A DNA stretch of 60,478 bases, filler included, from Hausera hauseri (taxonomy: Eukaryota), in the NCBI GenBank assembly GCA_046269625.1. It is 10 parts of 10 records of this genome, joined end to end, with 100 filler letters (N's around TTAATTAATTAA, not from the genome) between each part and the next. Parts side by side here need not be neighbours in the genome. Positions count along the whole stretch, not along the records: positions 36,592 to 47,591 come from JBJURY010133317.1; 9 more parts are not named here. The stretch is one strand, 5' to 3'. The notes under the pieces are model-generated. The model saw only the letters and a list, made by a program, of their open reading frames with translations, did not search any database and was not told the origin of the DNA. Positions 1 to 60,478 of the stretch are shown here, one piece after another. Positions within the stretch are counted from its first letter, which is position 1. The number at the start of each line of letters is the position of its first letter. The position numbers and the translations under genes were made by a program.

Positions 1-2040
1 TTCCGCTTGTACTGCCTGTCGACGGCGTGGTGAAAGTGGACGGAGTTTCTGCCTAACGGGCCTAAGGTTTTCTGTGACGATATGATGGAACGTAGTATTA
101 GCCGGTCGAAATGCTGGGTCTTTTTTAATTGTGTGGAAACAAGATTTGGTAAGATATTGCTGCTTTTCTTGCCTAAGCGTAGTAAAGGATGTTTTTGTCG
201 CGACAGTGGTTTGATTAAACGTAATGTGTGAAATGCTAGAGATTGAATCGCATAAATTGTCCTTGTGAACGCTTTTTTGTTTCCCTATTACTGCACTGCA
301 ACAAAATGTTTGATTATTTATATGGGTATTAATGACGTTCTTATTTGCGTTAGATGAATGTTTTTTTAATATAGATTTTATAAGTGAAATAGGTTGCGTG
401 ACTTGTTGGTTATTTGAAAAGGTGGGTTTTGTTGGACTGCTCTTGATGATCTGACGTTGTCTACAGTCTACAAGGAGGTTGTAGAAAGATAGGAAATCAG
501 ATCCAAGTATTGGCGGTTGTATGTCGGCAACGATGAATGTCCAATTAAAAATATCGTGGAATTGTGGTAACGTGAATAAAACTTTGGATGTGCCGAAAAT
601 GCGTAAGGCTTGGCCGTTTGCTGTGTACAGTATAATGTTAGACGGTGAGATAGACAGTGTTTTAATGGATGGCGGTAATAAGAAAACGGCGGCCCCTGAG
701 TCAATGAGAAAGTTGATTGGTTGATTTGAATTGGATGTCAAGGAGGCTCTTAATGTGAAGACAGAGTTTGTGCGGCTGTAGCAATGTCGAGGGTAGCCTT
801 TGACAGCATGAGCCGGAACATCTAGCGGCTTTATCAGTTTTTCTGGATACAAGGATTTAGTGAATCAGAAGAATTAAGATGGAATAGGTTAAGTCGACTG
901 GAAAACGTACAACAGTCGACGCAGTTTCGGGCTTTGTTACCGAACCTATTATGGCAAATGCAAACGATATCGCACTTTTGGAAGGCTGATGTATAGAATT
1001 TGCACCCAAAGCAACATTTGCTGGATTGGTTTTTGAATTTATTGTGATAATAGCACACCATAGGTCGAGTAGGGGACCTAGCGGATCTAAAATTTTGTGA
1101 TGAGGCACGGCTGTGATTAGGTGTGAATCTATTTCGTCGCGGCATGGATAAATTATCCAGTTTGGAAGTTAGAGCAGAAATGGCTTGGTGTATTGCCGTA
1201 TTTTCAGCTCGTAAAGTATTTATTTGATTACTCAGCGCTAATATTTTAGCATTGGATGGTGTTATAGGCGGTTACAATGTAGCTGCGACGATAGGGGCAT
1301 GATGTGTATTTAGTAGATCGTAATTTTTATCAGGCAGGTGTGCTAACTTTCCTAACGTAGCGGTATCTTCACCTACTGTTAGTAAAGCTCGTATTTCCTT
1401 CGGTAGTGATTGAAGAAAATATGTGCGCAATAAGTCAGCATTGTTGGTTTGATTTACTCCCAACTTGCTTAATTGAGTCAAAGATGTTTGTAAGAACTCT
1501 GTAGGTTTCTGGTTTCTTATTGCATTATCATTGAAGTATTTTTGGATGATATTATCCAAAGAAGGCTCAGTTAGTTTTAGGACGGCGTTAAATAGAGTCT
1601 CGTATGAGTCTACTGTTTGGAAGATTTCGGAAAGATTTGGGAGCAGTGATTTGATACTGGCTGGCAAGAGTATTAATAGACTATTTGCTTTGAGGAAAGG
1701 GTCAATAATGCTATTTGATCTTAATCACTGCACAGAGAACTCTAGCCATGTACGACTGGAATGCTGTTTATCTGTAAAATAGTCAACACAAGGAAAATTG
1801 ACCGCAGGGGATGCTGCGGGTAGAACTAAAGGAGACTGCTTTAGCGGAACCTGTATGGTGGGTACCTCAACAAAATCTTGTTGGTCCTAAGAAGACTCTT
1901 TTTGGTCAGATCCGCCTAGTAAACAATAATGTGCAGTTAGTGTAGGCGTCAAAGATGAGCGTGTATAATTAGTGATAATGTCATATTGCTGCAAAAAAAT
2001 CCGTTAAAGCTGAGATGGAAATTAGTCGGTAATGTTTTTC
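1..2040 (-). mobile_element. Degenerate Ty3/gypsy LTR retrotransposon 5' half (gag, protease, start of RT)
   Basis: Minus strand: gag pieces (ORFs 1272-1667, 834-1145) ending in CxxH...C...C knuckles; protease FLIDSGAAV at ~690-712 with ILGSDFL downstream; RT leader PVRQKLRPLSPRRRQAVQAE at the contig edge. Stops and frameshifts present. Alignable by eye with 37160-39120. Confidence 0.9.
834..1990 (-). pseudogene. gag: gypsy gag with two C-terminal CHCC motifs
   Basis: QKPTEFL...YFLQSLPKEIRALL...LAHLPDK capsid-like motifs; CYYHNKF...KCCFGC and CICHNRFGNKARNCVDCC; internal stop at 1272. Confidence 0.8.
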
Positions 2041-3111
2041 TTTAGATCAAATAGTTTGGCTCAGGTAAGTGGAAGCATTTGCCTTCTGTTTGTGTTGGGA
2101 TGAATTTTTCATTTTTGATGACTTCAAACGCAATCATTATTCTATTGGTTAGAGATCTGATTTTTATTGAATTCTCCTTTATAAGTTTATAAGAAATTGC
2201 CATTGCATGGCCAGAGTCAATATTGAGAAAGTCACTCCGGATGTTCGTTTTAGTGTTTGGTTTTGATTCGAAACTTTCTGATAATGTCATGTGTTGAGGC
2301 TGTGAAATTGTTCTGGAAGGAGTATCAGATCCTGGATTAGGAACGAAGTTGCTTTTGTTAATTGCATCAAGACTAAGCAGCGATTGGCCTTATGTACAGT
2401 ATAATATAGATTAGATGGATTGGTGTTGGTTAAGTGGTTCTTCGCATTGGCGTACCAATGCTTGCTGCGCTCGATCGTTGAATTTTCATTGCACAATGCA
2501 AATATAAATGTCAAGTTGTGAATATTCAAAATTCTTAAATAAATCATAACGGTTATCGGATACATGGTAATCGTTTGATTATTAGATGCTTTACTGAGGG
2601 AGGAAACTACAGTAGTTCTAGTTATTTCTGCAAATTGGGTTGGTTTCTTCGCAATCCCTAAAATCCACTATAGGTGTATTATTACCGGATTGAATTCCTC
2701 TGAGTAGAATAAAATTTGTACAAGGAGAAAAATTAACTGACGTTTTTTGGAACCAAAATTTACTCCGTGAATCCAGAGACTTTGGCATCACCAAATTTTG
2801 TACATAGAACGGGGATTTTTTGTCATCAACAACATTAAAAGCGATCGGAAATCAAGTAAATATTGTACTGATTGAAAAATCACTGAATTGGTTAATTAAG
2901 AAAAATTCAGCACAGCAAATTTTTTATATTCGTAAATCAAGTCAGAACACAACAAGAATTTTTTGAATCCGTTTTTTGATTGCGTATTAAAACAAAATGT
3001 TCCGGAAGAGTTTATTGTGACCTTGATTTTTTGTAGCACTTCAAATATAAAAGTCAAGCAAATCCGGCACTTATGAGTAAACTCCCCACAACTCCGCTAT
3101 ATTGTGTTCTA

Positions 3112-3700
3112 TTAATAATTTTGGTCATTTAACATTTCGGACCACGGCGTAAGAGAGAATTGTTGTAGAAATGGGCGAACGACATTTGTCTGAAAAGAAT
3201 TGAATTTATTATATATTTCAGAGGCATAATTATTAAACTCGTCGTCAGTAGAGAACTCGGTAAGATACAAAAAGAACAAAAACAATAACTGCCAATCAAA
3301 CATGGTGTCTGATGTGATATAAATGAATTTTGAAAACTTCACAAATGTACTGAACATGAACCCTCATTGATAGAGCACGGATAAAAATGAACAACCAACT
3401 GTACAAGAATTTTGATATTTTAATTTAAATACCACATTCTTAGAAGGTTGAAGCAAATGTGTAAAATAATTTTCATTTTCTGCCTACAAATAAAACTTTC
3501 TTTAAAATGCAGCAATGTGTTGATGGAAAATGGACCCTGATGAATTTCACTGTTTTCTCAAATTGGTGATTTTGATAATCTTGACTGGGAAACGTTCTCA
3601 TTGATTGACTTGATCTCGTGGTAATTTCGCCTCATCAAATGCACTAGATATTGCGAATCCGAGACAAATTCTAATTAATTTGAATCCCGCAATGATTTGA
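3112..3700 (-). pseudogene. Fragment of an unidentified intron-containing host gene
   Basis: Coding-like minus-strand segments separated by short GT-AG intervals, with in-frame stops; product not recognised. Confidence 0.3.
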
Positions 3701-3889
3701 AAATCCATAAAGGGAAATTTTTATTTCGTTTTAAGGTGGGTACAAACAAAATGACCTTGATAAATTGTTTATTCTGACCAAATGTCACTGACTGCAGCAA
3801 GGTCGTCCGAGGGAGAAAGCGAGTCCGAGAAAACAGTACAAGCGGGTCGAAGCTAAGACGTCCGATTGTCCAGCCGAAGGCACCACAGC

Positions 3890-4700
3890 GTACCCTGCCG
3901 GAAATACAAAATCACCAAACATTTAAAACCACCGGTATACCATTTCCTCTGTATATCACGTTTAGATACAGTTCATCTCGATCTTGTTGGCCCTTTACCT
4001 TCTGACAATAAATATCAACACATCTTAACTATGATGGATTGTGCTTCGCGCTGGCTTGAAGCCGTTCCACTTCGATTAATTAATATTGATTAAGTAGCCG
4101 ATGCCTTCATTAAAATCAGGATCAGTCACTTTGGTTTTCCACGGTACATCATAACAGACCAAGTTCCGCAGTTCGAGTTCGAACTGTTCAAATCGATTGT
4201 TAAACGCTTGGGGATATCCTACTTCCACACAACATCATACCATCCCGAAACAAATAGCCTTCTTGAAAGGTTTCATTAAACAATTAAGATTTACATAAAA
4301 ATCCTGGCAGACAATAATCATATCTAGACCACTATTTTTCTGTACGTCCTACTCGGTTGGCTACATGCCCTCCACCACCACGGTTTGTGCTCCATCAGAG
4401 GCTCTCTTTGGAACTCCCATTTGGAAAACATTTGCGCGGTACGCTCTCACTTCATTGAGGTTAGCTCGGACTCATTCGTCTACCTCATAAACAACAATAA
4501 ATCTTACATTTCGGATGATTTGTACTCCGCCAAGTTTCTACGACTAAAACATCAGTCGCCTTCCGATTTTCGACCTCTGTACGTCGGCCCTTACAAACTT
4601 CTTAACCTGCAGTGTCACGCGGCTACCATCCTACGCAAGAACAAACCTTACAATATCCACATCTCAAATCTTAAACCTCCTTTCTTCGTAGATGATAATC
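3890..4700 (+). pseudogene. gypsy integrase (end of Zn finger, core, GPY motif), disrupted
   Basis: CRKYKITKH..VHLDLVGPLPS..ILTMMDCASRWLEAVPL; ITDQVPQFE; YHPETNSLLERFH; YVGPYKLL; several stops. Confidence 0.9.
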
Positions 4701-5214
4701 CGAACTCCTCTGCTTCATCTTCGTGTACTTCTGGCTCCTTCAATCCATCTTCCAACTTTCTCCATGACATTGCTCCGTCGCATCAGTCATTCTTGTTTCA
4801 GAGTCAACCACTTTCAATTCCTTCATCACATTCTCTGCCTTCATCGCCTCCATTGCTCAACGCACCTTCATCGCCTGTTTCACTTCCATTACTCCTTTCG
4901 CCTTCATCACCTGCTTCACTTCCTTCTCTTACTTCGCTTATTTCGCTTGACTTATTCTCTTCTTCAGCTTCAACTGGACATTGAAGCAAAATTCCTCACA
5001 AACTCTCAACCTCAACTTGTCGCTCAACAATCACTTACTAATCAGTCAAATAAGGCACTCAAAGTTACATTCAGTACCTCTAGTAGGGAAAAGTCCGGAG
5101 ACGACATACAACGCCTCATAGATACCAAGACTGAATAGGCACTACACATTTTTCCTTTTATAGCAATTTTATTGTCTGTCTGTTTTTAACCTTATATAGT
5201 TTACACTTTGACAT

Positions 5215-5464
5215 GGGGGTGATGTAATGCCGCGGTTACGGACAAAACATTTTCTTTCAACAGAATAGCTGGCGTGGACCGTCGTAGGCTGGTTTGTTTT
5301 TTCATGTTCTCTCTTTGCACAATGGATTTTTCCAGCTGAAAACCAAGCAACCAACAAACGTCAACACCAAAAATGACAATAAGGATCGAAATCACGAGGG
5401 CCAAACGAAATCGAATTACTAAATTTTTCTTCATCATTTTGTCGCTCAACTGAGGTTTCCCATT
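5215..5464 (+). repeat. Polypurine tract and start of 3' LTR
   Basis: ATGGGGGTGA then TGTAATGCCGCGG at 5223; the same ATG(G)nTGA|TGT arrangement is at 21555-21570 (minus), and a similar LTR start is at 59698. Confidence 0.6.
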
Positions 5465-5564
5465 NNNNNNNNNNNNNNNNNNNNNNNNNNNNNNNNNNNN
5501 NNNNNNNNTTAATTAATTAANNNNNNNNNNNNNNNNNNNNNNNNNNNNNNNNNNNNNNNNNNNN
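5465..5564. other. Artificial contig linker
   Basis: 44N-TTAATTAATTAA-44N, identical at nine positions. Confidence 0.99.
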
Positions 5565-5609
5565 AATTATATTGATTCACGAAAACAAACATCAAAATAA
5601 TATTTGTGA

Positions 5610-5888
5610 TTAAATACGGTCAATCAACATTTTCATTACAGTACAAAGCGAAGCAGTAAATACAAGTCCAGTGAGGAAATTAATACGTCGTCGTTGTTGT
5701 TGCCACTTTCGTTTCCACTCAACTTCGATACGTTTTATGAATAGAGATCGGATTACTAATTCAATATTCTCTCGTCTGCTCATTATCCTGGTTTCTGTCA
5801 GGTCACATAAATACTGATCGTCAAACACGTGTCCAGTTATTATTTCATATGCCAATTTCCGAATTTCACTCTCAATGTAATCTTCCAT
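5610..5888 (-). CDS. Small hypothetical protein with C-terminal hydrophobic helix, part of the pPolB element
   Basis: 92-aa ORF MEDYIESEIRKL...; homologous start MEQFIESEIKKL at 19634 in the same position relative to the second pPolB. Confidence 0.65.
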   Translation of the reverse strand: MEDYIESEIRKLAYEIITGHVFDDQYLCDLTETRIMSRRENIELVIRSLFIKRIEVEWKRKWQQQRRRINFLTGLVFTASLCTVMKMLIDRI

Positions 5889-6027
5889 TTAAGTTGTAAT
5901 ATATAATATGGTTGATATGTTTATACCTGCGTAAAAGAAATAAGTTAGTGTACATCAATTTATTATATAATTGAATTTAATGTTTTCAATTTAAAGTTAA
6001 CATTTACTTTAATTTGCATAAATTTAG

Positions 6028-6420
6028 AAATGTTCACAATATGCAATGTACTGCGTCTCTCGCATACATGAGGAAGCAGAACAGTGCCATCAACAGATGG
6101 CGAATTATTACAACGTTGGAATGGACACATATCTGTGTCCGACGTGTAATATTTCAGCCCAATGTCCGTACCCCGATTTTTATGCGATACACAAGCATAA
6201 TCTCGTTTACACGGTCGAAAAAGATGATGCTAGTGCATTGCCCCATGTGCCCACAGTACAAGTACAGTGTGTGACGCTGGTGGTTGCCATAATGCAATGG
6301 AGTAATACTATGGCACCACAACGGTGCACAGTAAATAGGCCTATGTATGTCCCGGTTGTTCTATAGCTGACGATCAAATCAACTATGAACATTTTTTTAT
6401 TAGCATCATGACCACTTAAA
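6028..6420 (+). pseudogene. Cys/His-rich putative Zn-binding protein (frameshifted copy)
   Basis: YCVSRIHEEAEQCHQQMANYY...CPTC...CPYPDFYAIHKH, continuing after a frameshift as HCPMCPQY; clear homologue of 19093-19494. Confidence 0.75.
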
Positions 6421-6514
6421 CCAGTTTAAGCGGTTGAAAACACAAATTTACTAGACGCAGCAAAAAGCAGCAGTATTCCCTAAACAAGTAAGACACGTCA
6501 AGCATCAACAAGCC

Positions 6515-9500
6515 TTGACGAATATTTGCAAAACAACAGAAATCAAAAAACAACTGAAGAAGCAGCAACAGCAGAAACAGGAGCAACAGGGGGAAGAACT
6601 GCGCGTTACTGTCATGTACGATCTGAAAAAATCGTACGTGAATATAAAAGTGAACATGTCAGCGACGACAACAACGCAATTGAGACGTGTTCCATTTATT
6701 GTTCGAAATCGGTTGGAATCTGAAATGGCCAAATTCTAACACCACTACAAAGTGCAGTATTATGCACTTGCAGAATTTGAAAACGTGCAAGGCGATAGGA
6801 AACAATGGTACTTGTCACATTGAGCGGTACCATATACCGATGATTTTATCGCTGAGATTGGCGAAAAGCTAGAGGAGAAAATCGCCAACTACACAAAAAA
6901 GGGTAGTGTATGGCGAATTGTAAAGATTGTCACTCTCGGCTTTTTCAAAACAAAATCAAATGACATAATATATTTGTCTGGATGATAATTCATACCGACA
7001 CCTGCAACTCTAAAGCAGTCTCTTGCTGTAGTGAATGTAAAAAATAATAACGATGAATACTGTTTTTTACAGTACTCTGGCGGTATTGATATGTGACGAA
7101 ATGGCGAGACATAGTGAATCTCGTCCAAATTTTTTTTTATTTTTCCCAATTGGATATCGATGAAAGCTGGATGTCGATGAAACTGAAAACCATTCCTGCT
7201 TTTGAACTGCGTAATCCGACGTTGTCAATCAACGTGTTCCGGTACAACAGGGTCTTAGAAATACCGGCGGATGAAGAAATTTACAAAAATCCTCATGTGG
7301 ATATAATCAACCGTAGTCGGATCTCAAATGGCCGCTCAGTAAATTTGTTGCTACTGGAACAAACAGAAAAGTACCACTGCGTTGCAGTGATAAATCTAGA
7401 CAGACTAACGAACATGCAGCAGGACAATTTCCTCCAAAAACTGATACAGTGTAAATAGTGTTTAGTATATCTTCATGGATTTAGGTCGGAAACAACATAG
7501 GCGAAACATGTGACTTTGTGAAGGCAAAATTTGTCAGGAACCCCAATGTATGTCATGCCCATCAAACTGGAACTCAGGTTCACTGATTGGTCAAAAACAT
7601 ACAGTCCGGCATATGTAATATATGTCTATATCGAAGCTATCTTACCACGACACAACATATATGACCAGAAACATGTTCCAATAGCAGTCGGTATGTTGGT
7701 TGTCCCAATAAAACCCGCAGGTCAACCTCAATATTATGTTTGCCACGAATGGAATTGTGAACGCGATTTCTTACAGCAGTTGAAAACCATAGTGGAAACT
7801 GAAATCGTACCCCAGTACAGTAGAAATAGCAATAAACCCTTGATAATGACAGATGAAGCGAACACCTGACGTTTGCAGTCACAGATGAATGTTAATTGTG
7901 CCACAGAATATTACCGTTCGACGCACTGGAACGGCTCGTATCGGATCACGATCATTTTACTGGTCAATATATCGGAGCAGCACGGAATTCATGCAATTTT
8001 GCAAGGCATGTGCGGTCATTCTTACCGGTGGTATTTCATAACTTCAAGGGATATGATTGTCACCATATTTTCAAATGGGCAATAAACAGATTTTCGCACT
8101 TGAAACTATTCATATTTCCGACTACGATGGAGAAATACCTGTCACTGTCTGCTTGTATAAACCGATTCCAGATACGCTTCCTTAATTCTTTGCAATTTCT
8201 CAATGAATCATTGGCAAAGCTGGTAAATGCCTTGCCAGATGTGTCGATAGCACTGACGCAGTTCCACGCACATATTGCACGCAGCAGAGGCATATTCCCG
8301 TATGACTTTGCAACATCGTATGAGCGACTCCGGACAGCATAGGAATTACCACCTGGATAGACAGGTATCACAGTGGATGAATACCGGAAAGCACAGAGGT
8401 GTTAGACAGAACTGGGCTGTAGAAACATGTTGGATTATATGCTCTAGTATCGCAAACTGGACGTGAACTTATTAGCCGATGTGTTCCAAGCGTTGGCTGA
8501 TGACAGGCTGGAGCCACTCAAATTTTATTTTATATCGGGAATGAGTTGGGTGTTAGCTCTAATGTCACTGGATCGCGACATTGAGCTGCTGCAAGACCCG
8601 GAAATGTACCGGCTGTTTGATATTGGTATTTGTAGTGGCATGCATTTGTCAACAAGTATCATCTCAGTGGTACCGATACCACATCACTGCTGTATATTGA
8701 TATTAATAATCTGTACGGCTGGGCGCTTTCGCAACCCTTGCCGTACGGTTTATTTGAATGGGTAGTCGACAGACAAGATCTGGGCGACATAATGGTCAAC
8801 CTACCACGAGTAGACATGGTTGGCTCAGTCGAATACCTGATAGAGGTCGATCTCGTGGTACTAGATGAGCTGCATGATGTTTTGGACGATTTAAAGGTCG
8901 CACCATTTAATAAATGTCCACCAGGCTGAAAAGTGAAAAACTACTAATGACGCATGAACCGACGCTGAATTTCGTGGTCCATTGTCGTCTGCAACAATTT
9001 TACATGCAGCTCGGTGTTCGTGTCACACAGCTACATCGTGCAATCCGATTTGCTCAGGCTCCCTTGTTCAAGGCGTACATAGATGGAAATTCGGAGAAAC
9101 GAGCCGCAGCTTCTGCAAAGTTCGAAAAGGACTACTACAAGCTGAAAAACAATTTTCTACACGGAAAAACACTGGAGAATCTGAAAAAGCGGCTCAATGT
9201 ACGCCTGTGCAATAGCGAAAAGCGGTTTGTCACGTACATGAGTAAGGCGCAGTTTCGGTGGTAAATGCACATTGCCAATGGATTGGTTGCGGTGCTTTTA
9301 AACAGAAAAGTCGTTCTGGACCGGCCAAGTTACATTGGACAAATGGTATTGTACATGAGCAAGTTGCGAATGTATGAGCTGCAGTATAGCAATTTGGCAC
9401 GTTACCGGCAAATGTTTGACGGCTGTGACATTAGTATAATTGCCAGTGACACAGATAGAATTTTCCTGCGGCTGGAAAAGTCAATCGCGAAAAGCTACTG

Positions 9501-9870
9501 CAGCAAATGCAGTCAGATGGATTACTGGACACGACCAACTACCCACCTGATTATCCGGTAACCAACAAAGGTTGAAAGTGAAAGTCGGGTTCAGTATCGA
9601 GAATGGATATTCCTACGCCCAAAGTGATATAGTCTTCCGACGGACTGTGGACTAAAAATGCGAGCAAAAGGAGTCCAGCAGACGGAAATCGGCCACAGTG
9701 ATTATCGCCGTATATATGAAGCAGCAGCAGCAGCAGAAAGAGGATAGTCAGTGGCTGTTGTGTCTCAAACTATCATCCGAACAATTGAGCACCAGCTGTA
9801 CACAATGAATAGTGCGAAAGTCGCTTTGTCATGTAACGCTGATAAGCGAAAGTTGGTTGGGTGAAATAAG
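6515..9870 (+). pseudogene. Polinton/adintovirus-type protein-primed family B DNA polymerase, heavily disrupted
   Basis: DHDHFTGQYIGAARNSCN (EndoVII-like), PVVFHNFKGYDCHHI, RFLNSLQFL, RGIFPYD, YIDINNLYG (motif A), KDYYKLKNN..HGKT.EN (motif B), SDTD (motif C), RAKGV; many stops and frameshifts. Confidence 0.92.
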
Positions 9871-10124
9871 AGTTGGACGTATGGACATTGGTGGCTGAAA
9901 TAAACGCACGTCCAAATAATCGGTGCTCTGTTGGTTCAGACAAATCAGTTCAGTTCAGTTCAGTTACTGTGACAATCATTGACAATTATCCCATGTATGT
10001 TGTTTTTTATATTTCAGTAGCGTATTTTGTTCAGTGTCGTTTGTGTTTTGTTTTAGGTTACTTACTTAACCTATTATTATTAAGTAAGATAGAAGTAAAA
10101 GTAAAAAAATAACCTTGCACGAGA

Positions 10125-10224
10125 NNNNNNNNNNNNNNNNNNNNNNNNNNNNNNNNNNNNNNNNNNNNTTAATTAATTAANNNNNNNNNNNNNNNNNNNN
10201 NNNNNNNNNNNNNNNNNNNNNNNN
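10125..10224. other. Artificial contig linker
   Basis: 44N-TTAATTAATTAA-44N. Confidence 0.99.
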
Positions 10225-10435
10225 GTAGTTTGCAATGTTCTGAAATCGTTTTTGAGTAAATCAGCACGTCATCTAGGTATATGACAACACCCGCATACAG
10301 TAAGTCTTCGAACAATGTATTCATCAGTTGCTGAAATGTTCCAGGGACCGTTGAAAGGCCAAATGGTACTCGGTTGGAACAATATTGTTGTGATTTCGTG
10401 CAAAAGGCTGTTTTTTCTTGGGAGTCTTCATCCAA
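10225..10435 (-). pseudogene. gypsy reverse transcriptase fragment
   Basis: KTAFCT..NRVPFGL..PGTFQQLM...IYLDDVLIYS. Confidence 0.9.
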
Positions 10436-11449
10436 CGCGACTTATTTATTATTATTATTATTTTATTATTATTATGAGGTTTTCTAAATGTGATTGTGCC
10501 TTCAGTTTCCGAAAAGAATTAGAAAATATTCATTTGGAAATCGAAAAACGCAACAGTAATCGCGACATTTACTATCAATATTTTTATATGGATCCAACAA
10601 TTCTTCCGAATTATCCTGGAGTTTGATCAAGTATTTAGTGGAAATGTCGTAAATTTCTGATGGAACACCTCAAATATCGTTTTATAAAAGAAATCGTTTT
10701 CTTATTCTGTTTATTATTACTTTGGATATTAACCATTTTTCGATATTGTGTACACAAAAAGATGGCTGTGAACTTCAATTTTCATTCATATCAATGGATT
10801 CTATTATTTTCTGTTTCGAATTTTCTATTTGTAATTCAATTGTGAACATGTTCGCAGATATTACCCATTTTGTGAATAAACTTATTTTAATTTGTTCGTG
10901 GGTTTTCTTTTAGTGTTTGTTAACATCTTGTACGTTCCAGTAATTCTCGGGTACATACTAAATTTAATTAAAAAGAAACGGGGTGAATAACACCATGGCC
11001 AATCAGTTTTTGTTTTAATAATATTAGTTTCTATAGTAACTCAGTACCGTAATTTCTCGTTATTCGTTGTAATGATGAAGAGCACAGTCAAGCCTTGAGT
11101 TCTAAACAAGCGCTCTCCATGAATGAAGCTGCCGCTACCGTAGTTGCCGTTTTGTTGAAAATCTGGACATTGCAACAACTACTGATGTCTCTAATGTTAC
11201 CTTTGTACAGAGGAAATTATACTTTTTTCCTTTGAATTTTTCATAAATAGAAGAATGATTTTTTAGAAATTCGATATAACACCGCCCTCGATTTAGGTTA
11301 TTTACAATCACCAAACCGATTAGATCTTGGCTTTATGCTGATAACGTTGTACTTAAATAAACATAAACAAAACTCTGGCTGCGCCAATACACTTATGTGT
11401 GTAAATGTTTTGTGTAATACTTTGGTTTCATTTTAGATACATCAAATCA

Positions 11450-12498
11450 TTGATTTTAATGACACAAAAAGTATTGTATATGTTGCCAGTCTCTCGTAAC
11501 GTGTCAAATTCTAAGCGGTACCGTGAACATTTTGTTGGATCGTGGTGCTAATATTGAAGACCATTTAAATGTAAAATGACTATAAGTGATTTGTATTAGT
11601 GATTACCAGGGTGGCTTCAGACTCCTCTATGGCTCAGCTTTAAATGGTTTCATAAATGTAGTGCAGTTATTGCTTGATAGAGATGCTATGACAAATAGTG
11701 CAACTAAGGTCTGTGCAGTACGGGTCTTACTGGAATATTTATGTTTCAGGAAGGGTTAAGACCAATACATGTTGCTTCGCAAAAGGGACATTTTGAAATA
11801 ATAATTCTTCTGTTAATTCATGGGCTTTAATAGAACAAGAAACCAAGGTAAGAGTTGACGTTGTATAATTGACCTTACTGTAATGCAGTTTTAATGAAAC
11901 ATGAACGTTTATATGAAAAAATATGTTACAAACCAAGACAAATATAATCATATGTAGTTGCTGAATAAAGCGATATACATTTTATCAATTTGGAGAAATT
12001 TAATGAAGACTTTGCATTTTTCTGCAGCGTACTAGAATCACCATAAAAGGTCCCCTTTCCTATTTAATATAATTAAATTCACACTAAATTGCAGTACGGA
12101 ATAAGACCCCTTCATTTGGTAGCAGATAATAGCAATGTCGACCTAGTGACGTTTCGATGTCGAATGCCACACGAACGTGGGGCTAAATGTTTAAGTTATT
12201 TCTATCTGTCACTTGTAGGATGAATGGATACCTGTTCATCAAACTTCAGTAAAAGGCCACACGAACATTGTACAGTTACTTCTTGATAGAGGAGCCGAAA
12301 TATAATGCCAAACTAATGTGAGCCAAAACCATCTGGTTTTCTTTATTTCCTTTCGTAGGTTCATTGGAGGCCTGTACATTTTGCGGCTGAATACGGTAGA
12401 ACTGAAGTGGTGTAGTTATTGATAGATCGTGGTGCCTCATTCGAATGCCAGATAGGGTTTGTAAATTGTGATCATCGTCTATGGCATACGCCTGCTAA
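11450..12498 (+). pseudogene. Ankyrin-repeat gene remnant, about one repeat per exon
   Basis: Exons read VNILLDRGANIE / GGFRLLYGSALNGFINVVQLLLDRDA / WIPVHQTSVKGHTNIVQLLLDRGAEI* / HWRPVHFAAEYGRTEVV*LLIDRGA; GT-AG introns at 11571-11609 (39 nt) and 12318-12358 (41 nt); in-frame stops. Confidence 0.85.
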
Positions 12499-12555
12499 CT
12501 GGCTGAACAATATCCAGAAAATCAGCCACAGTTTTGTCGTTTGGATTTGAGAAAA
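12499..12555. repeat. 57-bp perfect direct repeat, copy 1
   Basis: CTGGCTGAACAATATCCAGAAAATCAGCCACAGTTTTGTCGTTTGGATTTGAGAAAA, identical to 15371-15427. Confidence 0.97.
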
Positions 12556-13070
12556 CTGATGCAGCATTTCTGAGCATTGTTGCCAAATTTGCTATGATAA
12601 TAGCAAATAGATGACCGCGCGGGCGAAGGCGACCGTCTTTGACGTTGATTAAACACATTAGGGGAAGCAGCTCTAGAAAAACCCCGTCGAGGCAGCGTTA
12701 ATTCGTTTAATTTTTTGTTTATGTTGTTAAATGTTTTTTGCAGAATTTCATTTTCTGTGCGTAATTGCGCAATTTGTTGCTGCAGCATTGCATTTTGCTG
12801 TTGTTGGTCTGTTGTTAATGCCGCAGAGATAGTTGGTGCTGCATGTGAGTGCAGTACTTCATATCCTTTGTCCGCCAGTTCGGCTAGCTTGTCAACAGCC
12901 GTGGAGTCTTCGACCACAGTATGCAAAGCTCTTATTTGAAGGTGTAATGCATTTGAAAAATAGCGACGAATAAGTTCTGGACTATGCTCAGATGTAACGC
13001 CAAGGGTGTTGAGGTGAGACAAGGATGTGCGCAAGAATTCAGAAGGCTTCTGAAAGCCCATGGCGTTATC
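12556..13070 (-). pseudogene. gag: gypsy gag C-terminal fragment
   Basis: QKPSEFLRTSL...IRALHTVVEDST..KLAELADK...CYYHSKFGNNAQKCC; truncated exactly at the 57-bp repeat. Confidence 0.85.
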
Positions 13071-13079
13071 GACCTGTCT

Positions 13080-13981
13080 GAATAAATGAGACTTTTCAGA
13101 CCACCACATTGAATAATGAGTCTATTCGCTTTTTTGTAGTTTTTTCGCAAACCTTCGAGAATGGAAATAAATCCTCAATTTAAATCTTCATTAGGCCATT
13201 CAAATGCAGAAAACTGTGAAATGTTCAATTGGTTTATCAATTTCAAAACTTCATCATAGAAACTTTTTAGTTTAACTTGATAATTTGAAATTCTTTCTTT
13301 GCTATCATCGAAATCAGATTCACAGAAATAATTTTGTGTTGTAATTTCAATAGGTATAGATATTTTTCGTGCAGTATTTTCGAAAAAAACAGCAGTTTCC
13401 GGTTTGTAACTGCTTTGGCTGAAAATCTCACCCTTTTCACAGTCGGATAACTCACTAGCACCACCAGACTTGTGTCTGGATGTTGCTGGAAGAGCAGAAC
13501 GACTCTTTCCAGTTTCAACTTCGAATGTTAATTTTTTATTCAGAGGATATTCCTGCAGATGTTCGAGAGATGACATTCCGGTGGTTAATGTATACGAATT
13601 AGTACTTTGGTGGAAATGATTTTTCGGCAACGATTCCAATCTCTGACATGATCCACTGCCTTCCGTATATGACGTTGATCACAAACTTTCTTTACTTGAA
13701 TCCATTTCGAACAATTCCTCATACTGATGAATCGTTTCTAGTGCCAAATGAAACCCACCGAAGCCACTGCCGTCAGACTCATTTTCATTGATTGATACCA
13801 TTTTCCCTTTCCCTTGGTCCGTACACGACAAATCCAAATAAACGCGAGCATTGTCAGACACGTGAGGAACTTTTGAATTTTCAGATTTTATTTTATCTTT
13901 TTGAATTGTCAAATTGGCATCACTCTGACTTCGTTCCCAATTCAAATTATCAACGGAATTTTTTTTCGATTTGTTGAGCAC
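13080..13981 (-). pseudogene. Unknown reading frame between TRAF and gag, split by single stops
   Basis: ORFs 13679-13981, 13175-13639 and 12932-13150 share one frame; contains LTFEVETGKSRSALPA, which resembles a retropepsin FLVDTG..S.LP strand. Confidence 0.45.
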
Positions 13982-15240
13982 GTAACAACAAGGGTATGAG
14001 TTCTATGTTGTGAATCGTACGAAACAAAATCTTGAAACAGCCCATCATCGATCGAATGCGCACCACCTGAAATATACAAATTGTTAGACAATGCCTTCAT
14101 TCCAACTGAAACAAGTAATTTCAAAAATGACGCATACTCGTCTTTTTTCGGACGTACATTTTTACAGAACTCGGTAAATGATTCAGGTTGTCTGTTCCAG
14201 TTGTTTGGCCATGTACTGGTAGCAGATGAGAACGTCCAGCTACGGTATATCTTGTCTGTTTTAATATCGACAATGGCTATAGTTACAACCATCGGTATTG
14301 GCAATTCCAGTTTACTGTCAGACGGACCAGCGTGGATATGAAAATAAATTTTCATTCTTCCGACAGAATTTAACTGCATTGCCAGATTCATTTTGTAACC
14401 CTCAATGCTATAAAAACTCTCCGATTGGATCAACTGCAACTTTTGACATTTCTGTGAAAGTTCTGGAATTATCCATTTGAAATTGGCATTAGGAAAATTT
14501 CTCATCGTAGTCTCAGGAACTGATGGATTCTGAACCCTCGAATCCAGTACCAAAGAATGCATTGCACATTTTTCCTCTTCCAACAATTGCACCAATCGAT
14601 TTTCAAATTCTGATCGAGCAGTTCTTTCACTTTCTAATTCCTGTTTCAATTGTTTCACCAATTCTGTTGAACCTTTGTACTGATTTTCCAACTGCTTCCT
14701 TTTCTCTTGTTCTGCATGCAGCTTTATTGACATTAAATTGAGTCGATTCTCCAAATTTCGTATTCCTTCGACAAGCAATTCCATGTGGTGCACATTCATT
14801 TCATCCAAATGCTGACCCCTATTTCGTTTGACCAAATTCATTTCATCACACCCGAATACACCAAAAACGCAGCCAGACGAACGATTTTCACAAATTCGCA
14901 CGTGGGTAACTATTGTCGACAAATCACAAATTTCATTGCACATTTTATGTGGACATTTGACTATATATTTGGTAATTTCTTGAAGTGCTTGTCGATCTAC
15001 TTGTAAATCTTTGGAGAAATTTGATAAATGCTTTTGGCAGTCATCAGAATCTCCAGGACACTTTTTGGCACTGGGTTCGAGATAGTGTTGAATACAATTT
15101 TGGCAATAAATGCAAGAACAATAAGCAATCATAGGGTTGACAGCGATTTGACCACATATTCGGTACAATAAATATTCTTTGTCTTCATTTGGCAATGAAA
15201 ATTCATAACTGGTTAGCAAATCAACAATATCTTCATCCAT
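13942..15240 (-). CDS. TRAF-family protein (degenerate RING, TRAF Zn finger, coiled coil, MATH domain)
   Basis: RICGQIAVNP..CSCIYCQNC..KKCPGD; CPHKMC..HVRIC; CVFGVFGC..H....HHMELL; coiled coil; FKWIIPELS..SESFYS.EGYKM..GPSDSKLELP (MATH). Intronless. Likely ATG at 15240 (ORF track starts at TTG 15270). Confidence 0.88.
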   Translation of the reverse strand: MDEDIVDLLTSYEFSLPNEDKEYLLYRICGQIAVNPMIAYCSCIYCQNCIQHYLEPSAKKCPGDSDDCQKHLSNFSKDLQVDRQALQEITKYIVKCPHKMCNEICDLSTIVTHVRICENRSSGCVFGVFGCDEMNLVKRNRGQHLDEMNVHHMELLVEGIRNLENRLNLMSIKLHAEQEKRKQLENQYKGSTELVKQLKQELESERTARSEFENRLVQLLEEEKCAMHSLVLDSRVQNPSVPETTMRNFPNANFKWIIPELSQKCQKLQLIQSESFYSIEGYKMNLAMQLNSVGRMKIYFHIHAGPSDSKLELPIPMVVTIAIVDIKTDKIYRSWTFSSATSTWPNNWNRQPESFTEFCKNVRPKKDEYASFLKLLVSVGMKALSNNLYISGGAHSIDDGLFQDFVSYDSQHRTHTLVVTCSTNRKKIPLII

Positions 15241-15370
15241 TGAATACTCAAAAATAGCGGAATTATGCAATTATAAAACAATAGTTTTGTAAAGATCAGG
15301 GCGGTTATGATTTGTTGAAATACGACGAAAAAATGTTACCTTGAAATGTACTCTGAAACCAAAATGTTGG

Positions 15371-15427
15371 CTGGCTGAACAATATCCAGAAAATCAGCCA
15401 CAGTTTTGTCGTTTGGATTTGAGAAAA
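15371..15427. repeat. 57-bp perfect direct repeat, copy 2
   Basis: Identical to 12499-12555. Confidence 0.97.
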
Positions 15428-15468
15428 TTTTTGAGACAACTGGCTTTACCAGATTTGTAAATTTTCCA

Positions 15469-15568
15469 NNNNNNNNNNNNNNNNNNNNNNNNNNNNNNNN
15501 NNNNNNNNNNNNTTAATTAATTAANNNNNNNNNNNNNNNNNNNNNNNNNNNNNNNNNNNNNNNNNNNN
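15469..15568. other. Artificial contig linker
   Basis: 44N-TTAATTAATTAA-44N. Confidence 0.99.
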
Positions 15569-15679
15569 CAATGAACAATATACATTATTTATAAAACACA
15601 GATTCATCTGTCGGCACCGATTTCATCTGTGCGTGCGTGCGCGTATTTTATTCCAAACAACAATGTTCATACGTCCAAC

Positions 15680-18600
15680 TCTTATTTCGTCCCACCCACC
15701 TACTCTTATCATCACTGCATGATAAAGCGACTTTTTATTCATTACCGTATATAGCTGGTGCTCAATCGATCGGATGATTGTTTGTGACACAACAGCCTTT
15801 GATTGTCCTCCTCCGTCTTCTCCTTCTTCATAGACACGGCAATAATCATTGTGGTCGATTTCCGTCTGGGGCATCTGAACGCCTTTTGCGCGCATTTTCG
15901 GTCCGCAGTCTGTCAGGCCTTCGCTTTCATCCTTGAAGCAGCCGATTTTGTTCGTTATGGCGTTGCCATAAAGCGGATGATTCTGAGGGAAATCGGACGT
16001 GCCCAGTAGTCAATCTGCCATCATTTCCGGGAGCAGTTGGTCGCGATTGACGTTTTTCAGCTCAAGGAAAAAGCTGTCTGTGTCACCGGCAACGATACTG
16101 ATCTCACAACCGTCAAACATTTGCCGGTAATGTGCCAAGTCGCGATACTGGAACTCGTACATCCGCAACTTGTTTACTTGTCCGATATAGCTTGGTCGAT
16201 CCAGTACGACTTCTCTCTTTATCAGCACCGCATCCAATCCATCGACAATGTGCATTGACCGCCTGAACTGAGCCTTGCCGGTGTACGTAACCAGCCGCTT
16301 TTCATTGTTACATAGGCGCACATTGAGTCACTTTTTGAGCTTTTCTTCTGTTTTGCCGTAGAGAAAATTATTTTTTAACTAGTAGTAGTCTTTTTTGAAC
16401 TTTGTACAAGCTGCGACTCGCTTCACCGAATTTTCATCTATATACGCTTTGAATATGGGAGCCTGAGCAAATCGGATTGCACGATGCAGCTGTGTGACGC
16501 GTACACCGAACTGCATGTAGAAATGTAGCAGACGCCAATGGACCACGTAATTCAGCTTCGGTTCATTCGTCATAATCCCCTTCTTCACTTTTGAGGCTGG
16601 AGGGACATTGGTTAAATGGTGCGACTGGTAAATCGTCCAAAACGTCATGCAACTCATCTGGTATCTCGAGATCGACATTCATCAGGTATCCGACTAAGCC
16701 TGCTATGTTTGCTCGTGGTAGGTTGACCATTATGTCGTCAAAATATTGCCTGTGAACTACCCATTCGAATGAACTGTACGGCAAGGGTTGCGAAAGCACC
16801 CAGCCGTACAGGTTATTAATATCAATATACAGCATTGATGTGGTCTAGGTGGCGGCGGTAGCACTAACCTGATACTTGTTGACAAATGTCATGCCACCGC
16901 GAATACCAACATCAAACAGCCGATACATTTCCGGGTCTTGCAGCAGCTCAACTTCTCGATCCAGTGACATTACAGCTGACACCCAGCTCATTCCCGGTAT
17001 GGAATAAAAGTTGAGTAGCTCCAACCTATGTTCCGCCAACGTTTTTTCCTGAAAGGCCTGGAACATATTGGCTGATATGTACACGCCCTGTTTAAGATAC
17101 TGGAGTATGAACTCCAACAGGTTTTTACAGCCGAGCTCTGTCCAAGATTCCTGTGCTTTCTGATATTCAGCTTATGTGATGCCTGTCCATCGCGGTGGTA
17201 ATTCCTCTGCTGTCCGGAATCGCTCATATGATGTTGCAAAGTCATATGGAAATATGCCTTTTCTGCGTGCGATATGTGCGGGGAACTGCGTCAGCGCTAT
17301 CGAAACATCTGGCAAGGCATTTGCCAGCTTTGCCAATGATTCATTGAGACATTGCAATAAATCAAGGAAGCGTACCTGGAATCGGTTTACTCGTGCCGAC
17401 ATCGATAGGTATTTCTCCATTTTTGTTGGGATTATGGACAGTTTCCAGTGCGGAAAGCCATTAATTGCCAATTTGAGAATATGGTTATAGTAATAACATC
17501 GGAAATTATGAAAGATCACCGGCAGGAATAACCGCACGCGCTTTCATAAATTGCATGAATTGCATGCTGCTCCCGAGTATCGACCGGTGAAATGGTCGTG
17601 ATACGGTACGATCCGTTCCTGTGCATCAAACGGTATTATTCTGTGGCAGAGATAGCATTCATTGATGACAGCGAAAAGCAACGGTTTACATTCGTCTGCC
17701 CAAATCAGTGGCTTATTGCAATTGTTGCGATACCATGGCGCGATTTCCGTTTCTACTATGGTTTCCAACTGCTACAGGAAATCACGTACACAGTTCCAAA
17801 TATGGAAAACGTAATACTGCGGTTGCCCGGCGGCTTTTATTAGTACTAGCAACATACCGACGACAATTGGAACGTGGTTTTGATCGTATACATTGTGACG
17901 TGTTAGAATTGCTTCGATATCGGCATACACCACATACGCCGGACTGTCCGTTTTAGATCAATCACTGAATCTGAGCTCCGTTTTGACAGGCATGACGTAC
18001 ATTATTGTCCTTGATGCGTTTTGCCTGTATAACGTGACATGTTTCTCCTACGTTGTTTCGGATCTGAATCTATACAGGACACCATTTGCATTGTATTGGC
18101 TTTTTTATGAACTGGTCATACTCCCTGTTCAACAGTCTATCCAGATTTGTCATTGCCACGTAATGAAATTTTTCGGCCTGCTCCAACAGCAGTAAATTTT
18201 CCGAACATCAATTCAGGTTCCGACTACGATAAATTATGTCCACATGGGGGTTCTTATAAATTTCTTCGTCTTCTAGTATTTCAATTATTGTGTTGATTGA
18301 CAGCGTCAAATTGCGCCGTTCAAAAGCCGGAAAAGTTTTCAGTTTCATCGGCATACAGCATTCATAAAATTGCAATTCGACGAAATAATGCCTATACTGA
18401 TTCGAACGATTTGCATGATATTTGTTCACTTCGCTGTACTTCAATACAGCCAGAATACTGTACAGGAAACAGTATTTGTCGTCAGTATTTTGTACATTCA
18501 CTGCCGCCAGAGACTGCTTTAGAGATGCAGGTGTCGGTATGATTGACCGTCCAGACAAATATACCACGTCACCCGACTTTGTTATGATAAAGTCGAGTGT

Positions 18601-18990
18601 GACAATTTGTATAATTCGCCATCTACTACCCTTTTCGGTATAGTTGGCGATTTTCTCATCAAACTTTTCGCTTACATCGGCAATAAAATCTTTGGAATAC
18701 GGTACGGCTCGATGTAACAGACACCATTGTTTCCTGTCACCTTTAACATTTTCAAATTCTTCAAGTACGTAATATTGCACTTTGCAGTTTTTGCGTTTGA
18801 ATTTCTCTACCTCTAATTCAAACCGGCTGCGTACACTAGACGGAACATGCCTCAGCTCTTGTGTTGTTGTCCTCGACATGTTTACTTTCATGTCCACATC
18901 CGATTTGTTTAGATCGTGTGTGACAGAAATAAAAGGTTCCTGCTGCTGCTGCTGTTTAGTACTGTTTCGGAATAACTCGTCAAGACTTGT
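15680..18990 (-). pseudogene. Polinton/adintovirus-type protein-primed PolB, disrupted (second copy)
   Basis: VNVQNTDDKYCFLYSILA, HDHFTGRYSGAACNSCN, PVIFHN, RKGIFPYD, GIRGG, YIDINNLYG, KDYY, VAGDTDSFF, RAKGV; collinear with 6515-9870. Confidence 0.93.
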
Positions 18991-19092
18991 TGAGACCTGA
19001 CGTTTTATGCTTGTTGAGGGGATACTGGTTTTTCATGTCGCCATCACTATTTCCTTTTCGGAGCAAAGAAACTGGTTCAAGTTTTCCTTGTG

Positions 19093-19494
19093 CTAGTTAC
19101 AAAATTGTTCATAATTGATATCATCAACTATAGAACAACCGGGAAAAAGGTAGGCCCGTTTACCGTGCATCGTTATTGCGACATAGTACTGCTCCATTAC
19201 ACTATAGCAACCATCAATTTCATGCACTCCACTACTACAGTATCGCGGGTATGTAGGGCAATACAGATCCATTATCTTCTTTGCACGCGTAAACGGGCCA
19301 AAATGATGCTTGTGCATCGCATAAAAGTCGGGGTATGGACAAGGAGCCGAAATACAACCGCACCTTTGGCACAAATATGAGTCCGTGCCAACGGAGTAAT
19401 ATTTTGCCATCTGCTGATGGCACTGCTCCAGCTCCACATGTATGCGCGAAACGCAATATATGGGATAATTAGTACACTTCTGAATGGTAAACAA
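19093..19494 (-). CDS. Cys/His-rich putative Zn-binding protein of the pPolB element
   Basis: Open 133-aa frame with CQRC...HKH...YCPT; probably spliced at the 5' end (TTCAG acceptor before KCT; TTTAG before KCS in contig B). Confidence 0.7.
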   Translation of the reverse strand: MFTIQKCTNYPIYCVSRIHVELEQCHQQMAKYYSVGTDSYLCQRCGCISAPCPYPDFYAMHKHHFGPFTRAKKIMDLYCPTYPRYCSSGVHEIDGCYSVMEQYYVAITMHGKRAYLFPGCSIVDDINYEQFCN

Positions 19495-19633
19495 AATAAA
19501 ATAAATGTTTAATATTAAGTTATAAATACTATAAATTGAAATATGACAAATTATTTGTTGGTCTTGAGAAAAAAGGTTTCCTTACTCCCTTATAAACAAT
19601 TATTCTAAACACTGCAAAAACAACTAAATTCAC

Positions 19634-19679
19634 ATGGAACAGTTTATTGAAAGCGAGATTAAGAAATTGCCGATGACAT
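19634..19679 (+). CDS. 5' end of a homologue of 5610-5888 (contig edge)
   Basis: MEQFIESEIKKL vs MEDYIESEIRKL. Confidence 0.6.
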
Positions 19680-19779
19680 NNNNNNNNNNNNNNNNNNNNN
19701 NNNNNNNNNNNNNNNNNNNNNNNTTAATTAATTAANNNNNNNNNNNNNNNNNNNNNNNNNNNNNNNNNNNNNNNNNNNN
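19680..19779. other. Artificial contig linker
   Basis: 44N-TTAATTAATTAA-44N. Confidence 0.99.
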
Positions 19780-21412
19780 AAATGTTGTCAGGTGAAATGT
19801 GAATGTCATTCGTATTTATATCAATTTTTTAGTTTATAAAAATTTATATGATAAATAAAAAATTAATATATCATGCACACAATAACTAAAAACTCATTAC
19901 CGAAAAGAAATAAGATTTCTAATTCTATTTTTAGTAATTCCAAAAATACAAAGTTAACTGAATCAATTCGCAAATGTTTATTTAAAAATCGAGTGCATTA
20001 TTTGTACTGGCTGTTAATTAAGCAGTTGTCGAACTCGAACACACTGTTATGTTGAACATATTAATGAGGGAATTAAGAAGAAATTTTGTTACGATGAACT
20101 TTTCTGATATCCTTTTACTGCTGCAAAAATTCTGATGAATACAAATGGCAACAGATTCAATTTCTTTTTGTCTAATGTTTTCGTATGAGCAATCCAACAC
20201 GACACCAACACAACTTATTTCCGTAAATTCATTTTCATGTTTCGGGTCAGCAATGATGTGTAAATACGGATAAAAACAATTAAATGTGTGATGCAAACGA
20301 AATAAAACATCGTCACCGTGATAAAACAATAGAAAAATTTTTAAAAATGGCAATCGATGAAACAACGTGAAAAAAAATCATTTGCATAGCAAAAAACAGT
20401 GCCGTGTGTATTGTGAACAGGAGAAAATGTAATCCGATTTTGTTTGTATCGAAGTGCTGAAGTCAGCATATGCCAGATGGCCGAGCTTGGCCTTTATTGT
20501 GATTTGCTCCGGGATTGGTAAAAATATGGATCAGAAATCTGACACCATTGTGATTCCACTTGGATTGTTAAGCAGCTCATAAATTCATCAGTGAAATAAT
20601 GCAAACTGCAACAAATATTACTGACCTTATGGTGCTATACTTGACCACACTTGGTTCATCAATTCTTCAACACATCACTTGAAAAAAGGCTGATAAGTAA
20701 GCAAATAACGGGGAAAATCCGTTTTATTAAATGTGAACAATAAATTTACACAACGGTTTATAATGAGAACAAATCGAAACTGAAAGCACATAATTGTTTA
20801 TATTTTTTAAAAATGACATTAAAAATTTTCAGATATTGTGTTTTGTGCATTTAAACAACTGCAGGCCAACTGTAAGGATATATTTTCAAGGACATTCGGA
20901 ACTTATTTTAAATTCATCCCTTCTCACAAAAATACATCAGTACGCTATTTACGGTGATTCCATCCTACATGGTGTTTTGATAAAAACAAATACAAAACTG
21001 GCAAAAGGCATACGAAGGAAAACAAAATTTTTTACATTCACTAATTCGTTATATTTTTACAATACAAACATTCAAATTTCAATGAAGAGACATCATACTC
21101 CATTGTAAAAAATTTACACGATATCGTTACACAAGCAGTGAAGTTGAAAAGAAAACATCATTCAATATGAAGGTCAGGAAAATGTAAATATACACAAAAA
21201 TACGCAAAGCTGCAATTCATTAATATTTTAATGTTCCTATAAGCTGTTCGTCTGGCATTTTGTTGATTTGACTGTAATCTGAGGAAAACGAGTTGTATGG
21301 CTTAGTAATTGCAGAGCAATTTCTGATCTTTTGAATATAAGTAGAATTTTGGTATGATTTACAAGGATTTTGACTCAATGTTGAAAACCATGCAATTATA
21401 GAGGAATAATCA

Positions 21413-24400
21413 TGTAAAAAACAAAACCGTTTAACGGAGAGGTCCTCGGAAGGGAAAGCATGTCCCAGCCAACGACATCATCGGGGCGAAAACGCCGCAC
21501 CCGACTGTCCCCGCCAACATGGGCCACGGGACAACACAGCACTGTGGGCACCACATCACCCCCCCCCCATGGCGCAGCGAAAACTTTAGAGCGAGAAACA
21601 GTAAAAAATGTGCTAAAAGAAGTGTTTGTGTCCTATTCGGTTTTTGTATGTATCAGCAGTTGTACTTTATGGATATTTTGCTCTCTACTGCACTTACTGA
21701 AAGTAACTGCGTGTTTTGTTTGTCTGCCTTGAGTTAGCTTGTAGAGACGTAGGTTGAGGAAAAAAATTGTCGGATTTTACCGTGGGAGTTGTTTTAATTG
21801 TGGAAGGTGAAGGTTGAAAAAGTAAGTTAAACTGAAGGTGAAAAAGGGATGAAAGGTGGAGAGGATTTGAAGGATTGAAGATCGTAGGAAAATTGAGAAT
21901 CTGACGAGGATGGAAAAACATATGAAGTGGAGCAAAATCGGAAAAGTATGTTTTTGAAGAAAGTTGCAGATGTGAAGGAACTTGCGTTTTTAAAAAAATT
22001 GCGAAGAAGAATCGAGGGAAACTTTGCCTTCAAATGGAGGTCGTGTGAGGCTAATTAAGTTGGTTGAATTGAAGTAGCGGCAAAGGAATCAAGAAAAGTA
22101 GCAGTAGAGTTGGTGTTGGTTTGTGTGTCTTCAGGACAATCATCAACGAAAAAGGCTGGTTTTAAGTTGTGATGTGTACCTTTTGTTCTTTGCCACTTTT
22201 AAGAATCGTTGCCGTGTGAGAGGATAAAGAGTGTGGTTTGAACGGTCAAATGTATTGTAGCTGAAAACTACTGGGTGAAGGATTACGAAACCAGACAAAC
22301 TTAGCAGAATACAGATCATCTGATATGTTTGATTTGTTCTTATTTACTATTGTACAAAATGAATTCTTGTTTTGTGCTACAAAGTGATCTTGCGCATTTC
22401 GAATCAGTTCGTCTGTCGGTGTATCATTTATATCAATTAACTCATAAAGTGTTCGAATAGTTGTCCCAAACAATGCTTCAGCTGGTGCACAACCCATAGT
22501 GGTTGAGGGTGTATTTCGCCAACCGATCAAGAGAAGAGGTAGGAGAGATGTCCAATTGCTTTGTGATTCAGCAAATATTTTAAATGAGGTCTTCATTGTA
22601 CGATGGAATCTTTCCAGTAAACTGTTTGCTTGTGGATGATATAGAAAAGTGTGTATATGCTGACCCCTAAACGATTGACTAGGAATTTAAACAGTTTTGA
22701 CTCAGATTGTGGACCTTGGTGGTGATGAAGCTAGGTGAAGATTTCAACGGTTTTCAAACTTTCGCGTAAATGGTTAAATTGATGGACAAGTTCAGACATG
22801 CAGTGAATTGATTGTTTCTTCTTTTCAGACTATAAAAATGCAAAACGGTGCGGTTAGTTCAGAGCAATGTGGCATGTCTTTGTGAACAAAATGGAGTGCG
22901 ACAAGAAAAAGACGCATTTTTGTTGTTGTTCGTGGCAGTTGGAACCGCTGAGTTATGCGGTTTTGTTGAGAAGAGTGGTCAGATTTGGTGATGACGTGAC
23001 CAAGAGAGTGGGTTTTGTGTTGAAAAAAGAATATTTGGCAAAATTTACTTCTAGATTGTTTTGGTGAGGGCGTTGAAAAACTTACTTAGGAGATGACGAA
23101 GCAATGAGTATGTTGCCAATATAAGGAAATGCGAAGTTTAAACCATGGAGAACTGTGTCAATGTACCGTTGGAATGTTTGCGGGACACTACGGAGATCAG
23201 AGGACATGAAAACATATTCAAAAAGGCCGAAAGGTGTTGTCACAGCCATTTTCGGTATGTCATCAGGTGAAACAGGGATTTGATGGTAGGCTTTATGAAG
23301 ATCGATGGACAAAAATATTGCGCTGCTATGGAGTCCATGTAGAATGTCATGATGGAGTTTAATTAACGATAATTACCACAGGGCCTGAAAGTGCCGTCCT
23401 TCTTGGATACTACATGCAGGAGTGCGGCCTAAGGTGATTCTGATCTTCTTATGATTCCTGCTTTTACAAATTCATTGAACTCCAGTTCTACAACATTTCG
23501 TATTCGTAGAGAAAGTGGTCTAACCTTCTGTCTAATTAGCCTTTGGTGTCTGTTACCATGTGATGATACGTTGTAGATGCAGCCTTAAAATTGGGATCCT
23601 TCTTTAAAATTCTAGGACAAACGGTTGTGATGTAGTCACGAAGGACTACATCCAGCTGCATGAATGTAGGGGAAAATCGAAAGATCGTGTCAGTATTGAA
23701 AATTGTTTTCGTTGTTATTGTATGAATAGGATCACCTCAACCTGGGTTGTTAACATTCAATTTATATTTTATGTTAGGATTTTTTATCACGGACTTTGGC
23801 AGTATAGCCAGCTGCGCGATAAATGGTGCATTATCTCGTGAATCTGTATGATTTATTGTATCTCTAATCACACGAAGCCGTACGAAATCGACCAGCAATT
23901 GCAGTGGGATAAAAAATCAGAACCTAAAATTGGTGTTTTTATACTTGGAACAATGAACTTCCACTGAAAAACATCAGAATAATGTCGTAGGGTGTAAGAC
24001 ATTTCTGAAGTAACGAAAATGCACAGTGCTTGCACATTTGCGGTAGAGTTTAATTGACGTAGAGAGCATTTTTAGTGATGTTAAAGATAAAGGCAGTAAT
24101 GAAATAGCTACACCTGAATTGATCATAAGTTTAGTATTGTGTGAAAAGGACGTGAGTGCAGCATCCTATAAGGAAACGCCATTGGTTGAAGTACGGCAGT
24201 CAAAACGACAGAGATGACCTTTGCCAAAAGTTTCCGCAGTTTCTGGCGGCTTTACGCGTTTTTTTGATTTAGTAAAGCAGAAGTAACTGAAGTTTTCTGG
24301 GAGTAAAACGTACATCCAGGCAAGCAGTGTTTTGCACTGTAATTGAACTTACTGTGGTAGATGCAAACTGCATCGTGTGACTGGAAATGCTATGTATGGA

Positions 24401-25400
24401 ACCTACAGCCTGTACAGCATTTTTAGCATTTCGATTGAATTTGATGTGATAATAGCACATCATTTGTCGCAAAGGTGACTTCGCGGGTCTCGAGTTTGCA
24501 GACGACTGTCTGCTTCGATTGGCGCTAAATTGATCACGACGTGGCAAAGACAGGGCGTCAGTTTTACTTGCAATAACCGAAATGGCCTGATGTAAGGCTG
24601 CATTTTCGGCTTGTAAATTTTGAATATGGTTAATTATATTGTTCGTATTCGTTGGTGTTGTGTTTCTTGAAATGTTGCAGCTACTGTTGGTGAATTGTTA
24701 TTGTGAGAGATTTCGTTACTCTTGTCCGCTAGTTGCGCAAGTTCGTCGAGCGACGTGGAATCCTCAAGCACAGTGAGGAGTGCTCGTATTTGGATTGGTT
24801 AGGCTGATAAGAAATAAGGATGGAGAAGATTCGAGTCATTTTGTTGGTTTATCCACAAAGAATTCAATTGTGATAATGAAGTACGCAGAAATTCAGTGGG
24901 CTTTTGTTGTCCGAGAGTGTTCTCGTTGAAATATTTTTGTATAATGTAGACCAGTGAAGTCTCAGTTGATTTAGTCACGGCGTATGGTAGAGATTTGTAC
25001 GAGTCGAGTGGTTAAAGATGTCACAGAGATTAGTAATGTTGGATTTTATATTGGGTAGCAGATGAATCAGCAAACTATTAGTTTCCGAAATAAATCTGTG
25101 ATTTTGTGTAAGGCTAGCCACTTTGCGCGGACGTCAGGCCATGTTCTGCCGGAATTCTGAATATCAAGAAAGTAATCAACATACTAAGTGTGTGAAAGAA
25201 GAAGGTGTTGTCGACAGAAATGTTGTGTTTTGTGATTTGTTTATCTCGTCAGAATTGGGGACAGAGCAACCGCGAAGTTTGGGCATTAGCTGGAGATAAG
25301 GAGATGAAGAAGAATTTAGTCTAAGGGTGCATAACAGATCGTCGGAGTAAATAATAAGGCCATTTAGAGATAGAGCGAACTCAGAAAGATAAACGTCATT
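21413..25400 (-). mobile_element. Degenerate, internally deleted Ty3/gypsy element (gag, pro, RT, integrase end, PPT, LTR remnant)
   Basis: gag ~24260-25150 (CYYHIKF); protease-like LMINSGVAISLLP ~24100; RT IDLHKAYHQIP..TPFGLFEY (23082-23312); integrase YHPQANSLLERFHR..WRNTP (22246-22650); G10 PPT at 21559-21568 then TGA|TGTGG. Confidence 0.88.
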
Positions 25401-25959
25401 GCCCTAATGTTTTTCTTGATCTGCTTGATATGTTTTAGTGTATTGAATTTAAAAATGAAAATTGAAAATGTGGAGTGGCTGGTGCCAGGGGCCTGACGTA
25501 ATGTACCCAATCTGTGTGACTCGCTACCCATGCTCACGGGGTGAAAAGTGGATACCGCGGTCCCGCCACGATGATGTCGAACTGCGGGGTATACTTTTTA
25601 AGAGTAATGTGTTAAAGGCATCATCGCCAATATTAAATAGTTTTGGACGGAATCCTGTATTTACGACACTTATGAATGATATGTTTCATGGGGTTTTGTT
25701 TTACTTCTATCAGATTGTAGAGGTGTAAAACGGGTTGAGCTCGATTTGAAATAGAATTTGACGACATCTGCATTGTGGGTGATTTTCAATGCCATGTCAT
25801 AAAGGTCAAAAAAATGGGAATGCTGAAGAGCTGTTTGTTTGTCTAGTGCTTCTGTTGGGGTTATGGATAGCAATACTCCGAACATAATTCAAGAGTTCAT
25901 AATTCAAAACGCTATGATTTTGGCGATCCACCAAACGGTTTTATTGTTTCTTGGAGAAA

Positions 25960-26500
25960 ACAAATTTTTGAGAGATGAAGAAAATGCAGGCAATATTATG
26001 TGAGAACTCGTAACTTATGGTTCGTACTGAGTGGAGTCATTTTGAAAGCACTTGTTATTTCAAATAGTTTGCCATAAAAATCGAAGTGTTATTCGATATC
26101 TTTCTCAGATGATCCAAAAAGAATTTCAATGTCTTTCCAATGAGAATAATGAAATTCGTCAACTATGATTATTCCACTGTTAAAGTCGTCCCAATTCCGA
26201 AACACTTTAATGACGTCTGTTGGCAGCGTGCGAATCCCCCCGTAGCAAGATGAAGACTATAAAGAGGAAAAATAAATGGAAATTATAGTAGAAAAAAGAA
26301 CTTGTACCTATTTGGTTTTGGAATATTGGAATATTCGGTTGATGGAATATTGCTAGTCGATGAATTTAAAATGAACCCAGTGGCACTTGAATTATATTTC
26401 GATATAACTGACGTTTTGAGAGTATTTCTAATATTTGAAATAAATTTTATGGCTTTCAATTTCAATATCAAAATACACATAATTTCCACTGTTAACATGA
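25960..26500 (-). pseudogene. Intron-containing host gene remnant with an EF-hand-like motif
   Basis: GT-AG intron ~26257-26307, then VIKVFRNWDDFNSGIIIVDEF (D..NSG.I...E loop); stops downstream. Confidence 0.35.
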
Positions 26501-26964
26501 TTGCCAGACATGTAATTTATTTCCAAGACAGTAACTTGTTTTGTCAATGGAAAAGATCGAAATGTATTGGCAATCGGTGGAAAAATATCATGGATGCTAT
26601 GTAGATGGGGCTGTAACAAAATATTTAAAGTTTTATTGGCCAATTTGTGCAGCTGACGTAAAACTTTTTAAGCCTTTTTTCTCACCGAATCATTTTCCGA
26701 AAGAAAAGGATGAACAGCATAGTTGGAAACGGAATCGACCTATTTTTTAAAAAGCCCTCGAAACCCATCGGAGTTCACAACAACGAGAGGAACTTTCACA
26801 AATTGATAAATATCATACCCGAGCACGCAATTTTTGAGGCTGTAGCGAACAAGTAAAAATTAGTAGAGTAACACAATCGCCCCATACAGCAAACCTTGAT
26901 GAATGGTAAAATTGTTGAACAATTTTTTTTAGCAAAATTCCGAAATATTAGTTAATTTGAATAG

Positions 26965-27064
26965 NNNNNNNNNNNNNNNNNNNNNNNNNNNNNNNNNNNN
27001 NNNNNNNNTTAATTAATTAANNNNNNNNNNNNNNNNNNNNNNNNNNNNNNNNNNNNNNNNNNNN
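26965..27064. other. Artificial contig linker
   Basis: 44N-TTAATTAATTAA-44N. Confidence 0.99.
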
Positions 27065-29420
27065 TTCGCGGTTCAAATCTCCAGCGACGCAGTATTTGTG
27101 ACCATATCGTCGTAAGTGTTTCCGTAACTGATGACCCTTGGCTGCTACGTTGGTCTCTGTGAACTCGACAATTTGTTGTATAACCCGATCTTGTATTTGT
27201 TCCACAGCAATTTTCAGTGCCTTATCCAGTGTGAGGATCCGTTGTCTCTCTACTAAGTTTTCAAGGGCAGCTCTTCTCATTACTGTAACTGCGCTTGTTT
27301 TCGTTTTACGTCTCGATAATGCATCAGCGTCGACATGTTTACTTCCGGGCTTGTATTGGAACTCGATATTATATCGCGATATCTCCTCAATCCATCTGTT
27401 GAGTCTACAAGTTGGATTATTCCCTCTACCTTTCAAAGTCGTAACTGCCTTATGATCCGTAACGATTACGATCTTTTGTCCGTAGACATACATTAAAATG
27501 CCGCGGTGCTTCTTTAACCGCCAGTGTTTCTAGTTTCGTAACAGAATAGTTCTTTTCTGCTTTCTTCAGAGAACGTCCCCCGTATGCAATCGGATGTTCC
27601 AACTCTTCGTATTCTCGTTTTTGGGCCAGCTCATAGCCAATACATTCCTTGCTGGCGTCTGTTTTGATGATGAACGGCGGGTTAAAATCGGGATATCTTA
27701 AAACAGGTTCGCTAGTTAGAATTTTCTTCATTTCATCAAAGGCCTTTTGTTCAACATCGTTCCATTTCCATTTAATCCCTTTCTTTAATAAGCGATATAA
27801 GGGTGCTTTTATCTTTGATTTATCCGGTACATAAGTGGCATAATATTCACACAATCCCAATCAGTGTCTCAATTCTTTCTGATTCTGGGGTTCCATACAA
27901 TCCGATATTTTACTTAATAATGATTTATCCGGTTTTGATCCTCCTTCTCCAACTATATATCCAAGGTATGATACGGCATTTTGAGCCCATTTGCATTTCT
28001 TGGGATTCATCTTTAATCCAGCCTGCTCTAATCTCATGAGCGTACCTTCGATATCTTTTAAGTGATCCTCTTCCGTTTTCGAGGCAATCGTGACATCGTC
28101 CAAATAGGCGAATGCGTGTTCTAGTCCCATCAGCATCTTATTCATCATACGGGTAAAGATGGATGGTCCGGTAGTGATTCCAAATGGCATAACATTAAAT
28201 TCATATATACCGTCATATGTCTTAAATACCGTTTTGTAACGATCTTCTTCCTCTATCTCTGCTTGCCAATATCCAGATTGTAAATCGAGCGTAGTAAACC
28301 ATTTCGCTCCCGAAAGTCTGTCTAAAGCTTCCTTTACTGATAGTAATGGAAAAGAGTCTTTCATCATCAGTTTGTTTAACGCTCGGTAATCGATACAAAA
28401 GCGGTGCTTACTGGTGCCTTTATTCTTAACCATTAGTATAGGTGAATACCAAGATCGATAGCTTGGTCTAATTATATCAGCCTTTAACATTCGTTCGACT
28501 TCCTTAGTTATCTATGGCCTTAGTGAGAGTGGAGGAGCATACCATTTTGGCATCTTTTGATCCTCTAAGTCTATTTCATCGTTAAGTCCAGGCTTTTTCT
28601 TAAGCGGAATCGTAAGTCTTAAGGCTTTAGCTCGGCCAATGTCTTCTTCATCTTTCGCAATAATTGAGCTATAGCGAGAAAGTAGTTCATAGAACTGGCA
28701 ATATGCTTCTGGCGAAAATTTTATCTCAACGTGGGGCGGAAATTCGCCACCATTATACGGTTTTTCCTCAATGATAATTGATGATACTCTATACGTATGT
28801 CCCAAAGTAGTATTGGCCTAAGGTTTGATCGGAGTGTATGCGTTATTCGCTATCCTAATTGGTACACGACCTGCTGATACTCTCGTTAAAACGTTGCTGA
28901 GTATAAGATTCGGATTAAGCGATTCGTTCAGCTCGAAATATACTGGTTGATCGTCATCTTGTCGTATTTGAGCTTAAATTAATAATTCGGTTCTGGTTGG
29001 TATATTTTCGTCTATCGGAATCCATACTTCTCCTAATTTTCTATCTTTAGTGGTTTTAACGCCTTTTATTGGACCAAGTTCTATTAATTTACATGCATTC
29101 AAATCGATTGCTATATTGGGCAATTGCCTCAATAAATCACATCCTAACACTACATCATCCGTTAATTGTTCAATTACGGAGAATCCGTGATGAAGAGACT
29201 GTCCCATTATATGGACTTCTGGTTTCCAACGGAATTTACTTTTTGATGATTGTCCGAAAGCTCCAGTGCTACCTGAGTCAGTCGTGGGAGGTGGATACAA
29301 TTGTTTTCGTAAAAACTGTGGTATCGAATCATATTTTATTAACGATATTTCGGATCCTGTATCTATTAGTGCATAGACTTCGCAGTCTTCCAGCTGAATT
29401 TTTGCGAAGGGCCTCCCTTC
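27065..29420 (-). pseudogene. pol: pol: retropepsin, RT, RNase H
   Basis: ALIDTGSEISLI (29355-29363), VVLGCDLL; RFCIDYRALN, LDLQSGYWQ, MPFG, AYLDDV (~28100); KTDAS, PIAY, EKNYSVTKLE, TDHKA, HVDADALSR. Confidence 0.93.
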
Positions 29421-30109
29421 GATTATCGTACCGTAATAGTTCGATTCTTTATGGGGCTGTCGGACCATAGATACTTTATAACCGTTTATAGTGACTTCAG
29501 TAGTTCCAACCGGCTGGTCTACTAATTGTCTCAATTCTCCCATAGGGTATAGTTCGTTATTCGTACCGTTCGCATTTTTTACTTCTTGGCTTCTAACTGG
29601 CGGCTGAACATCTTGATTTCGGAAATTGCGCGTCTCACAACTTCTGGTAAATATTGACTGCATTTCATTTGGTTTAGGCACTCTAGGCGAGTAAATTATA
29701 CCATGGTCGTCCCTTGCTGGACGACGATGTAGAGCAGACGTCTTTTCCGTTTCACGGATCTTACGCAATATCCCGTAGCGTTTGGTTCCTTCGTAAGGAT
29801 CTTCTAGATTGAATGGCTTTCGATAGAGGTCTGTCTGGCATGAACTTATAGATTGCTTCTCGCAATATTCATATATAGGTGCCATTAGCGGCAGTATCGG
29901 CAATGGTAGTTTCATAACAGAGTAATTTTTGTGCCTCTTTGGCCTGAAAATGACGTCTCCTCCCTTAGGCTCGTCATCATCAGAATTATGTCTTCGCGTC
30001 TTACTCTCTATAACTTTTCGCCTGTAATTAAATAGGCGTCTTTTGCGTTTTTGATTATGGTAACCAACGTGTCGTTCTACCTCTGATTTCCATTTATTTT
30101 CTTCATAAG

Positions 30110-31940
30110 CCTTTAGGAATTTACCAAAAGGAGTAATAAGGGCTGTTAGAATTTTGCATGAAAATCCCGTCAATGTAAATATCTTGTATCAATTTATAAC
30201 CGCTTGAATTATCGCTTTTATCAGTTGAATCAAGAAGTATATTGCTAGAAATCCTGAGGCGGCTTGTCCGAATATCGGGAATATTCCCTAAATTTTATAT
30301 GGTATTTCTGTGGTTATCTTTTTGTAATAGCTCACACCAAGTAATGACTCCCATTTTGCTTGGTAGCGTGAATCCTCTAGTATAGTATGCATCGCTCTAT
30401 TCAATTCATATGTGCGCTGACGACGAAAAGCGAGAAATTGTCTAAACGCCTCTACTTCTTTTGGTCGGTAAATACCTTTTGCTGCTGTATCTTGAAATTT
30501 ATCATCAGTTATTCCTTTTACTAAATTTGTACCTGTTAGCTTGGTAGGTGGTGCAGTAATACCACCATTGGGTAAACTTACCCAGTCGGTTTCACTGCGT
30601 CTAAACATCGGTTCTCCTAGACTAGTTTTACAGTCTCTTAAAATGGTTGGTTGAGTGGCATTCGTCAACAATACTCTGGTAATTGGTGTTGCTAACCTTG
30701 GTATGTCTTGATATATTACCGGAAGCTCTTACACACACCTCTTTTCTTTTACATTAATCGGTACGTCTTTCTTTTCGCATTCATATGTCAATAACACCTC
30801 TCCGGTTACTCGTCCAAAAACACCTTCTTTCATCTGAATTGTTGGTGGTGCCAACTCAGGGTTTGCGTATATTAGAGCTAATTAGTTCTCATGATTTCCA
30901 GATCCAGTTTACAATCGTTTGTTATCATTTTACGGTACAATTCGGCTATTCCGGCTTGTCCCTTATAATAGAAATAATCGTCTCTGTTCTTCAAATAGTC
31001 TTCGATTCGAATGTCCTAAATCTCGAGTTTGAGCGTTCTGGCGTTTATTTCGGTCTCGGCTATAAAAAATGCTTCGTAGTTGGTGGCATACATTACAACG
31101 TCGCATCTAGAGAGCATGTCTTTCTTTATAAATTCTAATCCATGATCATCAAAAAGAAGTATTGTAGGTGTGGATTGTTCGGCTACGTCTTCTCGTGTTT
31201 TAGAGTTGGTTTCCGTACTAGTTATGTACCGTTTTCCCGTGGTCTCGTTGAATTTCAGTTCTTTAATTCTAATAAAATTACAATCAGTCTTGGCTGGAGG
31301 TTCCCAAATTACTACGGCATTCCGGAATGGGCATGTGCCATCCTGGATATTACATTTGTGGTTCTCGGTGTAAAGCTTAGTAACACAATGGAACATCACT
31401 TTCTGCATACGCATTTCGGTTTCATAAAAGTCTACCACTACTACGTTCGGCTCTAATCCTTTCCGGTATCATATTCTACGCCTTGGCAATGTCCCGTGTG
31501 CATGTCTAGCCTTCCAGCCGCTACTTTGTATTCTCTGACTATCTTCCCTTTCTGTATCTCTAGTTCCATTCCATCCCATTTCACTCTTTCCGTCTCTATT
31601 GCTTGCTTACAATGTTGTCGTTCTAAATTCATAGGAATTGGTGGAGTCGTCGGTTTGATTATTGATAAGTGTCCGTGTGTCAGCGCACAATGGAAAATGC
31701 TGCGAGATCGTCGCAACATACATTCTACCCCATCTAATGCAATTAGTTCACGTTGTTGATATAATACGTAATTGTTTTCTTTTGTTTATAATTTGTGCGG
31801 TCTCGCGTCTTCACACGTTTCTAAGTCCATTAGTGAGTACTTTTGTCCGAGTCTAAATTTGTCACAATCATATACAGTGACGGCGCCTATCTGTCTTATC
31901 AGCATCATAATGGTCAAGAGGTTGATTAGCCATTTCGATT
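30110..31940 (-). pseudogene. env: Chuvirus/herpes-gB-like (class III-type) envelope glycoprotein
   Basis: Hydrophobic leader KWLINLLTIMMLIRQIGA|VTVYDC, SLMDLETC, RSIFHC..GHLS, AAG...CQGVEY, CNIQDGTC..VIWE...C, RCDVVMYATNYEAFFI, TRVL..C..PMF..W, AKGIY, then FGQAASGFLAIYFLIQLIK TM; this Cys/motif order matches my recollection of chuvirus-type glycoproteins. Confidence 0.75.
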
Positions 31941-32024
31941 CGTTTCTTCTGCGGTTTCCGGCTACGTTTCGTAGCAGGTCACCGAGTCTGTTGTTGTCGA
32001 AGAAAAATTCTCCTTTATGTTCTT

Positions 32025-32124
32025 NNNNNNNNNNNNNNNNNNNNNNNNNNNNNNNNNNNNNNNNNNNNTTAATTAATTAANNNNNNNNNNNNNNNNNNNN
32101 NNNNNNNNNNNNNNNNNNNNNNNN
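32025..32124. other. Artificial contig linker
   Basis: 44N-TTAATTAATTAA-44N. Confidence 0.99.
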
Positions 32125-32127
32125 TTG

Positions 32128-32230
32128 GAGTGCATAGTTAGAGTAGTGGCTAGACTGCTTGGCTTACTGTTGTGGCAAGGCGATGGCGCCGTTTCAGTGT
32201 TACGGGTTCGATTCCCGGGTTGACCAATTT
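32128..32230 (+). mobile_element. tRNA-derived SINE-like head (Pol III A and B boxes)
   Basis: A-box-like TAGAGTAGTGG 32139-32149, B-box GGTTCGATTCC 32205-32215; no convincing cloverleaf. Confidence 0.5.
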
Positions 32231-34229
32231 CCTCTCTGTTTTTTTCTGTTGTCTGGTTTGTTCTTATCGAGTGCGCTGGTCATACATTTATTTGTTTGTT
32301 TCTTTACGGCATACTCTGTATACATTTGTCTCAAGTTTTTTTCTTTACTCCCTAGTCTGTATTAATAAAGTCGAACTTTCCTGTAGCTTTATTAGTCATT
32401 GTACTTGCATGGGGTTTCACCATCATTCCCTGGACACATGATATACTTGTGTGCTTGCGATTTTTCTCTGGCAGGAGTTCTGTGTCAATATTTTCAGTTT
32501 CAATTCTCTCTACTTAGAGATGTCTTAAAGAGAATAAGGGGTGTACAGTCTTCCCAATATTTATGTTAATTTCCCATCTCTGGCAGAAATTAGTAGATTT
32601 TTCAGTTCATGTGCTTCATATTAATGGTTCTTGTGCTTTCTGAAGTTCCAAAGAATGATCAGCTAAAAAGGAAGTCTGTACATGCAAGTTGTCTGGAAAG
32701 TCATTTATGCAGATCAAAAATGGTATGTGGTCAAGTGCCAATTCCTAGGTACTTTGAAAAAATCTCCACAAATTTCTTTCAGCCTTAAATACGGTGATGT
32801 ATCATGTGTCCTTACGTGAACTCTACAGTCCTTCAAAGTGACAACCCACTCGACACTTTTCTCGACACAGAATGAATGGGGGGAAGGGGGGCGCGTGACC
32901 CACATCTGATCCGCTCGATAAACAAATCACGCAAACTGGCAATTAACGTCAAGCTTATGTCAACAGTGACGCCATTCTCCCACCACCAGGTTAATTTAGG
33001 TCAACGGATTGTTTACATAAGTAATCGTTAATTATCTTTGCACTTTTCTGTATTTCCCTCAATTGTTTTGTTAATAAATACAATCTAAGTGGAAATAAAC
33101 TCTCATCACCATCAAACTGATGGGCTTGTTTATTTTATTTAGGCGTTTGGGTGCCAAACAGAATGTTTTGTCATGTTATTGTCGGTTCACGTGTGGTATG
33201 CAAGTTCATGAATGAAAGCTGACAGCGTGAATAGCAAGGGGAAGGGTGGAGGCGATGGGGTGAAAGTACTTGTCAGTAACAAAGGCATGAGCCCTTAAAC
33301 ACGTGGGTCAGCCAAGCCATGGAATGTTTTATCCGATATCCCAGTGTCCTTTTTTTGTCTTTAAGCGATGGTTGGCTGTATTCGGTAAGTTTCATGTATC
33401 TTTCTGAGCCTTCCGTTCAGAAAGGAGAGTTCGCTCGCTTTACATTTTACGTGTTAGGAAAACAGATTTAACACATCAAAAAACCACTTCCGACCAACAG
33501 AGGGTATCAAGATTTAACATATTAAAAAAAAAACCCACTACCAACCAACTCTTATATCAAGAAGGATAAAAGAAATAAGAAAAAAAGATGGCTTTTGGAA
33601 CGGAAATCTACCAAATTAACGCCAACGAGTTTCAGGGTAAGCTTCATAAACCCAACACTATCATGATGACAGCATCCAGTCCCGGAGCATAAAGGATGAC
33701 AAGACATGACAGCAGTGTTATTAGGGCCTGCAGGAGTCGGGAGAAGAGTGTGTTTTCCTTCACACCGGCACAATCGGGTCATCGCCGCCTTTTCTCAGAG
33801 AATTTGGGCCGGTAACCGTTTTTGAGGATGTGGAGGTGTAGTAACATATAGATACGAGTGAGACATAAGACAGCGCACTAAGTAAAAACAAATACATAGA
33901 CACACATAACAACAAGAGACTGTGTTCACATACAAGTAATGTCCGAACATCCAACTCAGTACCAATCCTTAAGACAAAAACATACCCCTTGTCCATCAAC
34001 GTTATCATCAACGCCGTCACTGAAGTAACCCAGACAAACCTCGCCATCATTCCGGTTAATGGGCAGAGGATCACTAAAGTCCCAGTATAATGGTGGATCA
34101 TTTCTTGGAGGCAACTCATTGCACTACCGCCTGGGGGATTTCGGTCCACCTCCTAAACACCACTAAAGTATACTATGGAAGCACCGCACTGTCATTCACT
34201 ATTGAAGATTGATCATGACTAAAGGTAAT

Positions 34230-35020
34230 CGGTCACGGTCATCGCGCAGTATAAGGATTTTTAAAAGTGCAATATTATGAGATCTCAAAGTCGCTGTGCA
34301 CAGAAAATGGTACACATATGTGCCAAAATGGATGCCATTAATTTGTATCGCTTCCATTCTTTGCTACGTCTCTGCCCGACGCTTTTATAATGCAGAAACT
34401 ACTCGGGTTATGGTGACCCCGGACAGTTATCATGGCGACCTATTGCCGGTGCAGCACGGGTGAAAGTTTTTCAGCGGCAATATTACGAAGACTCGATGAA
34501 CGTGTTCATTGAAAATAACATAAACGATAAACAAAATGGATGCAAATACTTAATATCAACTAAAATCGCTGCTACTTTGGAGTAAAAGCTGTAAAAATGC
34601 AGGAAACACCCCGGTATTGCAACGCTTTTGAAGACGTATGATAGTAGTGTTTAAATTTAGAAACGGTACGGTCAAGGTCGTCGCGCAGGATAAGGATTTT
34701 TAAAACTGCAATATTATGAGATCTCGACGTCGGTGTGAACAGAAAATGGTACACATTTGTGCCTAAATGGATGCCATTCATTTGTATCGCTTCCATTCTT
34801 TGCTAGGTGTCTGCCTAACGCTTTTATAATGCAGAAACTACTCGGGTTATGGTGACCCCGGACAGTTATCATGGCGGCCTATGGCCGGTCCAGCACGGGT
34901 AAAACATTTTCAGCGGCAATATTACGAAGACTTAATGAACGTGTTAATTAAAAATAACATAAATGAAAAACAAAATGGATGTAAATATGTAATATCAATT
35001 AAAACCGCTGCTACTTTTAT
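34230..35020. repeat. Diverged direct tandem duplication, period ~439 bp
   Basis: 34230-34580 aligns with 34669-35017, e.g. GCTTTTATAATGCAGAAACTACTCGGGTTATGGTGACCCCGGACAGTTATCATGGCG in both. Confidence 0.9.
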
Positions 35021-36149
35021 GCCGCAACTGTAAGAATGAGGAAAGATGCAAGAGACGTTGATATTCATCATGAGTGATTAAAATAACATAGAAATGATAA
35101 GGAAAGTTTTGGGTCAAATAAACGTGTAACCATGAGTTTCCTGAAATTACCCATACTTGCAGCACATGATTTATGAGGCTCTGTATGCATTGTCATTATA
35201 AATCTAAACGCGTTCCAGGCGAGCTCTAGTAAGAAACAAGTGAAACAGGAGAAATTGCTGTATTTTCACATATACCCTCCTCGTTAGAGCCTCGGTACAA
35301 ATTCTGCCTGCTGAGTTCACGCCAACCAACAGCGTGCCATGAAAAGCCCATATCTTCTGTGTAGACAGCACACGGGAACTAGATCCCAAACCGTTTGGTG
35401 TGCGACGTAGTGGCGGTGAATGAACTAGCGTGTAACGGACGATAGCACCAACCAATTATCTGGCGAGAGTGGCCGTTACCCAACACACTTCCGGATTCAA
35501 AGATGGCGGATTATGTTGAAGTGCCTACCTCCTGTTGTTATACTCTATTCTGAGTTTTCTGTTGCTTGATAAATATATTAATATCTATATTTCCTAATTG
35601 TCCTTCCTTATTCATTTTGTTCCTACAGATGATCCAGATAAACTAGACAAATCTAGATTTGAACAGTGTCTATTGTTTCTTATCCTCATGATGTCTTTTT
35701 GTATTTTTCATAAAGTTTGCAGCATTTTTTGTTGTTGTTGTTTTTAGGTGTCTCGTGAAAATGTCTTTACCAATATGTATAACTTTTTTTTTTTTAAATG
35801 CCATTATTTGTTATAAACAATTTAACCTCAGTTTTGCAAATACCAGTTATATACCAGTTACACCGAGGTTTCTTTCAGTTTGGTAAAACAAAAGTATTCA
35901 TTTAAAGTTTTCAATGTAGCAGGGATTACATAGTAAAACCAACCAGTTCAGTCCACAGTGTAGACAAAATACAAGAACCTGGTTGGAAAGGGTACAATTC
36001 TGGTTAGTCACAATCATACAACGCTAGTGCAGTTCGCATGGATTGACATATGAAATTTGGTGTTTGCCATCTTATAAACTTTGGTGAGACAAGAAAAGAA
36101 ACCTGAATTGTATTTAAAGGCCTGCGCCTTTAAATAATAATGCGCAGCA

Positions 36150-36485
36150 TCTTTCTTCTCTCTCATTTCATTCTTTTTTTTAACATTACAAACCTTTCTT
36201 CTCTCTCATTTCATTCTTTTTTTTAACATTACAAACCTTTCTTCTCTCTCATTTCATTTTTTTTTTTTAACATTACAAATCTTACTTCTCTCTACTTTCA
36301 TTTTTTTTTTTTAACATTACAAATATTCTTCTCTCTCATTTCATTCTTTTTTTAACATTACAAATCTTTCTTCTCTCTCATTTCATTTTTTTTAACATTA
36401 CAAATCTTTCTTCTCTCATTTCATTCTTTTTTTAACATTACAAATCTTTCTTCTCTCATTTCATTCTTTTTTTAACATTACAAAA
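36150..36485. repeat. Pyrimidine-rich minisatellite, ~41-46-bp unit, about 8 copies
   Basis: (TTTCTTCTCTCTCATTTCATTC-Tn-AACATTACAAAYC)n with no unique spacers. Confidence 0.95.
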
Positions 36486-36491
36486 CCGGAA

Positions 36492-36591
36492 NNNNNNNNN
36501 NNNNNNNNNNNNNNNNNNNNNNNNNNNNNNNNNNNTTAATTAATTAANNNNNNNNNNNNNNNNNNNNNNNNNNNNNNNNNNNNNNNNNNNN
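36492..36591. other. Artificial contig linker
   Basis: 44N-TTAATTAATTAA-44N. Confidence 0.99.
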
Positions 36592-39290
36592 CTATCAGGC
36601 TCTGGACTGTGGCCGTCAGGTGTGATGACGTGACCAAGGAAATGTACCTTTTTCTGAAAGAAGGAACACTTAGAAAAGTTCACTTGCAAATTGTGGTTGT
36701 GCAAGCGTTGGAAAACTAGTCTGAGATATTCTTCATGTTGTTTGGGCGATGCCGATGCGACTGATATGTCATCAATGTATGACTATATAAACGGCAAGCC
36801 TAAAAAAACTGAAACAATGTGTCGTTGGAAAGTTTGTACTGCGTTCTTTAAACCAAACGGCATGAATGCATATTCGAAAAGACCAAAAGGTATTATGATG
36901 GCCGTTTTTGTGATGTCTTCTGGCGCTACCGGTATTTGGTGGTAAACTTTTTTGAGATCTATGGTAGAATAGATTGTTGTCTTGTGTAAAGAATGTAATA
37001 TATCTTTAATCAAAGGTAGAGGGTAAGCGCCCATAATAGGGAAGTTATTAAGTTGGCGATAATCGCCGCATTGACGGAATGTGCCACATTTTTTGGGAAC
37101 GACGTGGAGTGGTGATGCCCAAGGTAATTTCGAGTGTTTTATTATGCCAGCTGCAGAGAATTCCGCTTGGACTGCCGTCGACGGCGTGGTGAAAGTGGGC
37201 TGAGTTTCTGCCTAACGGGCTTAAAATTTTCTGTGATGACATGATGAAACGTCGTGTTAGCCGGTCGAAATGCTGGGTCTTTTTAATAGTATGGAAACAA
37301 GACTTGACAAAATATTGTTGCATTTCTTGGCTGAGCGTAGTAAAGGTTTGATTGACTTAGTGTAGAAAATGGTAGAAATCGGGCCGCCTAAATCGGAATG
37401 CAACAGAAAAGTAGGATTGTTTATGTTGGTTTTATCAATAATGTTTTTATTCACATTGGTTAAAGGTTTCTTCAAAATTGATTTTATAGTTGAGATAGGC
37501 TGCATGATCGGTTGGTTATTTGTAGGGGTCGGCTTTGTTGAACTGCTTTTAATGACCCGACATTGTTTACAATCTACAAGGAGGTTGTAGAAAGATAAGA
37601 AATCAGACCCAAGTATTGGAGATTGTGTGTCGGCAACGATGAATGTCCAATTGAAAATGTCGGAGAATGGTTGTAAAATGAATGAAATGTTCCACGTGCC
37701 GAAAATGCGTAAAGCTAGCCGTTAGCCGTGTGCAATTTTGTGCTAGATGGAAAGATGCATAATGTTTTAATAGATGGTGATAATATAGAAACAGTTGCCC
37801 CAGAGTCAATTAGGAAGTTGATTGATAAATTGGATTCGGAAGTTAGAGGCTTTCAATGTAAAAACTGTATAAGTACGGCTATCATGATGAAAACGTTTGC
37901 CTGTGCCAGCATGTGCCCAAACATCTGGCGGCTTTGAGTTTTTTGGAGGCACAGGATTTATGTTGTTGGAAAGGGTAGGTCGTGATTAATTAAATCGGTT
38001 AACGAAAGTGCAACCTGTAACCCAGTTTTGTGCTTTAAAATGGAATTTATTGTGCTAAATGCAGATAATATCAGACCGTTTTAAATGGGGAGCACAAAAT
38101 CTGCAACCTAAGCAGCATTTAGTCGAGTTCTTTTTGAATTTGGTGTGGTAGTAACACACCACTGATCGTGTGGGTGATCTTGTATGCCTTGAATTTTTAA
38201 ATGAAGTGCGGCTATGGTTCCGATCGAAATGATTTTGTCTAGGCATGGTCAAAGCTTCGATTTTTGACGTGAGTGCAGAAATTGCTTGATGTATGTTGGA
38301 GTTTTCGGCATGTAAAGTATTTATCTGTGAGTTCAGATTAGCTATGTCTCTAGATTGTGGAATTGTTGGTGCTTGTAACGTAGCGGCTACTAATGGGGCT
38401 GCATGTGCATGTAATATCTCGTGGCTTTTGTCAGCCATTTGTACTAGTTTTTGTAGTGATGATGTGTCCTCTACTATGGTCAGCAGCGCACGTATGTCTC
38501 TGGATAAACACCGCAGAAAATACCTTCGTAGTAAATCGGAGTTATTTGATTGATTAACGCCAACGGTACTCAATTGAGTTAGTGAGGTTTGGAGAAATTC
38601 TGAGGGTTTCAATGCGCTTATGGTGTTGTCGTTAAAATATTTATGGATGGTGTCATCCAGAGATGGTTCGGTAATTTTTAAAATCGAGTTAGTGTTTTGT
38701 ATGGGTCACTACTTTGAAAATTTTCCGACAAGTTAGGAAGCTACGATTTAATTTTGGAAGGCAAAAGTATAAGCAAGCTGTTTGCTTTAAGAAACGAGTC
38801 GACAATATTTGACTTAAATCAAGCCGCATAAAAGTCCAACCACGTCCGGCTGGAATGTTGCCTCTCAAGGAAGTATTCTAAGCAAGGTAGGTTTACAGTA
38901 GACGACGGAGGTAGAATTGAATTTAACGGTACACTTACAGTAGGTATGTCGGCAAAGTTTTATTGATCTTTAGAAGATGCTTTTGGATCAGATCCACCTA
39001 GCAGACGGTAGTGTACGATGAGTATAGGTCTTGAAGATGAGTGGGTGTAACTTGTTATAGTGTCAAATTGTCGGAGAAAAATCCATTATAACTAAAGCAA
39101 AAATTAGCGAGTTGTTTTTCGCCGTAACGCATCTGAAAAATTTGCAATTATTGTTGATTTGTGTATGTAGTAGGTTTGCGTATGCTTATTTTCGAATAAT
39201 AATACGAGAAACGAAAATATCACATAGGTCTGGCGTGCAGTGTGGTGCATAAGACATGGCCGCGCCCAAAATCACTAAGTTGTAATGACT
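36592..39290 (-). mobile_element. Degenerate Ty3/gypsy element 5' half (gag, protease, RT)
   Basis: gag 37940-39060 (KPSEFLQTSL..CYYHTKF..KCCLGC); NFLIDSGATVSIL ~37790-37817; RT YPLP..IDLKKVYHQIP..PFGLFEYAFMPFGLKNA (36783-37034); possible LTR end TTACA at ~39281. Confidence 0.9.
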
Positions 39291-39399
39291 GGCCTGAACA
39301 ACAGGTGCTCCATTATTTATAATAGAAGTATAAACAATGAGATAATACGACTTACTGGTATAATCCGATTTCGGAAAACTGGTGTTTCTTGTGCAGTAG

Positions 39400-40466
39400 A
39401 CTACTGTACCCTAGTTCGTCTGTCATTGCAATTTTTTGGTTAGATCCATGCATACATTTCTGACATGTTTGACACAACACTTCAAATCATGTTTGAACAT
39501 AAATCTTGATGTTCTGCCGATTTCGCTGGTTGATTTTTTTTAAGTTCCGAGGCCCAATAATGACCCGACTTAACCAAGGAAATATCCATAAATTCAGTAG
39601 TTTCAGAAGTATAATCCAAAATGAGCTTATGAAGTTTACGCATGGTATTTGCAATGATCAAATAATTTGCTGAATTTTGATTCATAGTTTGACGAATGTA
39701 ATACAGGAGGATTTCCTTTATCTGCGCTGTCAGAGGATGACTGAATAAAATCCATCGAACCTCGAATGGGCTATTTTCACAACAATAATTTACAATTGCG
39801 GTGCAGCCAATATTTTCTGTTAGATATGATTATTCCTCCGTTCTTTCTTTAAAATCCCCGTTCAGAGGTGGATATTTGTAACTGCGAATGTCGTATAATT
39901 TTTCATGAAAATGCTCACATTTCTCGGAATCTAGCCACACCTCTTGCAGCTAGACGAAACCATCATCAATAACCGTATATGCCAAACGAGCTAAAAGCGA
40001 ACTACCATTCCGCGAATAATCAACTGCATCAAATGTTGGTTGACAGTATGCTGACTTCGATATTGCAGAATTAACTGAAACCCCCGAATTGCTATCATTT
40101 GATGGATCTAAATGCACTGGGTAATTTGTTTCGATGCATTTGTTGGAATATTGTGCCACAGCTACCAAAGAAATCCCGCTGAGCTCTGATCTTGGTTTCC
40201 AAATTATCTTCATTGACTTTAATGATACAGATTGTTCTTTTTTTATTGAGTATCATAGATTCGGTGTCAAGTTTCAACAAATCAGAGTATCTCTGAACTA
40301 GCTTTTCGTTACAGTGACTTAAGATTCGATCAATTACGTCCTTATTTAGATTGGACTTAGCAAATGAAGATGTGCTGGGTGATCGAAACAGTTTGTTTCG
40401 GGTTGTACGTGATAAACTGATTGTGCCATTTAAAAGTTTGAGATATTTGTCGCTTATCAGCATCAC
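39400..40466 (-). pseudogene. Frameshifted continuation of the ZFYVE26/spastizin-like segment
   Basis: PTFDAVDYSRNGSSLLARLA and HPLTAQIKEILLYYI...RKLHKLIL resemble spastizin ALAFLKSRSKLLATVA and WPLESCLEILAYCI...RKLAEL (from memory); split over several frames. Confidence 0.5.
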
Positions 40467-43400
40467 AAAACGATTTGTATTTCATCATAAAAGATAAGTT
40501 GCACTGTAACTCAGTGAGTAAACATTCTGGAGTATAAATATTTAATGGTGGACTTGATGCAGTTCCATTAATCATTCCAAAAATAAGTAGCGTCTGTAAC
40601 GTACTTCCATTAACCCTATATCGCTCCTCCAGTTGATTAGCAAGAAATGGTACTGAATTTTTCAAATCAAAATCGCAAAATGTTACATCTGGAATATTAA
40701 GGAAACATTGACTGACTTGATCAATACTAATGTTTCCCAAATTACCAATTTTGTAAGAGAATCCACATTTCAAAAGCTTAGAATTCAGACTCCGATATTT
40801 GAAAGTATTTTTTTCTTCCTGAACTGCTAAAATTAGCATATGGATAACCATAATATTGTGAAGATTTAAAAAGAAAGCTGCTTTCTCTTCATTGGAATTT
40901 AATAAATTCAAATCCACATGAACCAGATCCATTATATCTATTGCTGAAAATGTCTTCCAATCGTCTTCATAATAAACGGTGGATATTGCTTTACAGTTGA
41001 CCTCTAGAATTACCGATGAAGGTTTTACGTAGGCGTTATCGGGTTTTGATAAGTATTTGTAAGAGCTTTTAGTCGATTCTTTTGATTTAGAATTTCGCAA
41101 AGATTCTTTGGCTGAATCCTTTGTTCGTTGACTTGATCCACTAGATGTGGATGAAGCTGTGGAAAATGCTTGAAATGACGACTTTTGTGATTCCCGTTGA
41201 TCTATTATAAGCGTCGTATCGCCGTCATAAAATGGTAAATCTGACAGATTTGAAAGAGAAGAATTTTTCATTAATAATTTGATAATCGTTTTCAAACAAT
41301 TAGTGACAACTGTCAAAGGATTCAATGTAGTTTCAGAATCAATGACTTCAGCAGGAACATTGTATACAAAGTTTTGATAAAACCGATGAGATTCAGCAGA
41401 AGAATTATCAATTGTCTCAATGCAGCTGATATGCGGAAGGCAATTTCCAAGAATAACTTCGGAAACATTTAATCCCAATTCTAAACATAATTGTTGTATT
41501 TCAGTGCTTTTAGGACTAATTGATTTGAGTGGAGATGTTTTTAATAAACTAAATTCGTGACGTAATTGGGGTGCTGTACTATTTGATACATTTTTATGTT
41601 TTCTTAAGAATGTTACAAACGTTTCAAGATGCACATTTAACAAGTCCAAATACAAATGAAAATCCCGACGCAAATACCTGTACGGAACATTATCAATTTC
41701 AACAAGCACACAATTTTCCTTAATAAATTGTATGAGAATTAGAAGAGAATCCCAACGACTGTCAGAATCCGAATTGAGATCTCTATTATTAACACTCTCA
41801 GTAATATTCGAATTTAAAGACATGAAATTGAATCGAAGTTCATTGGACCACTTTTGGAAACTGACGGAATATTTCTGATCGACAATGGAATGTAGTTCCA
41901 AATCGGCATATGTTATGTGATCACTTTCGTCAATATTTGCAAAGCATTCCTTAAGCTGTTTAATGACAGGACTCAACCCAACGTATCGGTGGTATTGTAA
42001 CTGATCCGAAGATTTTAAAACCTGATCATTTAAATGGGGAACATCTAGCGACTGTAAATGTAAATCAATTTTTTTCAACATCTTTAAGAATTGCCATCTC
42101 GTTTTCGAACCGCAGATCATAATGTCAAATAGAAGACCAGCATCAAATAATATCTGGTCGGTATTTAATTTCGTTGCATTCAATTCTGAATTCTTGAGAG
42201 TTGGCCTGTCTTTCGAACTCAATGTCAATAGCCTGTTTGCAAACTCAGCTATTTCATTTTCCGTTTTCGACGCTAATTTTCGATTCAAATTTGAAATATC
42301 ACCCCAATTAAAATGACCGAACTCAGTTGATTTTGATTCAGTGTAATCGGTTTCAGAATTTTGCAGTACACCATCTGGTGGTTTAAGAGCACTAAGATTT
42401 TCTCTGAAGTTTTCAAAAGTGTCTCTATATTTGATTTCCGGTAACAAAACTTGCAATGATTCAATCGGTTTTGGTGAAACATTATTATTCACCACGGGTG
42501 GGGGGACACACGATGGAGCTAAAGATCTAAATACATTAACTCGAATAGCTTCACTGAGACCAAATCGGACGCAACCGATCATTTTATCCTTCATTGTAGG
42601 CATGTATAAATTAACTGTCTTTATGATAAAATCAATGAGAGTAATACTCACATTGGAATACTTGGTAAGGTTATGCATAATGGCCAAAATGGCAGGTTCA
42701 ATATCCATAATACAATCGTATTTGCTATCATAAAATAACCAGTCATAAATGAGCGCTAATTTACAATTGGCAACAACTGTTGATGACGAAGCCTGGACAA
42801 TTAACCAGGATATTGTCGCCCATTGAGAAATCAATGTAGACCCGATCATTTCGTTATCGGGATAAAAATAACGAATAATGTATCGAATCAAAAACGGTCG
42901 GAGATTTTGACTTTCCGGTGTAGAAAAGAATCTTTTGCTAATGAAATCCTGATATTTCTTGTATGGATTTGATGAACAGTGATGGACATTTCTCATCGTC
43001 CATAAAATCCATGCTTCCATATCATATTGTATTGATGTAGATATGATGTTTTTATTAGTTCCAATGCTAAATATATCACTGACATTGGTAAACTGGTTAG
43101 ACATCGATTCAATATTCTGGCAAATATCGTTCCAAAGACCTTTAAACTCTGGAATATTGGACACCTGTTGAATCATAAACATCATATCTCTCCCACCCGG
43201 TTTAAAACACTCATCAAAATTGTTTTTAATGATGTCCAAAACTAAATTGATTTCTTTTCGACATAAACGAGCAAGAGTATTGTTGGGAGTATGCGACAAT
43301 AATTTTCGGTCTTTAATAATTGGCTCTTTATATTCTTCGATGAGATTGAGCATGTTTTCTATTAGCCATAAATTTGATTGTGTTAAATCACCCGATATCA

Positions 43401-46400
43401 TCCGTTTAAATGCAGAACTAAATAAATTTTCAGCCCATGGAGTGTTTAATAAATCTATCAAAAGATTGAGAATATTTGATCGCACGTCATTAGTAATTCG
43501 ATTCCAATATTTGATTTCCGTTAACAAATCTTCAAAAAGATCATTGGTTGGTGTCGATTTAAAAGTTTGTACTATATCACCGGCTTTATTCTTGAACCCA
43601 TAAAGTAGTGTTTTCATGGTTAAATATTCAATAGGCTCGACAATCCATTGCATACACATAAAAAGGTGATGACTCATTCTTTTACTTTGAAATCGTTTAG
43701 CTTGAGTCTTCATATGGATATAAAGTTTATTTCGATCATTATTACTGCAATTATCACATTCACAGCTTTTTACCATACCACAATAGGTTTTATCAAAATG
43801 CTCGCCAAAATAACCAAGAACCTGAGATCGTCTACAGTCAATTGAATTGTCACAGAAAAAGGCCATTTCATAAAGTAACATGAAATTCTGACATTTAAAT
43901 TCAGGCGTACCGTTACTCATATTTAATAATGTTTTCCATGTTAATATGTCCGACCAATTGTAGTACAGCACACAAACAGCTGGAAGACCATCTCTTCCAG
44001 CACGTCCTGTTTCTTGATAATATCCTTCCAACGATTTAGGTACCGAATGGTGAATAACGAATCTCACGTCTGGTTTATCAATACCCATACCAAATGCAAT
44101 TGTAGCACAAACAATTTTACAATCGCGTTCGTTTAGCCACATTTTCTGAATTGTTTTCCGTTGAACATTAGTCATACCTGCATGGTACGGCTGGGATTTG
44201 AGACCAGCTTTTTCTAACTTGTCAGACACAATGTGACAGGCTTGACGACTCAGGCAATACACAATTCCACTCTGATCGTGGAATTTCGTTTTAATCAAAT
44301 GAATTATTTCTTTCATACAGTCACGAGATTTTTGATGAATCTCCCACCGTAAATTTGGTCTATTAAAACTTTGGATGAACCATTTGGCGTTTCTCATTTT
44401 CAATTGAACGATTATATCTTGTCGAACTTTTCTTGTAGCTGTGGCAGTCAAAGCCAAAATCGGAACGGTTGGAAATCGTTCACGTAGACATCGCAAGCTG
44501 CCGTGATCCGGCCTAAAATCATGACCCCACATACTGATACAATACGCTTCATCGATAACAAATCGATCGAGGAGATTTCGCTTGTACAGCGATTGAAAAA
44601 TTTGTAACACCCGTTGACAAGCTACAATCTTCTCTGGAGTAATATAAATCAATTTAATATCCATTTTGTCACTTTGGAGAATGTCTAGAACAGTATTCAC
44701 TTCCTTTGTAGATACATCTGAAGTTAAGGATTTCGCGTTAATGTCAAAACTCTGAAGTTTCATCAATTGATCGTGAACCAAGGACTTTAGAGGAGAAATT
44801 ACGACGGTGAGACCATCGGTTACAATACTTGGTAGTTGATAAAACAAAATTTTTCCACCACCAGTCGGCATCAAAACGAATGTATCGAACTTTAACAAAA
44901 CCGAATTGATTGCCGCCCGTTGATTTCGACGGAAATATTTTAAACCGAAAACCTCTCGAAATGCTTGCATCATTTTCGGAGTATGGGGAAAATCTTTAGA
45001 GAATTCACCAGTTTCACCATCGTTTGGATGTTCTTCTATTGAAGTAGCTGCATGATTGCACTGACTAACATTTGTCCATCGATTTTTGGTAATGGGCACA
45101 AACGTGTCACCATCCATATTAGCGCTTCGCTTTGTATTTTTCAATGAAATTTCTTCAAAGTCTTTTAACATGAACGAATTGAAAATAGAATCGTTTTCCC
45201 AACAGTCTTCATTTTTCAGTTTTGTTGACGTATTGGAAGAAAATGTATTGAACGTTTGTCCGAGAATGGCGATCAATGAATTATTCAAATCGAAATCGAA
45301 TGGTTGCGAATGACTCGTAAAAAACTGATCTAAAGTGTCCAAAATAATCAAATAATTCTGAACTGCTACGGAATTTTTCATGAACAGCATCCAACACATA
45401 TTGAAACTTAAAATTTTGAGAACTGTTTTGGAAAATCGATAGCCTTTTGTTTCTTCAAAATTATTGGAGCGAGAAGTACAACTGTAGAATCGTTTTTCCA
45501 AGCTAATAAGACTCATCAAAATTTTTGCCATTTTCTTAGACGTTGTTCTGTCTCCACGAACAAGATGTTGATAAATCATTGATTCCAAATACGCTGTGAC
45601 GGTAATAAGTAATTTTAAAACTTTCTCACTCCTCGGTTTTAGATCATTTAAGTACATCACTATTATAATATCGAGACTGCATCGAATAACCAATGGTTTT
45701 GGTACTTTTGATACCGTTTTACCAACCATTACTTTTAATAATCGTTTGTGGAATTTCGGATTCCTTAATATTGCCAGTCGCTGTGATCTTTCATTATGGA
45801 CCGAGAGAGATGGTTTGATGAATTTACGTAGCGCAATTGACAGAGATTTAATATGGAAGAACGAGGCATCGCATTTACCGTATTCAGATTCTTTAGCACA
45901 TGAATCGGGAGAACCAAGTGAAACCCCACTAGATTTTGAAGGCAACGCTCTCAATTTAATGTAAATTGCATAGTGTCTGGATCTGGACTTAATCAATTCT
46001 GTACTGGTCATTGGTAAAAATATCGGAGTTGTCGCTATTTCGTATTGAATGAAATCCAACACTTGATTCAGCCGATCAGCAAAATCTTCCTGTTCGACAA
46101 CGAGCAATTCCGGAATTGCAGGGTTGACAATCGAAATTGGACTATCTGTCTTGTCCAACAATTTACTTTGAGGTTTAAATGAATTAAGATCACATGGAAC
46201 AGAATCCCCAGAGTGATGGAGAGTCGTCGATTTCTTTTCATTGCGCTTATCCGGTACAATGGAGTAGAAGGCTAATTCAACATTTTCAGACATGAGACAC
46301 ATTCGATCCATGTCAGCAAACACCATTATGCTCAATAATGATTCCGGAAGTTCTTTATTTGAAAGAATTTTCATACCTAATTCAGCCATTGATTTTAAAA

Positions 46401-46656
46401 CACAATCCGGACTGGAAAAATTAGTTGATAACGAATATAAAAACAGTTCATTTCCAAAAGTGATGAATAAAAAATTAAAGGATTTATTCGAAACGGTTTT
46501 AACGATAGAAAGTATAACTCCGGAAGGTTGTGTTTCGTCGGCATTTGTCGTGCTAGACGATTCGGAACAATTTGACTCGAGGAGATCAATGTTTATCTGA
46601 CACCAATTTAGATGAAACGCAAATTTCTCATTATATTCCATCGGATAGACTAACAA
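40357..46656 (-). CDS. Intronless 2099-aa mosaic ORF: BIRC6-like, BLM-type RecQ core with RQC Zn finger, INTS3 N-terminal domain, ZFYVE26-like/DUF547
   Basis: RecQ: FREVFGLKYFRRNQ, MPTGGGK, DEAY, WGHDFRPD, ATIAFGMGIDKPDVR, YYQETGRAGRDG, CRR..YFGE..CDNC. INTS3: GRD..VSNIPEF, FSTPESQNLR, KLALIYDWLFYD, IMDIEPAIL. DUF547: EKAAFFLNLHN, GTASSPPL. BIRC6-like: ERSQRLAILRNPKFHKRLL, GDRTTSKKMAKIL. Confidence 0.88.
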   Translation of the reverse strand: MLVYPMEYNEKFAFHLNWCQINIDLLESNCSESSSTTNADETQPSGVILSIVKTVSNKSFNFLFITFGNELFLYSLSTNFSSPDCVLKSMAELGMKILSNKELPESLLSIMVFADMDRMCLMSENVELAFYSIVPDKRNEKKSTTLHHSGDSVPCDLNSFKPQSKLLDKTDSPISIVNPAIPELLVVEQEDFADRLNQVLDFIQYEIATTPIFLPMTSTELIKSRSRHYAIYIKLRALPSKSSGVSLGSPDSCAKESEYGKCDASFFHIKSLSIALRKFIKPSLSVHNERSQRLAILRNPKFHKRLLKVMVGKTVSKVPKPLVIRCSLDIIIVMYLNDLKPRSEKVLKLLITVTAYLESMIYQHLVRGDRTTSKKMAKILMSLISLEKRFYSCTSRSNNFEETKGYRFSKTVLKILSFNMCWMLFMKNSVAVQNYLIILDTLDQFFTSHSQPFDFDLNNSLIAILGQTFNTFSSNTSTKLKNEDCWENDSIFNSFMLKDFEEISLKNTKRSANMDGDTFVPITKNRWTNVSQCNHAATSIEEHPNDGETGEFSKDFPHTPKMMQAFREVFGLKYFRRNQRAAINSVLLKFDTFVLMPTGGGKILFYQLPSIVTDGLTVVISPLKSLVHDQLMKLQSFDINAKSLTSDVSTKEVNTVLDILQSDKMDIKLIYITPEKIVACQRVLQIFQSLYKRNLLDRFVIDEAYCISMWGHDFRPDHGSLRCLRERFPTVPILALTATATRKVRQDIIVQLKMRNAKWFIQSFNRPNLRWEIHQKSRDCMKEIIHLIKTKFHDQSGIVYCLSRQACHIVSDKLEKAGLKSQPYHAGMTNVQRKTIQKMWLNERDCKIVCATIAFGMGIDKPDVRFVIHHSVPKSLEGYYQETGRAGRDGLPAVCVLYYNWSDILTWKTLLNMSNGTPEFKCQNFMLLYEMAFFCDNSIDCRRSQVLGYFGEHFDKTYCGMVKSCECDNCSNNDRNKLYIHMKTQAKRFQSKRMSHHLFMCMQWIVEPIEYLTMKTLLYGFKNKAGDIVQTFKSTPTNDLFEDLLTEIKYWNRITNDVRSNILNLLIDLLNTPWAENLFSSAFKRMISGDLTQSNLWLIENMLNLIEEYKEPIIKDRKLLSHTPNNTLARLCRKEINLVLDIIKNNFDECFKPGGRDMMFMIQQVSNIPEFKGLWNDICQNIESMSNQFTNVSDIFSIGTNKNIISTSIQYDMEAWILWTMRNVHHCSSNPYKKYQDFISKRFFSTPESQNLRPFLIRYIIRYFYPDNEMIGSTLISQWATISWLIVQASSSTVVANCKLALIYDWLFYDSKYDCIMDIEPAILAIMHNLTKYSNVSITLIDFIIKTVNLYMPTMKDKMIGCVRFGLSEAIRVNVFRSLAPSCVPPPVVNNNVSPKPIESLQVLLPEIKYRDTFENFRENLSALKPPDGVLQNSETDYTESKSTEFGHFNWGDISNLNRKLASKTENEIAEFANRLLTLSSKDRPTLKNSELNATKLNTDQILFDAGLLFDIMICGSKTRWQFLKMLKKIDLHLQSLDVPHLNDQVLKSSDQLQYHRYVGLSPVIKQLKECFANIDESDHITYADLELHSIVDQKYSVSFQKWSNELRFNFMSLNSNITESVNNRDLNSDSDSRWDSLLILIQFIKENCVLVEIDNVPYRYLRRDFHLYLDLLNVHLETFVTFLRKHKNVSNSTAPQLRHEFSLLKTSPLKSISPKSTEIQQLCLELGLNVSEVILGNCLPHISCIETIDNSSAESHRFYQNFVYNVPAEVIDSETTLNPLTVVTNCLKTIIKLLMKNSSLSNLSDLPFYDGDTTLIIDQRESQKSSFQAFSTASSTSSGSSQRTKDSAKESLRNSKSKESTKSSYKYLSKPDNAYVKPSSVILEVNCKAISTVYYEDDWKTFSAIDIMDLVHVDLNLLNSNEEKAAFFLNLHNIMVIHMLILAVQEEKNTFKYRSLNSKLLKCGFSYKIGNLGNISIDQVSQCFLNIPDVTFCDFDLKNSVPFLANQLEERYRVNGSTLQTLLIFGMINGTASSPPLNIYTPECLLTELQCNLSFMMKYKSFCDADKRQISQTFKWHNQFITYNPKQTVSITQHIFIC

Positions 46657-46671
46657 TGAATAACAAATTGT

Positions 46672-47270
46672 TGTAGTTCAAAACACAAATTGACTTTATT
46701 TATTGATTGATTCTTGAATACAATATTTTTATATTTAACACTAAAGCTGAATGTTCTCTTTGTTTGTCTTCTGAAACAAATAAAAATCTTCCAGTGTGGC
46801 CGAAGCCAAATCTGTGCAAAAAGTCTCATCTGGCAGCGACACCAAGCCGTCCAGAGAAATGTAGCCGGGCTGGGTCGGGTCATATTGAGCCTTTCCAAGA
46901 TACTCCAGAAACAGGTGGCGCTCTCTGAGACGCAAGAACTTAGTGTTGAGCACCTAAATGCAGAAAGTGGAGTGTTATTTCTAAATTTAGATTAAAAAAT
47001 CAGTTTCAATAGACACTAAATGTACAGAGGAAATGAGAGATATAGGACACTGTAGTTGATTTGCCTGTCAGCAGAGTTAGACTTAGTTCTTGAAGTGCAG
47101 AAAAGGACAACAGTAATGCTACAGTCTTATAATTGTGCATCTTGCTTGTAGTCTGTGGCTTTAGTATGCATCCGTGGTCATTTTCTGGAGTGGCCATTCA
47201 CAGCCTAGTGATTAGTAAATGAAGTAAAGTTATTAAAATAAGGAAAAGAAAATGCACAGAATGTATTACA
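46672..47270 (-). repeat. Possible LTR-like element immediately upstream of the mosaic ORF
   Basis: Minus strand ends AATAAATAAAG...ACTACA at 46672 and may begin TGTAAT at 47270; no matching target-site duplication. Confidence 0.3.
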
Positions 47271-47591
47271 ATAGGCAAGATTATTTCATATCCATGGGAC
47301 GCTGAGACTTTAGATTGTTATCACGATCTTAGCCAGGGCCAGGAACCAACATACAGGCCAAGATCTTTCAACACTTCACGCAGTGTGTCCTGGAAACAGA
47401 AGCAATTCTGGCTAACGTTGGTAGGATCGTCATGGTCCCCAGTTGAGAGATGAATCACTTCTAGGAGGCCAAGCATTGCACTAAAGTCTGGAGGACTTCG
47501 GTTCACCCTACTAGACTCCACTGGGACAGAAGGAATGCTCAACACAACTGCTCCAGAGTCCTTCTTAGTCCCTTATCAGGGCTTATCCGGA

Positions 47592-47691
47592 NNNNNNNNN
47601 NNNNNNNNNNNNNNNNNNNNNNNNNNNNNNNNNNNTTAATTAATTAANNNNNNNNNNNNNNNNNNNNNNNNNNNNNNNNNNNNNNNNNNNN
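47592..47691. other. Artificial contig linker
   Basis: 44N-TTAATTAATTAA-44N. Confidence 0.99.
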
Positions 47692-48148
47692 ATGAATTGA
47701 ATTATGTCGAGTTGGAGAATTACAGGCAACAGTTTAATTGTAAAATTAATGTAATTGCTGATGACACAGATAGTTTTTTCTCGAGTGCCGTGGTGTCAAT
47801 TTGCGTAACCAACAATTACCAGCAATGATAACTAATGAGCAGCTTGATACTTCCAATTGTGATATTAACGACCCCTTTTACTCTTCACGTTTCGCAACAG
47901 TGATAGGAAAATTCAAAGATGAGAGTAAGGGGTCAGTAGAGTATAAAGAGGGTATTTTCCTACGACCAAAGTCTTATGCCCTGAAAACACAGTCTAAATC
48001 AATTATAAAATGTAAAGGTGTAAATCTGAGACAGACAGATTTACAGTATGAGAACTACATTAAGGCCTATGAAACTGGATGTTGGACAATGGTTAACCAG
48101 GAAAGAATTGGCACAAAGCACACTATCATTCTCGTGATCATTGATTAA
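47692..48148 (+). pseudogene. C-terminal fragment of protein-primed PolB (same family as contigs B and D)
   Basis: INVIADDTDSFF (frameshift) LDTSN..IGKFKDES..FLRPKSY..KCKGV; homology stops after GTKH (~48120), before the terminal DDKR-type motif. Confidence 0.88.
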
Positions 48149-48316
48149 TGAAACCTCAGGAGGAGGTATATTTATGCTCAAAGCTTGAGGTAGAGCCGTA
48201 CTGTGATAAACATTGTCATTTACATTCTGTATCTAAAATTACAATAATATTAGAACAAAATAATAACTAAAAACCTCATTAAAATTCTGGGCCAATCTCC
48301 GAAAATCCACTCTGTT

Positions 48317-49525
48317 TTATTCCAAAAAATCATCCCGACTACCGTCAGTTCGGTACAACATAAAATCGCCGAGATCATATATGAGGCACCGCTTCAAACA
48401 CGCTTCCTTCTGGCTCAAATCCATATGCCTCGGCCAAAAATTTAGTTGGCTATTATAAGTGAAGATGACAGGAACAGCCGAAGGCACAACTACAGATTTG
48501 TACAATCTCCTAATTGAACGATTGTCATTAGGGTGATTACACTGGATGATAGACAGAAAGATGTCAGGGCACACGTCACCAAAGCCGACGTCATCGAAGA
48601 CCAACAAGTCAAACTCCCCACTCCACTCAGAAGGAGTATCGTGTAAGAAGTGCAAAACAAGAGGATTGGTTCCCTGCGAGATGGCATAAAAAGTTTTGCC
48701 TATATTAGATGAACTGAAAATAAGGGCAGAATTGACACCTCTATTTAAATCAAAGGCAATGGGCGGAAGTGTAAATTGAAGTTCCCTATTGACAGACACT
48801 TTAGGCCTAAATTTGGCACTTACGTACGATGTTAGCATTTTATTCCTGGTGACAAATTCAGCCCTGTCACCTTCCTTCATTATGGCCATGGCATCATTAA
48901 AAGTTGGGGCCTCATCAAACATGCGATACAAAGCCTTTCGGCTCGTATTGTCCTTCGCAATGTCGATGGGAGGTACCCCAAATTCCATTACTAAAGAGTT
49001 TAACTTCACTTCCTTGCAGTGGTATTTGTATACAGCAAATACGTCATTCCTAAATGGTATAACATACTGCAAATCGAAAACGGACTTAAATCTACTAAGG
49101 CGCATCGGGTTTCTTATATAAAATAAAAGATGTAGGTGCCTAAATCCACTAGGACTGACGTCCTCTACAATTTTACAGTAAGCGTGATACGTTATTAATT
49201 TACGTAATAAACAACAAACATAAGTTACAACATCAGAATTTAATGGGAAATCAATAACACACATAAAATGCCTAAAAGTGGCACCAACTGGTGGTAAAAC
49301 TAACTCACCAATGGAAGACGGAAAGCGTGTTTGAAGTGCATGTGCAATTTCGTTATCGGCATTTGGGAAAAGTAGAACATAGCTGTCAACGGCATTTTGA
49401 ATAGTGAAGTTGCGACCGTAACCCTGCATGAAATAAATATATTAAACAAAATAACAAATACTAACGATTTGATTCCTTTCAGCCCTGGAAACCAAGACAT
49501 TTTCGTTATTTGAAGATTCAGACAT
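48317..49525 (-). CDS. rep: CRESS-DNA-virus-type Rep (HUH endonuclease + SF3 helicase), spliced, 388 aa
   Basis: Motif I-like FMCVIDFP, motif II RHLHLLF, motif III YKYHCKE, Walker A SSSNIGKT, Walker B LLVFDD, motif C IFTYN, Arg-finger-like ACLKR. Exon 1 49466-49525 (MSESSNNENVLVSRAERNQI), 42-nt GT-AG intron 49424-49465, joins in frame; AATAAA overlaps the stop. Confidence 0.88.
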
Positions 49526-49533
49526 GATTTTTA

Positions 49534-49581
49534 ATATGAGGCCATGTATAAATTACAATAAATTTATACATGATCTCATAT
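49534..49581. repeat. 21-bp inverted repeat (2 mismatches, 6-nt loop) just upstream of the Rep ATG
   Basis: ATATGAGGCCATGTATAAATT-acaata-AATTTATACATGATCTCATAT. Confidence 0.85.
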
Positions 49582-49681
49582 CATTGGAATATGTCAACAC
49601 AATAAACAACACAAATAATAAATGCAAATCAAATAAATTAAACAAATATACATACCTAATCTGAAACTTTCTTCACTTCTT

Positions 49682-49759
49682 TGAGTTATGAGCACCAATA
49701 GGAATAAGTTACTATATACATACTATATGTACTACATTCCTATTGGTTCTCATTACTCA
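49682..49759. promoter_or_regulatory. 24-bp inverted repeat carrying two opposed CCAAT boxes (divergent promoter or origin hairpin)
   Basis: TGAGTTATGAGCACCAATAGGAAT ... ATTCCTATTGGTTCTCATTACTCA with inner TACATA-cta-TATGTA; ACCAATAGGAAT recurs at ~51339. Confidence 0.7.
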
Positions 49760-49968
49760 TTACTTTTCTAAAGATTACAAGAAGATAAAGGAATTACACA
49801 TAAAGAAACCAATTTATATACTTACATTTGTAAGTAGTATATAAAAATAATTATTAAAATATGAGTAATAAGGCCTAGATGCCTTGTTTAAAACGAAAAT
49901 TAAAACAAGAAGCACATGACACAACTGCAAACATCATTTTTAAGAAATTCCAAGAATAAAAAGGATAA

Positions 49969-50238
49969 ATGGTAAATATTTATAATTTTTCATAAATTAA
50001 TATATTTAAGGCACCATTTGCCGATCAAAACAGATTCTATAAAATTCTTCTAAAGAAAATCATGGAAATTAACAAAGATATAAAATTAAAGAAAAAAGAA
50101 ATTAAAAAACTTAATTCCGAACTACTACAAAACGACAATTGCGCGCTTAGCCACAAATTCTGGCTCAATAGAATGAGACTACTGAATGCCCGCCTAGACA
50201 AAATACAAGATATACAATGGGATAAAGAAAAAATTTAA
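49969..50238 (+). CDS. Small basic coiled-coil protein, spliced (76 aa), missed by the ORF track
   Basis: ATG 49969-49971, 39-nt GT-AG intron 49972-50010, then open APFADQNRFYKILLKKIMEINKDIKLKKKE...WDKEKI*; AATAAA downstream. Confidence 0.5.
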
Positions 50239-50587
50239 ATAATCGACAATTTGTATGATTGTGATATTAATCCAATGTTTGAAAATCAATATTCTGAAAT
50301 TTTATATATTGAATAAATATTTGTACGCGTTCATTTTCTTCCTTTTAAATCTATATAAAAAATTTCTTTTAAATAAAAAAATGAGCACAATAAAAAAGTT
50401 AAATTAAAAAAATGTACAAAAAAGTACTATAAGCGTATAAAAAATCCCACCCACACCTACCCAATATACGGCTGCATACGGTGGGAATCAAGTAATAAAA
50501 CACACAAACTTCTTTATACAAAAATATGTAAACATTGAAGAACCAATAGACAAAACCAATTTTATTATTAAAAAATATATACAATTG

Positions 50588-50944
50588 TTATCCTGCTGCA
50601 AGTTTTCCATTATTAACATATTCATCCACAACAGCAATTTGCGTATACAAATTATTCAGATCAATATATCGATTTCTTCTGCATTTGACTAAAACAATCT
50701 GCTTCTCACCATCAATTCCAACATCGTATATCTGTATGTCCCTTTTCCAATCTGCATTGATGAAATTGAAATACATATTATCAGTCCATTGAAGAACACA
50801 TGGAACTGATAAAGTCAGCATTATTGTGTCATGGGACAAATATGAGAAATCCAAAAGTGTTAAGTAGTATGTATTTGGTGTTTGCATTTTCAGTCTTATA
50901 CAATATAAGTTACGTATATATAGTTTTACAGTGTATGTATGCAT
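50588..50944 (-). CDS. Hypothetical beta-rich protein
   Basis: Intact ORF (likely start MQTPN at ~50887) followed by AATAAA. Confidence 0.55.
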   Translation of the reverse strand: MHTYTVKLYIRNLYCIRLKMQTPNTYYLTLLDFSYLSHDTIMLTLSVPCVLQWTDNMYFNFINADWKRDIQIYDVGIDGEKQIVLVKCRRNRYIDLNNLYTQIAVVDEYVNNGKLAAG

Positions 50945-50993
50945 CCAATAAAAATCATTGAAGAATATAATACATATTTATTTATATAACATC

Positions 50994-51275
50994 TCAGTCT
51001 TCGTCTGATTCTTCATCCCTCGCATCCATCCATACTGACCACCATGCACTGTGGTATTCATCTCCCTCGATGGTATCCAATGTCGATATCCGACAGCGCA
51101 TAAAACGCTTGTCTCCATAGAAAACGTCTGCAAAGTTCGTACTTCTTCTGCATACTGGACATGACTTGTTAATGTTAATCCACTGAATGAAACAATTGTA
51201 GCAGTGTCGATGAATGCAACTGGCCATACACGCATTGAATGACGTACAAGTTTCCAAACAAATAGAGCAGTTCAT
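50994..51275 (-). CDS. Small C3HC4 RING-finger protein (putative E3 ligase) with acidic tail
   Basis: CSIC-x-CIHRHCYNC..W....SCPVCR; TATATAAAG ~30 nt upstream; AATAAA after the stop. Confidence 0.88.
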   Translation of the reverse strand: MNCSICLETCTSFNACMASCIHRHCYNCFIQWININKSCPVCRRSTNFADVFYGDKRFMRCRISTLDTIEGDEYHSAWWSVWMDARDEESDED

Positions 51276-51409
51276 CTTTTAACACTGAGTTTAAGTTTTC
51301 TACACTTTATATAGTATTTCTCATACTAATAAGAATCAACCAATAGGAATTAAGACACACACATGAAAAGTATATATACCGTATTAGTTTGTCATAATTT
51401 GAAAACAAA

Positions 51410-51748
51410 ATGATTGAAGATATTGTACAAGGTTCAAATCAAGGGCGATTTAATTTCCCAGTAATTGATAGTGACATAGCATATGGGTTTCCGCTCAAAT
51501 TACAAAGATGGACAATGACTGACAATGGCATAAGAATCAACATTAGTCCAAACAGTATTGAAACAAATGTACGTTATCAGATAGCTCTGGATAAAAGATT
51601 TTTCAGTGGAATGAAACTATTGTACGCGTATTATGATGATGAACAATTCATTATCAGTTTGGAAACAAACGAAGTCGAACAATGCGACAAGTTGGATAGC
51701 AAAATTGGATCAAGAGTGGGTTGTTTAAGAGTTATTGCTATAATTTAG
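51410..51748 (+). CDS. Hypothetical beta-rich protein
   Basis: Intact 112-aa ORF with CCAAT and TATA upstream, A-rich start context and AATAAA right after the stop. Confidence 0.65.
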   Translation: MIEDIVQGSNQGRFNFPVIDSDIAYGFPLKLQRWTMTDNGIRINISPNSIETNVRYQIALDKRFFSGMKLLYAYYDDEQFIISLETNEVEQCDKLDSKIGSRVGCLRVIAII

Positions 51749-52076
51749 TTTAATAAATGTTTGTGTCAAATTTGTGTGCTTATTTTTACAAAAGCTTTTA
51801 GGTGAAAATATTATATGGATATTTATTAAATCAAATATTATGGATAATTATTATGTCGACAAAATATAAAGTACAATTTTTCAAATATTACAATCATATT
51901 TCAACACACACATTACAAAGGCAGTAAGTAAAATGAAAAACGTATAAATAAAACAACACCAATAAGTCAAATGAAAACATGATAAAGCAAAACATGATAA
52001 GACAAAAACACAAGACAAATCAATAATTTTGGCCCTGAAGAGGACCGTTTAACATTCTCATCATCACTTCTTTTAT

Positions 52077-53128
52077 CTACTTATAATATTTATTTATAAT
52101 TTTACATTTTTTGTAAATAATCCGCTCCATAGGCTTCTCCACCTCATCTGTCTGCATTTCAGCTTCCACAAAATTTTCACTGCATTGCACCTCCTTATCT
52201 TCACTTTCGTTCCTAACTGTCTGATTTCCTATATCTTTCACTTTCAATGAAATGCCCACTGATTTATTTACCATCTGGACATTGACACATTGGACTTCCT
52301 TTTCTGCTGTGTTACACTTTTTGCGCAACTGTTGCAATGACCGGCCTTGACTTTCAATCACTCGCTGGTAATGAGCGATTTGTTCCTTTAAATTTCGAAT
52401 TTCCTTCATTTCCTCGGTCATTTCTACCTTCTCGGATGTACGCTGCGGTTTTGTTGTGATTTCAAACCGCTTGTTCAAATTTTTATGTAGTTTGGGGTCA
52501 GCAATGTTGTCCAGTTGCATTTCAACAATTTCATGACCTTCCTTCATTTTGAGACTGATTCTCCTCCTTTTCCGATTTTCATATTCGTGCTGCCATTTTG
52601 TCCGCAGCTTTTCAGTGACTGCTTTACGCTCCTGTGTACAGTCAGCCGCATCAAGTGCCCGTTTCAACTTTTCTTGCCTCTGTTTGGTCACTCGAGGCTC
52701 TCCAGTTTCCTTCAATAAAACGGGCTTCTTCTTTTCTATTACAAAATCATCATCTGAATTGAATAATTCTTCCGACTGTGTTACTGCAATATCTTCGCGC
52801 AGTTGTCGGATAATATCAGTTTTGTTGGCATTTACACTGGATGATTTGTCCATGTCAACATTGTCTGAAATGTAAAATTAACTTTGTAAAAGTTGAAAAA
52901 TTTCTTACCAATTATCTGAGCAATATCCACCAAATCTTGAGTGAGATGTTCTGTAACATTTTCGGCCGGGTTGTAAATTTGGTATTGATCATTTTCGGTT
53001 GTTGTTGGACAATACTGCAGCATTTTTTTCTTTTCCGCCTCATGTGCAGCGACAATTAGTTGCTGCTTGATTTCTTTCCCGATTGGTGCTGCTTTCATGA
53101 AATTTGAAAACTCCTTTGAACAATTCAT
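52077..53128 (-). CDS. Charged coiled-coil protein, spliced (335 aa)
   Basis: ORFs 52832-53128 and 52077-52853 join in frame via a 44-nt intron 52865-52908 (GTAAGA...TTTCAG), giving QIIDNVDMDKSS; KRRR NLS-like; KEVQC/DIGNQT/EAEMQT resemble LC8-binding QT motifs. Confidence 0.75.
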
Positions 53129-53189
53129 TGTAGTTTTGTCGATTGTAATAATGACAAAATAATGACAAACACTTCTTTATATACTCTAA

Positions 53190-53255
53190 TTAATATACCG
53201 CAACGTAAAATGTGTCATATTGACAAATGAAATATTTTACGTTGCGGTATATTAA
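53190..53255. repeat. Perfect 22-bp inverted repeat with a hairpin inside the loop
   Basis: TTAATATACCGCAACGTAAAAT (53190-53211) / ATTTTACGTTGCGGTATATTAA (53234-53255); loop contains TGTCA-tat-TGACA. Confidence 0.95.
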
Positions 53256-53294
53256 ATACGTTGTTCAACAAAATGTTACATTATGACAACACTT

Positions 53295-53475
53295 TTTCTG
53301 CTTATTTGTGTGTGTGTGTGTACAAATGTAATACTGTCATTTGTGTTAACAATATATTAAATATGTGTTTGTACAAATGTATTATCGTCATTTGTGTTCA
53401 CAATATATATTTAATGTGTGTACAAATGTATTATTGTCATTTATATATTAAATGTGTGTACAAATGTAACATTAT
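53295..53475. repeat. Iterated TGTACAAATGTA-containing repeats (4 copies, ~38-50-bp spacing)
   Basis: TGTACAAATGTA at ~53299, 53370, 53419 and 53457, mostly followed by ...GTCATTT. Confidence 0.8.
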
Positions 53476-53577
53476 TTATTGTAATAGTTTTGTCACCTTG
53501 TGTATATTTGTTCCTTCATTTTTATTGGCTGATTGAATTAAAAAATAACTATATATATTCAGATTATTACAAATTAA

Positions 53578-54204
53578 ATGAAAATGTATAGTTACATATT
53601 TCTTTTGTGCACATTTGCACAAACGGTTTTATTATCAAACAATACAGCAAACAGTACAGTGAACAATACAGCAAACAGTACACTGAACAGTACACTGAAC
53701 GAAACACTGAACAGTATAGTGAACGAAATAGTGAACAATACAGTTGCAGACGAAGTCATTTTATTTGATGAGAAATTTCTGGATTATATATATATCGATG
53801 AATACAGATATATGACCGATAATATTATGATACGATTAACCGAAAGATTGCCGAAAAATGCAGTTTTAATGTTAGAAATTGTATATAGAAATAAATCACT
53901 AAAGAAAAGTTGTTGTATTGTTACAGACAGTGATGTTAGAGCAGTGCGTAGGAAAACATTTCCTAATCAAGAATATATGTTACATTTATCTATTCATCGC
54001 AATTATGGAGATTTTTGGGTACGAACAGCAATAATCAGTCGTCAATTGTCCAAACAAGAAAGTAAACAGATATCAAATCAACAAATTGACATATGGAAAC
54101 TTGAAGACATCGGATTGATATTCGCAATGGTCTTGGCATTCTTTGGATTCATTTATATAATAACTGTTTTTATTATATGTTTTAAGAAACGTTTGTTGGT
54201 GTAA
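53578..54204 (+). CDS. Type I membrane glycoprotein
   Basis: Signal peptide MYSYIFLLCTFAQTVLLS; seven N-X-T sequons encoded by 12-nt repeats; C-terminal TM IGLIFAMVLAFFGFIYIITVFIICF then KKR; AATAAA at the stop. Confidence 0.8.
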   Translation: MKMYSYIFLLCTFAQTVLLSNNTANSTVNNTANSTLNSTLNETLNSIVNEIVNNTVADEVILFDEKFLDYIYIDEYRYMTDNIMIRLTERLPKNAVLMLEIVYRNKSLKKSCCIVTDSDVRAVRRKTFPNQEYMLHLSIHRNYGDFWVRTAIISRQLSKQESKQISNQQIDIWKLEDIGLIFAMVLAFFGFIYIITVFIICFKKRLLV

Positions 54205-55108
54205 TAAATATTTTACTACGTCTTATTTAAAATAAATATAAATAATTAATGTACATTTCATCAGTGTTTTATCACAGAACCAGAAAACTGAATGTAAGGA
54301 GTAAACCTAGAACGGCATAAGTACAAGAAGGCAGAACAAGGATACGTAAAGTAAAATTTTTTAAATCAGCAGCGGAAGAAACTGTTCAATAGGATGACAA
54401 GCAAGCACTTATTAAGGAAAACAAAAGTCAAGTATGATTTAACTTTATTTGGATCAGTTACACCCTGTGCTGTGCCATTCACTAGTGTTAAAGCAGGAAA
54501 CGGGGCTCCCCTAAGGGGTCCGACACTTGAATTGCACATCAATTTTATTGTGCACCTGAAACATGGGATCAAGTACTGCCTGTCACCCATATGGTGTGCA
54601 GGCTAAGTCCAGGCTTTTGTGAATAGAATGGATCTTTCACCTGAAAGAGTTATTCAGTAGCAGTAGCCTAAGACAATCTCCTTTGCTCAAGTTCAGAAAG
54701 GAAGTGGCAGAACCCTGTAAGTTTCTAACTGGGAGCAATACTTGAAGCAGCCTTGATTGGCCCACCAGTCCTTGCTCTTAGTTTCACATCATAAACTATG
54801 ACAAAATATATCATATCACTTCATAATATTTCTAATGTTAACAGAACAAGTTTCGTTGTCAGATTTAAAAGCTGCATAGACTAATGATAAATTATTTTTG
54901 CCTGAAACAACTTTCCATTCTAGGGCCATCTCATGTATCTGTGAACAAAACATAAAGAAATAAATTATAGTAATTACAGAATTTTTAATTTTGAGGGAAA
55001 AATAGGTTATTTCAAGAAACCGCAAGGGGGTCGGGTGGGGGAAATAACCATGCCTCTATAATGGTTTAAAGTATTAATCAGAAGGCCAAGTGATAATAAA
55101 TACATAGA

Positions 55109-55208
55109 NNNNNNNNNNNNNNNNNNNNNNNNNNNNNNNNNNNNNNNNNNNNTTAATTAATTAANNNNNNNNNNNNNNNNNNNNNNNNNNNNNNNNNNNN
55201 NNNNNNNN
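55109..55208. other. Artificial contig linker
   Basis: 44N-TTAATTAATTAA-44N. Confidence 0.99.
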
Positions 55209-56112
55209 TTCTAAAATCCTTCTTTACCGAATCATGTTTTCGCACGATGAAAAAGAATCCATCCGTCAACAACATTGTACCATATTGTCACCGTGCACCA
55301 GCGCCCAGTTAAACAAAAAGGCCGTCCATTGTCTTCTGGACGACGAAAAGCTATAGAATTTGAATTTCAAGCCTGGGAACAAGCAGGTATCATCTGTTTC
55401 ACAAAATCCCTCTTCACATAGTCGCCAAAATATACGGGACCATTAGACCTTGTGGCGACTACCGTCAATTAAATGCATTAACAATCATGGATGCATACCT
55501 TTTGCTGCTTATAAATGATATTTTTTATCGCCTTTATGGATCCACAATTTGGCCTCTTTGGACTTGCATAAAGTGTATCACCAAATACCTGTCAATGCAG
55601 ATTACATTGCCAAAACTGCTGTCACCACCCAACTTGGTTTATTCGAATACGCCTTATTCCCTTTGGCCTTCGAAATACGTCCCAAACTTTCCAACGGCAT
55701 ATCGACACCATTCTTGCTGGTTTAGATTTCGCCTTTCCATATATTGATGATATTCTAATAGCCGCCTCTTCGCCATGACAGCATACCGAACATTTGCGAG
55801 TAGTACTCCATCGCTTACATCAGCATAACCTACAAATAAACTATGAGAAATGCACATTCTTCCAAAAACGCATTAACTTCCTGGGCCATATAATCTTGTC
55901 TAGTAAACATTCACCACAGCCTGATAGAATAGTCCATCTCAAGAATGTCAAGTTTCCACACACTCCTTCCAATATGCGTAGTTTCTTTGGCACACCATAT
56001 CAAAGAAAATTTAAAGGCCGTCGAATTACTAGCTTTCCCCGATCCCTACACTGAGCCAGTACTGTCAGCTGACGTCTATATTATTGCATCAGGAGCAGTT
56101 CTTCATCAAATA

Positions 56113-57411
56113 CCGTATACGGCTAAAAATGGCTACATTTACATCTAAACTCACAACTTTTCTACAATCAGAGCTTCAATAATTTTTTTGTTTTTGATAG
56201 ATGCTTAATTATCAANNNNNNNNNNTTATGAATCAGTATATTAATCTGAAATTCAGTTCTTTTATTTTGTAGTTAAAAATGAGTAGCAAAAATGAAACTA
56301 TTAATAATTTATTTAAAGCAGGAATGACTCCTACTAAAATTTCCAAAATCCTAAAAGTTCACAGAGTGACGGTGTACAAGGTCAAAAATAAGTTTATGGC
56401 CACTGGAAGTGTCCAAACAATATCTGGAAGTGGAAGACCACGCATTACAAGGACTTCTGCTATCATGAAGTCCATTAAAAACAAAATTTGTTACAATCCG
56501 GTAAGATCGATGCGGAAGATGGCCAAGGAGGTTGGAATAAATGAGAAGACCATCAGGCGGATTGCCATGAGGATCTGGAAGCCAAGTCAAGAGTACGGCC
56601 CAAAAATATCTCATTAATGATCAAACGAAAATAAGGATATTTGAGAGAAGTGAAGCCCTTCTTAATGTGCTAAAAGATCCCAAACCCGTCATCTTTTATC
56701 AGATGAAAATGTGTTTACAGTCAATTCCGCATCCAACAGACGCCATGACAGATACATCAGCACAGAAAAGCCAGAAAATGTCTCCGATAAGTTTAATTAC
56801 AGTTTCAGAACCAAACATCCAGCCTCCATGATGATACTTGGTTTGGGAGCCTCTGATGGTAAAAATATGCCTCCAGTTTTCATTGAATATGGACTAAAAA
56901 TCGATGAAAATATCTGCATTAACATCCTGAGAGAAAATGTCAAGCCGTGGATATCGAATCAACCTACTCACCAAACAAAATATGCATTTTCCAGCAAAAT
57001 GGCTCCCCTATGCCCACCACCAAAAACACCCCAGATTGACTTCAGACCAACTTCAAGGACTTCTGGACAAAGAACATGTGGCCCCATAGTTCTCCGGATT
57101 TGAATCCTTTAGACGTTTGTACAAAAAGGTGCCTGTGTTCAACCAAATTCATCAGTTTCACACTTTTAATCTTACAACACCAAAATATGGAACAATATGA
57201 ACGAGGTATACATTACGAACACTTGTTTTGCTTTGAGGCCTTGTTATGAGACTGTCATTAAGGCCAAGGGTGCTCACACTAAATGATAATGTATTCTGTA
57301 GCATTAAAATAATAACTTGTATTAAATGTGATTTTGAAAAGTTTGTTTTGCCTTAGTTTTGTGACAAATTCTAAACCTGGGGTTAAATACAGCCATTTTA
57401 GCCTCATACGG
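56113..57411 (+). mobile_element. Tc1/mariner (maT/DD37D-like) DNA transposon with TIRs and TA target duplication
   Basis: TA|CCGTATACGGCTAAAAATGGCT ... AGCCATTTTAGCCTCATACGG|TA; removing it restores the gypsy RNase H reading (HQI-YNEIHEPL). Confidence 0.92.
56279..57287 (+). pseudogene. maT-like transposase, frameshifted
   Basis: SGRPR, NPVRSMRKMAKE, SDEN-FTV, TKHPASMM, FQQNGSP, FWTKNMWPHSSPDLNPLD. Confidence 0.88.
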
Positions 57412-59697
57412 TATATAATGAAATTCATGAACCGCTAGTATTTTTCTCGCGAAAATTCACAGCACCAGAACAGCAGTACTCCACTTTTGATCTTGAATTA
57501 CTATACATAGTTCTGGCAGTAAAACATCTCAAGCATCTCTTTCTCTGTTGTCAATTTGTCATCCAAACCGACCATAAACCTCTTTTTCATAACCGGTTGC
57601 TAAAACAACCATCACTGAGGCAAGAATGGCAGATATCCTACCTGACTACATTCAGTTTTGTTATAAAATGCATTTCATGTACTGACAATTGGGTCGCGAA
57701 TTTTTTGTTCCGGTCAGTCAGCTCAATTACAGTTGATCCAATATTTTCTTCCGAGATCTTAACAATCAATCAGCCATCCACTGATATTTTTAATTCTTTC
57801 AAATTTTTTGAAATTATTGGTGGCATTGCATATGACACATCAAATTCCGCAAATAAAAAATTATTTACGCTCTTTCTTTTCAAAAGTCATCTTTCCTTCA
57901 TACTCATTCATTTCATGATCCGGGCTCGAAAGCTACGTTTCGCTTGTTCCAACTCCAAGTTATGGGGCCATCCATGCGCACAGATGTACAGGCCTGGATT
58001 AAGGAATGCGTAACCTGTCAGAAATACAAAATCACCGAATACCTTAATCCGCCACATCATTTTCCCTGTAAACCACGCTTCTATACTGTGCATCTAGATA
58101 TTGTTAGCCAGTTACCATCTAACAACGGGCTTCAATTCATCCTAACCATAGTGAATCGCGCTTCTTACTGGCCTGAAGCTGTTCCATTTCGATCGACCAA
58201 CACTGATTCAGTAGCCAATGCCTTCATAAAATTCTGGATCAGAAGCTTTGGCTGTCCAAGTCATATTATAACGAATAAGGTCCGCAATTCGAAAGTGATC
58301 TTTTCAAATCTCTTGTCAAGCGCTTGGGAATATCCCATTTCCATTCAATACAGTGCCATCCCCAAGCAAATGGCCTCCTTAAAAGATTTCATCGTACAGT
58401 GAAAATCTCTAAAGATTCTAACAGACAAACATCACAACCGGACATCCATCCTACTTTTGTCCTACTCTGCTGGCGCAATACGCTCTTTACCAACACGGGA
58501 TGTTCCCCGGCTGAGGCTCTCTGAAACTCCAATACGGACCCTATACGGCTTTCTGACGTCTACGACAATCCGAGAGACGAAAACATTTACGCGGCAGTCG
58601 CATTTCGTTGAGGTCAATTTAGATTCATTCTACCGCCTCATAAATAATAAAAGTTCATACCTTCCGGAGAATTTGTACTCCGTCAAGTTCGTATGGCTAA
58701 AAGATCAATCGCCCTCTGGTTTTCGACTTCAGTACATCGGTTCTTATAAACTTCTTAACCTGTCGGCTTACGCGCCCATCATCTTGCACAAGGACAAACC
58801 CACAACGTCCACATCTCAAATCTTAAACCTGCTTTCTTCGTAGATGCTAATCCGGACCTATATACTTCTTCTTCTACTACTTCCTCCTTCAATCCATCTT
58901 TTAATTTTCTCAATGATTTTGCTCCGTTGCAACATTCATTCTTGCTTCACAGTCAACTACTTTCACTTCCTTCAACACCTGCTCTGCGTTCCTTGCCTTC
59001 ATTGATCTATTCGCCTCCACTGTTACCGTCACCTCCATTGCTGTCTTAGCCTTCATCGTCTGCTTCACTCCCATCTCTTACTTTTCCTTCGTTTGACTTA
59101 TTTCCTTTCTCACCTTCAATGTCTTTAACACAAGCAACACCGGACAATAAACCAAAAAGTCTTACACACGTTCAACCCCAAACTACCACTCTGCAGTGGC
59201 ACACAGCAACGAAACAAAGCACGCAGTGACATTTAGCACCTTTAGTAAAGAAAAATCCGTAAACAGCATACAACTCCTCATACATACCAAAACCGAATAG
59301 ACACCAAGAAGTTTTCCTGTTTACGTTTTGTTTCCTTCTATTTTGCTTTATAGTTCCTACTTTTCCACGGGGATAGTACTTCGGCAGTCGCGGACGCAAC
59401 CATTTTTTAGCCAAAACGCCAACAGCTGAATTTCGTTCGGCCCGGTTCTGGCTGCGAGTTCTGCTTTCGCCCTTCGGCTCATGTTCACTAGCTTTCAAAT
59501 GACTAATCACCGCTTCTGCAGCAATGAAACAACATTTGAAATATCTAACCTCATGTTCAAACCTTCGTCCAAATTACTATCACCCATTTCATTATCATCG
59601 TCGGTATCTTCAACACAATTCTCAATTTCCTTAAGAACTTCGTATTTCCGAGTTTTTTTTAAATATCTCTTTTTTGCAGCAATTTATATAAAACAGC

Positions 59698-60042
59698 TGT
59701 AGTGCCGCAGTCGCGGGCACAGCCCCATTCCTGGGCGGACAGTCGGCGTTGAATACTCTTAGGTTGGCTGGTGTCTCGATCGTGTCTCTGTACCTCAGTC
59801 TCTGTTTTCTAGAGCTCGAGCAGTCAAACCGTCACAGTGACCAATGCCGCAGGCCAGAACAACGGAACAAAAAATCAAACAATTTTCTTCTGTCTTCTCG
59901 ACCAATAAATTCGCCGAAAATCACCTTCAAGCTAGCATAAATCATCATTTCGTTTTGCCCTTCTTATTAAACGCGTTTGGCACCGCCTCATTTGCTGCAT
60001 GGATCTCACATTGCTGTTATTCAATAACTTGTAGATACTACA
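59698..60042 (+). repeat. LTR-like unit of the resident gypsy family
   Basis: TGTAGT...ACTACA termini, internal AATAAA; start TGTAGTGCCGCAGTCGCGG resembles 5223 TGTAATGCCGCGGTTACGG; no clear TSD. Confidence 0.5.
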
Positions 60043-60478
60043 ATCCCCAATTAGTCATGGATATAAGTAACGTGCTACTGCAAGTATAAGTATCATTTTT
60101 CTGTAATGCCAAAAGATCAACGAACAAGTGCTGTGGATTTTGTTTATCTAATTTAGCTGATGCACTTTCTGAAATTCACTAATTTGTCCAGGATCAAATT
60201 TCCCGATATCCACTTTGCAGAGCACGAAAAATTTTCAAAAGTCGCCAAAATTACCCAACGATGCAGAACTACCGGAGTTCTTGCTACATAAATTTTTTTG
60301 TCAGCATTTTATTCCGTTTTTTTTTGAAATTTTTTATTTTATTATTCAGCATTATATTCTGAGTGAGTTGTCTGAAGGCTGGTTCTATGGTGTTTCGGTA
60401 AACTCTTGTTTTTGCCTGCACCTTCATCAATTTCAGAATTATACATTTTATTAAATAAATATAAGGTACAAATAATGA

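Follow-up and report, generated by a model that had tools for sequence, protein, structure and literature searches.

A gB-type env lies upstream of, and in frame with, protease, reverse transcriptase and RNase H in a decayed Ty3/gypsy element of Hausera hauseri

The window, that is the whole stretch of 60,478 nucleotides of Hausera hauseri DNA (GCA_046269625.1) analysed in this study, is made of contigs joined by N-spacers, and the element reported here occupies one of them, at positions 27065-32024 (JBJURY010377925.1). Its features are as follows.

27065-32024, minus strand: the entire contig, holding an internal part of a decayed Ty3/gypsy env-pol element and bounded on either side by the contig edge, next to N-spacers 27021-27064 and 32025-32068.
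31453-32022, minus strand: env piece 1, with 31 open codons, an internal signal-like segment and the ectodomain start; 1 internal stop (PF24664 profile 6-159, E 2.1e-14).
31873-31929, minus strand: putative internal signal, the first hydrophobic env segment; Kyte-Doolittle (KD) 19-window maximum 1.78, with an equivalent in relatives.
30878-31468, minus strand: env piece 2, past a frameshift; 1 internal stop (PF24664 profile 196-346, E 3.3e-5, under the curated cut-off).
30075-30881, minus strand: env piece 3, past a second frameshift and in the pol frame, with the C-terminal ectodomain, transmembrane helix (TM) and post-TM segment; 3 internal stops.
30195-30251, minus strand: predicted env TM; KD maximum 2.18, a TM being present in 12/12 relatives examined.
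30126-30182, minus strand: weakly hydrophobic post-TM segment (KD 1.48), conserved in relatives and downstream of the stop at 30189-30191.
29421-30110, minus strand: basic, Pro-rich linker of ~230 aa, predicted to be disordered past its first helix.
29121-29417, minus strand: retropepsin, DTG catalytic motif at 29355-29363 (PF00077, E 2.2e-5).
27951-28427, minus strand: reverse transcriptase (RT), YLDD at 28095-28106 (PF00078, E 6.3e-35).
27371-27764, minus strand: RNase H, shifting frame near 27490 (PF17919/PF17917 in both frames).
27065-27370, minus strand: spacer between RNase H and integrase (P0004 14-152 aligns to P0007 1761-1901).
Codon starts 30731, 30290, 30191, 28976, 28820, 28514 and 27863, minus strand: internal stops of the env-pol frame.
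30288-30728, 28974-30188, 28512-28817, 27861-28511 and 27450-27860, minus strand: the five open reading frames, stop to stop.

The minus-strand frame running from 30881 to 27452 holds 7 internal stops in 1144 codons, against 99 and 88 in the two remaining frames of that strand (the same 1143 codons), and the shared open frame is therefore far beyond chance. It contains the C-terminal part of env, the TM, the linker, retropepsin, RT and RNase H, and the Pfam order along it is PF24664 (Monjiviricetes_fusion), RVP, RVT_1 and RT_RNaseH. The first-pass annotation had named five open reading frames sharing one frame broken by point stops; all five are present, the 7 stops being the total. No LTR was found within 27065-32024, both ends of which are contig ends, and a search of the window against Rfam gave no match.

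The rest of env lies upstream of the pol frame, beyond the two frameshifts, and has two more stops outside that frame. The three env pieces are collinear on the PF24664 profile (653 positions), covering 6-159, 196-346 and 353-611, the last of these by residues 5-269 of piece 3 (E 2.6e-28). Piece 1 is 34% identical to P0007 109-268, and piece 2 matches the same relative in blastp (E 4e-27). A sequence search of the PDB with an env piece returned 1 chance match only (E 0.93); the AlphaFold model of the P0014 env has a mean pLDDT of 83, and its top Foldseek matches are all herpes gB, with E 2e-14 for HSV gB, P0014 being a relative at 27-30% identity and the window's own env being placed by its sequence. 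The upstream protein had been proposed to be a class III fusogen, and both the PF24664 match of the window env and the gB-like model of its relative bear this out. The furin motif is absent from the env pieces, the two matches both lying past the TM.

The signal-like segment corresponds to residues 32-50 of the upstream env piece. It had been described as internal, with the frame open upstream to the contig edge. The frame is indeed open, over 31 codons, but this is weak evidence alone, since the ~8% density of stops in the off-frames gives such a run a chance of ~7-8%; the relatives are what makes the internal position convincing. At the other end of env, a single strong TM followed by basic residues was found in 13/13 sequences (the window and 12 relatives). 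The post-TM segment has KD values of 1.01-1.71 in the 12 relatives and may form a second membrane pass, to judge from values of 1.5-1.7 in some of them. A natural stop after the TM was considered and rejected.

The pol part is of the Ty3/gypsy type (Metaviridae). The best PDB match of RT-RNase H is the Ty3 RT (E 7.7e-66, 225.8 bits), followed by 8r0s (186.6 bits), the best retroviral p80 RT (109) and HIV-1 (~35), in a comparison without a BEL RT; PF17917 and PF17919 agree with this assignment. The retropepsin model has pLDDT values mostly of 73-91 and matches the Ddi1 RVP and HIV protease in Foldseek (best E 6.5e-7). The interval between protease and RT aligns with relatives, gives no Pfam match at E 10 (no dUTPase call) and is modelled with low confidence. 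The change of frame in RNase H was placed at 27492/27490 by tblastn. The contig thus carries protease, RT and RNase H in this order and ends just ahead of the integrase zinc finger, Integrase_H2C2 beginning at 1915 in P0007; integrase follows RNase H in six relatives.

Between the end of the TM and the catalytic Asp there are 278 residues. The linker had been annotated as a basic stretch of ~250 aa without a Gag knuckle: its length is rather ~230 aa, while its basic character (43 K+R vs 29 D+E in residues 259-480) and the absence of CCHC from the same residues stand. It has no Pfam or PDB match at E 10 and no alignable match among the relatives compared.

A full HMMER search yielded 213 proteins. 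Among the 22 that were scanned, six are stop-free over env, protease, RT, RNase H and integrase (P0006, P0007, P0043, P0115, P0155 and P0158), P0012 reaches RNase H, and 6 more have env and then protease; the closest database relatives include one ORF of 4844 aa. A CCHC motif or Retrotrans_gag lies ahead of env in P0006, P0010, P0013, P0015 and P0043, and CCHC was found between TM and RT in 0/12 relatives, nor in the window. Cargo of the Burro type was also seen, namely ankyrin in P0155 and, ahead of env in P0014, a Bcl-2-like domain (E 1e-3, under the cut-off). Relatives also carry a domain after the integrase. A tblastn search of the whole window revealed neither a P0043-type gag nor another env, and this domain went unmatched; a related-locus search of viral contigs and genome contigs found no relative.

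In phylogenetic trees, the window env falls within a clade of 11 rows (95/93) alongside the envs of polyproteins. In both trees it sits on a long branch, of 1.4 and 1.79 changes per column, which makes its exact place unsure, and the window's RT-RNase H is 42-47% identical to the nearest relatives compared. One of the refuting cases named by the first-pass annotation, intact relatives with pol before env, went the other way: in the intact relatives a single ORF has env ahead of pol, and several of them carry Gag upstream.

Evidence from two public runs (X1 and X2) extends this to the family. All 30 bins of the element are covered by many divergent contigs (19,357 and 2,194 in the two runs) with no dominant joint, the continuity from env to protease being established by tiling, as no single run contig spans both. 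The two stops flanking the TM are missing from 98.7-100% of contig depth, and no indel or joint was found over 30090-30340 in either run. Moreover, 10/11 polymorphic sites around the TM are at third codon positions (p 1.3e-4), of which three lie downstream of the stop after the TM, while this holds for 0/7 sites private to the window copy. None of the 4 indels listed is in the linker. The top 40 listed differences are mostly private decay (27 in frame: 13 at first, 9 at second and 5 at third codon positions) and are uninformative on selection. Since the stops around the TM are missing in the runs, third positions are favoured and relatives are intact, the env-pol fusion belongs to the family and not to the window copy alone. 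The runs supply population evidence for selection maintaining the env-pol frame across the TM in a many-copy family.

Taken together, the locus is very probably a dead copy from a multi-copy Ty3/gypsy family, in which a gB-type env precedes protease, RT and RNase H and shares their frame, probably within one Gag-Env-Pol polyprotein of the planarian Burro kind. The single X-env-pol polyprotein, probably gag-env-pol, that had been suggested is supported by the intact relatives whose single ORF runs Gag-Env-PR-RT-RH-IN. Gag would lie upstream of env in the window copy as well, which we infer from the relatives because the contig ends first.

An unlikely alternative keeps the same ORF and lets Pol mostly bypass Env, through a spliced RNA that connects gag with the linker or protease, or through an internal promoter in env or the linker, the full Gag-Env-Pol being a minor product. 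Equimolar amounts of Gag and Pol, which the full polyprotein would give, are unusual for LTR elements. The linker, which is not conserved among relatives, also offers 5 in-frame Met codons ahead of the protease, and internal promoters serve env in Tor elements (PMC4402516). Against this, the frame is open over the TM and linker across the family and in 12/12 relatives examined, as expected of read-through, whereas stops would be free to collect past the Env tail if Pol were made separately. Both modes of expression can coexist.

Far less probable is an ENV-GAG-POL order in which the linker would be a short, divergent Gag. Such elements with a short GAG are known from two oribatid mites (PMC13524379), and the linker resembles Gag in length and is basic. 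However, it scored -2.2 bits on a profile built from the Gag regions of three relatives, on which two held-out Gag N-termini scored 43.7 and 13.1 bits; in addition to having neither CCHC nor any Pfam or PDB match, it is modelled as coil with a pLDDT of ~25-30 over most of its length, which is weak evidence as alignment depth is nil there. Judged by its sequence, the linker is not Gag, and relatives from the env clade have their Gag upstream, so this order was rejected. A chance product, in which a deletion, a tandem insertion or a misassembly fused the 3' env of one pol-env element to the pol of another copy, is extremely improbable and was rejected as well: the assembly is fragmented, the copy decayed and there are a few skips of single contigs inside the element, but no integrase or LTR remnant separates env from protease, the frame is kept, contigs of both runs cover all bins without a dominant joint, third positions are favoured over the junction, and intact relatives have the same order.

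Under the Gag-Env-Pol reading, synthesis of Gag would take place in the cytosol, the ectodomain would be directed into the ER lumen by the internal signal, and Gag would probably be released by signal peptidase. Transfer would then stop at the single TM, and the topology prediction places the linker and Pol in the cytosol, as Env's tail, from which retropepsin could cut protease, RT-RNase H and integrase free. Gag, Env and Pol would be made at ~1:1:1 unless other RNAs are produced, and budding particles would receive Pol through its tether to Env, not through a direct fusion to Gag. We consider it possible, though doubtful, that this is a compact, very abundant and long-branch single-ORF lineage, in an animal group without an earlier report, that packages its Pol in the form of a class III fusogen's cytosolic tail and not as Gag-Pol. 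If true, Pol as a fusogen tail would be a distinct assembly route; the broken and truncated window copy is a poor subject for studying the threading, cutting and packaging of such a polyprotein.

The novelty that the first-pass annotation implied for this architecture does not hold, the arrangement having been published in 2019 (PMC6431247) and 2026 (PMC13524379). Arkhipova and Yushenova reported in 2019 that in planarian Burro env is located between gag and pol and shares their frame; Burro/GYPSM1 are giant gypsy-like LTR retrotransposons of planarians, with an Env that matches mononegavirus fusion glycoproteins and is preceded by Gag and followed by PR-RT-RH-IN within a single ORF. The paper also describes BCL2-like, MATH, BIR or ankyrin cargo, a polyprotein of ~5000 aa and, by HHpred, a dUTPase-like segment between protease and RT. 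The window element, compared with Burro by description, likewise has env in a single frame with pol, and its relatives P0014 and P0155 carry cargo of this type. Unlike Burro, it has no detected cargo between TM and protease, or elsewhere in 27065-32024, and a single protease in that interval. Pfam detected no dUTPase-like segment between protease and RT. Burro and env have no whole-word mention in PMC8532177.

Elements with a GAG-ENV-POL order and a gB-type env were surveyed in 2026 (Chary and Hayashi, PMC13524379), the main text of which does not state that env and pol form one ORF. Like these errantiviruses, the window has env upstream of pol and an env of the HSV/gB type (class III). It resembles Smed_errantivirus_1-6 (Platyhelminthes_C1a) in gene order, gB-type env and Ty3/gypsy pol (PMC13524379), and differs from them in being decayed and divergent. 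The six Smed env rows of that paper's supplementary file 2 share motifs, by eye, with P0005, P0007, P0014, P0158 and the window, and the bryozoan and nematode env rows compared look more distant from the window env than the planarian ones.

The window shares its fusogen family, PF24664, with BEL/Pao elements bearing a chuvirus glycoprotein and with gag-pol-env gypsy elements of gB type, whose env, in contrast, follows integrase and falls outside the window's env clade; among the PF24664 proteins, P0042 has DUF5641 before env, and P0077 has the ordinary order of integrase then env, with a more distant env. NERV, from a nematode (Chromadorea) host, reportedly has a continuous gag-env-pro-pol ORF and an RT clade of its own. 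The flipped order in which its env and pol stand (Sacco et al. 2022, as cited in PMC13524379) is a further likeness to the window. The gene order being already in print, the window copy is a divergent, decayed copy of a known kind of element and adds a member, not a category, while its intact metagenome relatives show a single-ORF layout that reaches well past the giant Burro type.

The element under study, a decayed Ty3/gypsy retroelement copy, occupies exactly one contig of the window (27065-32024, minus strand). The first-pass annotation had placed env in one minus-strand frame with pol, and this is borne out: from 30881 to 27452 the env-pol frame holds 7 internal stops in 1144 codons, against 99 and 88 stops in the other two minus-strand frames of the same interval. 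With these stops read as X, a Pfam domain scan gave the order env-retropepsin-RT-RNase H along the frame:

Residues 5-269 of the env-pol frame, minus strand: viral fusion protein (PF24664, Monjiviricetes_fusion)
Residues 489-587 of the env-pol frame, minus strand: retropepsin
Residues 819-977 of the env-pol frame, minus strand: reverse transcriptase (RT)
Residues 1040-1135 of the env-pol frame, minus strand: RNase H

Two pieces upstream, in other frames, match the first (6-159) and middle (196-346) parts of the PF24664 profile; therefore a complete env is present, interrupted by two frameshifts and several stops. RNase H, too, shifts frame near 27490. Judged by P0007, a related database protein, integrase would start about 14 residues beyond the contig end. 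The feature is real and its first reading correct as given, save that the two env frameshifts had been omitted.

The upstream protein had been proposed to be a class III-like fusogen, and both the PF24664 match and the fold of an intact relative agree. The AlphaFold model of this relative, P0014 (87-row alignment, mean pLDDT 83), retrieved with its env only herpesvirus gB among the Foldseek matches listed (best E 2e-14), and each of the three env pieces of the window aligns with P0014, at 27-30% identity. The best match of the window RT-RNase H is Ty3 RT, and the protease has a retropepsin fold in a predicted model. The basic linker of about 230 residues between the env transmembrane segment (TM) and the retropepsin has no Pfam or PDB match, and is predicted as coil in a part of the model with no alignment depth. 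It was said to carry no Gag knuckle; it scores -2.2 bits with a Gag profile, against 43.7 and 13.1 for two held-out controls, and the TM-to-RT interval contains neither CCHC nor Retrotrans_gag, whether in the window element or in 12 relatives.

With the env C-terminus, linker and protease as the query, HMMER matched 213 of the 1.84 billion proteins searched; 150 are listed, and 17 of these, picked by rank or length, were scanned with Pfam together with five cluster members. Intact relatives with pol before env would have spoken against the proposed order; among these 22 proteins, six are stop-free ORFs running env-PR-RT-RH-IN (P0006, P0007, P0043, P0115, P0155 and P0158). P0012 carries env through RNase H in one ORF, and in a further six env is followed by protease (P0005, P0008, P0009, P0010, P0015 and P0160). 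A CCHC or Retrotrans_gag domain precedes env in P0006, P0010, P0013, P0015 and P0043. The usual integrase-then-env order is found in P0077, and P0042 has DUF5641 ahead of env; both fall outside the 11-row clade (support 95/93) that holds the window element in the env tree. The window element forms a long branch, with 42-47% RT-RNase H identity to seven relatives. Of ten relatives traced, nine derive from ENA; the tenth, P0006 (HBK71150.1), is a complete retroelement polyprotein that a Flavobacteriaceae MAG lists as hypothetical, likely through eukaryote (host) DNA in the bin. P0058 joins immunoglobulin domains ahead of a PF24664 fusogen in a single 1000-aa protein.

The stretch is present in two public sequencing runs, X1 and X2. 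With contigs matched at 80% likeness, all 30 bins are covered, by 19,357 and 2,194 contigs of the two runs; depth itself is no copy number, and the identity of most covering contigs to the window copy, below 95%, points to many divergent copies. Four indels are listed against run contigs, none within the linker. The 15 joints shown, out of 99, are all single-contig events except one, which occurs once per run, and no single piece among those listed reaches from env to protease. Around the TM (30090-30340) there is no indel or joint in either run, and the two adjacent stops, absent from 98.7% and 99.4% of X1 depth and from 100% of X2 depth, are private to the window copy. Eleven of the 18 positions listed there vary among copies, 10 of these 11 at the third base of an env-pol codon (binomial p 1.3e-4 versus one third), three of them past the post-TM stop; the other seven are private to the window copy, all at first or second positions. 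The family is under selection for a coding env-pol frame, and the window copy is decaying.

Gene order, shared frame, selection, fusogen homology and, in relatives, single ORFs with Gag in front are established; on topology a proposal can be made. The Gag portion would be made in the cytosol, an internal signal after Gag would place the env ectodomain in the lumen, and the single TM, followed by basic residues in 13 of 13 sequences, would halt transfer. Linker and Pol would remain cytosolic as a tail of Env, to be freed by the retropepsin. A second, weaker hydrophobic segment after the TM (Kyte-Doolittle 1.0-1.7) probably lies along the membrane; were it to cross, Pol would be luminal and useless. 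Alternatively, Pol may come from spliced or internally initiated RNA; Tor elements offer a known case of internal promoters (PMC4402516).

In five of the six full-length relatives, P0006 (2257-2557), P0007 (2486-2740), P0158 (2592-2901), P0115 and P0155, the ORF runs on in frame past integrase, and this extension has two hydrophobic segments a few hundred residues apart. These tails match nothing in Pfam and do not align to one another; possibly each is a second membrane protein closing the polyprotein, a feature of which the consulted passages of published accounts make no mention. Several retropepsin domains per ORF occur in P0005, P0007, P0008, P0010, P0015 and P0155, with 2 to 7 DTG-like motifs and up to four stretches by Pfam, some past integrase or before env.

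Elsewhere in the window, pol fragments from other gypsy families, likewise decayed, lie near 3962-4288, 10235-10441, 22468-23536, 36597-37145 and 55409-58333, with no env found beside them. A stop-free 2106-aa ORF (40357-46677, minus) with RecQ helicase, Ints3_N and DUF547 lies upstream of, and on the same strand as, a gypsy-like element in decay (about 36597-38705); a retroelement may have captured these host genes and fused them. A TRAF-like ORF without introns (zf-TRAF, MATH) spans 13942-15270 (minus). A DNA polymerase B type 2 fragment (7896-8342, plus, E 9e-6) and look-alike pieces at 15623-16009, 17172-17543, 18208-19032 (no Pfam match) and 47774-48148, the others judged by eye, are probably decayed Polinton-like elements. 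The 374-aa ORF at 48317-49441 (minus) has no Pfam match at E 1e-3, and its motifs, by eye, resemble those of CRESS-DNA virus Rep.

The nematode elements of Sacco et al. 2022 reportedly have a single ORF. That work is cited for nematodes by Chary and Hayashi 2026 (PMC13524379), who describe from Nematoda, Bryozoa and Platyhelminthes GAG-ENV-POL elements whose env is gB-type; their six Schmidtea env rows have, by eye, motifs in common with the top relatives and the window. In the non-subscription literature searched, we found no experimental study on the processing of such a Gag-Env-Pol polyprotein. P0014 (9-70) and P0005 (50-141) carry a Bcl-2-like helical domain directly N-terminal to env, as in the planarian Burro elements (PMC6431247); its Pfam match (E 1e-3) is below the cut-off, and the two copies align at E 1e-10. 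In Burro, env has already been reported in frame between gag and pol (Arkhipova and Yushenova 2019). The window element is a candidate member of Burro proper; its Gag, any cargo, integrase and LTRs would lie beyond the contig ends, and the trees compare it with database relatives. The element is of a known kind, and functions as Burro and the GAG-ENV-POL errantiviruses do.

What the first reader, a model, noticed from the sequence alone, without database searches (positions are those of the whole stretch)
39400..46656. Intronless 6.3-kb ORF stitching four unrelated host genes in frame (BIRC6, BLM, INTS3, ZFYVE26)
Seen: one stop-free frame contains an internal BIRC6-like block (~46640-45200; no BIR or UBC), a BLM-type RecQ core plus RQC Zn finger (~45050-43740; no winged helix or HRDC), the INTS3 N-domain (~43670-42380) and a spastizin-like/DUF547 block that continues, frameshifted, to ~39400. 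All pieces are truncated, in sense orientation, in frame and intron-free, although another gene in the window has an intron about every 100 nt. It lies just 5' of a same-strand gypsy element and just 3' of an LTR-like end. Inference: serial RT template switching among cellular mRNAs (multi-mRNA capture), with selection for an open frame. BLM and INTS3 (SOSS complex) both act in DNA end processing, so a functional fusion is conceivable. RecQ and INTS3 calls are strong; BIRC6 and ZFYVE26 rest on remembered motifs.
Basis: partly seen in the sequence, partly recalled or inferred. Interest (0 to 1): 0.86.

Follow-up and report, generated by a model that had tools for sequence, protein, structure and literature searches.

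The report
Flatworm gene mosaic beside fish DNA
A 6.3-kb unbroken reading frame strings together pieces of at least three, likely four, different genes (one of them flatworm-type) just ahead of a retrotransposon and occurs in several versions with whole pieces missing; it was likely assembled by the retrotransposon's copying enzyme in a flatworm that likely lives on fish, and its direct join to a fish gene is more likely an assembly error than a real gene transfer.

Summary
The ORF is real: 2,106 codons, 46677-40357, minus strand. BLM core and INTS3 N-domain are confirmed. BIRC6 is probable (sole PDB hit, E 0.06-0.1). The last block has DUF547; ZFYVE26 is unsupported. Three corrections. (1) The window is ten joined contigs, so the intron-rich gene is unlinked. 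(2) The 'LTR-like end' is the last exon of a teleost MTERF3 gene, broken off one codon early. (3) The INTS3 piece is flatworm-type, not fish (AU p 1e-6). Two public runs hold the mosaic at 98.6-100% identity. In one, depths and joints show several copies, some lacking the BLM block or the INTS3 core by multiples of three. A 26-nt repeat flanks the INTS3 core. TRAF and TRRAP pieces sit ahead of other copies of the same CsRn1-type gypsy family. Helicase motifs I and II are altered, so a working BLM-INTS3 enzyme is unlikely. Best reading: serial mRNA capture by template switching in a fish-associated flatworm, with selection for an open frame; like maize Bs1 and planarian Burro. LTRs, primer site and parent genes were not found. 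The fish join is probably chimeric; real transfer is not excluded.

The parts
47231..47591 (.). Interspersed repeat in CpG-poor DNA at the contig end (class not determined)
   Evidence: summed depth 222,699 in run X1, 413 in X2; CpG o/e 0.39; 75% match over 85 nt to 34081-34164
46954..47230 (-). Teleost-type intron ending in a TTTAG acceptor
   Evidence: sequence; CpG o/e 0.12
46764..46953 (-). Last coding exon of teleost MTERF3; homology stops one codon before the usual end (FQKT, then 7 other residues to a stop at 46741)
   Evidence: PDB 3m66 E 3e-21; 75-90% identity to the 120 listed proteins; 111 of 120 end FQKTL; X2 contigs stop aligning at 46764
46642..46763 (-). AT-rich leader holding the fish/non-fish join (most likely at or near 46764)
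   Evidence: X1 mosaic-level depth extends to about 46700-46765 by bin arithmetic; inference
40357..46677 (-). Mosaic ORF, 2,106 codons stop to stop, 2,094 aa from the ATG at 46641
   Evidence: covered in every bin by run X1, summed depth 27.7-131
45240..46641 (-). Probable internal BIRC6 fragment (matched part 45712-45966, human residues about 1264-1342)
   Evidence: only PDB hits, E 0.057-0.11; below significance
43733..45239 (-). BLM block: acidic lead-in, RecQ core and Zn-binding part (matched 43738-45000); motif I GGGKIL, motif II DEAY, MWGHDF where human BLM has GGGKSL, DEAH, QWGHDF
   Evidence: a joint in X1 (depth 44.4) skips exactly this block, 1506 nt
42442..43653 (-). Flatworm-type INTS3 N-terminal part with internal in-frame deletions (a 20-residue conserved helix; a longer gap near the start)
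43507..43532 (-). 5' copy of a 26-nt near-repeat (24/26) that flanks the INTS3 core
   Evidence: 0 of 200 codon shuffles hold such a repeat
42427..42452 (-). 3' copy of the 26-nt near-repeat; the joint 42426-43507 (1080 nt) is seen in both runs
40357..42426 (-). Helical block of unknown parent with DUF547 at 40501-40896 (ZFYVE26 unsupported)
   Evidence: Pfam E 1e-14; no match
39420..40481 (-). Broken coding-like tail in three short frames (40481-40095, 40252-39950, 39829-39482); 7-14% different from the forms in X1 and with other indels
   Evidence: no family match
39089..39419 (-). Spacer before the gag start; no primer-binding site found
   Evidence: an X1 contig (39302-39802, depth 5.8, 34 differences) runs from the tail into it
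36592..39088 (-). Decayed CsRn1-type Ty3/gypsy copy: gag with CX2HX9CX3C at 38156, protease, reverse transcriptase cut by the contig end
   Evidence: (RVT_1 E 7e-30); 68% identical to the copy at 1-2006

Best explanation
The ORF is an intron-free, in-frame mosaic of a BLM helicase core, a flatworm-type INTS3 N-domain, a DUF547 block and a likely BIRC6 fragment, present in several variant copies, and was likely built by repeated template switching of a CsRn1-type gypsy reverse transcriptase onto cellular mRNAs in a flatworm that likely lives on or in fish. Shown: the frame, the two strong identities, the flatworm affinity of INTS3, the variants, the junction repeat, the adjacent gypsy copy. Inferred: (1) cellular mRNAs were packaged with element RNA and copied piecewise, round after round; the BLM block looks like a late insert, since one variant lacks it at its natural borders, and the 26-nt repeat looks like a switch back onto a copy that already had the short INTS3 join; (2) only products with an open frame passed through further rounds, most likely because RNAs with early stops are destroyed or not packaged, so the frame is selected and the enzyme activities are not; (3) the join to the fish MTERF3 exon is a chimera of host and parasite DNA in this contig.
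For: Variants: INTS3-bearing depth 27.7 plus skip joint 75.7 = 103; BLM-bearing 68.8 plus skip joint 44.4 = 113; flanking bins about 110. 4 of 5 listed joints in the ORF have net lengths 1080, 1506, 207, 93. Junction repeat 24/26, 0 of 200 shuffles. X1 contigs of 857 and 887 nt run unbroken through INTS3 and BLM, so the lack of introns is not special to this assembly. Same arrangement elsewhere in the window: intron-free TRAF-like ORF ahead of a gag fragment with a 57-nt exact repeat at its junction and a decayed TRRAP piece ahead of another copy (E 1.2e-4). Flatworm origin: 33 named flatworm rows in the top 34 of 57 hits, tree 100/100, fish clade rejected p 1e-6, shared 3-residue insertion. 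Residence in an unmethylated genome: ORF and five gypsy stretches have CpG o/e 0.93-1.13 against 0.12 in the fish intron; no CpG excess among gypsy differences (0.30 vs 0.24 and 0.25 vs 0.33). In X2 the mosaic is patchy at depth 0-7 while the fish exon is at 23, as a co-sequenced minor organism would give. Mechanism in print: PMC5131818.
Against: No LTR pair, primer site or polypurine tract around the mosaic. Parent genes not seen, so intron loss and junction microhomology with parents are untested; INTS3 N-domains without long introns occur in genomic contigs of other eukaryotes (e.g. L014, L017). None of the 16 listed pieces spans the three junctions as the window has them; three of the four in-frame joints are flagged 'between: not known', one listed joint skips 1 nt, and 25 of 40 joints were not shown. 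X1 depths also fit BLM and the INTS3 core never sitting in one copy. gag depth is about 30 times the mosaic's in X1, so most gypsy copies lack this cargo. Only INTS3 was placed on a tree, on a long branch with odd composition, and no monogenean or free-living flatworm was in the set. The fish exon is at depth 2.2 in X1, but the tool drops human-like contigs, so that depth cannot fix the base level.
Confidence: 0.55

Rival explanations
1. The flatworm-type mosaic and its gypsy neighbour are truly inserted into the last codon of MTERF3 in a fish genome (parasite-to-host transfer of captured genes).
For: Fish exon and acceptor intact; the frame runs on 7 residues to a stop with AATAAA about 40 nt later, so the gene could still work. 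Both runs hold fish-type MTERF3 and the mosaic. No tandem repeat at the join that would invite a mis-join.
Against: Mosaic-to-fish-exon depth is about 45:1 in X1 and 1:6, patchy, in X2. The decayed gypsy copy shows no CpG loss. No LTR at the join. Neither run shows the join among listed pieces.
Confidence: 0.13
2. DNA-level origin: a stretch of neighbouring, intron-poor flatworm genes was fused by successive in-frame deletions and duplicated, and the gypsy copy is just a neighbour.
For: Internal in-frame deletions are common in it; no retro hallmarks found; intron state of the parents unknown.
Against: All pieces share one orientation; the BLM-less variant breaks at the block's natural borders; the 26-nt duplication is not what simple deletion leaves; TRAF and TRRAP pieces lie on the element's strand ahead of other gag copies.
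Confidence: 0.15
3. The pieces and pairwise joins are real, but the four-part version is an assembly collapse of variant copies (one with BLM, one with the INTS3 core).
For: X1 depths allow the two blocks to be mutually exclusive (68.8 <= 75.7 and 27.7 <= 44.4); the tail is 7-14% from X1 while the core is 99.5-100%; the contig already joins two organisms' DNA.
Against: Depth is continuous over the 225 nt between the two joints; recombination between copies would give the same product in nature.
Confidence: 0.12
4. A functional BLM-INTS3 fusion protein acting in DNA end processing.
For: 2,094-residue frame kept open; both parents act on single-stranded DNA ends (recalled).
Against: Motif I GKS to GKI, DEAH to DEAY, QWGHDF to MWGHDF; DEAY and MWGHDF lie inside an X1 contig with 0 differences; INTS3 lacks a 20-residue helix present in the relatives; about 40% of X1 depth lacks BLM and about 70% lacks the INTS3 core.
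Confidence: 0.05

Closest known systems
LTR-mediated chimeric retrocopies in animals (Tan et al. 2016, PMC5131818; 12 passages and section 12 read)
   Same: Partial, intron-free gene pieces next to LTR-element sequence; two or more parent genes; further rounds of copying; short similarity at switch points.
   Different: Here three or four parents in one 2,094-residue frame with modular variants; no flanking LTRs found; parents not seen.
Maize Bs1 (as described in PMC5131818; the original papers were not held)
   Same: Hybrid ORF from several unlinked cellular genes carried by an LTR element in a few copies.
   Different: In Bs1 one of three pieces is out of frame and copies share their switch points; here the identified pieces are in frame and copies differ by whole blocks; animal, not plant.
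Planarian Burro/GYPSM1 giant gypsy elements (PMC6431247 section 7 read; passages of PMC13465017)
   Same: Flatworm gypsy elements that stitch host-derived domains (TRAF/MATH, BIR, ankyrin, BCL2-like, midasin) into one very long frame.
   Different: Burro has a CCHC gag at the N-terminus with host domains between gag and pol, thousands of copies, and a reported function for its IAP part; here the cargo is a separate frame upstream of a CHCC gag, in few copies, with altered catalytic motifs.
CsRn1 clade of Ty3/gypsy (PwRn1, PMC2582038; 10 passages read)
   Same: CX2HX9CX3C gag signature, gag-pro-RT order, flatworm host.
   Different: tRNA-Trp primer site and matching LTRs not found; copy decayed; cargo upstream of gag is not described in the passages read.

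Membership tests
LTR-mediated multi-gene retrocopy (Bs1 type) | Partial pieces of two or more unrelated cellular genes | tested here: met
   BLM, INTS3, DUF547 block
LTR-mediated multi-gene retrocopy (Bs1 type) | Flanked on both sides by LTR-element sequence | tested here: not met
   3' side gypsy; 5' side is a fish exon after a 120-nt leader; the true 5' flank may be lost at the join
LTR-mediated multi-gene retrocopy (Bs1 type) | Introns of the parent genes are missing | tested here: inconclusive
   pieces are intron-free here and in X1; parent genes not available
LTR-mediated multi-gene retrocopy (Bs1 type) | Short similarity at switch points | tested here: inconclusive
   26-nt repeat at one junction, 5 nt at another, 0 at two; parents needed for a full test
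LTR-mediated multi-gene retrocopy (Bs1 type) | Secondary copies | tested here: met
   variant joints and additive depths in X1
CsRn1 clade (adjacent element) | Gag CX2HX9CX3C | tested here: met
   38156 (-), also 1055, 962, 24365
CsRn1 clade (adjacent element) | tRNA-Trp primer site and LTR pair | tested here: not met
   no site within 3 substitutions at 39000-39900; 3' end cut by the contig; copy is decayed
CsRn1 clade (adjacent element) | RT tree placement | not tested
   no reference RT sequences in hand
Burro | CCHC gag at the N-terminus of a polyprotein holding host domains, env and pol | tested here: not met
   cargo frame is separate and upstream of a CHCC gag
Active RecQ/BLM helicase | Intact motif I (GKS/T) and motif II (DEAH) | tested here: not met
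   GKI and DEAY
BIRC6 fragment | Significant similarity to BIRC6 | tested here: inconclusive
   sole PDB hit, E 0.057-0.11; fold model unusable
ZFYVE26/spastizin fragment | Similarity to ZFYVE26 or a FYVE domain | tested here: inconclusive
   no match; whether ZFYVE26 was among the searched sequences is not known

The most novel reading that the evidence does not exclude
A flatworm retroelement has built a 2,094-residue mosaic from four host mRNAs and carried it across phyla into a fish chromosome, landing in the last codon of MTERF3: parasite-to-vertebrate transfer of nuclear gene pieces, with a CsRn1 family that routinely ships fragments of long housekeeping mRNAs (BIRC6, BLM, INTS3, TRAF, TRRAP).
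Probability: 0.12. Interest if true: 0.92.

Novelty: new variant of a known kind. Interest (0 to 1): 0.6.

Why it matters
If the best reading holds, this is a natural series in which exon shuffling by a retroelement can be followed step by step: copies with and without whole gene blocks coexist in one sample, and the frame stays open although the captured enzyme looks dead. That makes a standing question testable: whether long chimeric ORFs (Bs1, Burro) first arise by selection on the RNA for an open frame, before any protein function. It also flags a contig that joins fish and flatworm-type DNA, which is either a contamination warning for this assembly or a rare animal-to-animal gene transfer.

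Tried and rejected
No whole genome is held, so parent genes could not be sought. No RNA holder listed; no evidence on expression either way. Single-sequence folds of the N- and C-terminal blocks were unusable (pLDDT 35 and 32), so no fold search was run. Atlas look-ups gave leads under 0.9 only (DUF547 0.78; propeller-like proteins 0.83). The one representative hit for the N-block is an unrelated repeat protein. Scans of metagenome contigs: C-block 0 of 96 candidates; INTS3 alignment 145 of 198 candidates, best 80 kept, none above 49% identity. Viral contigs: nothing in 4 scans. Rfam: 0 matches in the contig. Earlier findings: none in 3 look-ups. Flanks at 2010-3802, 59401-60475, 19781-21400 and 13100-14003 gave no usable family match. 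A bare 14-nt repeat is not significant (48 of 200 shuffles); only the 26-nt form is. X2 bins without cover are not read as absence. Papers: 0 hits for CsRn1+monogenea+retrotransposon and spastizin+DUF547; 1 for retrocopies+flatworm+LTR+chimeric, 3 for HGT+flatworm+fish genome+retrotransposon+parasite, 3 listed for DUF547+FYVE, 20 listed of 31; listings only, none describes this mosaic by title or abstract start. Subscription papers and supplements were not seen.
Full report
Setting. The window is ten contigs of 4-11 kb joined by N44-TTAATTAATTAA-N44 linkers. The finding lies in the eighth, 36592-47591. Genes on other contigs are not linked to it and need not be from the same organism. No whole genome is held.

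The ORF. One frame runs from 46677 to 40357 on the minus strand without a stop, 2,106 codons, first ATG at 46641. Pfam finds DEAD, Helicase_C, RecQ_Zn_bind, Ints3_N and DUF547 in that order. The helicase is closest to BLM among solved structures (452 bits against 338 for RECQ1) and aligns without long gaps over about 420 residues. The N-block returns only BIRC6 from 177,635 PDB sequences, at E 0.11 and 0.057. The C-block has DUF547 (E 1e-14) and no other match; ZFYVE26 stays an unsupported lead.

Whose genes. The INTS3 piece hits flatworms first: 33 named flatworm rows in the top 34 of 57 (200-292 bits); the best other animal scores 199. In a tree of the window piece and 30 of those 57 (left out: further Schistosoma, Taenia-like and pipefish near-duplicates and two short fragments) it groups with flatworms at 100/100, unresolved against the trematode and cestode clades, on a long branch with unusual composition. 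With 17 of the 57, a clade with fish is rejected (AU p 1e-6). It shares a 3-residue insertion with flatworms that fish and beetle lack. The donor is therefore a flatworm, probably neither a sampled trematode nor cestode; a monogenean or a parasitic turbellarian is my inference. The other blocks were not placed on trees.

The 5' neighbour is a fish gene. 46953-46764 is the last exon of MTERF3 after a TTTAG acceptor. Of 201 candidates 178 passed; the 120 listed are MTERF3 at 75-90% identity and every named row is a teleost but one, labelled lamprey. 111 of 120 end in FQKTL; the window reads FQKT and then seven other residues. X2 contigs stop aligning at 46764. The intron has CpG o/e 0.12, the ORF 1.13. 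No LTR match or primer site lies 5' of the ORF or before gag. So the contig joins teleost DNA to flatworm-type DNA about 120 nt ahead of the ATG.

The 3' neighbour. After a broken tail and a 330-nt spacer comes a decayed gypsy copy on the same strand, with protease and RT and the CX2HX9CX3C gag signature that defines the CsRn1 clade in PMC2582038. Related copies lie on contigs 1, 3, 5 and 10.

Independent runs. Two runs hold the stretch; both are contig sets, laid once at 80% likeness. X1 covers every bin of the ORF (27.7-131). Its five listed pieces inside the ORF differ at 0-4 places in 527-887 nt; two X2 pieces differ at 2 of 303 and 5 of 363. Of 40 joints 15 were shown, five inside the ORF: skips of 1080, 1506, 217 with 10 letters between (net 207), 93 and 1. 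Four are multiples of three, three of them flagged 'between: not known'. The 1080 skip removes the INTS3 core and is in both runs; the 1506 skip removes the BLM block from its acidic lead-in to four residues past the last zinc ligand. Depths add up: 27.7 + 75.7 = 103 and 68.8 + 44.4 = 113, against about 110 in flanking bins. This fits four or five copies of about 20-27 each, though summed depth is no copy number. None of the 16 listed pieces crosses the three junctions in the window's arrangement, so the four-part form itself rests on the window. The tail differs from X1 by 7-14% with other indels, so its breaks may be special to this copy.

Junction anatomy. A 26-nt repeat with two mismatches lies at 43507-43532 and 42427-42452; 0 of 200 codon shuffles hold one. 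The 5' copy is native INTS3; the 3' copy begins where INTS3 similarity ends. The simplest account is a switch from a longer INTS3 template back onto a copy that already carried the short join. INTS3 also lacks a 20-residue conserved helix and a longer stretch near its start, both in frame. On contig 3 an intron-free TRAF-like ORF precedes a gag fragment that ends in a 57-nt exact repeat of upstream sequence. On contig 5 a decayed TRRAP piece (E 1.2e-4) precedes another copy on the same strand. Flanks of contigs 1 and 10 gave no match: 3 of 5 contigs with this family have an identified gene piece ahead of gag.

Function. Motif I reads GGGKIL, motif II DEAY and the aromatic loop MWGHDF, where human BLM has GGGKSL, DEAH and QWGHDF. 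The last two lie inside an X1 contig with no differences. That the motif I serine binds magnesium is recalled. With copies lacking either block, a working BLM-INTS3 enzyme is unlikely. The frame is what is kept. My preferred cause is selection on the RNA: a product with an early stop is degraded or not packaged and drops out of further rounds. This is inference; the parallel with in-frame defective viral RNAs is recalled and was not looked up.

The fish join. Five decayed gypsy stretches have CpG o/e 0.93-1.02, and their mutual differences show no CpG excess. That teleost repeats lose CpG and that flatworms have little CpG methylation is recalled; on that basis the element decayed outside a fish genome. 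In X2 the fish exon is at depth 23 and the mosaic patchy at 0-7; in X1 the exon is at 2.2 and the mosaic near 100, with the caveat that human-like contigs are filtered. The gag-to-mosaic ratio is similar in both runs (31 and 12), the repeat-to-mosaic ratio is not (2032 and 113). A co-sequenced flatworm explains all three samples. A real insertion is not excluded: the fish gene could still work and no simple repeat marks the join.

Comparison. Multi-gene capture by template switching is described for animals, and Bs1 for maize (PMC5131818; passages and section 12 read). Planarian Burro elements put many host domains into one frame (PMC6431247 section 7), one with a reported function (passages of PMC13465017). 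This locus works like those but is not filed as a member: flanking LTRs were not found and the Burro layout is absent. What is new is the length, the in-frame modular variants in one sample, a CsRn1-type partner and the fish join. The searches showed no description of it in their listings.

Verdict. Real feature, mechanism partly supported, new variant of a known kind; interest 0.6. Real transfer into a fish genome: probability 0.12, interest 0.92.

Noticed in passing
window 13100-15468 and 12499-13121 (-): Intact intron-free TRAF-like ORF (RING, zinc finger, MATH; 15270-13942), a second serine-rich frame, then a gag fragment ending in a 57-nt exact repeat of 15371-15427; a likely second mosaic, set into an ankyrin-repeat remnant.
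   Followed up: partly
window 26440-26740 (-): Decayed TRRAP fragment (PDB E 1.2e-4) upstream of another CsRn1-type copy on the same strand.
   Followed up: partly
   Followed up: partly
window 2010-3800 (-) and 59400-60478: Coding-like decayed DNA directly beside gypsy copies; on contig 1 it abuts the gag start. No family match.
   Followed up: partly
window 48300-54220: A 374-aa ORF (49441-48317) that looks like a small-DNA-virus replication protein (recalled; no Pfam hit), further ORFs and two short inverted repeats, between CpG-poorer flanks.
   Followed up: no
window 5565-10124 and 15569-19679: Two decayed copies, 75% identical, with frames that look like Polinton-type DNA polymerase B (recalled, not searched).
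   Followed up: no
window 27065-32024 (-): Gypsy-like element (protease Pfam hit) with cysteine-rich frames upstream of the protease ORF that look like an envelope protein (recalled, not searched).
   Followed up: no
window 56226-57400 (+): Tc1/mariner-like transposase remnant (recalled motifs) between the RT and the RNase H/integrase parts of a gypsy copy, next to a 10-N gap; CpG o/e 0.48.
   Followed up: no
window 34230-34968 and 36128-36490: A 300-nt duplicated unit holding TGGTGACCCC, and a 43-nt tandem array at the contig end.
   Followed up: no
P0094: An MTERF3 labelled lamprey is 83% identical to the teleost-type exon, which suggests a mislabelled or contaminating record.
   Followed up: no

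Follow-up and report, generated by a model that had tools for sequence, protein, structure and literature searches.

A divergent CRESS-type Rep beside a broken Polinton-type polymerase in an unplaced contig of Hausera hauseri, a likely one-off gene capture

A single 7.4-kb contig from Hausera hauseri (47692-55108) carries hairpins and small genes with CCAAT/TATA promoters, alongside the C-terminus of a protein-primed DNA polymerase (pPolB) and an HUH/SF3 Rep of 370 aa. Because a broken Polinton pPolB here faces a rare, open Rep that likely derives from a small DNA virus, the locus is likely a one-off gene capture and not a new virus lineage. In the reading that we favour, and that we hold to have somewhat better than even chances, the Polinton family is multi-copy, and one of its decayed copies took up a low-copy auxiliary Rep in its accessory region. 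As it stands, this is a single decayed locus with a candidate junction, and its pPolB and Rep are not a working pair. The window, that is, the whole 60,478-nt stretch analysed, consists of unplaced contigs strung together with N44-TTAATTAATTAA-N44 linkers; the contigs neighbouring this one contain host-type genes and transposons, which suggest an animal host. The gene identities assigned in a previous sequence-only reading were confirmed by homologue, Pfam, structure and ORF analyses, and its view that such a combination fits no known group agrees with our literature search, which found no published element combining pPolB with a CRESS Rep. The features are as follows.

47694..48121, + strand: C-terminal fragment of a Polinton/adintovirus-type pPolB, from homologue matches; the contig starts within the gene
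48115..48318, unstranded: low-depth spacer from the cut pPolB to the Rep stop
48317..49429, - strand: CRESS-type Rep with HUH (Y1) and SF3 helicase domains, 370 aa, open, highly divergent
49424..49525, - strand: first exon (20 codons, 49525-49466) and GT-AG intron of 42 nt (49465-49424) of the Rep gene, both predicted
49534..49581, unstranded: hairpin with a TATA box on its arm (z -5.5), likely a palindromic promoter
49682..49759, unstranded: hairpin with CCAAT boxes on both arms (z -7.9)
50062..50238, + strand: 58-aa lysine-rich ORF, a doubtful gene, with no family and no CCAAT nearby
50588..50887, - strand: 99-aa ORF (118 aa from the first ATG, 50944), no recognised family
50994..51275, - strand: 93-aa RING-finger protein (PF13639, 8.5e-7)
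51410..51748, + strand: 112-aa ORF, no confident relative (best Atlas score 0.83)
52077..53128, - strand: 98-aa and 258-aa ORFs, predicted to form a single 335-aa coiled-coil gene
53168..53277, unstranded: long hairpin between divergent genes (z -7.1)
53313..53482, unstranded: tandem repeat with a unit of ~51 nt
53578..54204, + strand: 208-aa predicted type I membrane glycoprotein

The pPolB fragment lies in two frames, 47694-47780 and 47774-48121, with the break at ~47774-47780, and the longer frame shows 38-54% identity to 22 pPolB homologues, 19 of which carry precomputed PF03175 and/or PF02945 matches. Most homologue matches end at 48115-48121, within an overall range of ~48106-48142. All three frames lack the conserved D[DN]KR..[YF]GH tail, which 20 of the 22 homologues have. 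The polymerase is cut at ~48115-48121, ~35-50 residues short, and the two-frame match and the missing tail bear out the proposal that it is frameshifted and truncated near 48120. A PF03175-class protein-primed PolB, as found in Polintons, is present, though broken in this copy, and the multi-copy degraded endogenous state of these elements is evident from two further decayed pPolB copies elsewhere in the window and from the variants in X1. X1 and X2 are the contig sets (runs) used for depth and variants, in which depth does not equal copy number; X1 possibly comes from a different individual than the assembly. In both runs pPolB is covered by many variant contigs (30-70 per variant site in X1, with depth bins of 16,382 and 4,910). 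Because the contig begins inside pPolB, the remaining element is missing: no integrase, ATPase, capsid or terminal repeat was found on it, tblastn with the genes of three related pPolB loci (L043, L049 and L059) recovered no RVE integrase, A32 ATPase, protease or capsid. An Rfam search yielded only four sub-threshold matches.

Two long loci among the pPolB relatives are ordinary, complete-looking Polintons, with an rve+chromo integrase and an A32 ATPase in L049 and homologues of both in L059 (the two enzymes were demonstrated in the former). Four pPolB loci share a 420-450-aa ORF, which we take to be the major capsid protein; neither Pfam nor the PDB put a name to the ORFs of L049 presumed to encode capsid and protease. 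Two loci, L041 and L043, have unrelated small ORFs after the pPolB end and before the presumed-capsid block, the same position as the small genes here. A Rep was found at 0 of 66 related pPolB loci, only 16 of which have at least 1.5 kb downstream, and pPolB at 0 of 39 Rep loci. Weak Rep-profile matches in four pPolB loci (L049, L059, L082 and L089) cover the P-loop only and were not counted as Rep, the matching ORF of L049 being its A32 ATPase. Homologues of the small genes were likewise absent from all 66 loci, and the expectation that other pPolB copies would have these neighbours failed both there and for the two further copies in the window.

The Rep had no match in Pfam, in a word-index protein search, among phages or, by sequence, in the PDB. 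In contrast, phmmer yielded 162 matches (best E 4e-17 at 29% identity), the best ten of which (P0001-P0010) are on contigs of 1.3-3.9 kb, and comparison with CRESS Rep clusters gave an Atlas score of 0.98. The AlphaFold model (pLDDT 78.6, vs 37.7 from the single sequence alone) retrieved vientovirus Rep, AAV Rep68 and CRESS Reps as top Foldseek matches. H98 (HLH), Y136 (YHCK), G244-K245, D279-D280, N326 and R347 occupy invariant or near-invariant alignment columns, so that HUH motifs II and III, the SF3 Walker A and B motifs, motif C and the Arg finger of Cressdnaviricota Reps are all present. The claim of a complete HUH/SF3 Rep holds for the open frame and for these motifs, with the qualifications that HUH motif I is only loosely aligned and that Walker A position 1 is a non-canonical Ser where at least 90% of aligned rows have Gly. 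The predicted first exon is in frame with the Rep ORF and has a TATA box at -43 and a CCAAT box at -62.

In a 43-row tree, the Rep joined an 18-row clade containing P0003 (SH-aLRT 97), and the profile of this clade, made from matches picked for similarity to the Rep, scored it at 159 bits, compared to 122 and 89 for other profiles; in a 93-row tree its placement was not settled. P0003, whose visible ends are those of the auxiliary CressRep that Buck et al. give for Parvo3867, is 26% identical to the Rep. Some parvoviruses (the Parvo3071 group) carry such an auxiliary CressRep as a second replicase (Buck et al. 2024, PMC11071296), and degraded endogenous polisuviruses with a second replicase have been described. 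The Rep groups, on a long branch (2.4-3.4), with a clade that includes parvoviral auxiliary CressReps, an affiliation that is new here.

The 93-aa RING-finger protein is, from its sequence, likely an E3 ligase. The 335-aa coiled-coil-like product arises only via a predicted 44-nt GT-AG intron (52908-52865), within which a 1-base indel of other copies is located. The 208-aa ORF has a hydrophobic C-terminal stretch and eight sequons, with a 12-nt repeat encoding N-x-S/T sequons; no homologue was found, and the word-index protein search was empty. No locus was retrieved from viral contigs when the 112-aa ORF, the 258-aa ORF or the long hairpin served as query. No capsid family exceeded the threshold for any ORF of the contig in Pfam or PHROGs, and no capsid gene beside the Rep, as in Cressdnaviricota, was recognised by these scans or by Atlas (best score 0.83, for the 112-aa ORF).

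ATGs with a TATA box at -20..-60 and a CCAAT box at -50..-80, spacing windows fixed post hoc after inspection of the promoters, number 10/304 in this contig compared to 2/2028 in the other nine. The same spacing is rare in related pPolB loci (3/469 ATGs) and absent from the two other pPolB contigs of the window, and the Rep shares both this spacing and the predicted 42-44-nt intron type with the small genes. The three hairpins folded better than all 200 shuffles, and four other stretches tested did not. The earlier observation that RING, coiled-coil and membrane glycoprotein genes with CCAAT/TATA signals lie here with long hairpins was confirmed, the coiled-coil gene depending on the predicted intron. 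A 13-nt CCAAT word common to the promoters of Rep and of the RING/112-aa pair was dropped as evidence, being not significant (41/1000 shuffles). The three strong hairpins were checked for the stem-loop nonanucleotide origin of Cressdnaviricota, and their loops contain none of the five NANTATTAC matches in the contig; one match, at 53562, touches an inverted repeat that is weak, AT-rich and distant from the Rep. We also set aside TAATATTAG at 48245, which is outside any significant hairpin (z -1.2). What links the small genes to the Polinton is limited to their position and the high depth they have in common with it, since they lack homologues at the 66 loci, where their promoter spacing is rare as well.

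X1 depth ranges from 117 to 17,437 over the small-gene block, from 2.6 to 50 over the Rep block and from 1.6 to 3.3 over the right flank. The five X1 sites that differ from the window Rep are covered by one contig, and variant sites in the small genes by many; four of the five are non-synonymous, as expected of drift, although five are too few to show drift. X2 contains pPolB and the small genes and leaves the Rep essentially uncovered, with traces only. Up to 40 depth units above the main contig over the helicase part of the Rep in X1, together with the X2 traces, suggest further Rep-like copies. Upstream of the Rep, X1 seems to have the region in two versions. The long hairpin at 53168..53277 has the deepest coverage in the contig, and joints and loose ends of other copies cluster there; that cassettes were rearranged in other copies is shown by two joints, 51437-53149 (depth 197) and 53270-50567. 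Among the X1 contigs listed, none connects the Rep block to pPolB on one side or, at ~50400, to the small genes on the other. In X1, the spacer 48115-48318 is preceded by 143 letters that are not on this pPolB, and two records contribute 9.9 of the 10.0 depth in bin 48188-48435. The only X1 contig on the Rep side of the junction does not run into this pPolB, an outcome that counts against the two replicases belonging together.

Under the capture that we favour, intact family members would replicate by protein priming and integrate through the RVE integrase, as L049 and L059 are equipped to do, and the small genes would be promoter-bearing accessory cassettes shuffled among copies. Nuclear recombination may have placed the Rep in an accessory slot immediately after the polymerase, its donor probably belonging to the clade that also supplied auxiliary Reps to parvoviruses. 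An element-style CCAAT/TATA promoter would have driven its transcription, with a short intron in the transcript. The pPolB tail might have been lost by a later deletion or recombination at ~48115, and any mobility of this copy would depend on a helper. The suggestion that the Rep lies beside a decaying pPolB fits these data; nothing shows that it replaced pPolB in the family, because of the two genes pPolB is abundant and the Rep rare.

Alternatively, the Rep and the small genes could belong to a separate element, either a rolling-circle element that has no capsid and is mobilised by the Rep or what remains of a Rep-replicating virus, that landed in or recombined with a Polinton pPolB and cut it, the rare Rep copy being autonomous and the abundant hairpin-bearing cassettes its non-autonomous cargo. 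We consider this unlikely. The promoter spacing and predicted 42-nt intron common to the Rep and the small genes, the lack of that spacing in the two other pPolB contigs and in the Polinton relatives, the rearrangement of cassettes at hairpins and the cut in pPolB where the low-depth block starts would all be accommodated, and Replitrons likewise have rare autonomous and commoner non-autonomous copies (Craig 2023, PMC10288648); however, the strong hairpin loops are devoid of the nonanucleotide, the shared CCAAT word is not significant, no capsid gene was found, and multi-gene cassettes with a glycoprotein and a RING protein seem virus-like, not transposon-like. That the junction at ~48115 is an assembly chimera or a chimeric read, and the Rep block unrelated to this pPolB, appears quite improbable. 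The contig is short, unplaced and begins within a high-copy repeat, and the X1 contig over the spacer runs into the 143 window-unlike letters, with almost nothing else covering the bin; yet the overlap between pPolB-like and X1-matching sequence is ~4-7 bases, which would be little for a misjoin made by an assembler but usual for a genuine deletion, the 143 letters could have been deleted from this allele, and X1 may represent another individual.

The sequence-only reading had proposed an undescribed lineage keeping both replicases together, which the 66 pPolB loci unlinked to Rep and the differing X1 junction do not support. A stable lineage of this kind, with pPolB and an intact HUH/SF3 Rep in one replicon and a decayed copy here, is very doubtful in our view, even though the Rep is open, very divergent (29% at best) and equipped with element-style expression signals, the X1 depth excess and X2 traces hint at more copies, X1 seems to have a second version of the upstream region, and several parvoviruses retain a second replicase from this Rep clade. 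Against it stand the lack of linkage in either direction (0/66 and 0/39), the rarity of the Rep relative to pPolB in X1 and its near absence from X2, the cut pPolB, the 4/5 non-synonymous differences, and the absence of any adintovirus or meldvirus among the at least 22 CressRep entries listed in file 2 of Buck et al. (PMC11071296). It is also decidedly unlikely that a Polinton sub-lineage recruited a parvovirus-type mobile auxiliary Rep as a regular, spliced and promoter-matched gene, thereby combining protein-primed and rolling-circle machineries. If so, the Rep of this sub-lineage could amplify or excise copies with a dead pPolB, and the sub-lineage would be a living model of the pPolB plus HUH-Rep intermediate proposed for the origin of bidnaviruses.

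Compared to known systems, the contig resembles Polintons/Mavericks and Alpha-PolB adintoviruses (Starrett et al. 2021, PMC8502044) in its PF03175-type pPolB, multi-copy degraded endogenous state and variable accessory genes, but lacks an integrase, ATPase, protease, capsid and TIR, has a dead pPolB, and contains a CRESS-type Rep, of which our searches turned up no report in these elements. Parvoviruses with an auxiliary CressRep (PMC11071296) likewise carry a CRESS-type Rep as a second replicase of another DNA virus; here, however, its partner is pPolB rather than NS1 and VP (no Parvo_NS1 or capsid Pfam match among 10 contig ORFs scanned), the locus is integrated and decayed, and the Rep is only 26% identical to P0003. 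Cressdnaviricota, including unclassified CRESS viruses and cruciviruses, share the Y1 HUH, oligomerisation and SF3 Rep architecture, whereas this Rep, known from contigs only, is surrounded by Pol II-type accessory genes; no capsid was seen, and none of the strong hairpin loops displays a nonanucleotide. Replitrons and Helitrons (Craig 2023, PMC10288648) are similar in having genome-resident eukaryotic HUH proteins with hairpins nearby, but Replitrons have no helicase and Helitrons combine Y2 with an SF1 helicase, so that the Y1 and SF3 Rep belongs to neither. The avipoxvirus apvRep (Kinsella et al. 2023, PMC10193959) is also a cressdnavirus Rep captured by a dsDNA virus, with motifs often altered, but is fixed across the genus under purifying selection, whereas the Rep here is rare and shows no sign of selection. 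Even as a one-off, the locus extends the range of the parvovirus-passenger Rep clade to a Polinton-type context, and if several Rep-bearing Polinton copies proved to be under selection, a switch between rolling-circle and protein-primed replication would become testable in one host genome. Finally, Bidnaviridae and bidnaparvoviruses (Krupovic and Koonin 2014, PMC4061559; PMC8502044) also have a Polinton-derived pPolB beside an SF3 helicase, but theirs is a stand-alone parvoviral helicase without the endonuclease, accompanied by a jelly-roll capsid, whereas here the Rep is of the CRESS type, the HUH domain is kept and no capsid was seen. The locus captures, at a stage preceding the loss of HUH, the kind of gene exchange from which bidnaviruses are believed to have arisen.

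The contig at 47692-55108 (33% GC) carries a pPolB fragment, a Rep and a set of small genes together, as the sequence-only reading had observed. The two pPolB frames, 47694-47780 and 47774-48121, match 22 longer proteins (best identity 54%), 19 of which have precomputed PF03175 and/or PF02945 domains. The similarity ends near 48115-48121; of the 22 homologues, 20 have a D[DN]KR..[YF]GH tail that this fragment lacks. Related pPolB loci (66 distinct ones, from one metagenome scan and two viral scans) include L049, which encodes an integrase (rve plus chromodomain) and an A32 ATPase, and L059, with homologues of both. Four pPolB loci share an ORF of 420-450 aa, unnamed by Pfam and the PDB, which we take to be the major capsid protein; in L041 and L043, unrelated small ORFs lie between pPolB and the block containing this ORF. 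Collectively, the homologue matches, the lost tail and the Polinton genes of the relatives mark the fragment as a pPolB of the ordinary Polinton type that is no longer functional in this copy. By eye, ORFs at L049:11333-11806, L049:13477-13887 and L059:10321-10779 resemble TATA-binding protein (both loci) and a ubiquitin-conjugating enzyme (L049).

The window comprises ten unplaced contigs, with linkers of 100 bases between them, and contains two further decayed pPolB copies:

about 6600-9900 (contig 5565-10124), plus strand, decayed pPolB copy, multiply broken
about 15700-19200 (contig 15569-19679), minus strand, decayed pPolB copy, multiply broken

Both represent other subfamilies (30-53% to P0163, a pPolB homologue), both contigs end right after the polymerase, and no match to Rep or the small genes was found beside them in the window. 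The other contigs are unrelated DNA with host-type genes and, as judged by eye, fragments of retrotransposons and transposons; the host is probably an animal. An uninterrupted 442-codon frame at 13942-15270 (minus strand) resembles, by eye, a RING/TRAF-type protein with a coiled coil, and host-type DNA at 40357-46641 (minus strand) contains a single uninterrupted 2094-aa ORF, an odd triple fusion:

residues 572-965, minus strand, RecQ helicase core
residues 1043-1376, minus strand, Integrator subunit 3 N-terminal domain
residues 1916-2047, minus strand, DUF547

The 370-aa Rep ORF had no match in Pfam, and phmmer returned 162 matches, 17 of them at E <= 1e-10 (best identity 29%). The proposed HUH and SF3 assignment held, with Atlas, AlphaFold and Foldseek concordant and the catalytic residues H98, Y136, K245, D279-D280, N326 and R347 all conserved in the alignment; position 1 of Walker A is Ser, with Gly in at least 90% of the aligned rows. 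A 93-row quick tree left Rep on a long branch without placement. In a 43-row quick tree, including 32 phmmer matches and 10 loci and omitting P0052 and several other long rows, Rep is sister to an 18-row clade (SH-aLRT 97). Rep scores 159 bits against the profile of this clade versus 122 and 89 against other profiles, a comparison that is not independent because the clade was chosen among matches to the window Rep. The visible N- and C-terminal stretches of one clade member, P0003, are identical to those of the Parvo3867 CressRep (Buck et al. supplement, PMC11071296); in that work, several parvoviruses, Parvo3867 among them, encode NS1, VP and an auxiliary CressRep. The clade also includes a protein whose name identifies it as the Rep of a CRESS virus associated with birds, and is therefore not exclusively parvoviral.

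Among the small genes, the RING family assignment was confirmed, and the 208-aa ORF has eight sequons and a hydrophobic C-terminal stretch; no confident relative was found for the others. A loose scan of the contig yielded eight candidate GT-AG introns of 36-60 nt, two of which join frames: a predicted 44-nt intron in the 335-aa gene and a 42-nt one that gives Rep a first exon of 20 codons. TATA (-26 to -43) and CCAAT (-54 to -70) precede the predicted Rep start and the RING, 99-aa, 112-aa and 208-aa genes; this spacing occurs at 10 of 304 ATGs in the contig versus 2 of 2028 elsewhere in the window (shuffled sequence: mean 0.6%, maximum 3.4%). Because the spacing windows were fixed after data inspection, this lends modest support to the prediction that Rep is expressed like its small-gene neighbours. 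The three hairpins are real, two of them holding the TATA/CCAAT boxes, and no nonanucleotide was found in their loops.

Two public runs, X1 and X2, hold 0.70 and 0.25 of the words of the stretch, both as contigs of unstated library type. Depth does not equal copy number. X1 may be the source sample and does not count as independent support. Summed X1 depth is 16,382 and 4,910 in the pPolB bins and 117-17,437 across the small-gene block, versus 2.6-50 for the Rep block and 1.6-3.3 for the right flank, a contrast of two to three orders of magnitude between pPolB/small genes and Rep. Variant sites in X1 are represented by 30-70 contigs on pPolB versus one on Rep, and X2 covers pPolB and the small genes with a Rep depth of 0-1.4. 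Other copies have the cassettes joined differently; one such joint, at depth 197, connects 51437 and 53149 across opposite strands. The intergenic bins 51908-52155 and 53148-53395 reach 10,016 and 17,437 in X1, far above the adjacent genes and with many loose ends; they are short modules reused in many contexts. The X1 Rep differs from that of the window at five sites, four of them non-synonymous; one lies in Walker A. Over 48684-48931, X1 depth exceeds that of the main Rep contig by about 40 and X2 depth is 1.4, which hints at further Rep-like helicase copies in these runs. One X1 contig has 49460-49841 (both Rep-side hairpins and the predicted first exon) replaced by 37 other letters; thus, two versions of the region upstream of Rep, 49459-49842, seem to exist.

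The pPolB-Rep linkage envisaged by the sequence-only reading did not recur elsewhere: the Rep profile, which recovers the window Rep at 4e-49, found no Rep across the 66 pPolB loci, and the pPolB profile found nothing across 39 Rep loci, with little power given that 16 of the 66 have at least 1.5 kb downstream (6 of the 16 being close relatives) and the 39 represent distantly related CRESS viruses, 2-7 kb long.

The gene identities, the abundance contrast, the rearranged cassettes and the decay, all directly observed, underlie the reading towards which we lean, as on balance somewhat probable: a multi-copy Polinton family, its accessory region shuffled between copies, would have acquired, in one or a few of those copies, a Rep from the auxiliary clade, and the copy in this contig would then have lost its pPolB tail, becoming inert unless a helper is present. 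The donor, the expression of Rep, the order of these events and the membership of the small genes in the Polinton are inferred parts of this scenario. A Rep-mobilised element separate from the Polinton is unlikely; a Rep-bearing Polinton sub-lineage appears more doubtful still.

An assembly chimera at the pPolB-Rep join is slightly less probable again. The X1 contig over 48115-48318 aligns there only via its letters 144-347, and together with the Rep contig it accounts for 9.9 of the 10.0 bin depth, so the junction as assembled appears to be absent from X1. The 143 preceding letters could be sequence that this allele deleted, another element, or the sign of a misjoin. Least probable is a stable lineage with both replicases, the interpretation suggested from sequence alone; its gene identities survive, but Rep is far rarer than pPolB in X1, this pPolB is dead and no linkage of the two was found in the 66 and 39 loci searched. 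Overall, the observation is confirmed and the sequence-only interpretation partly supported.

Full-text searches of openly accessible literature showed no element with pPolB and a CRESS-type Rep; the supplements and figures of two 2026 preprints may list a pPolB + HUH genome. All 22 CressRep entries in the analysed part of supplement file 2 of PMC11071296 belong to adomaviruses or parvoviruses. Degraded endogenous elements that combine two classes of replicase, and circovirus-like nickases in Gulliviroviridae, are reported in one preprint (bioRxiv 10.64898/2026.10.13.758929), and HUH in mriyavirus-like groups and common replicase switches in another (bioRxiv 10.64898/2026.06.19.733378); further comparison drew on PMC8502044, PMC11161782, PMC4061559, PMC10288648 and PMC10193959. 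This single locus, with its candidate junction, would represent the capture of a replicase by a Polinton-type element, from an unusual and specific donor clade.
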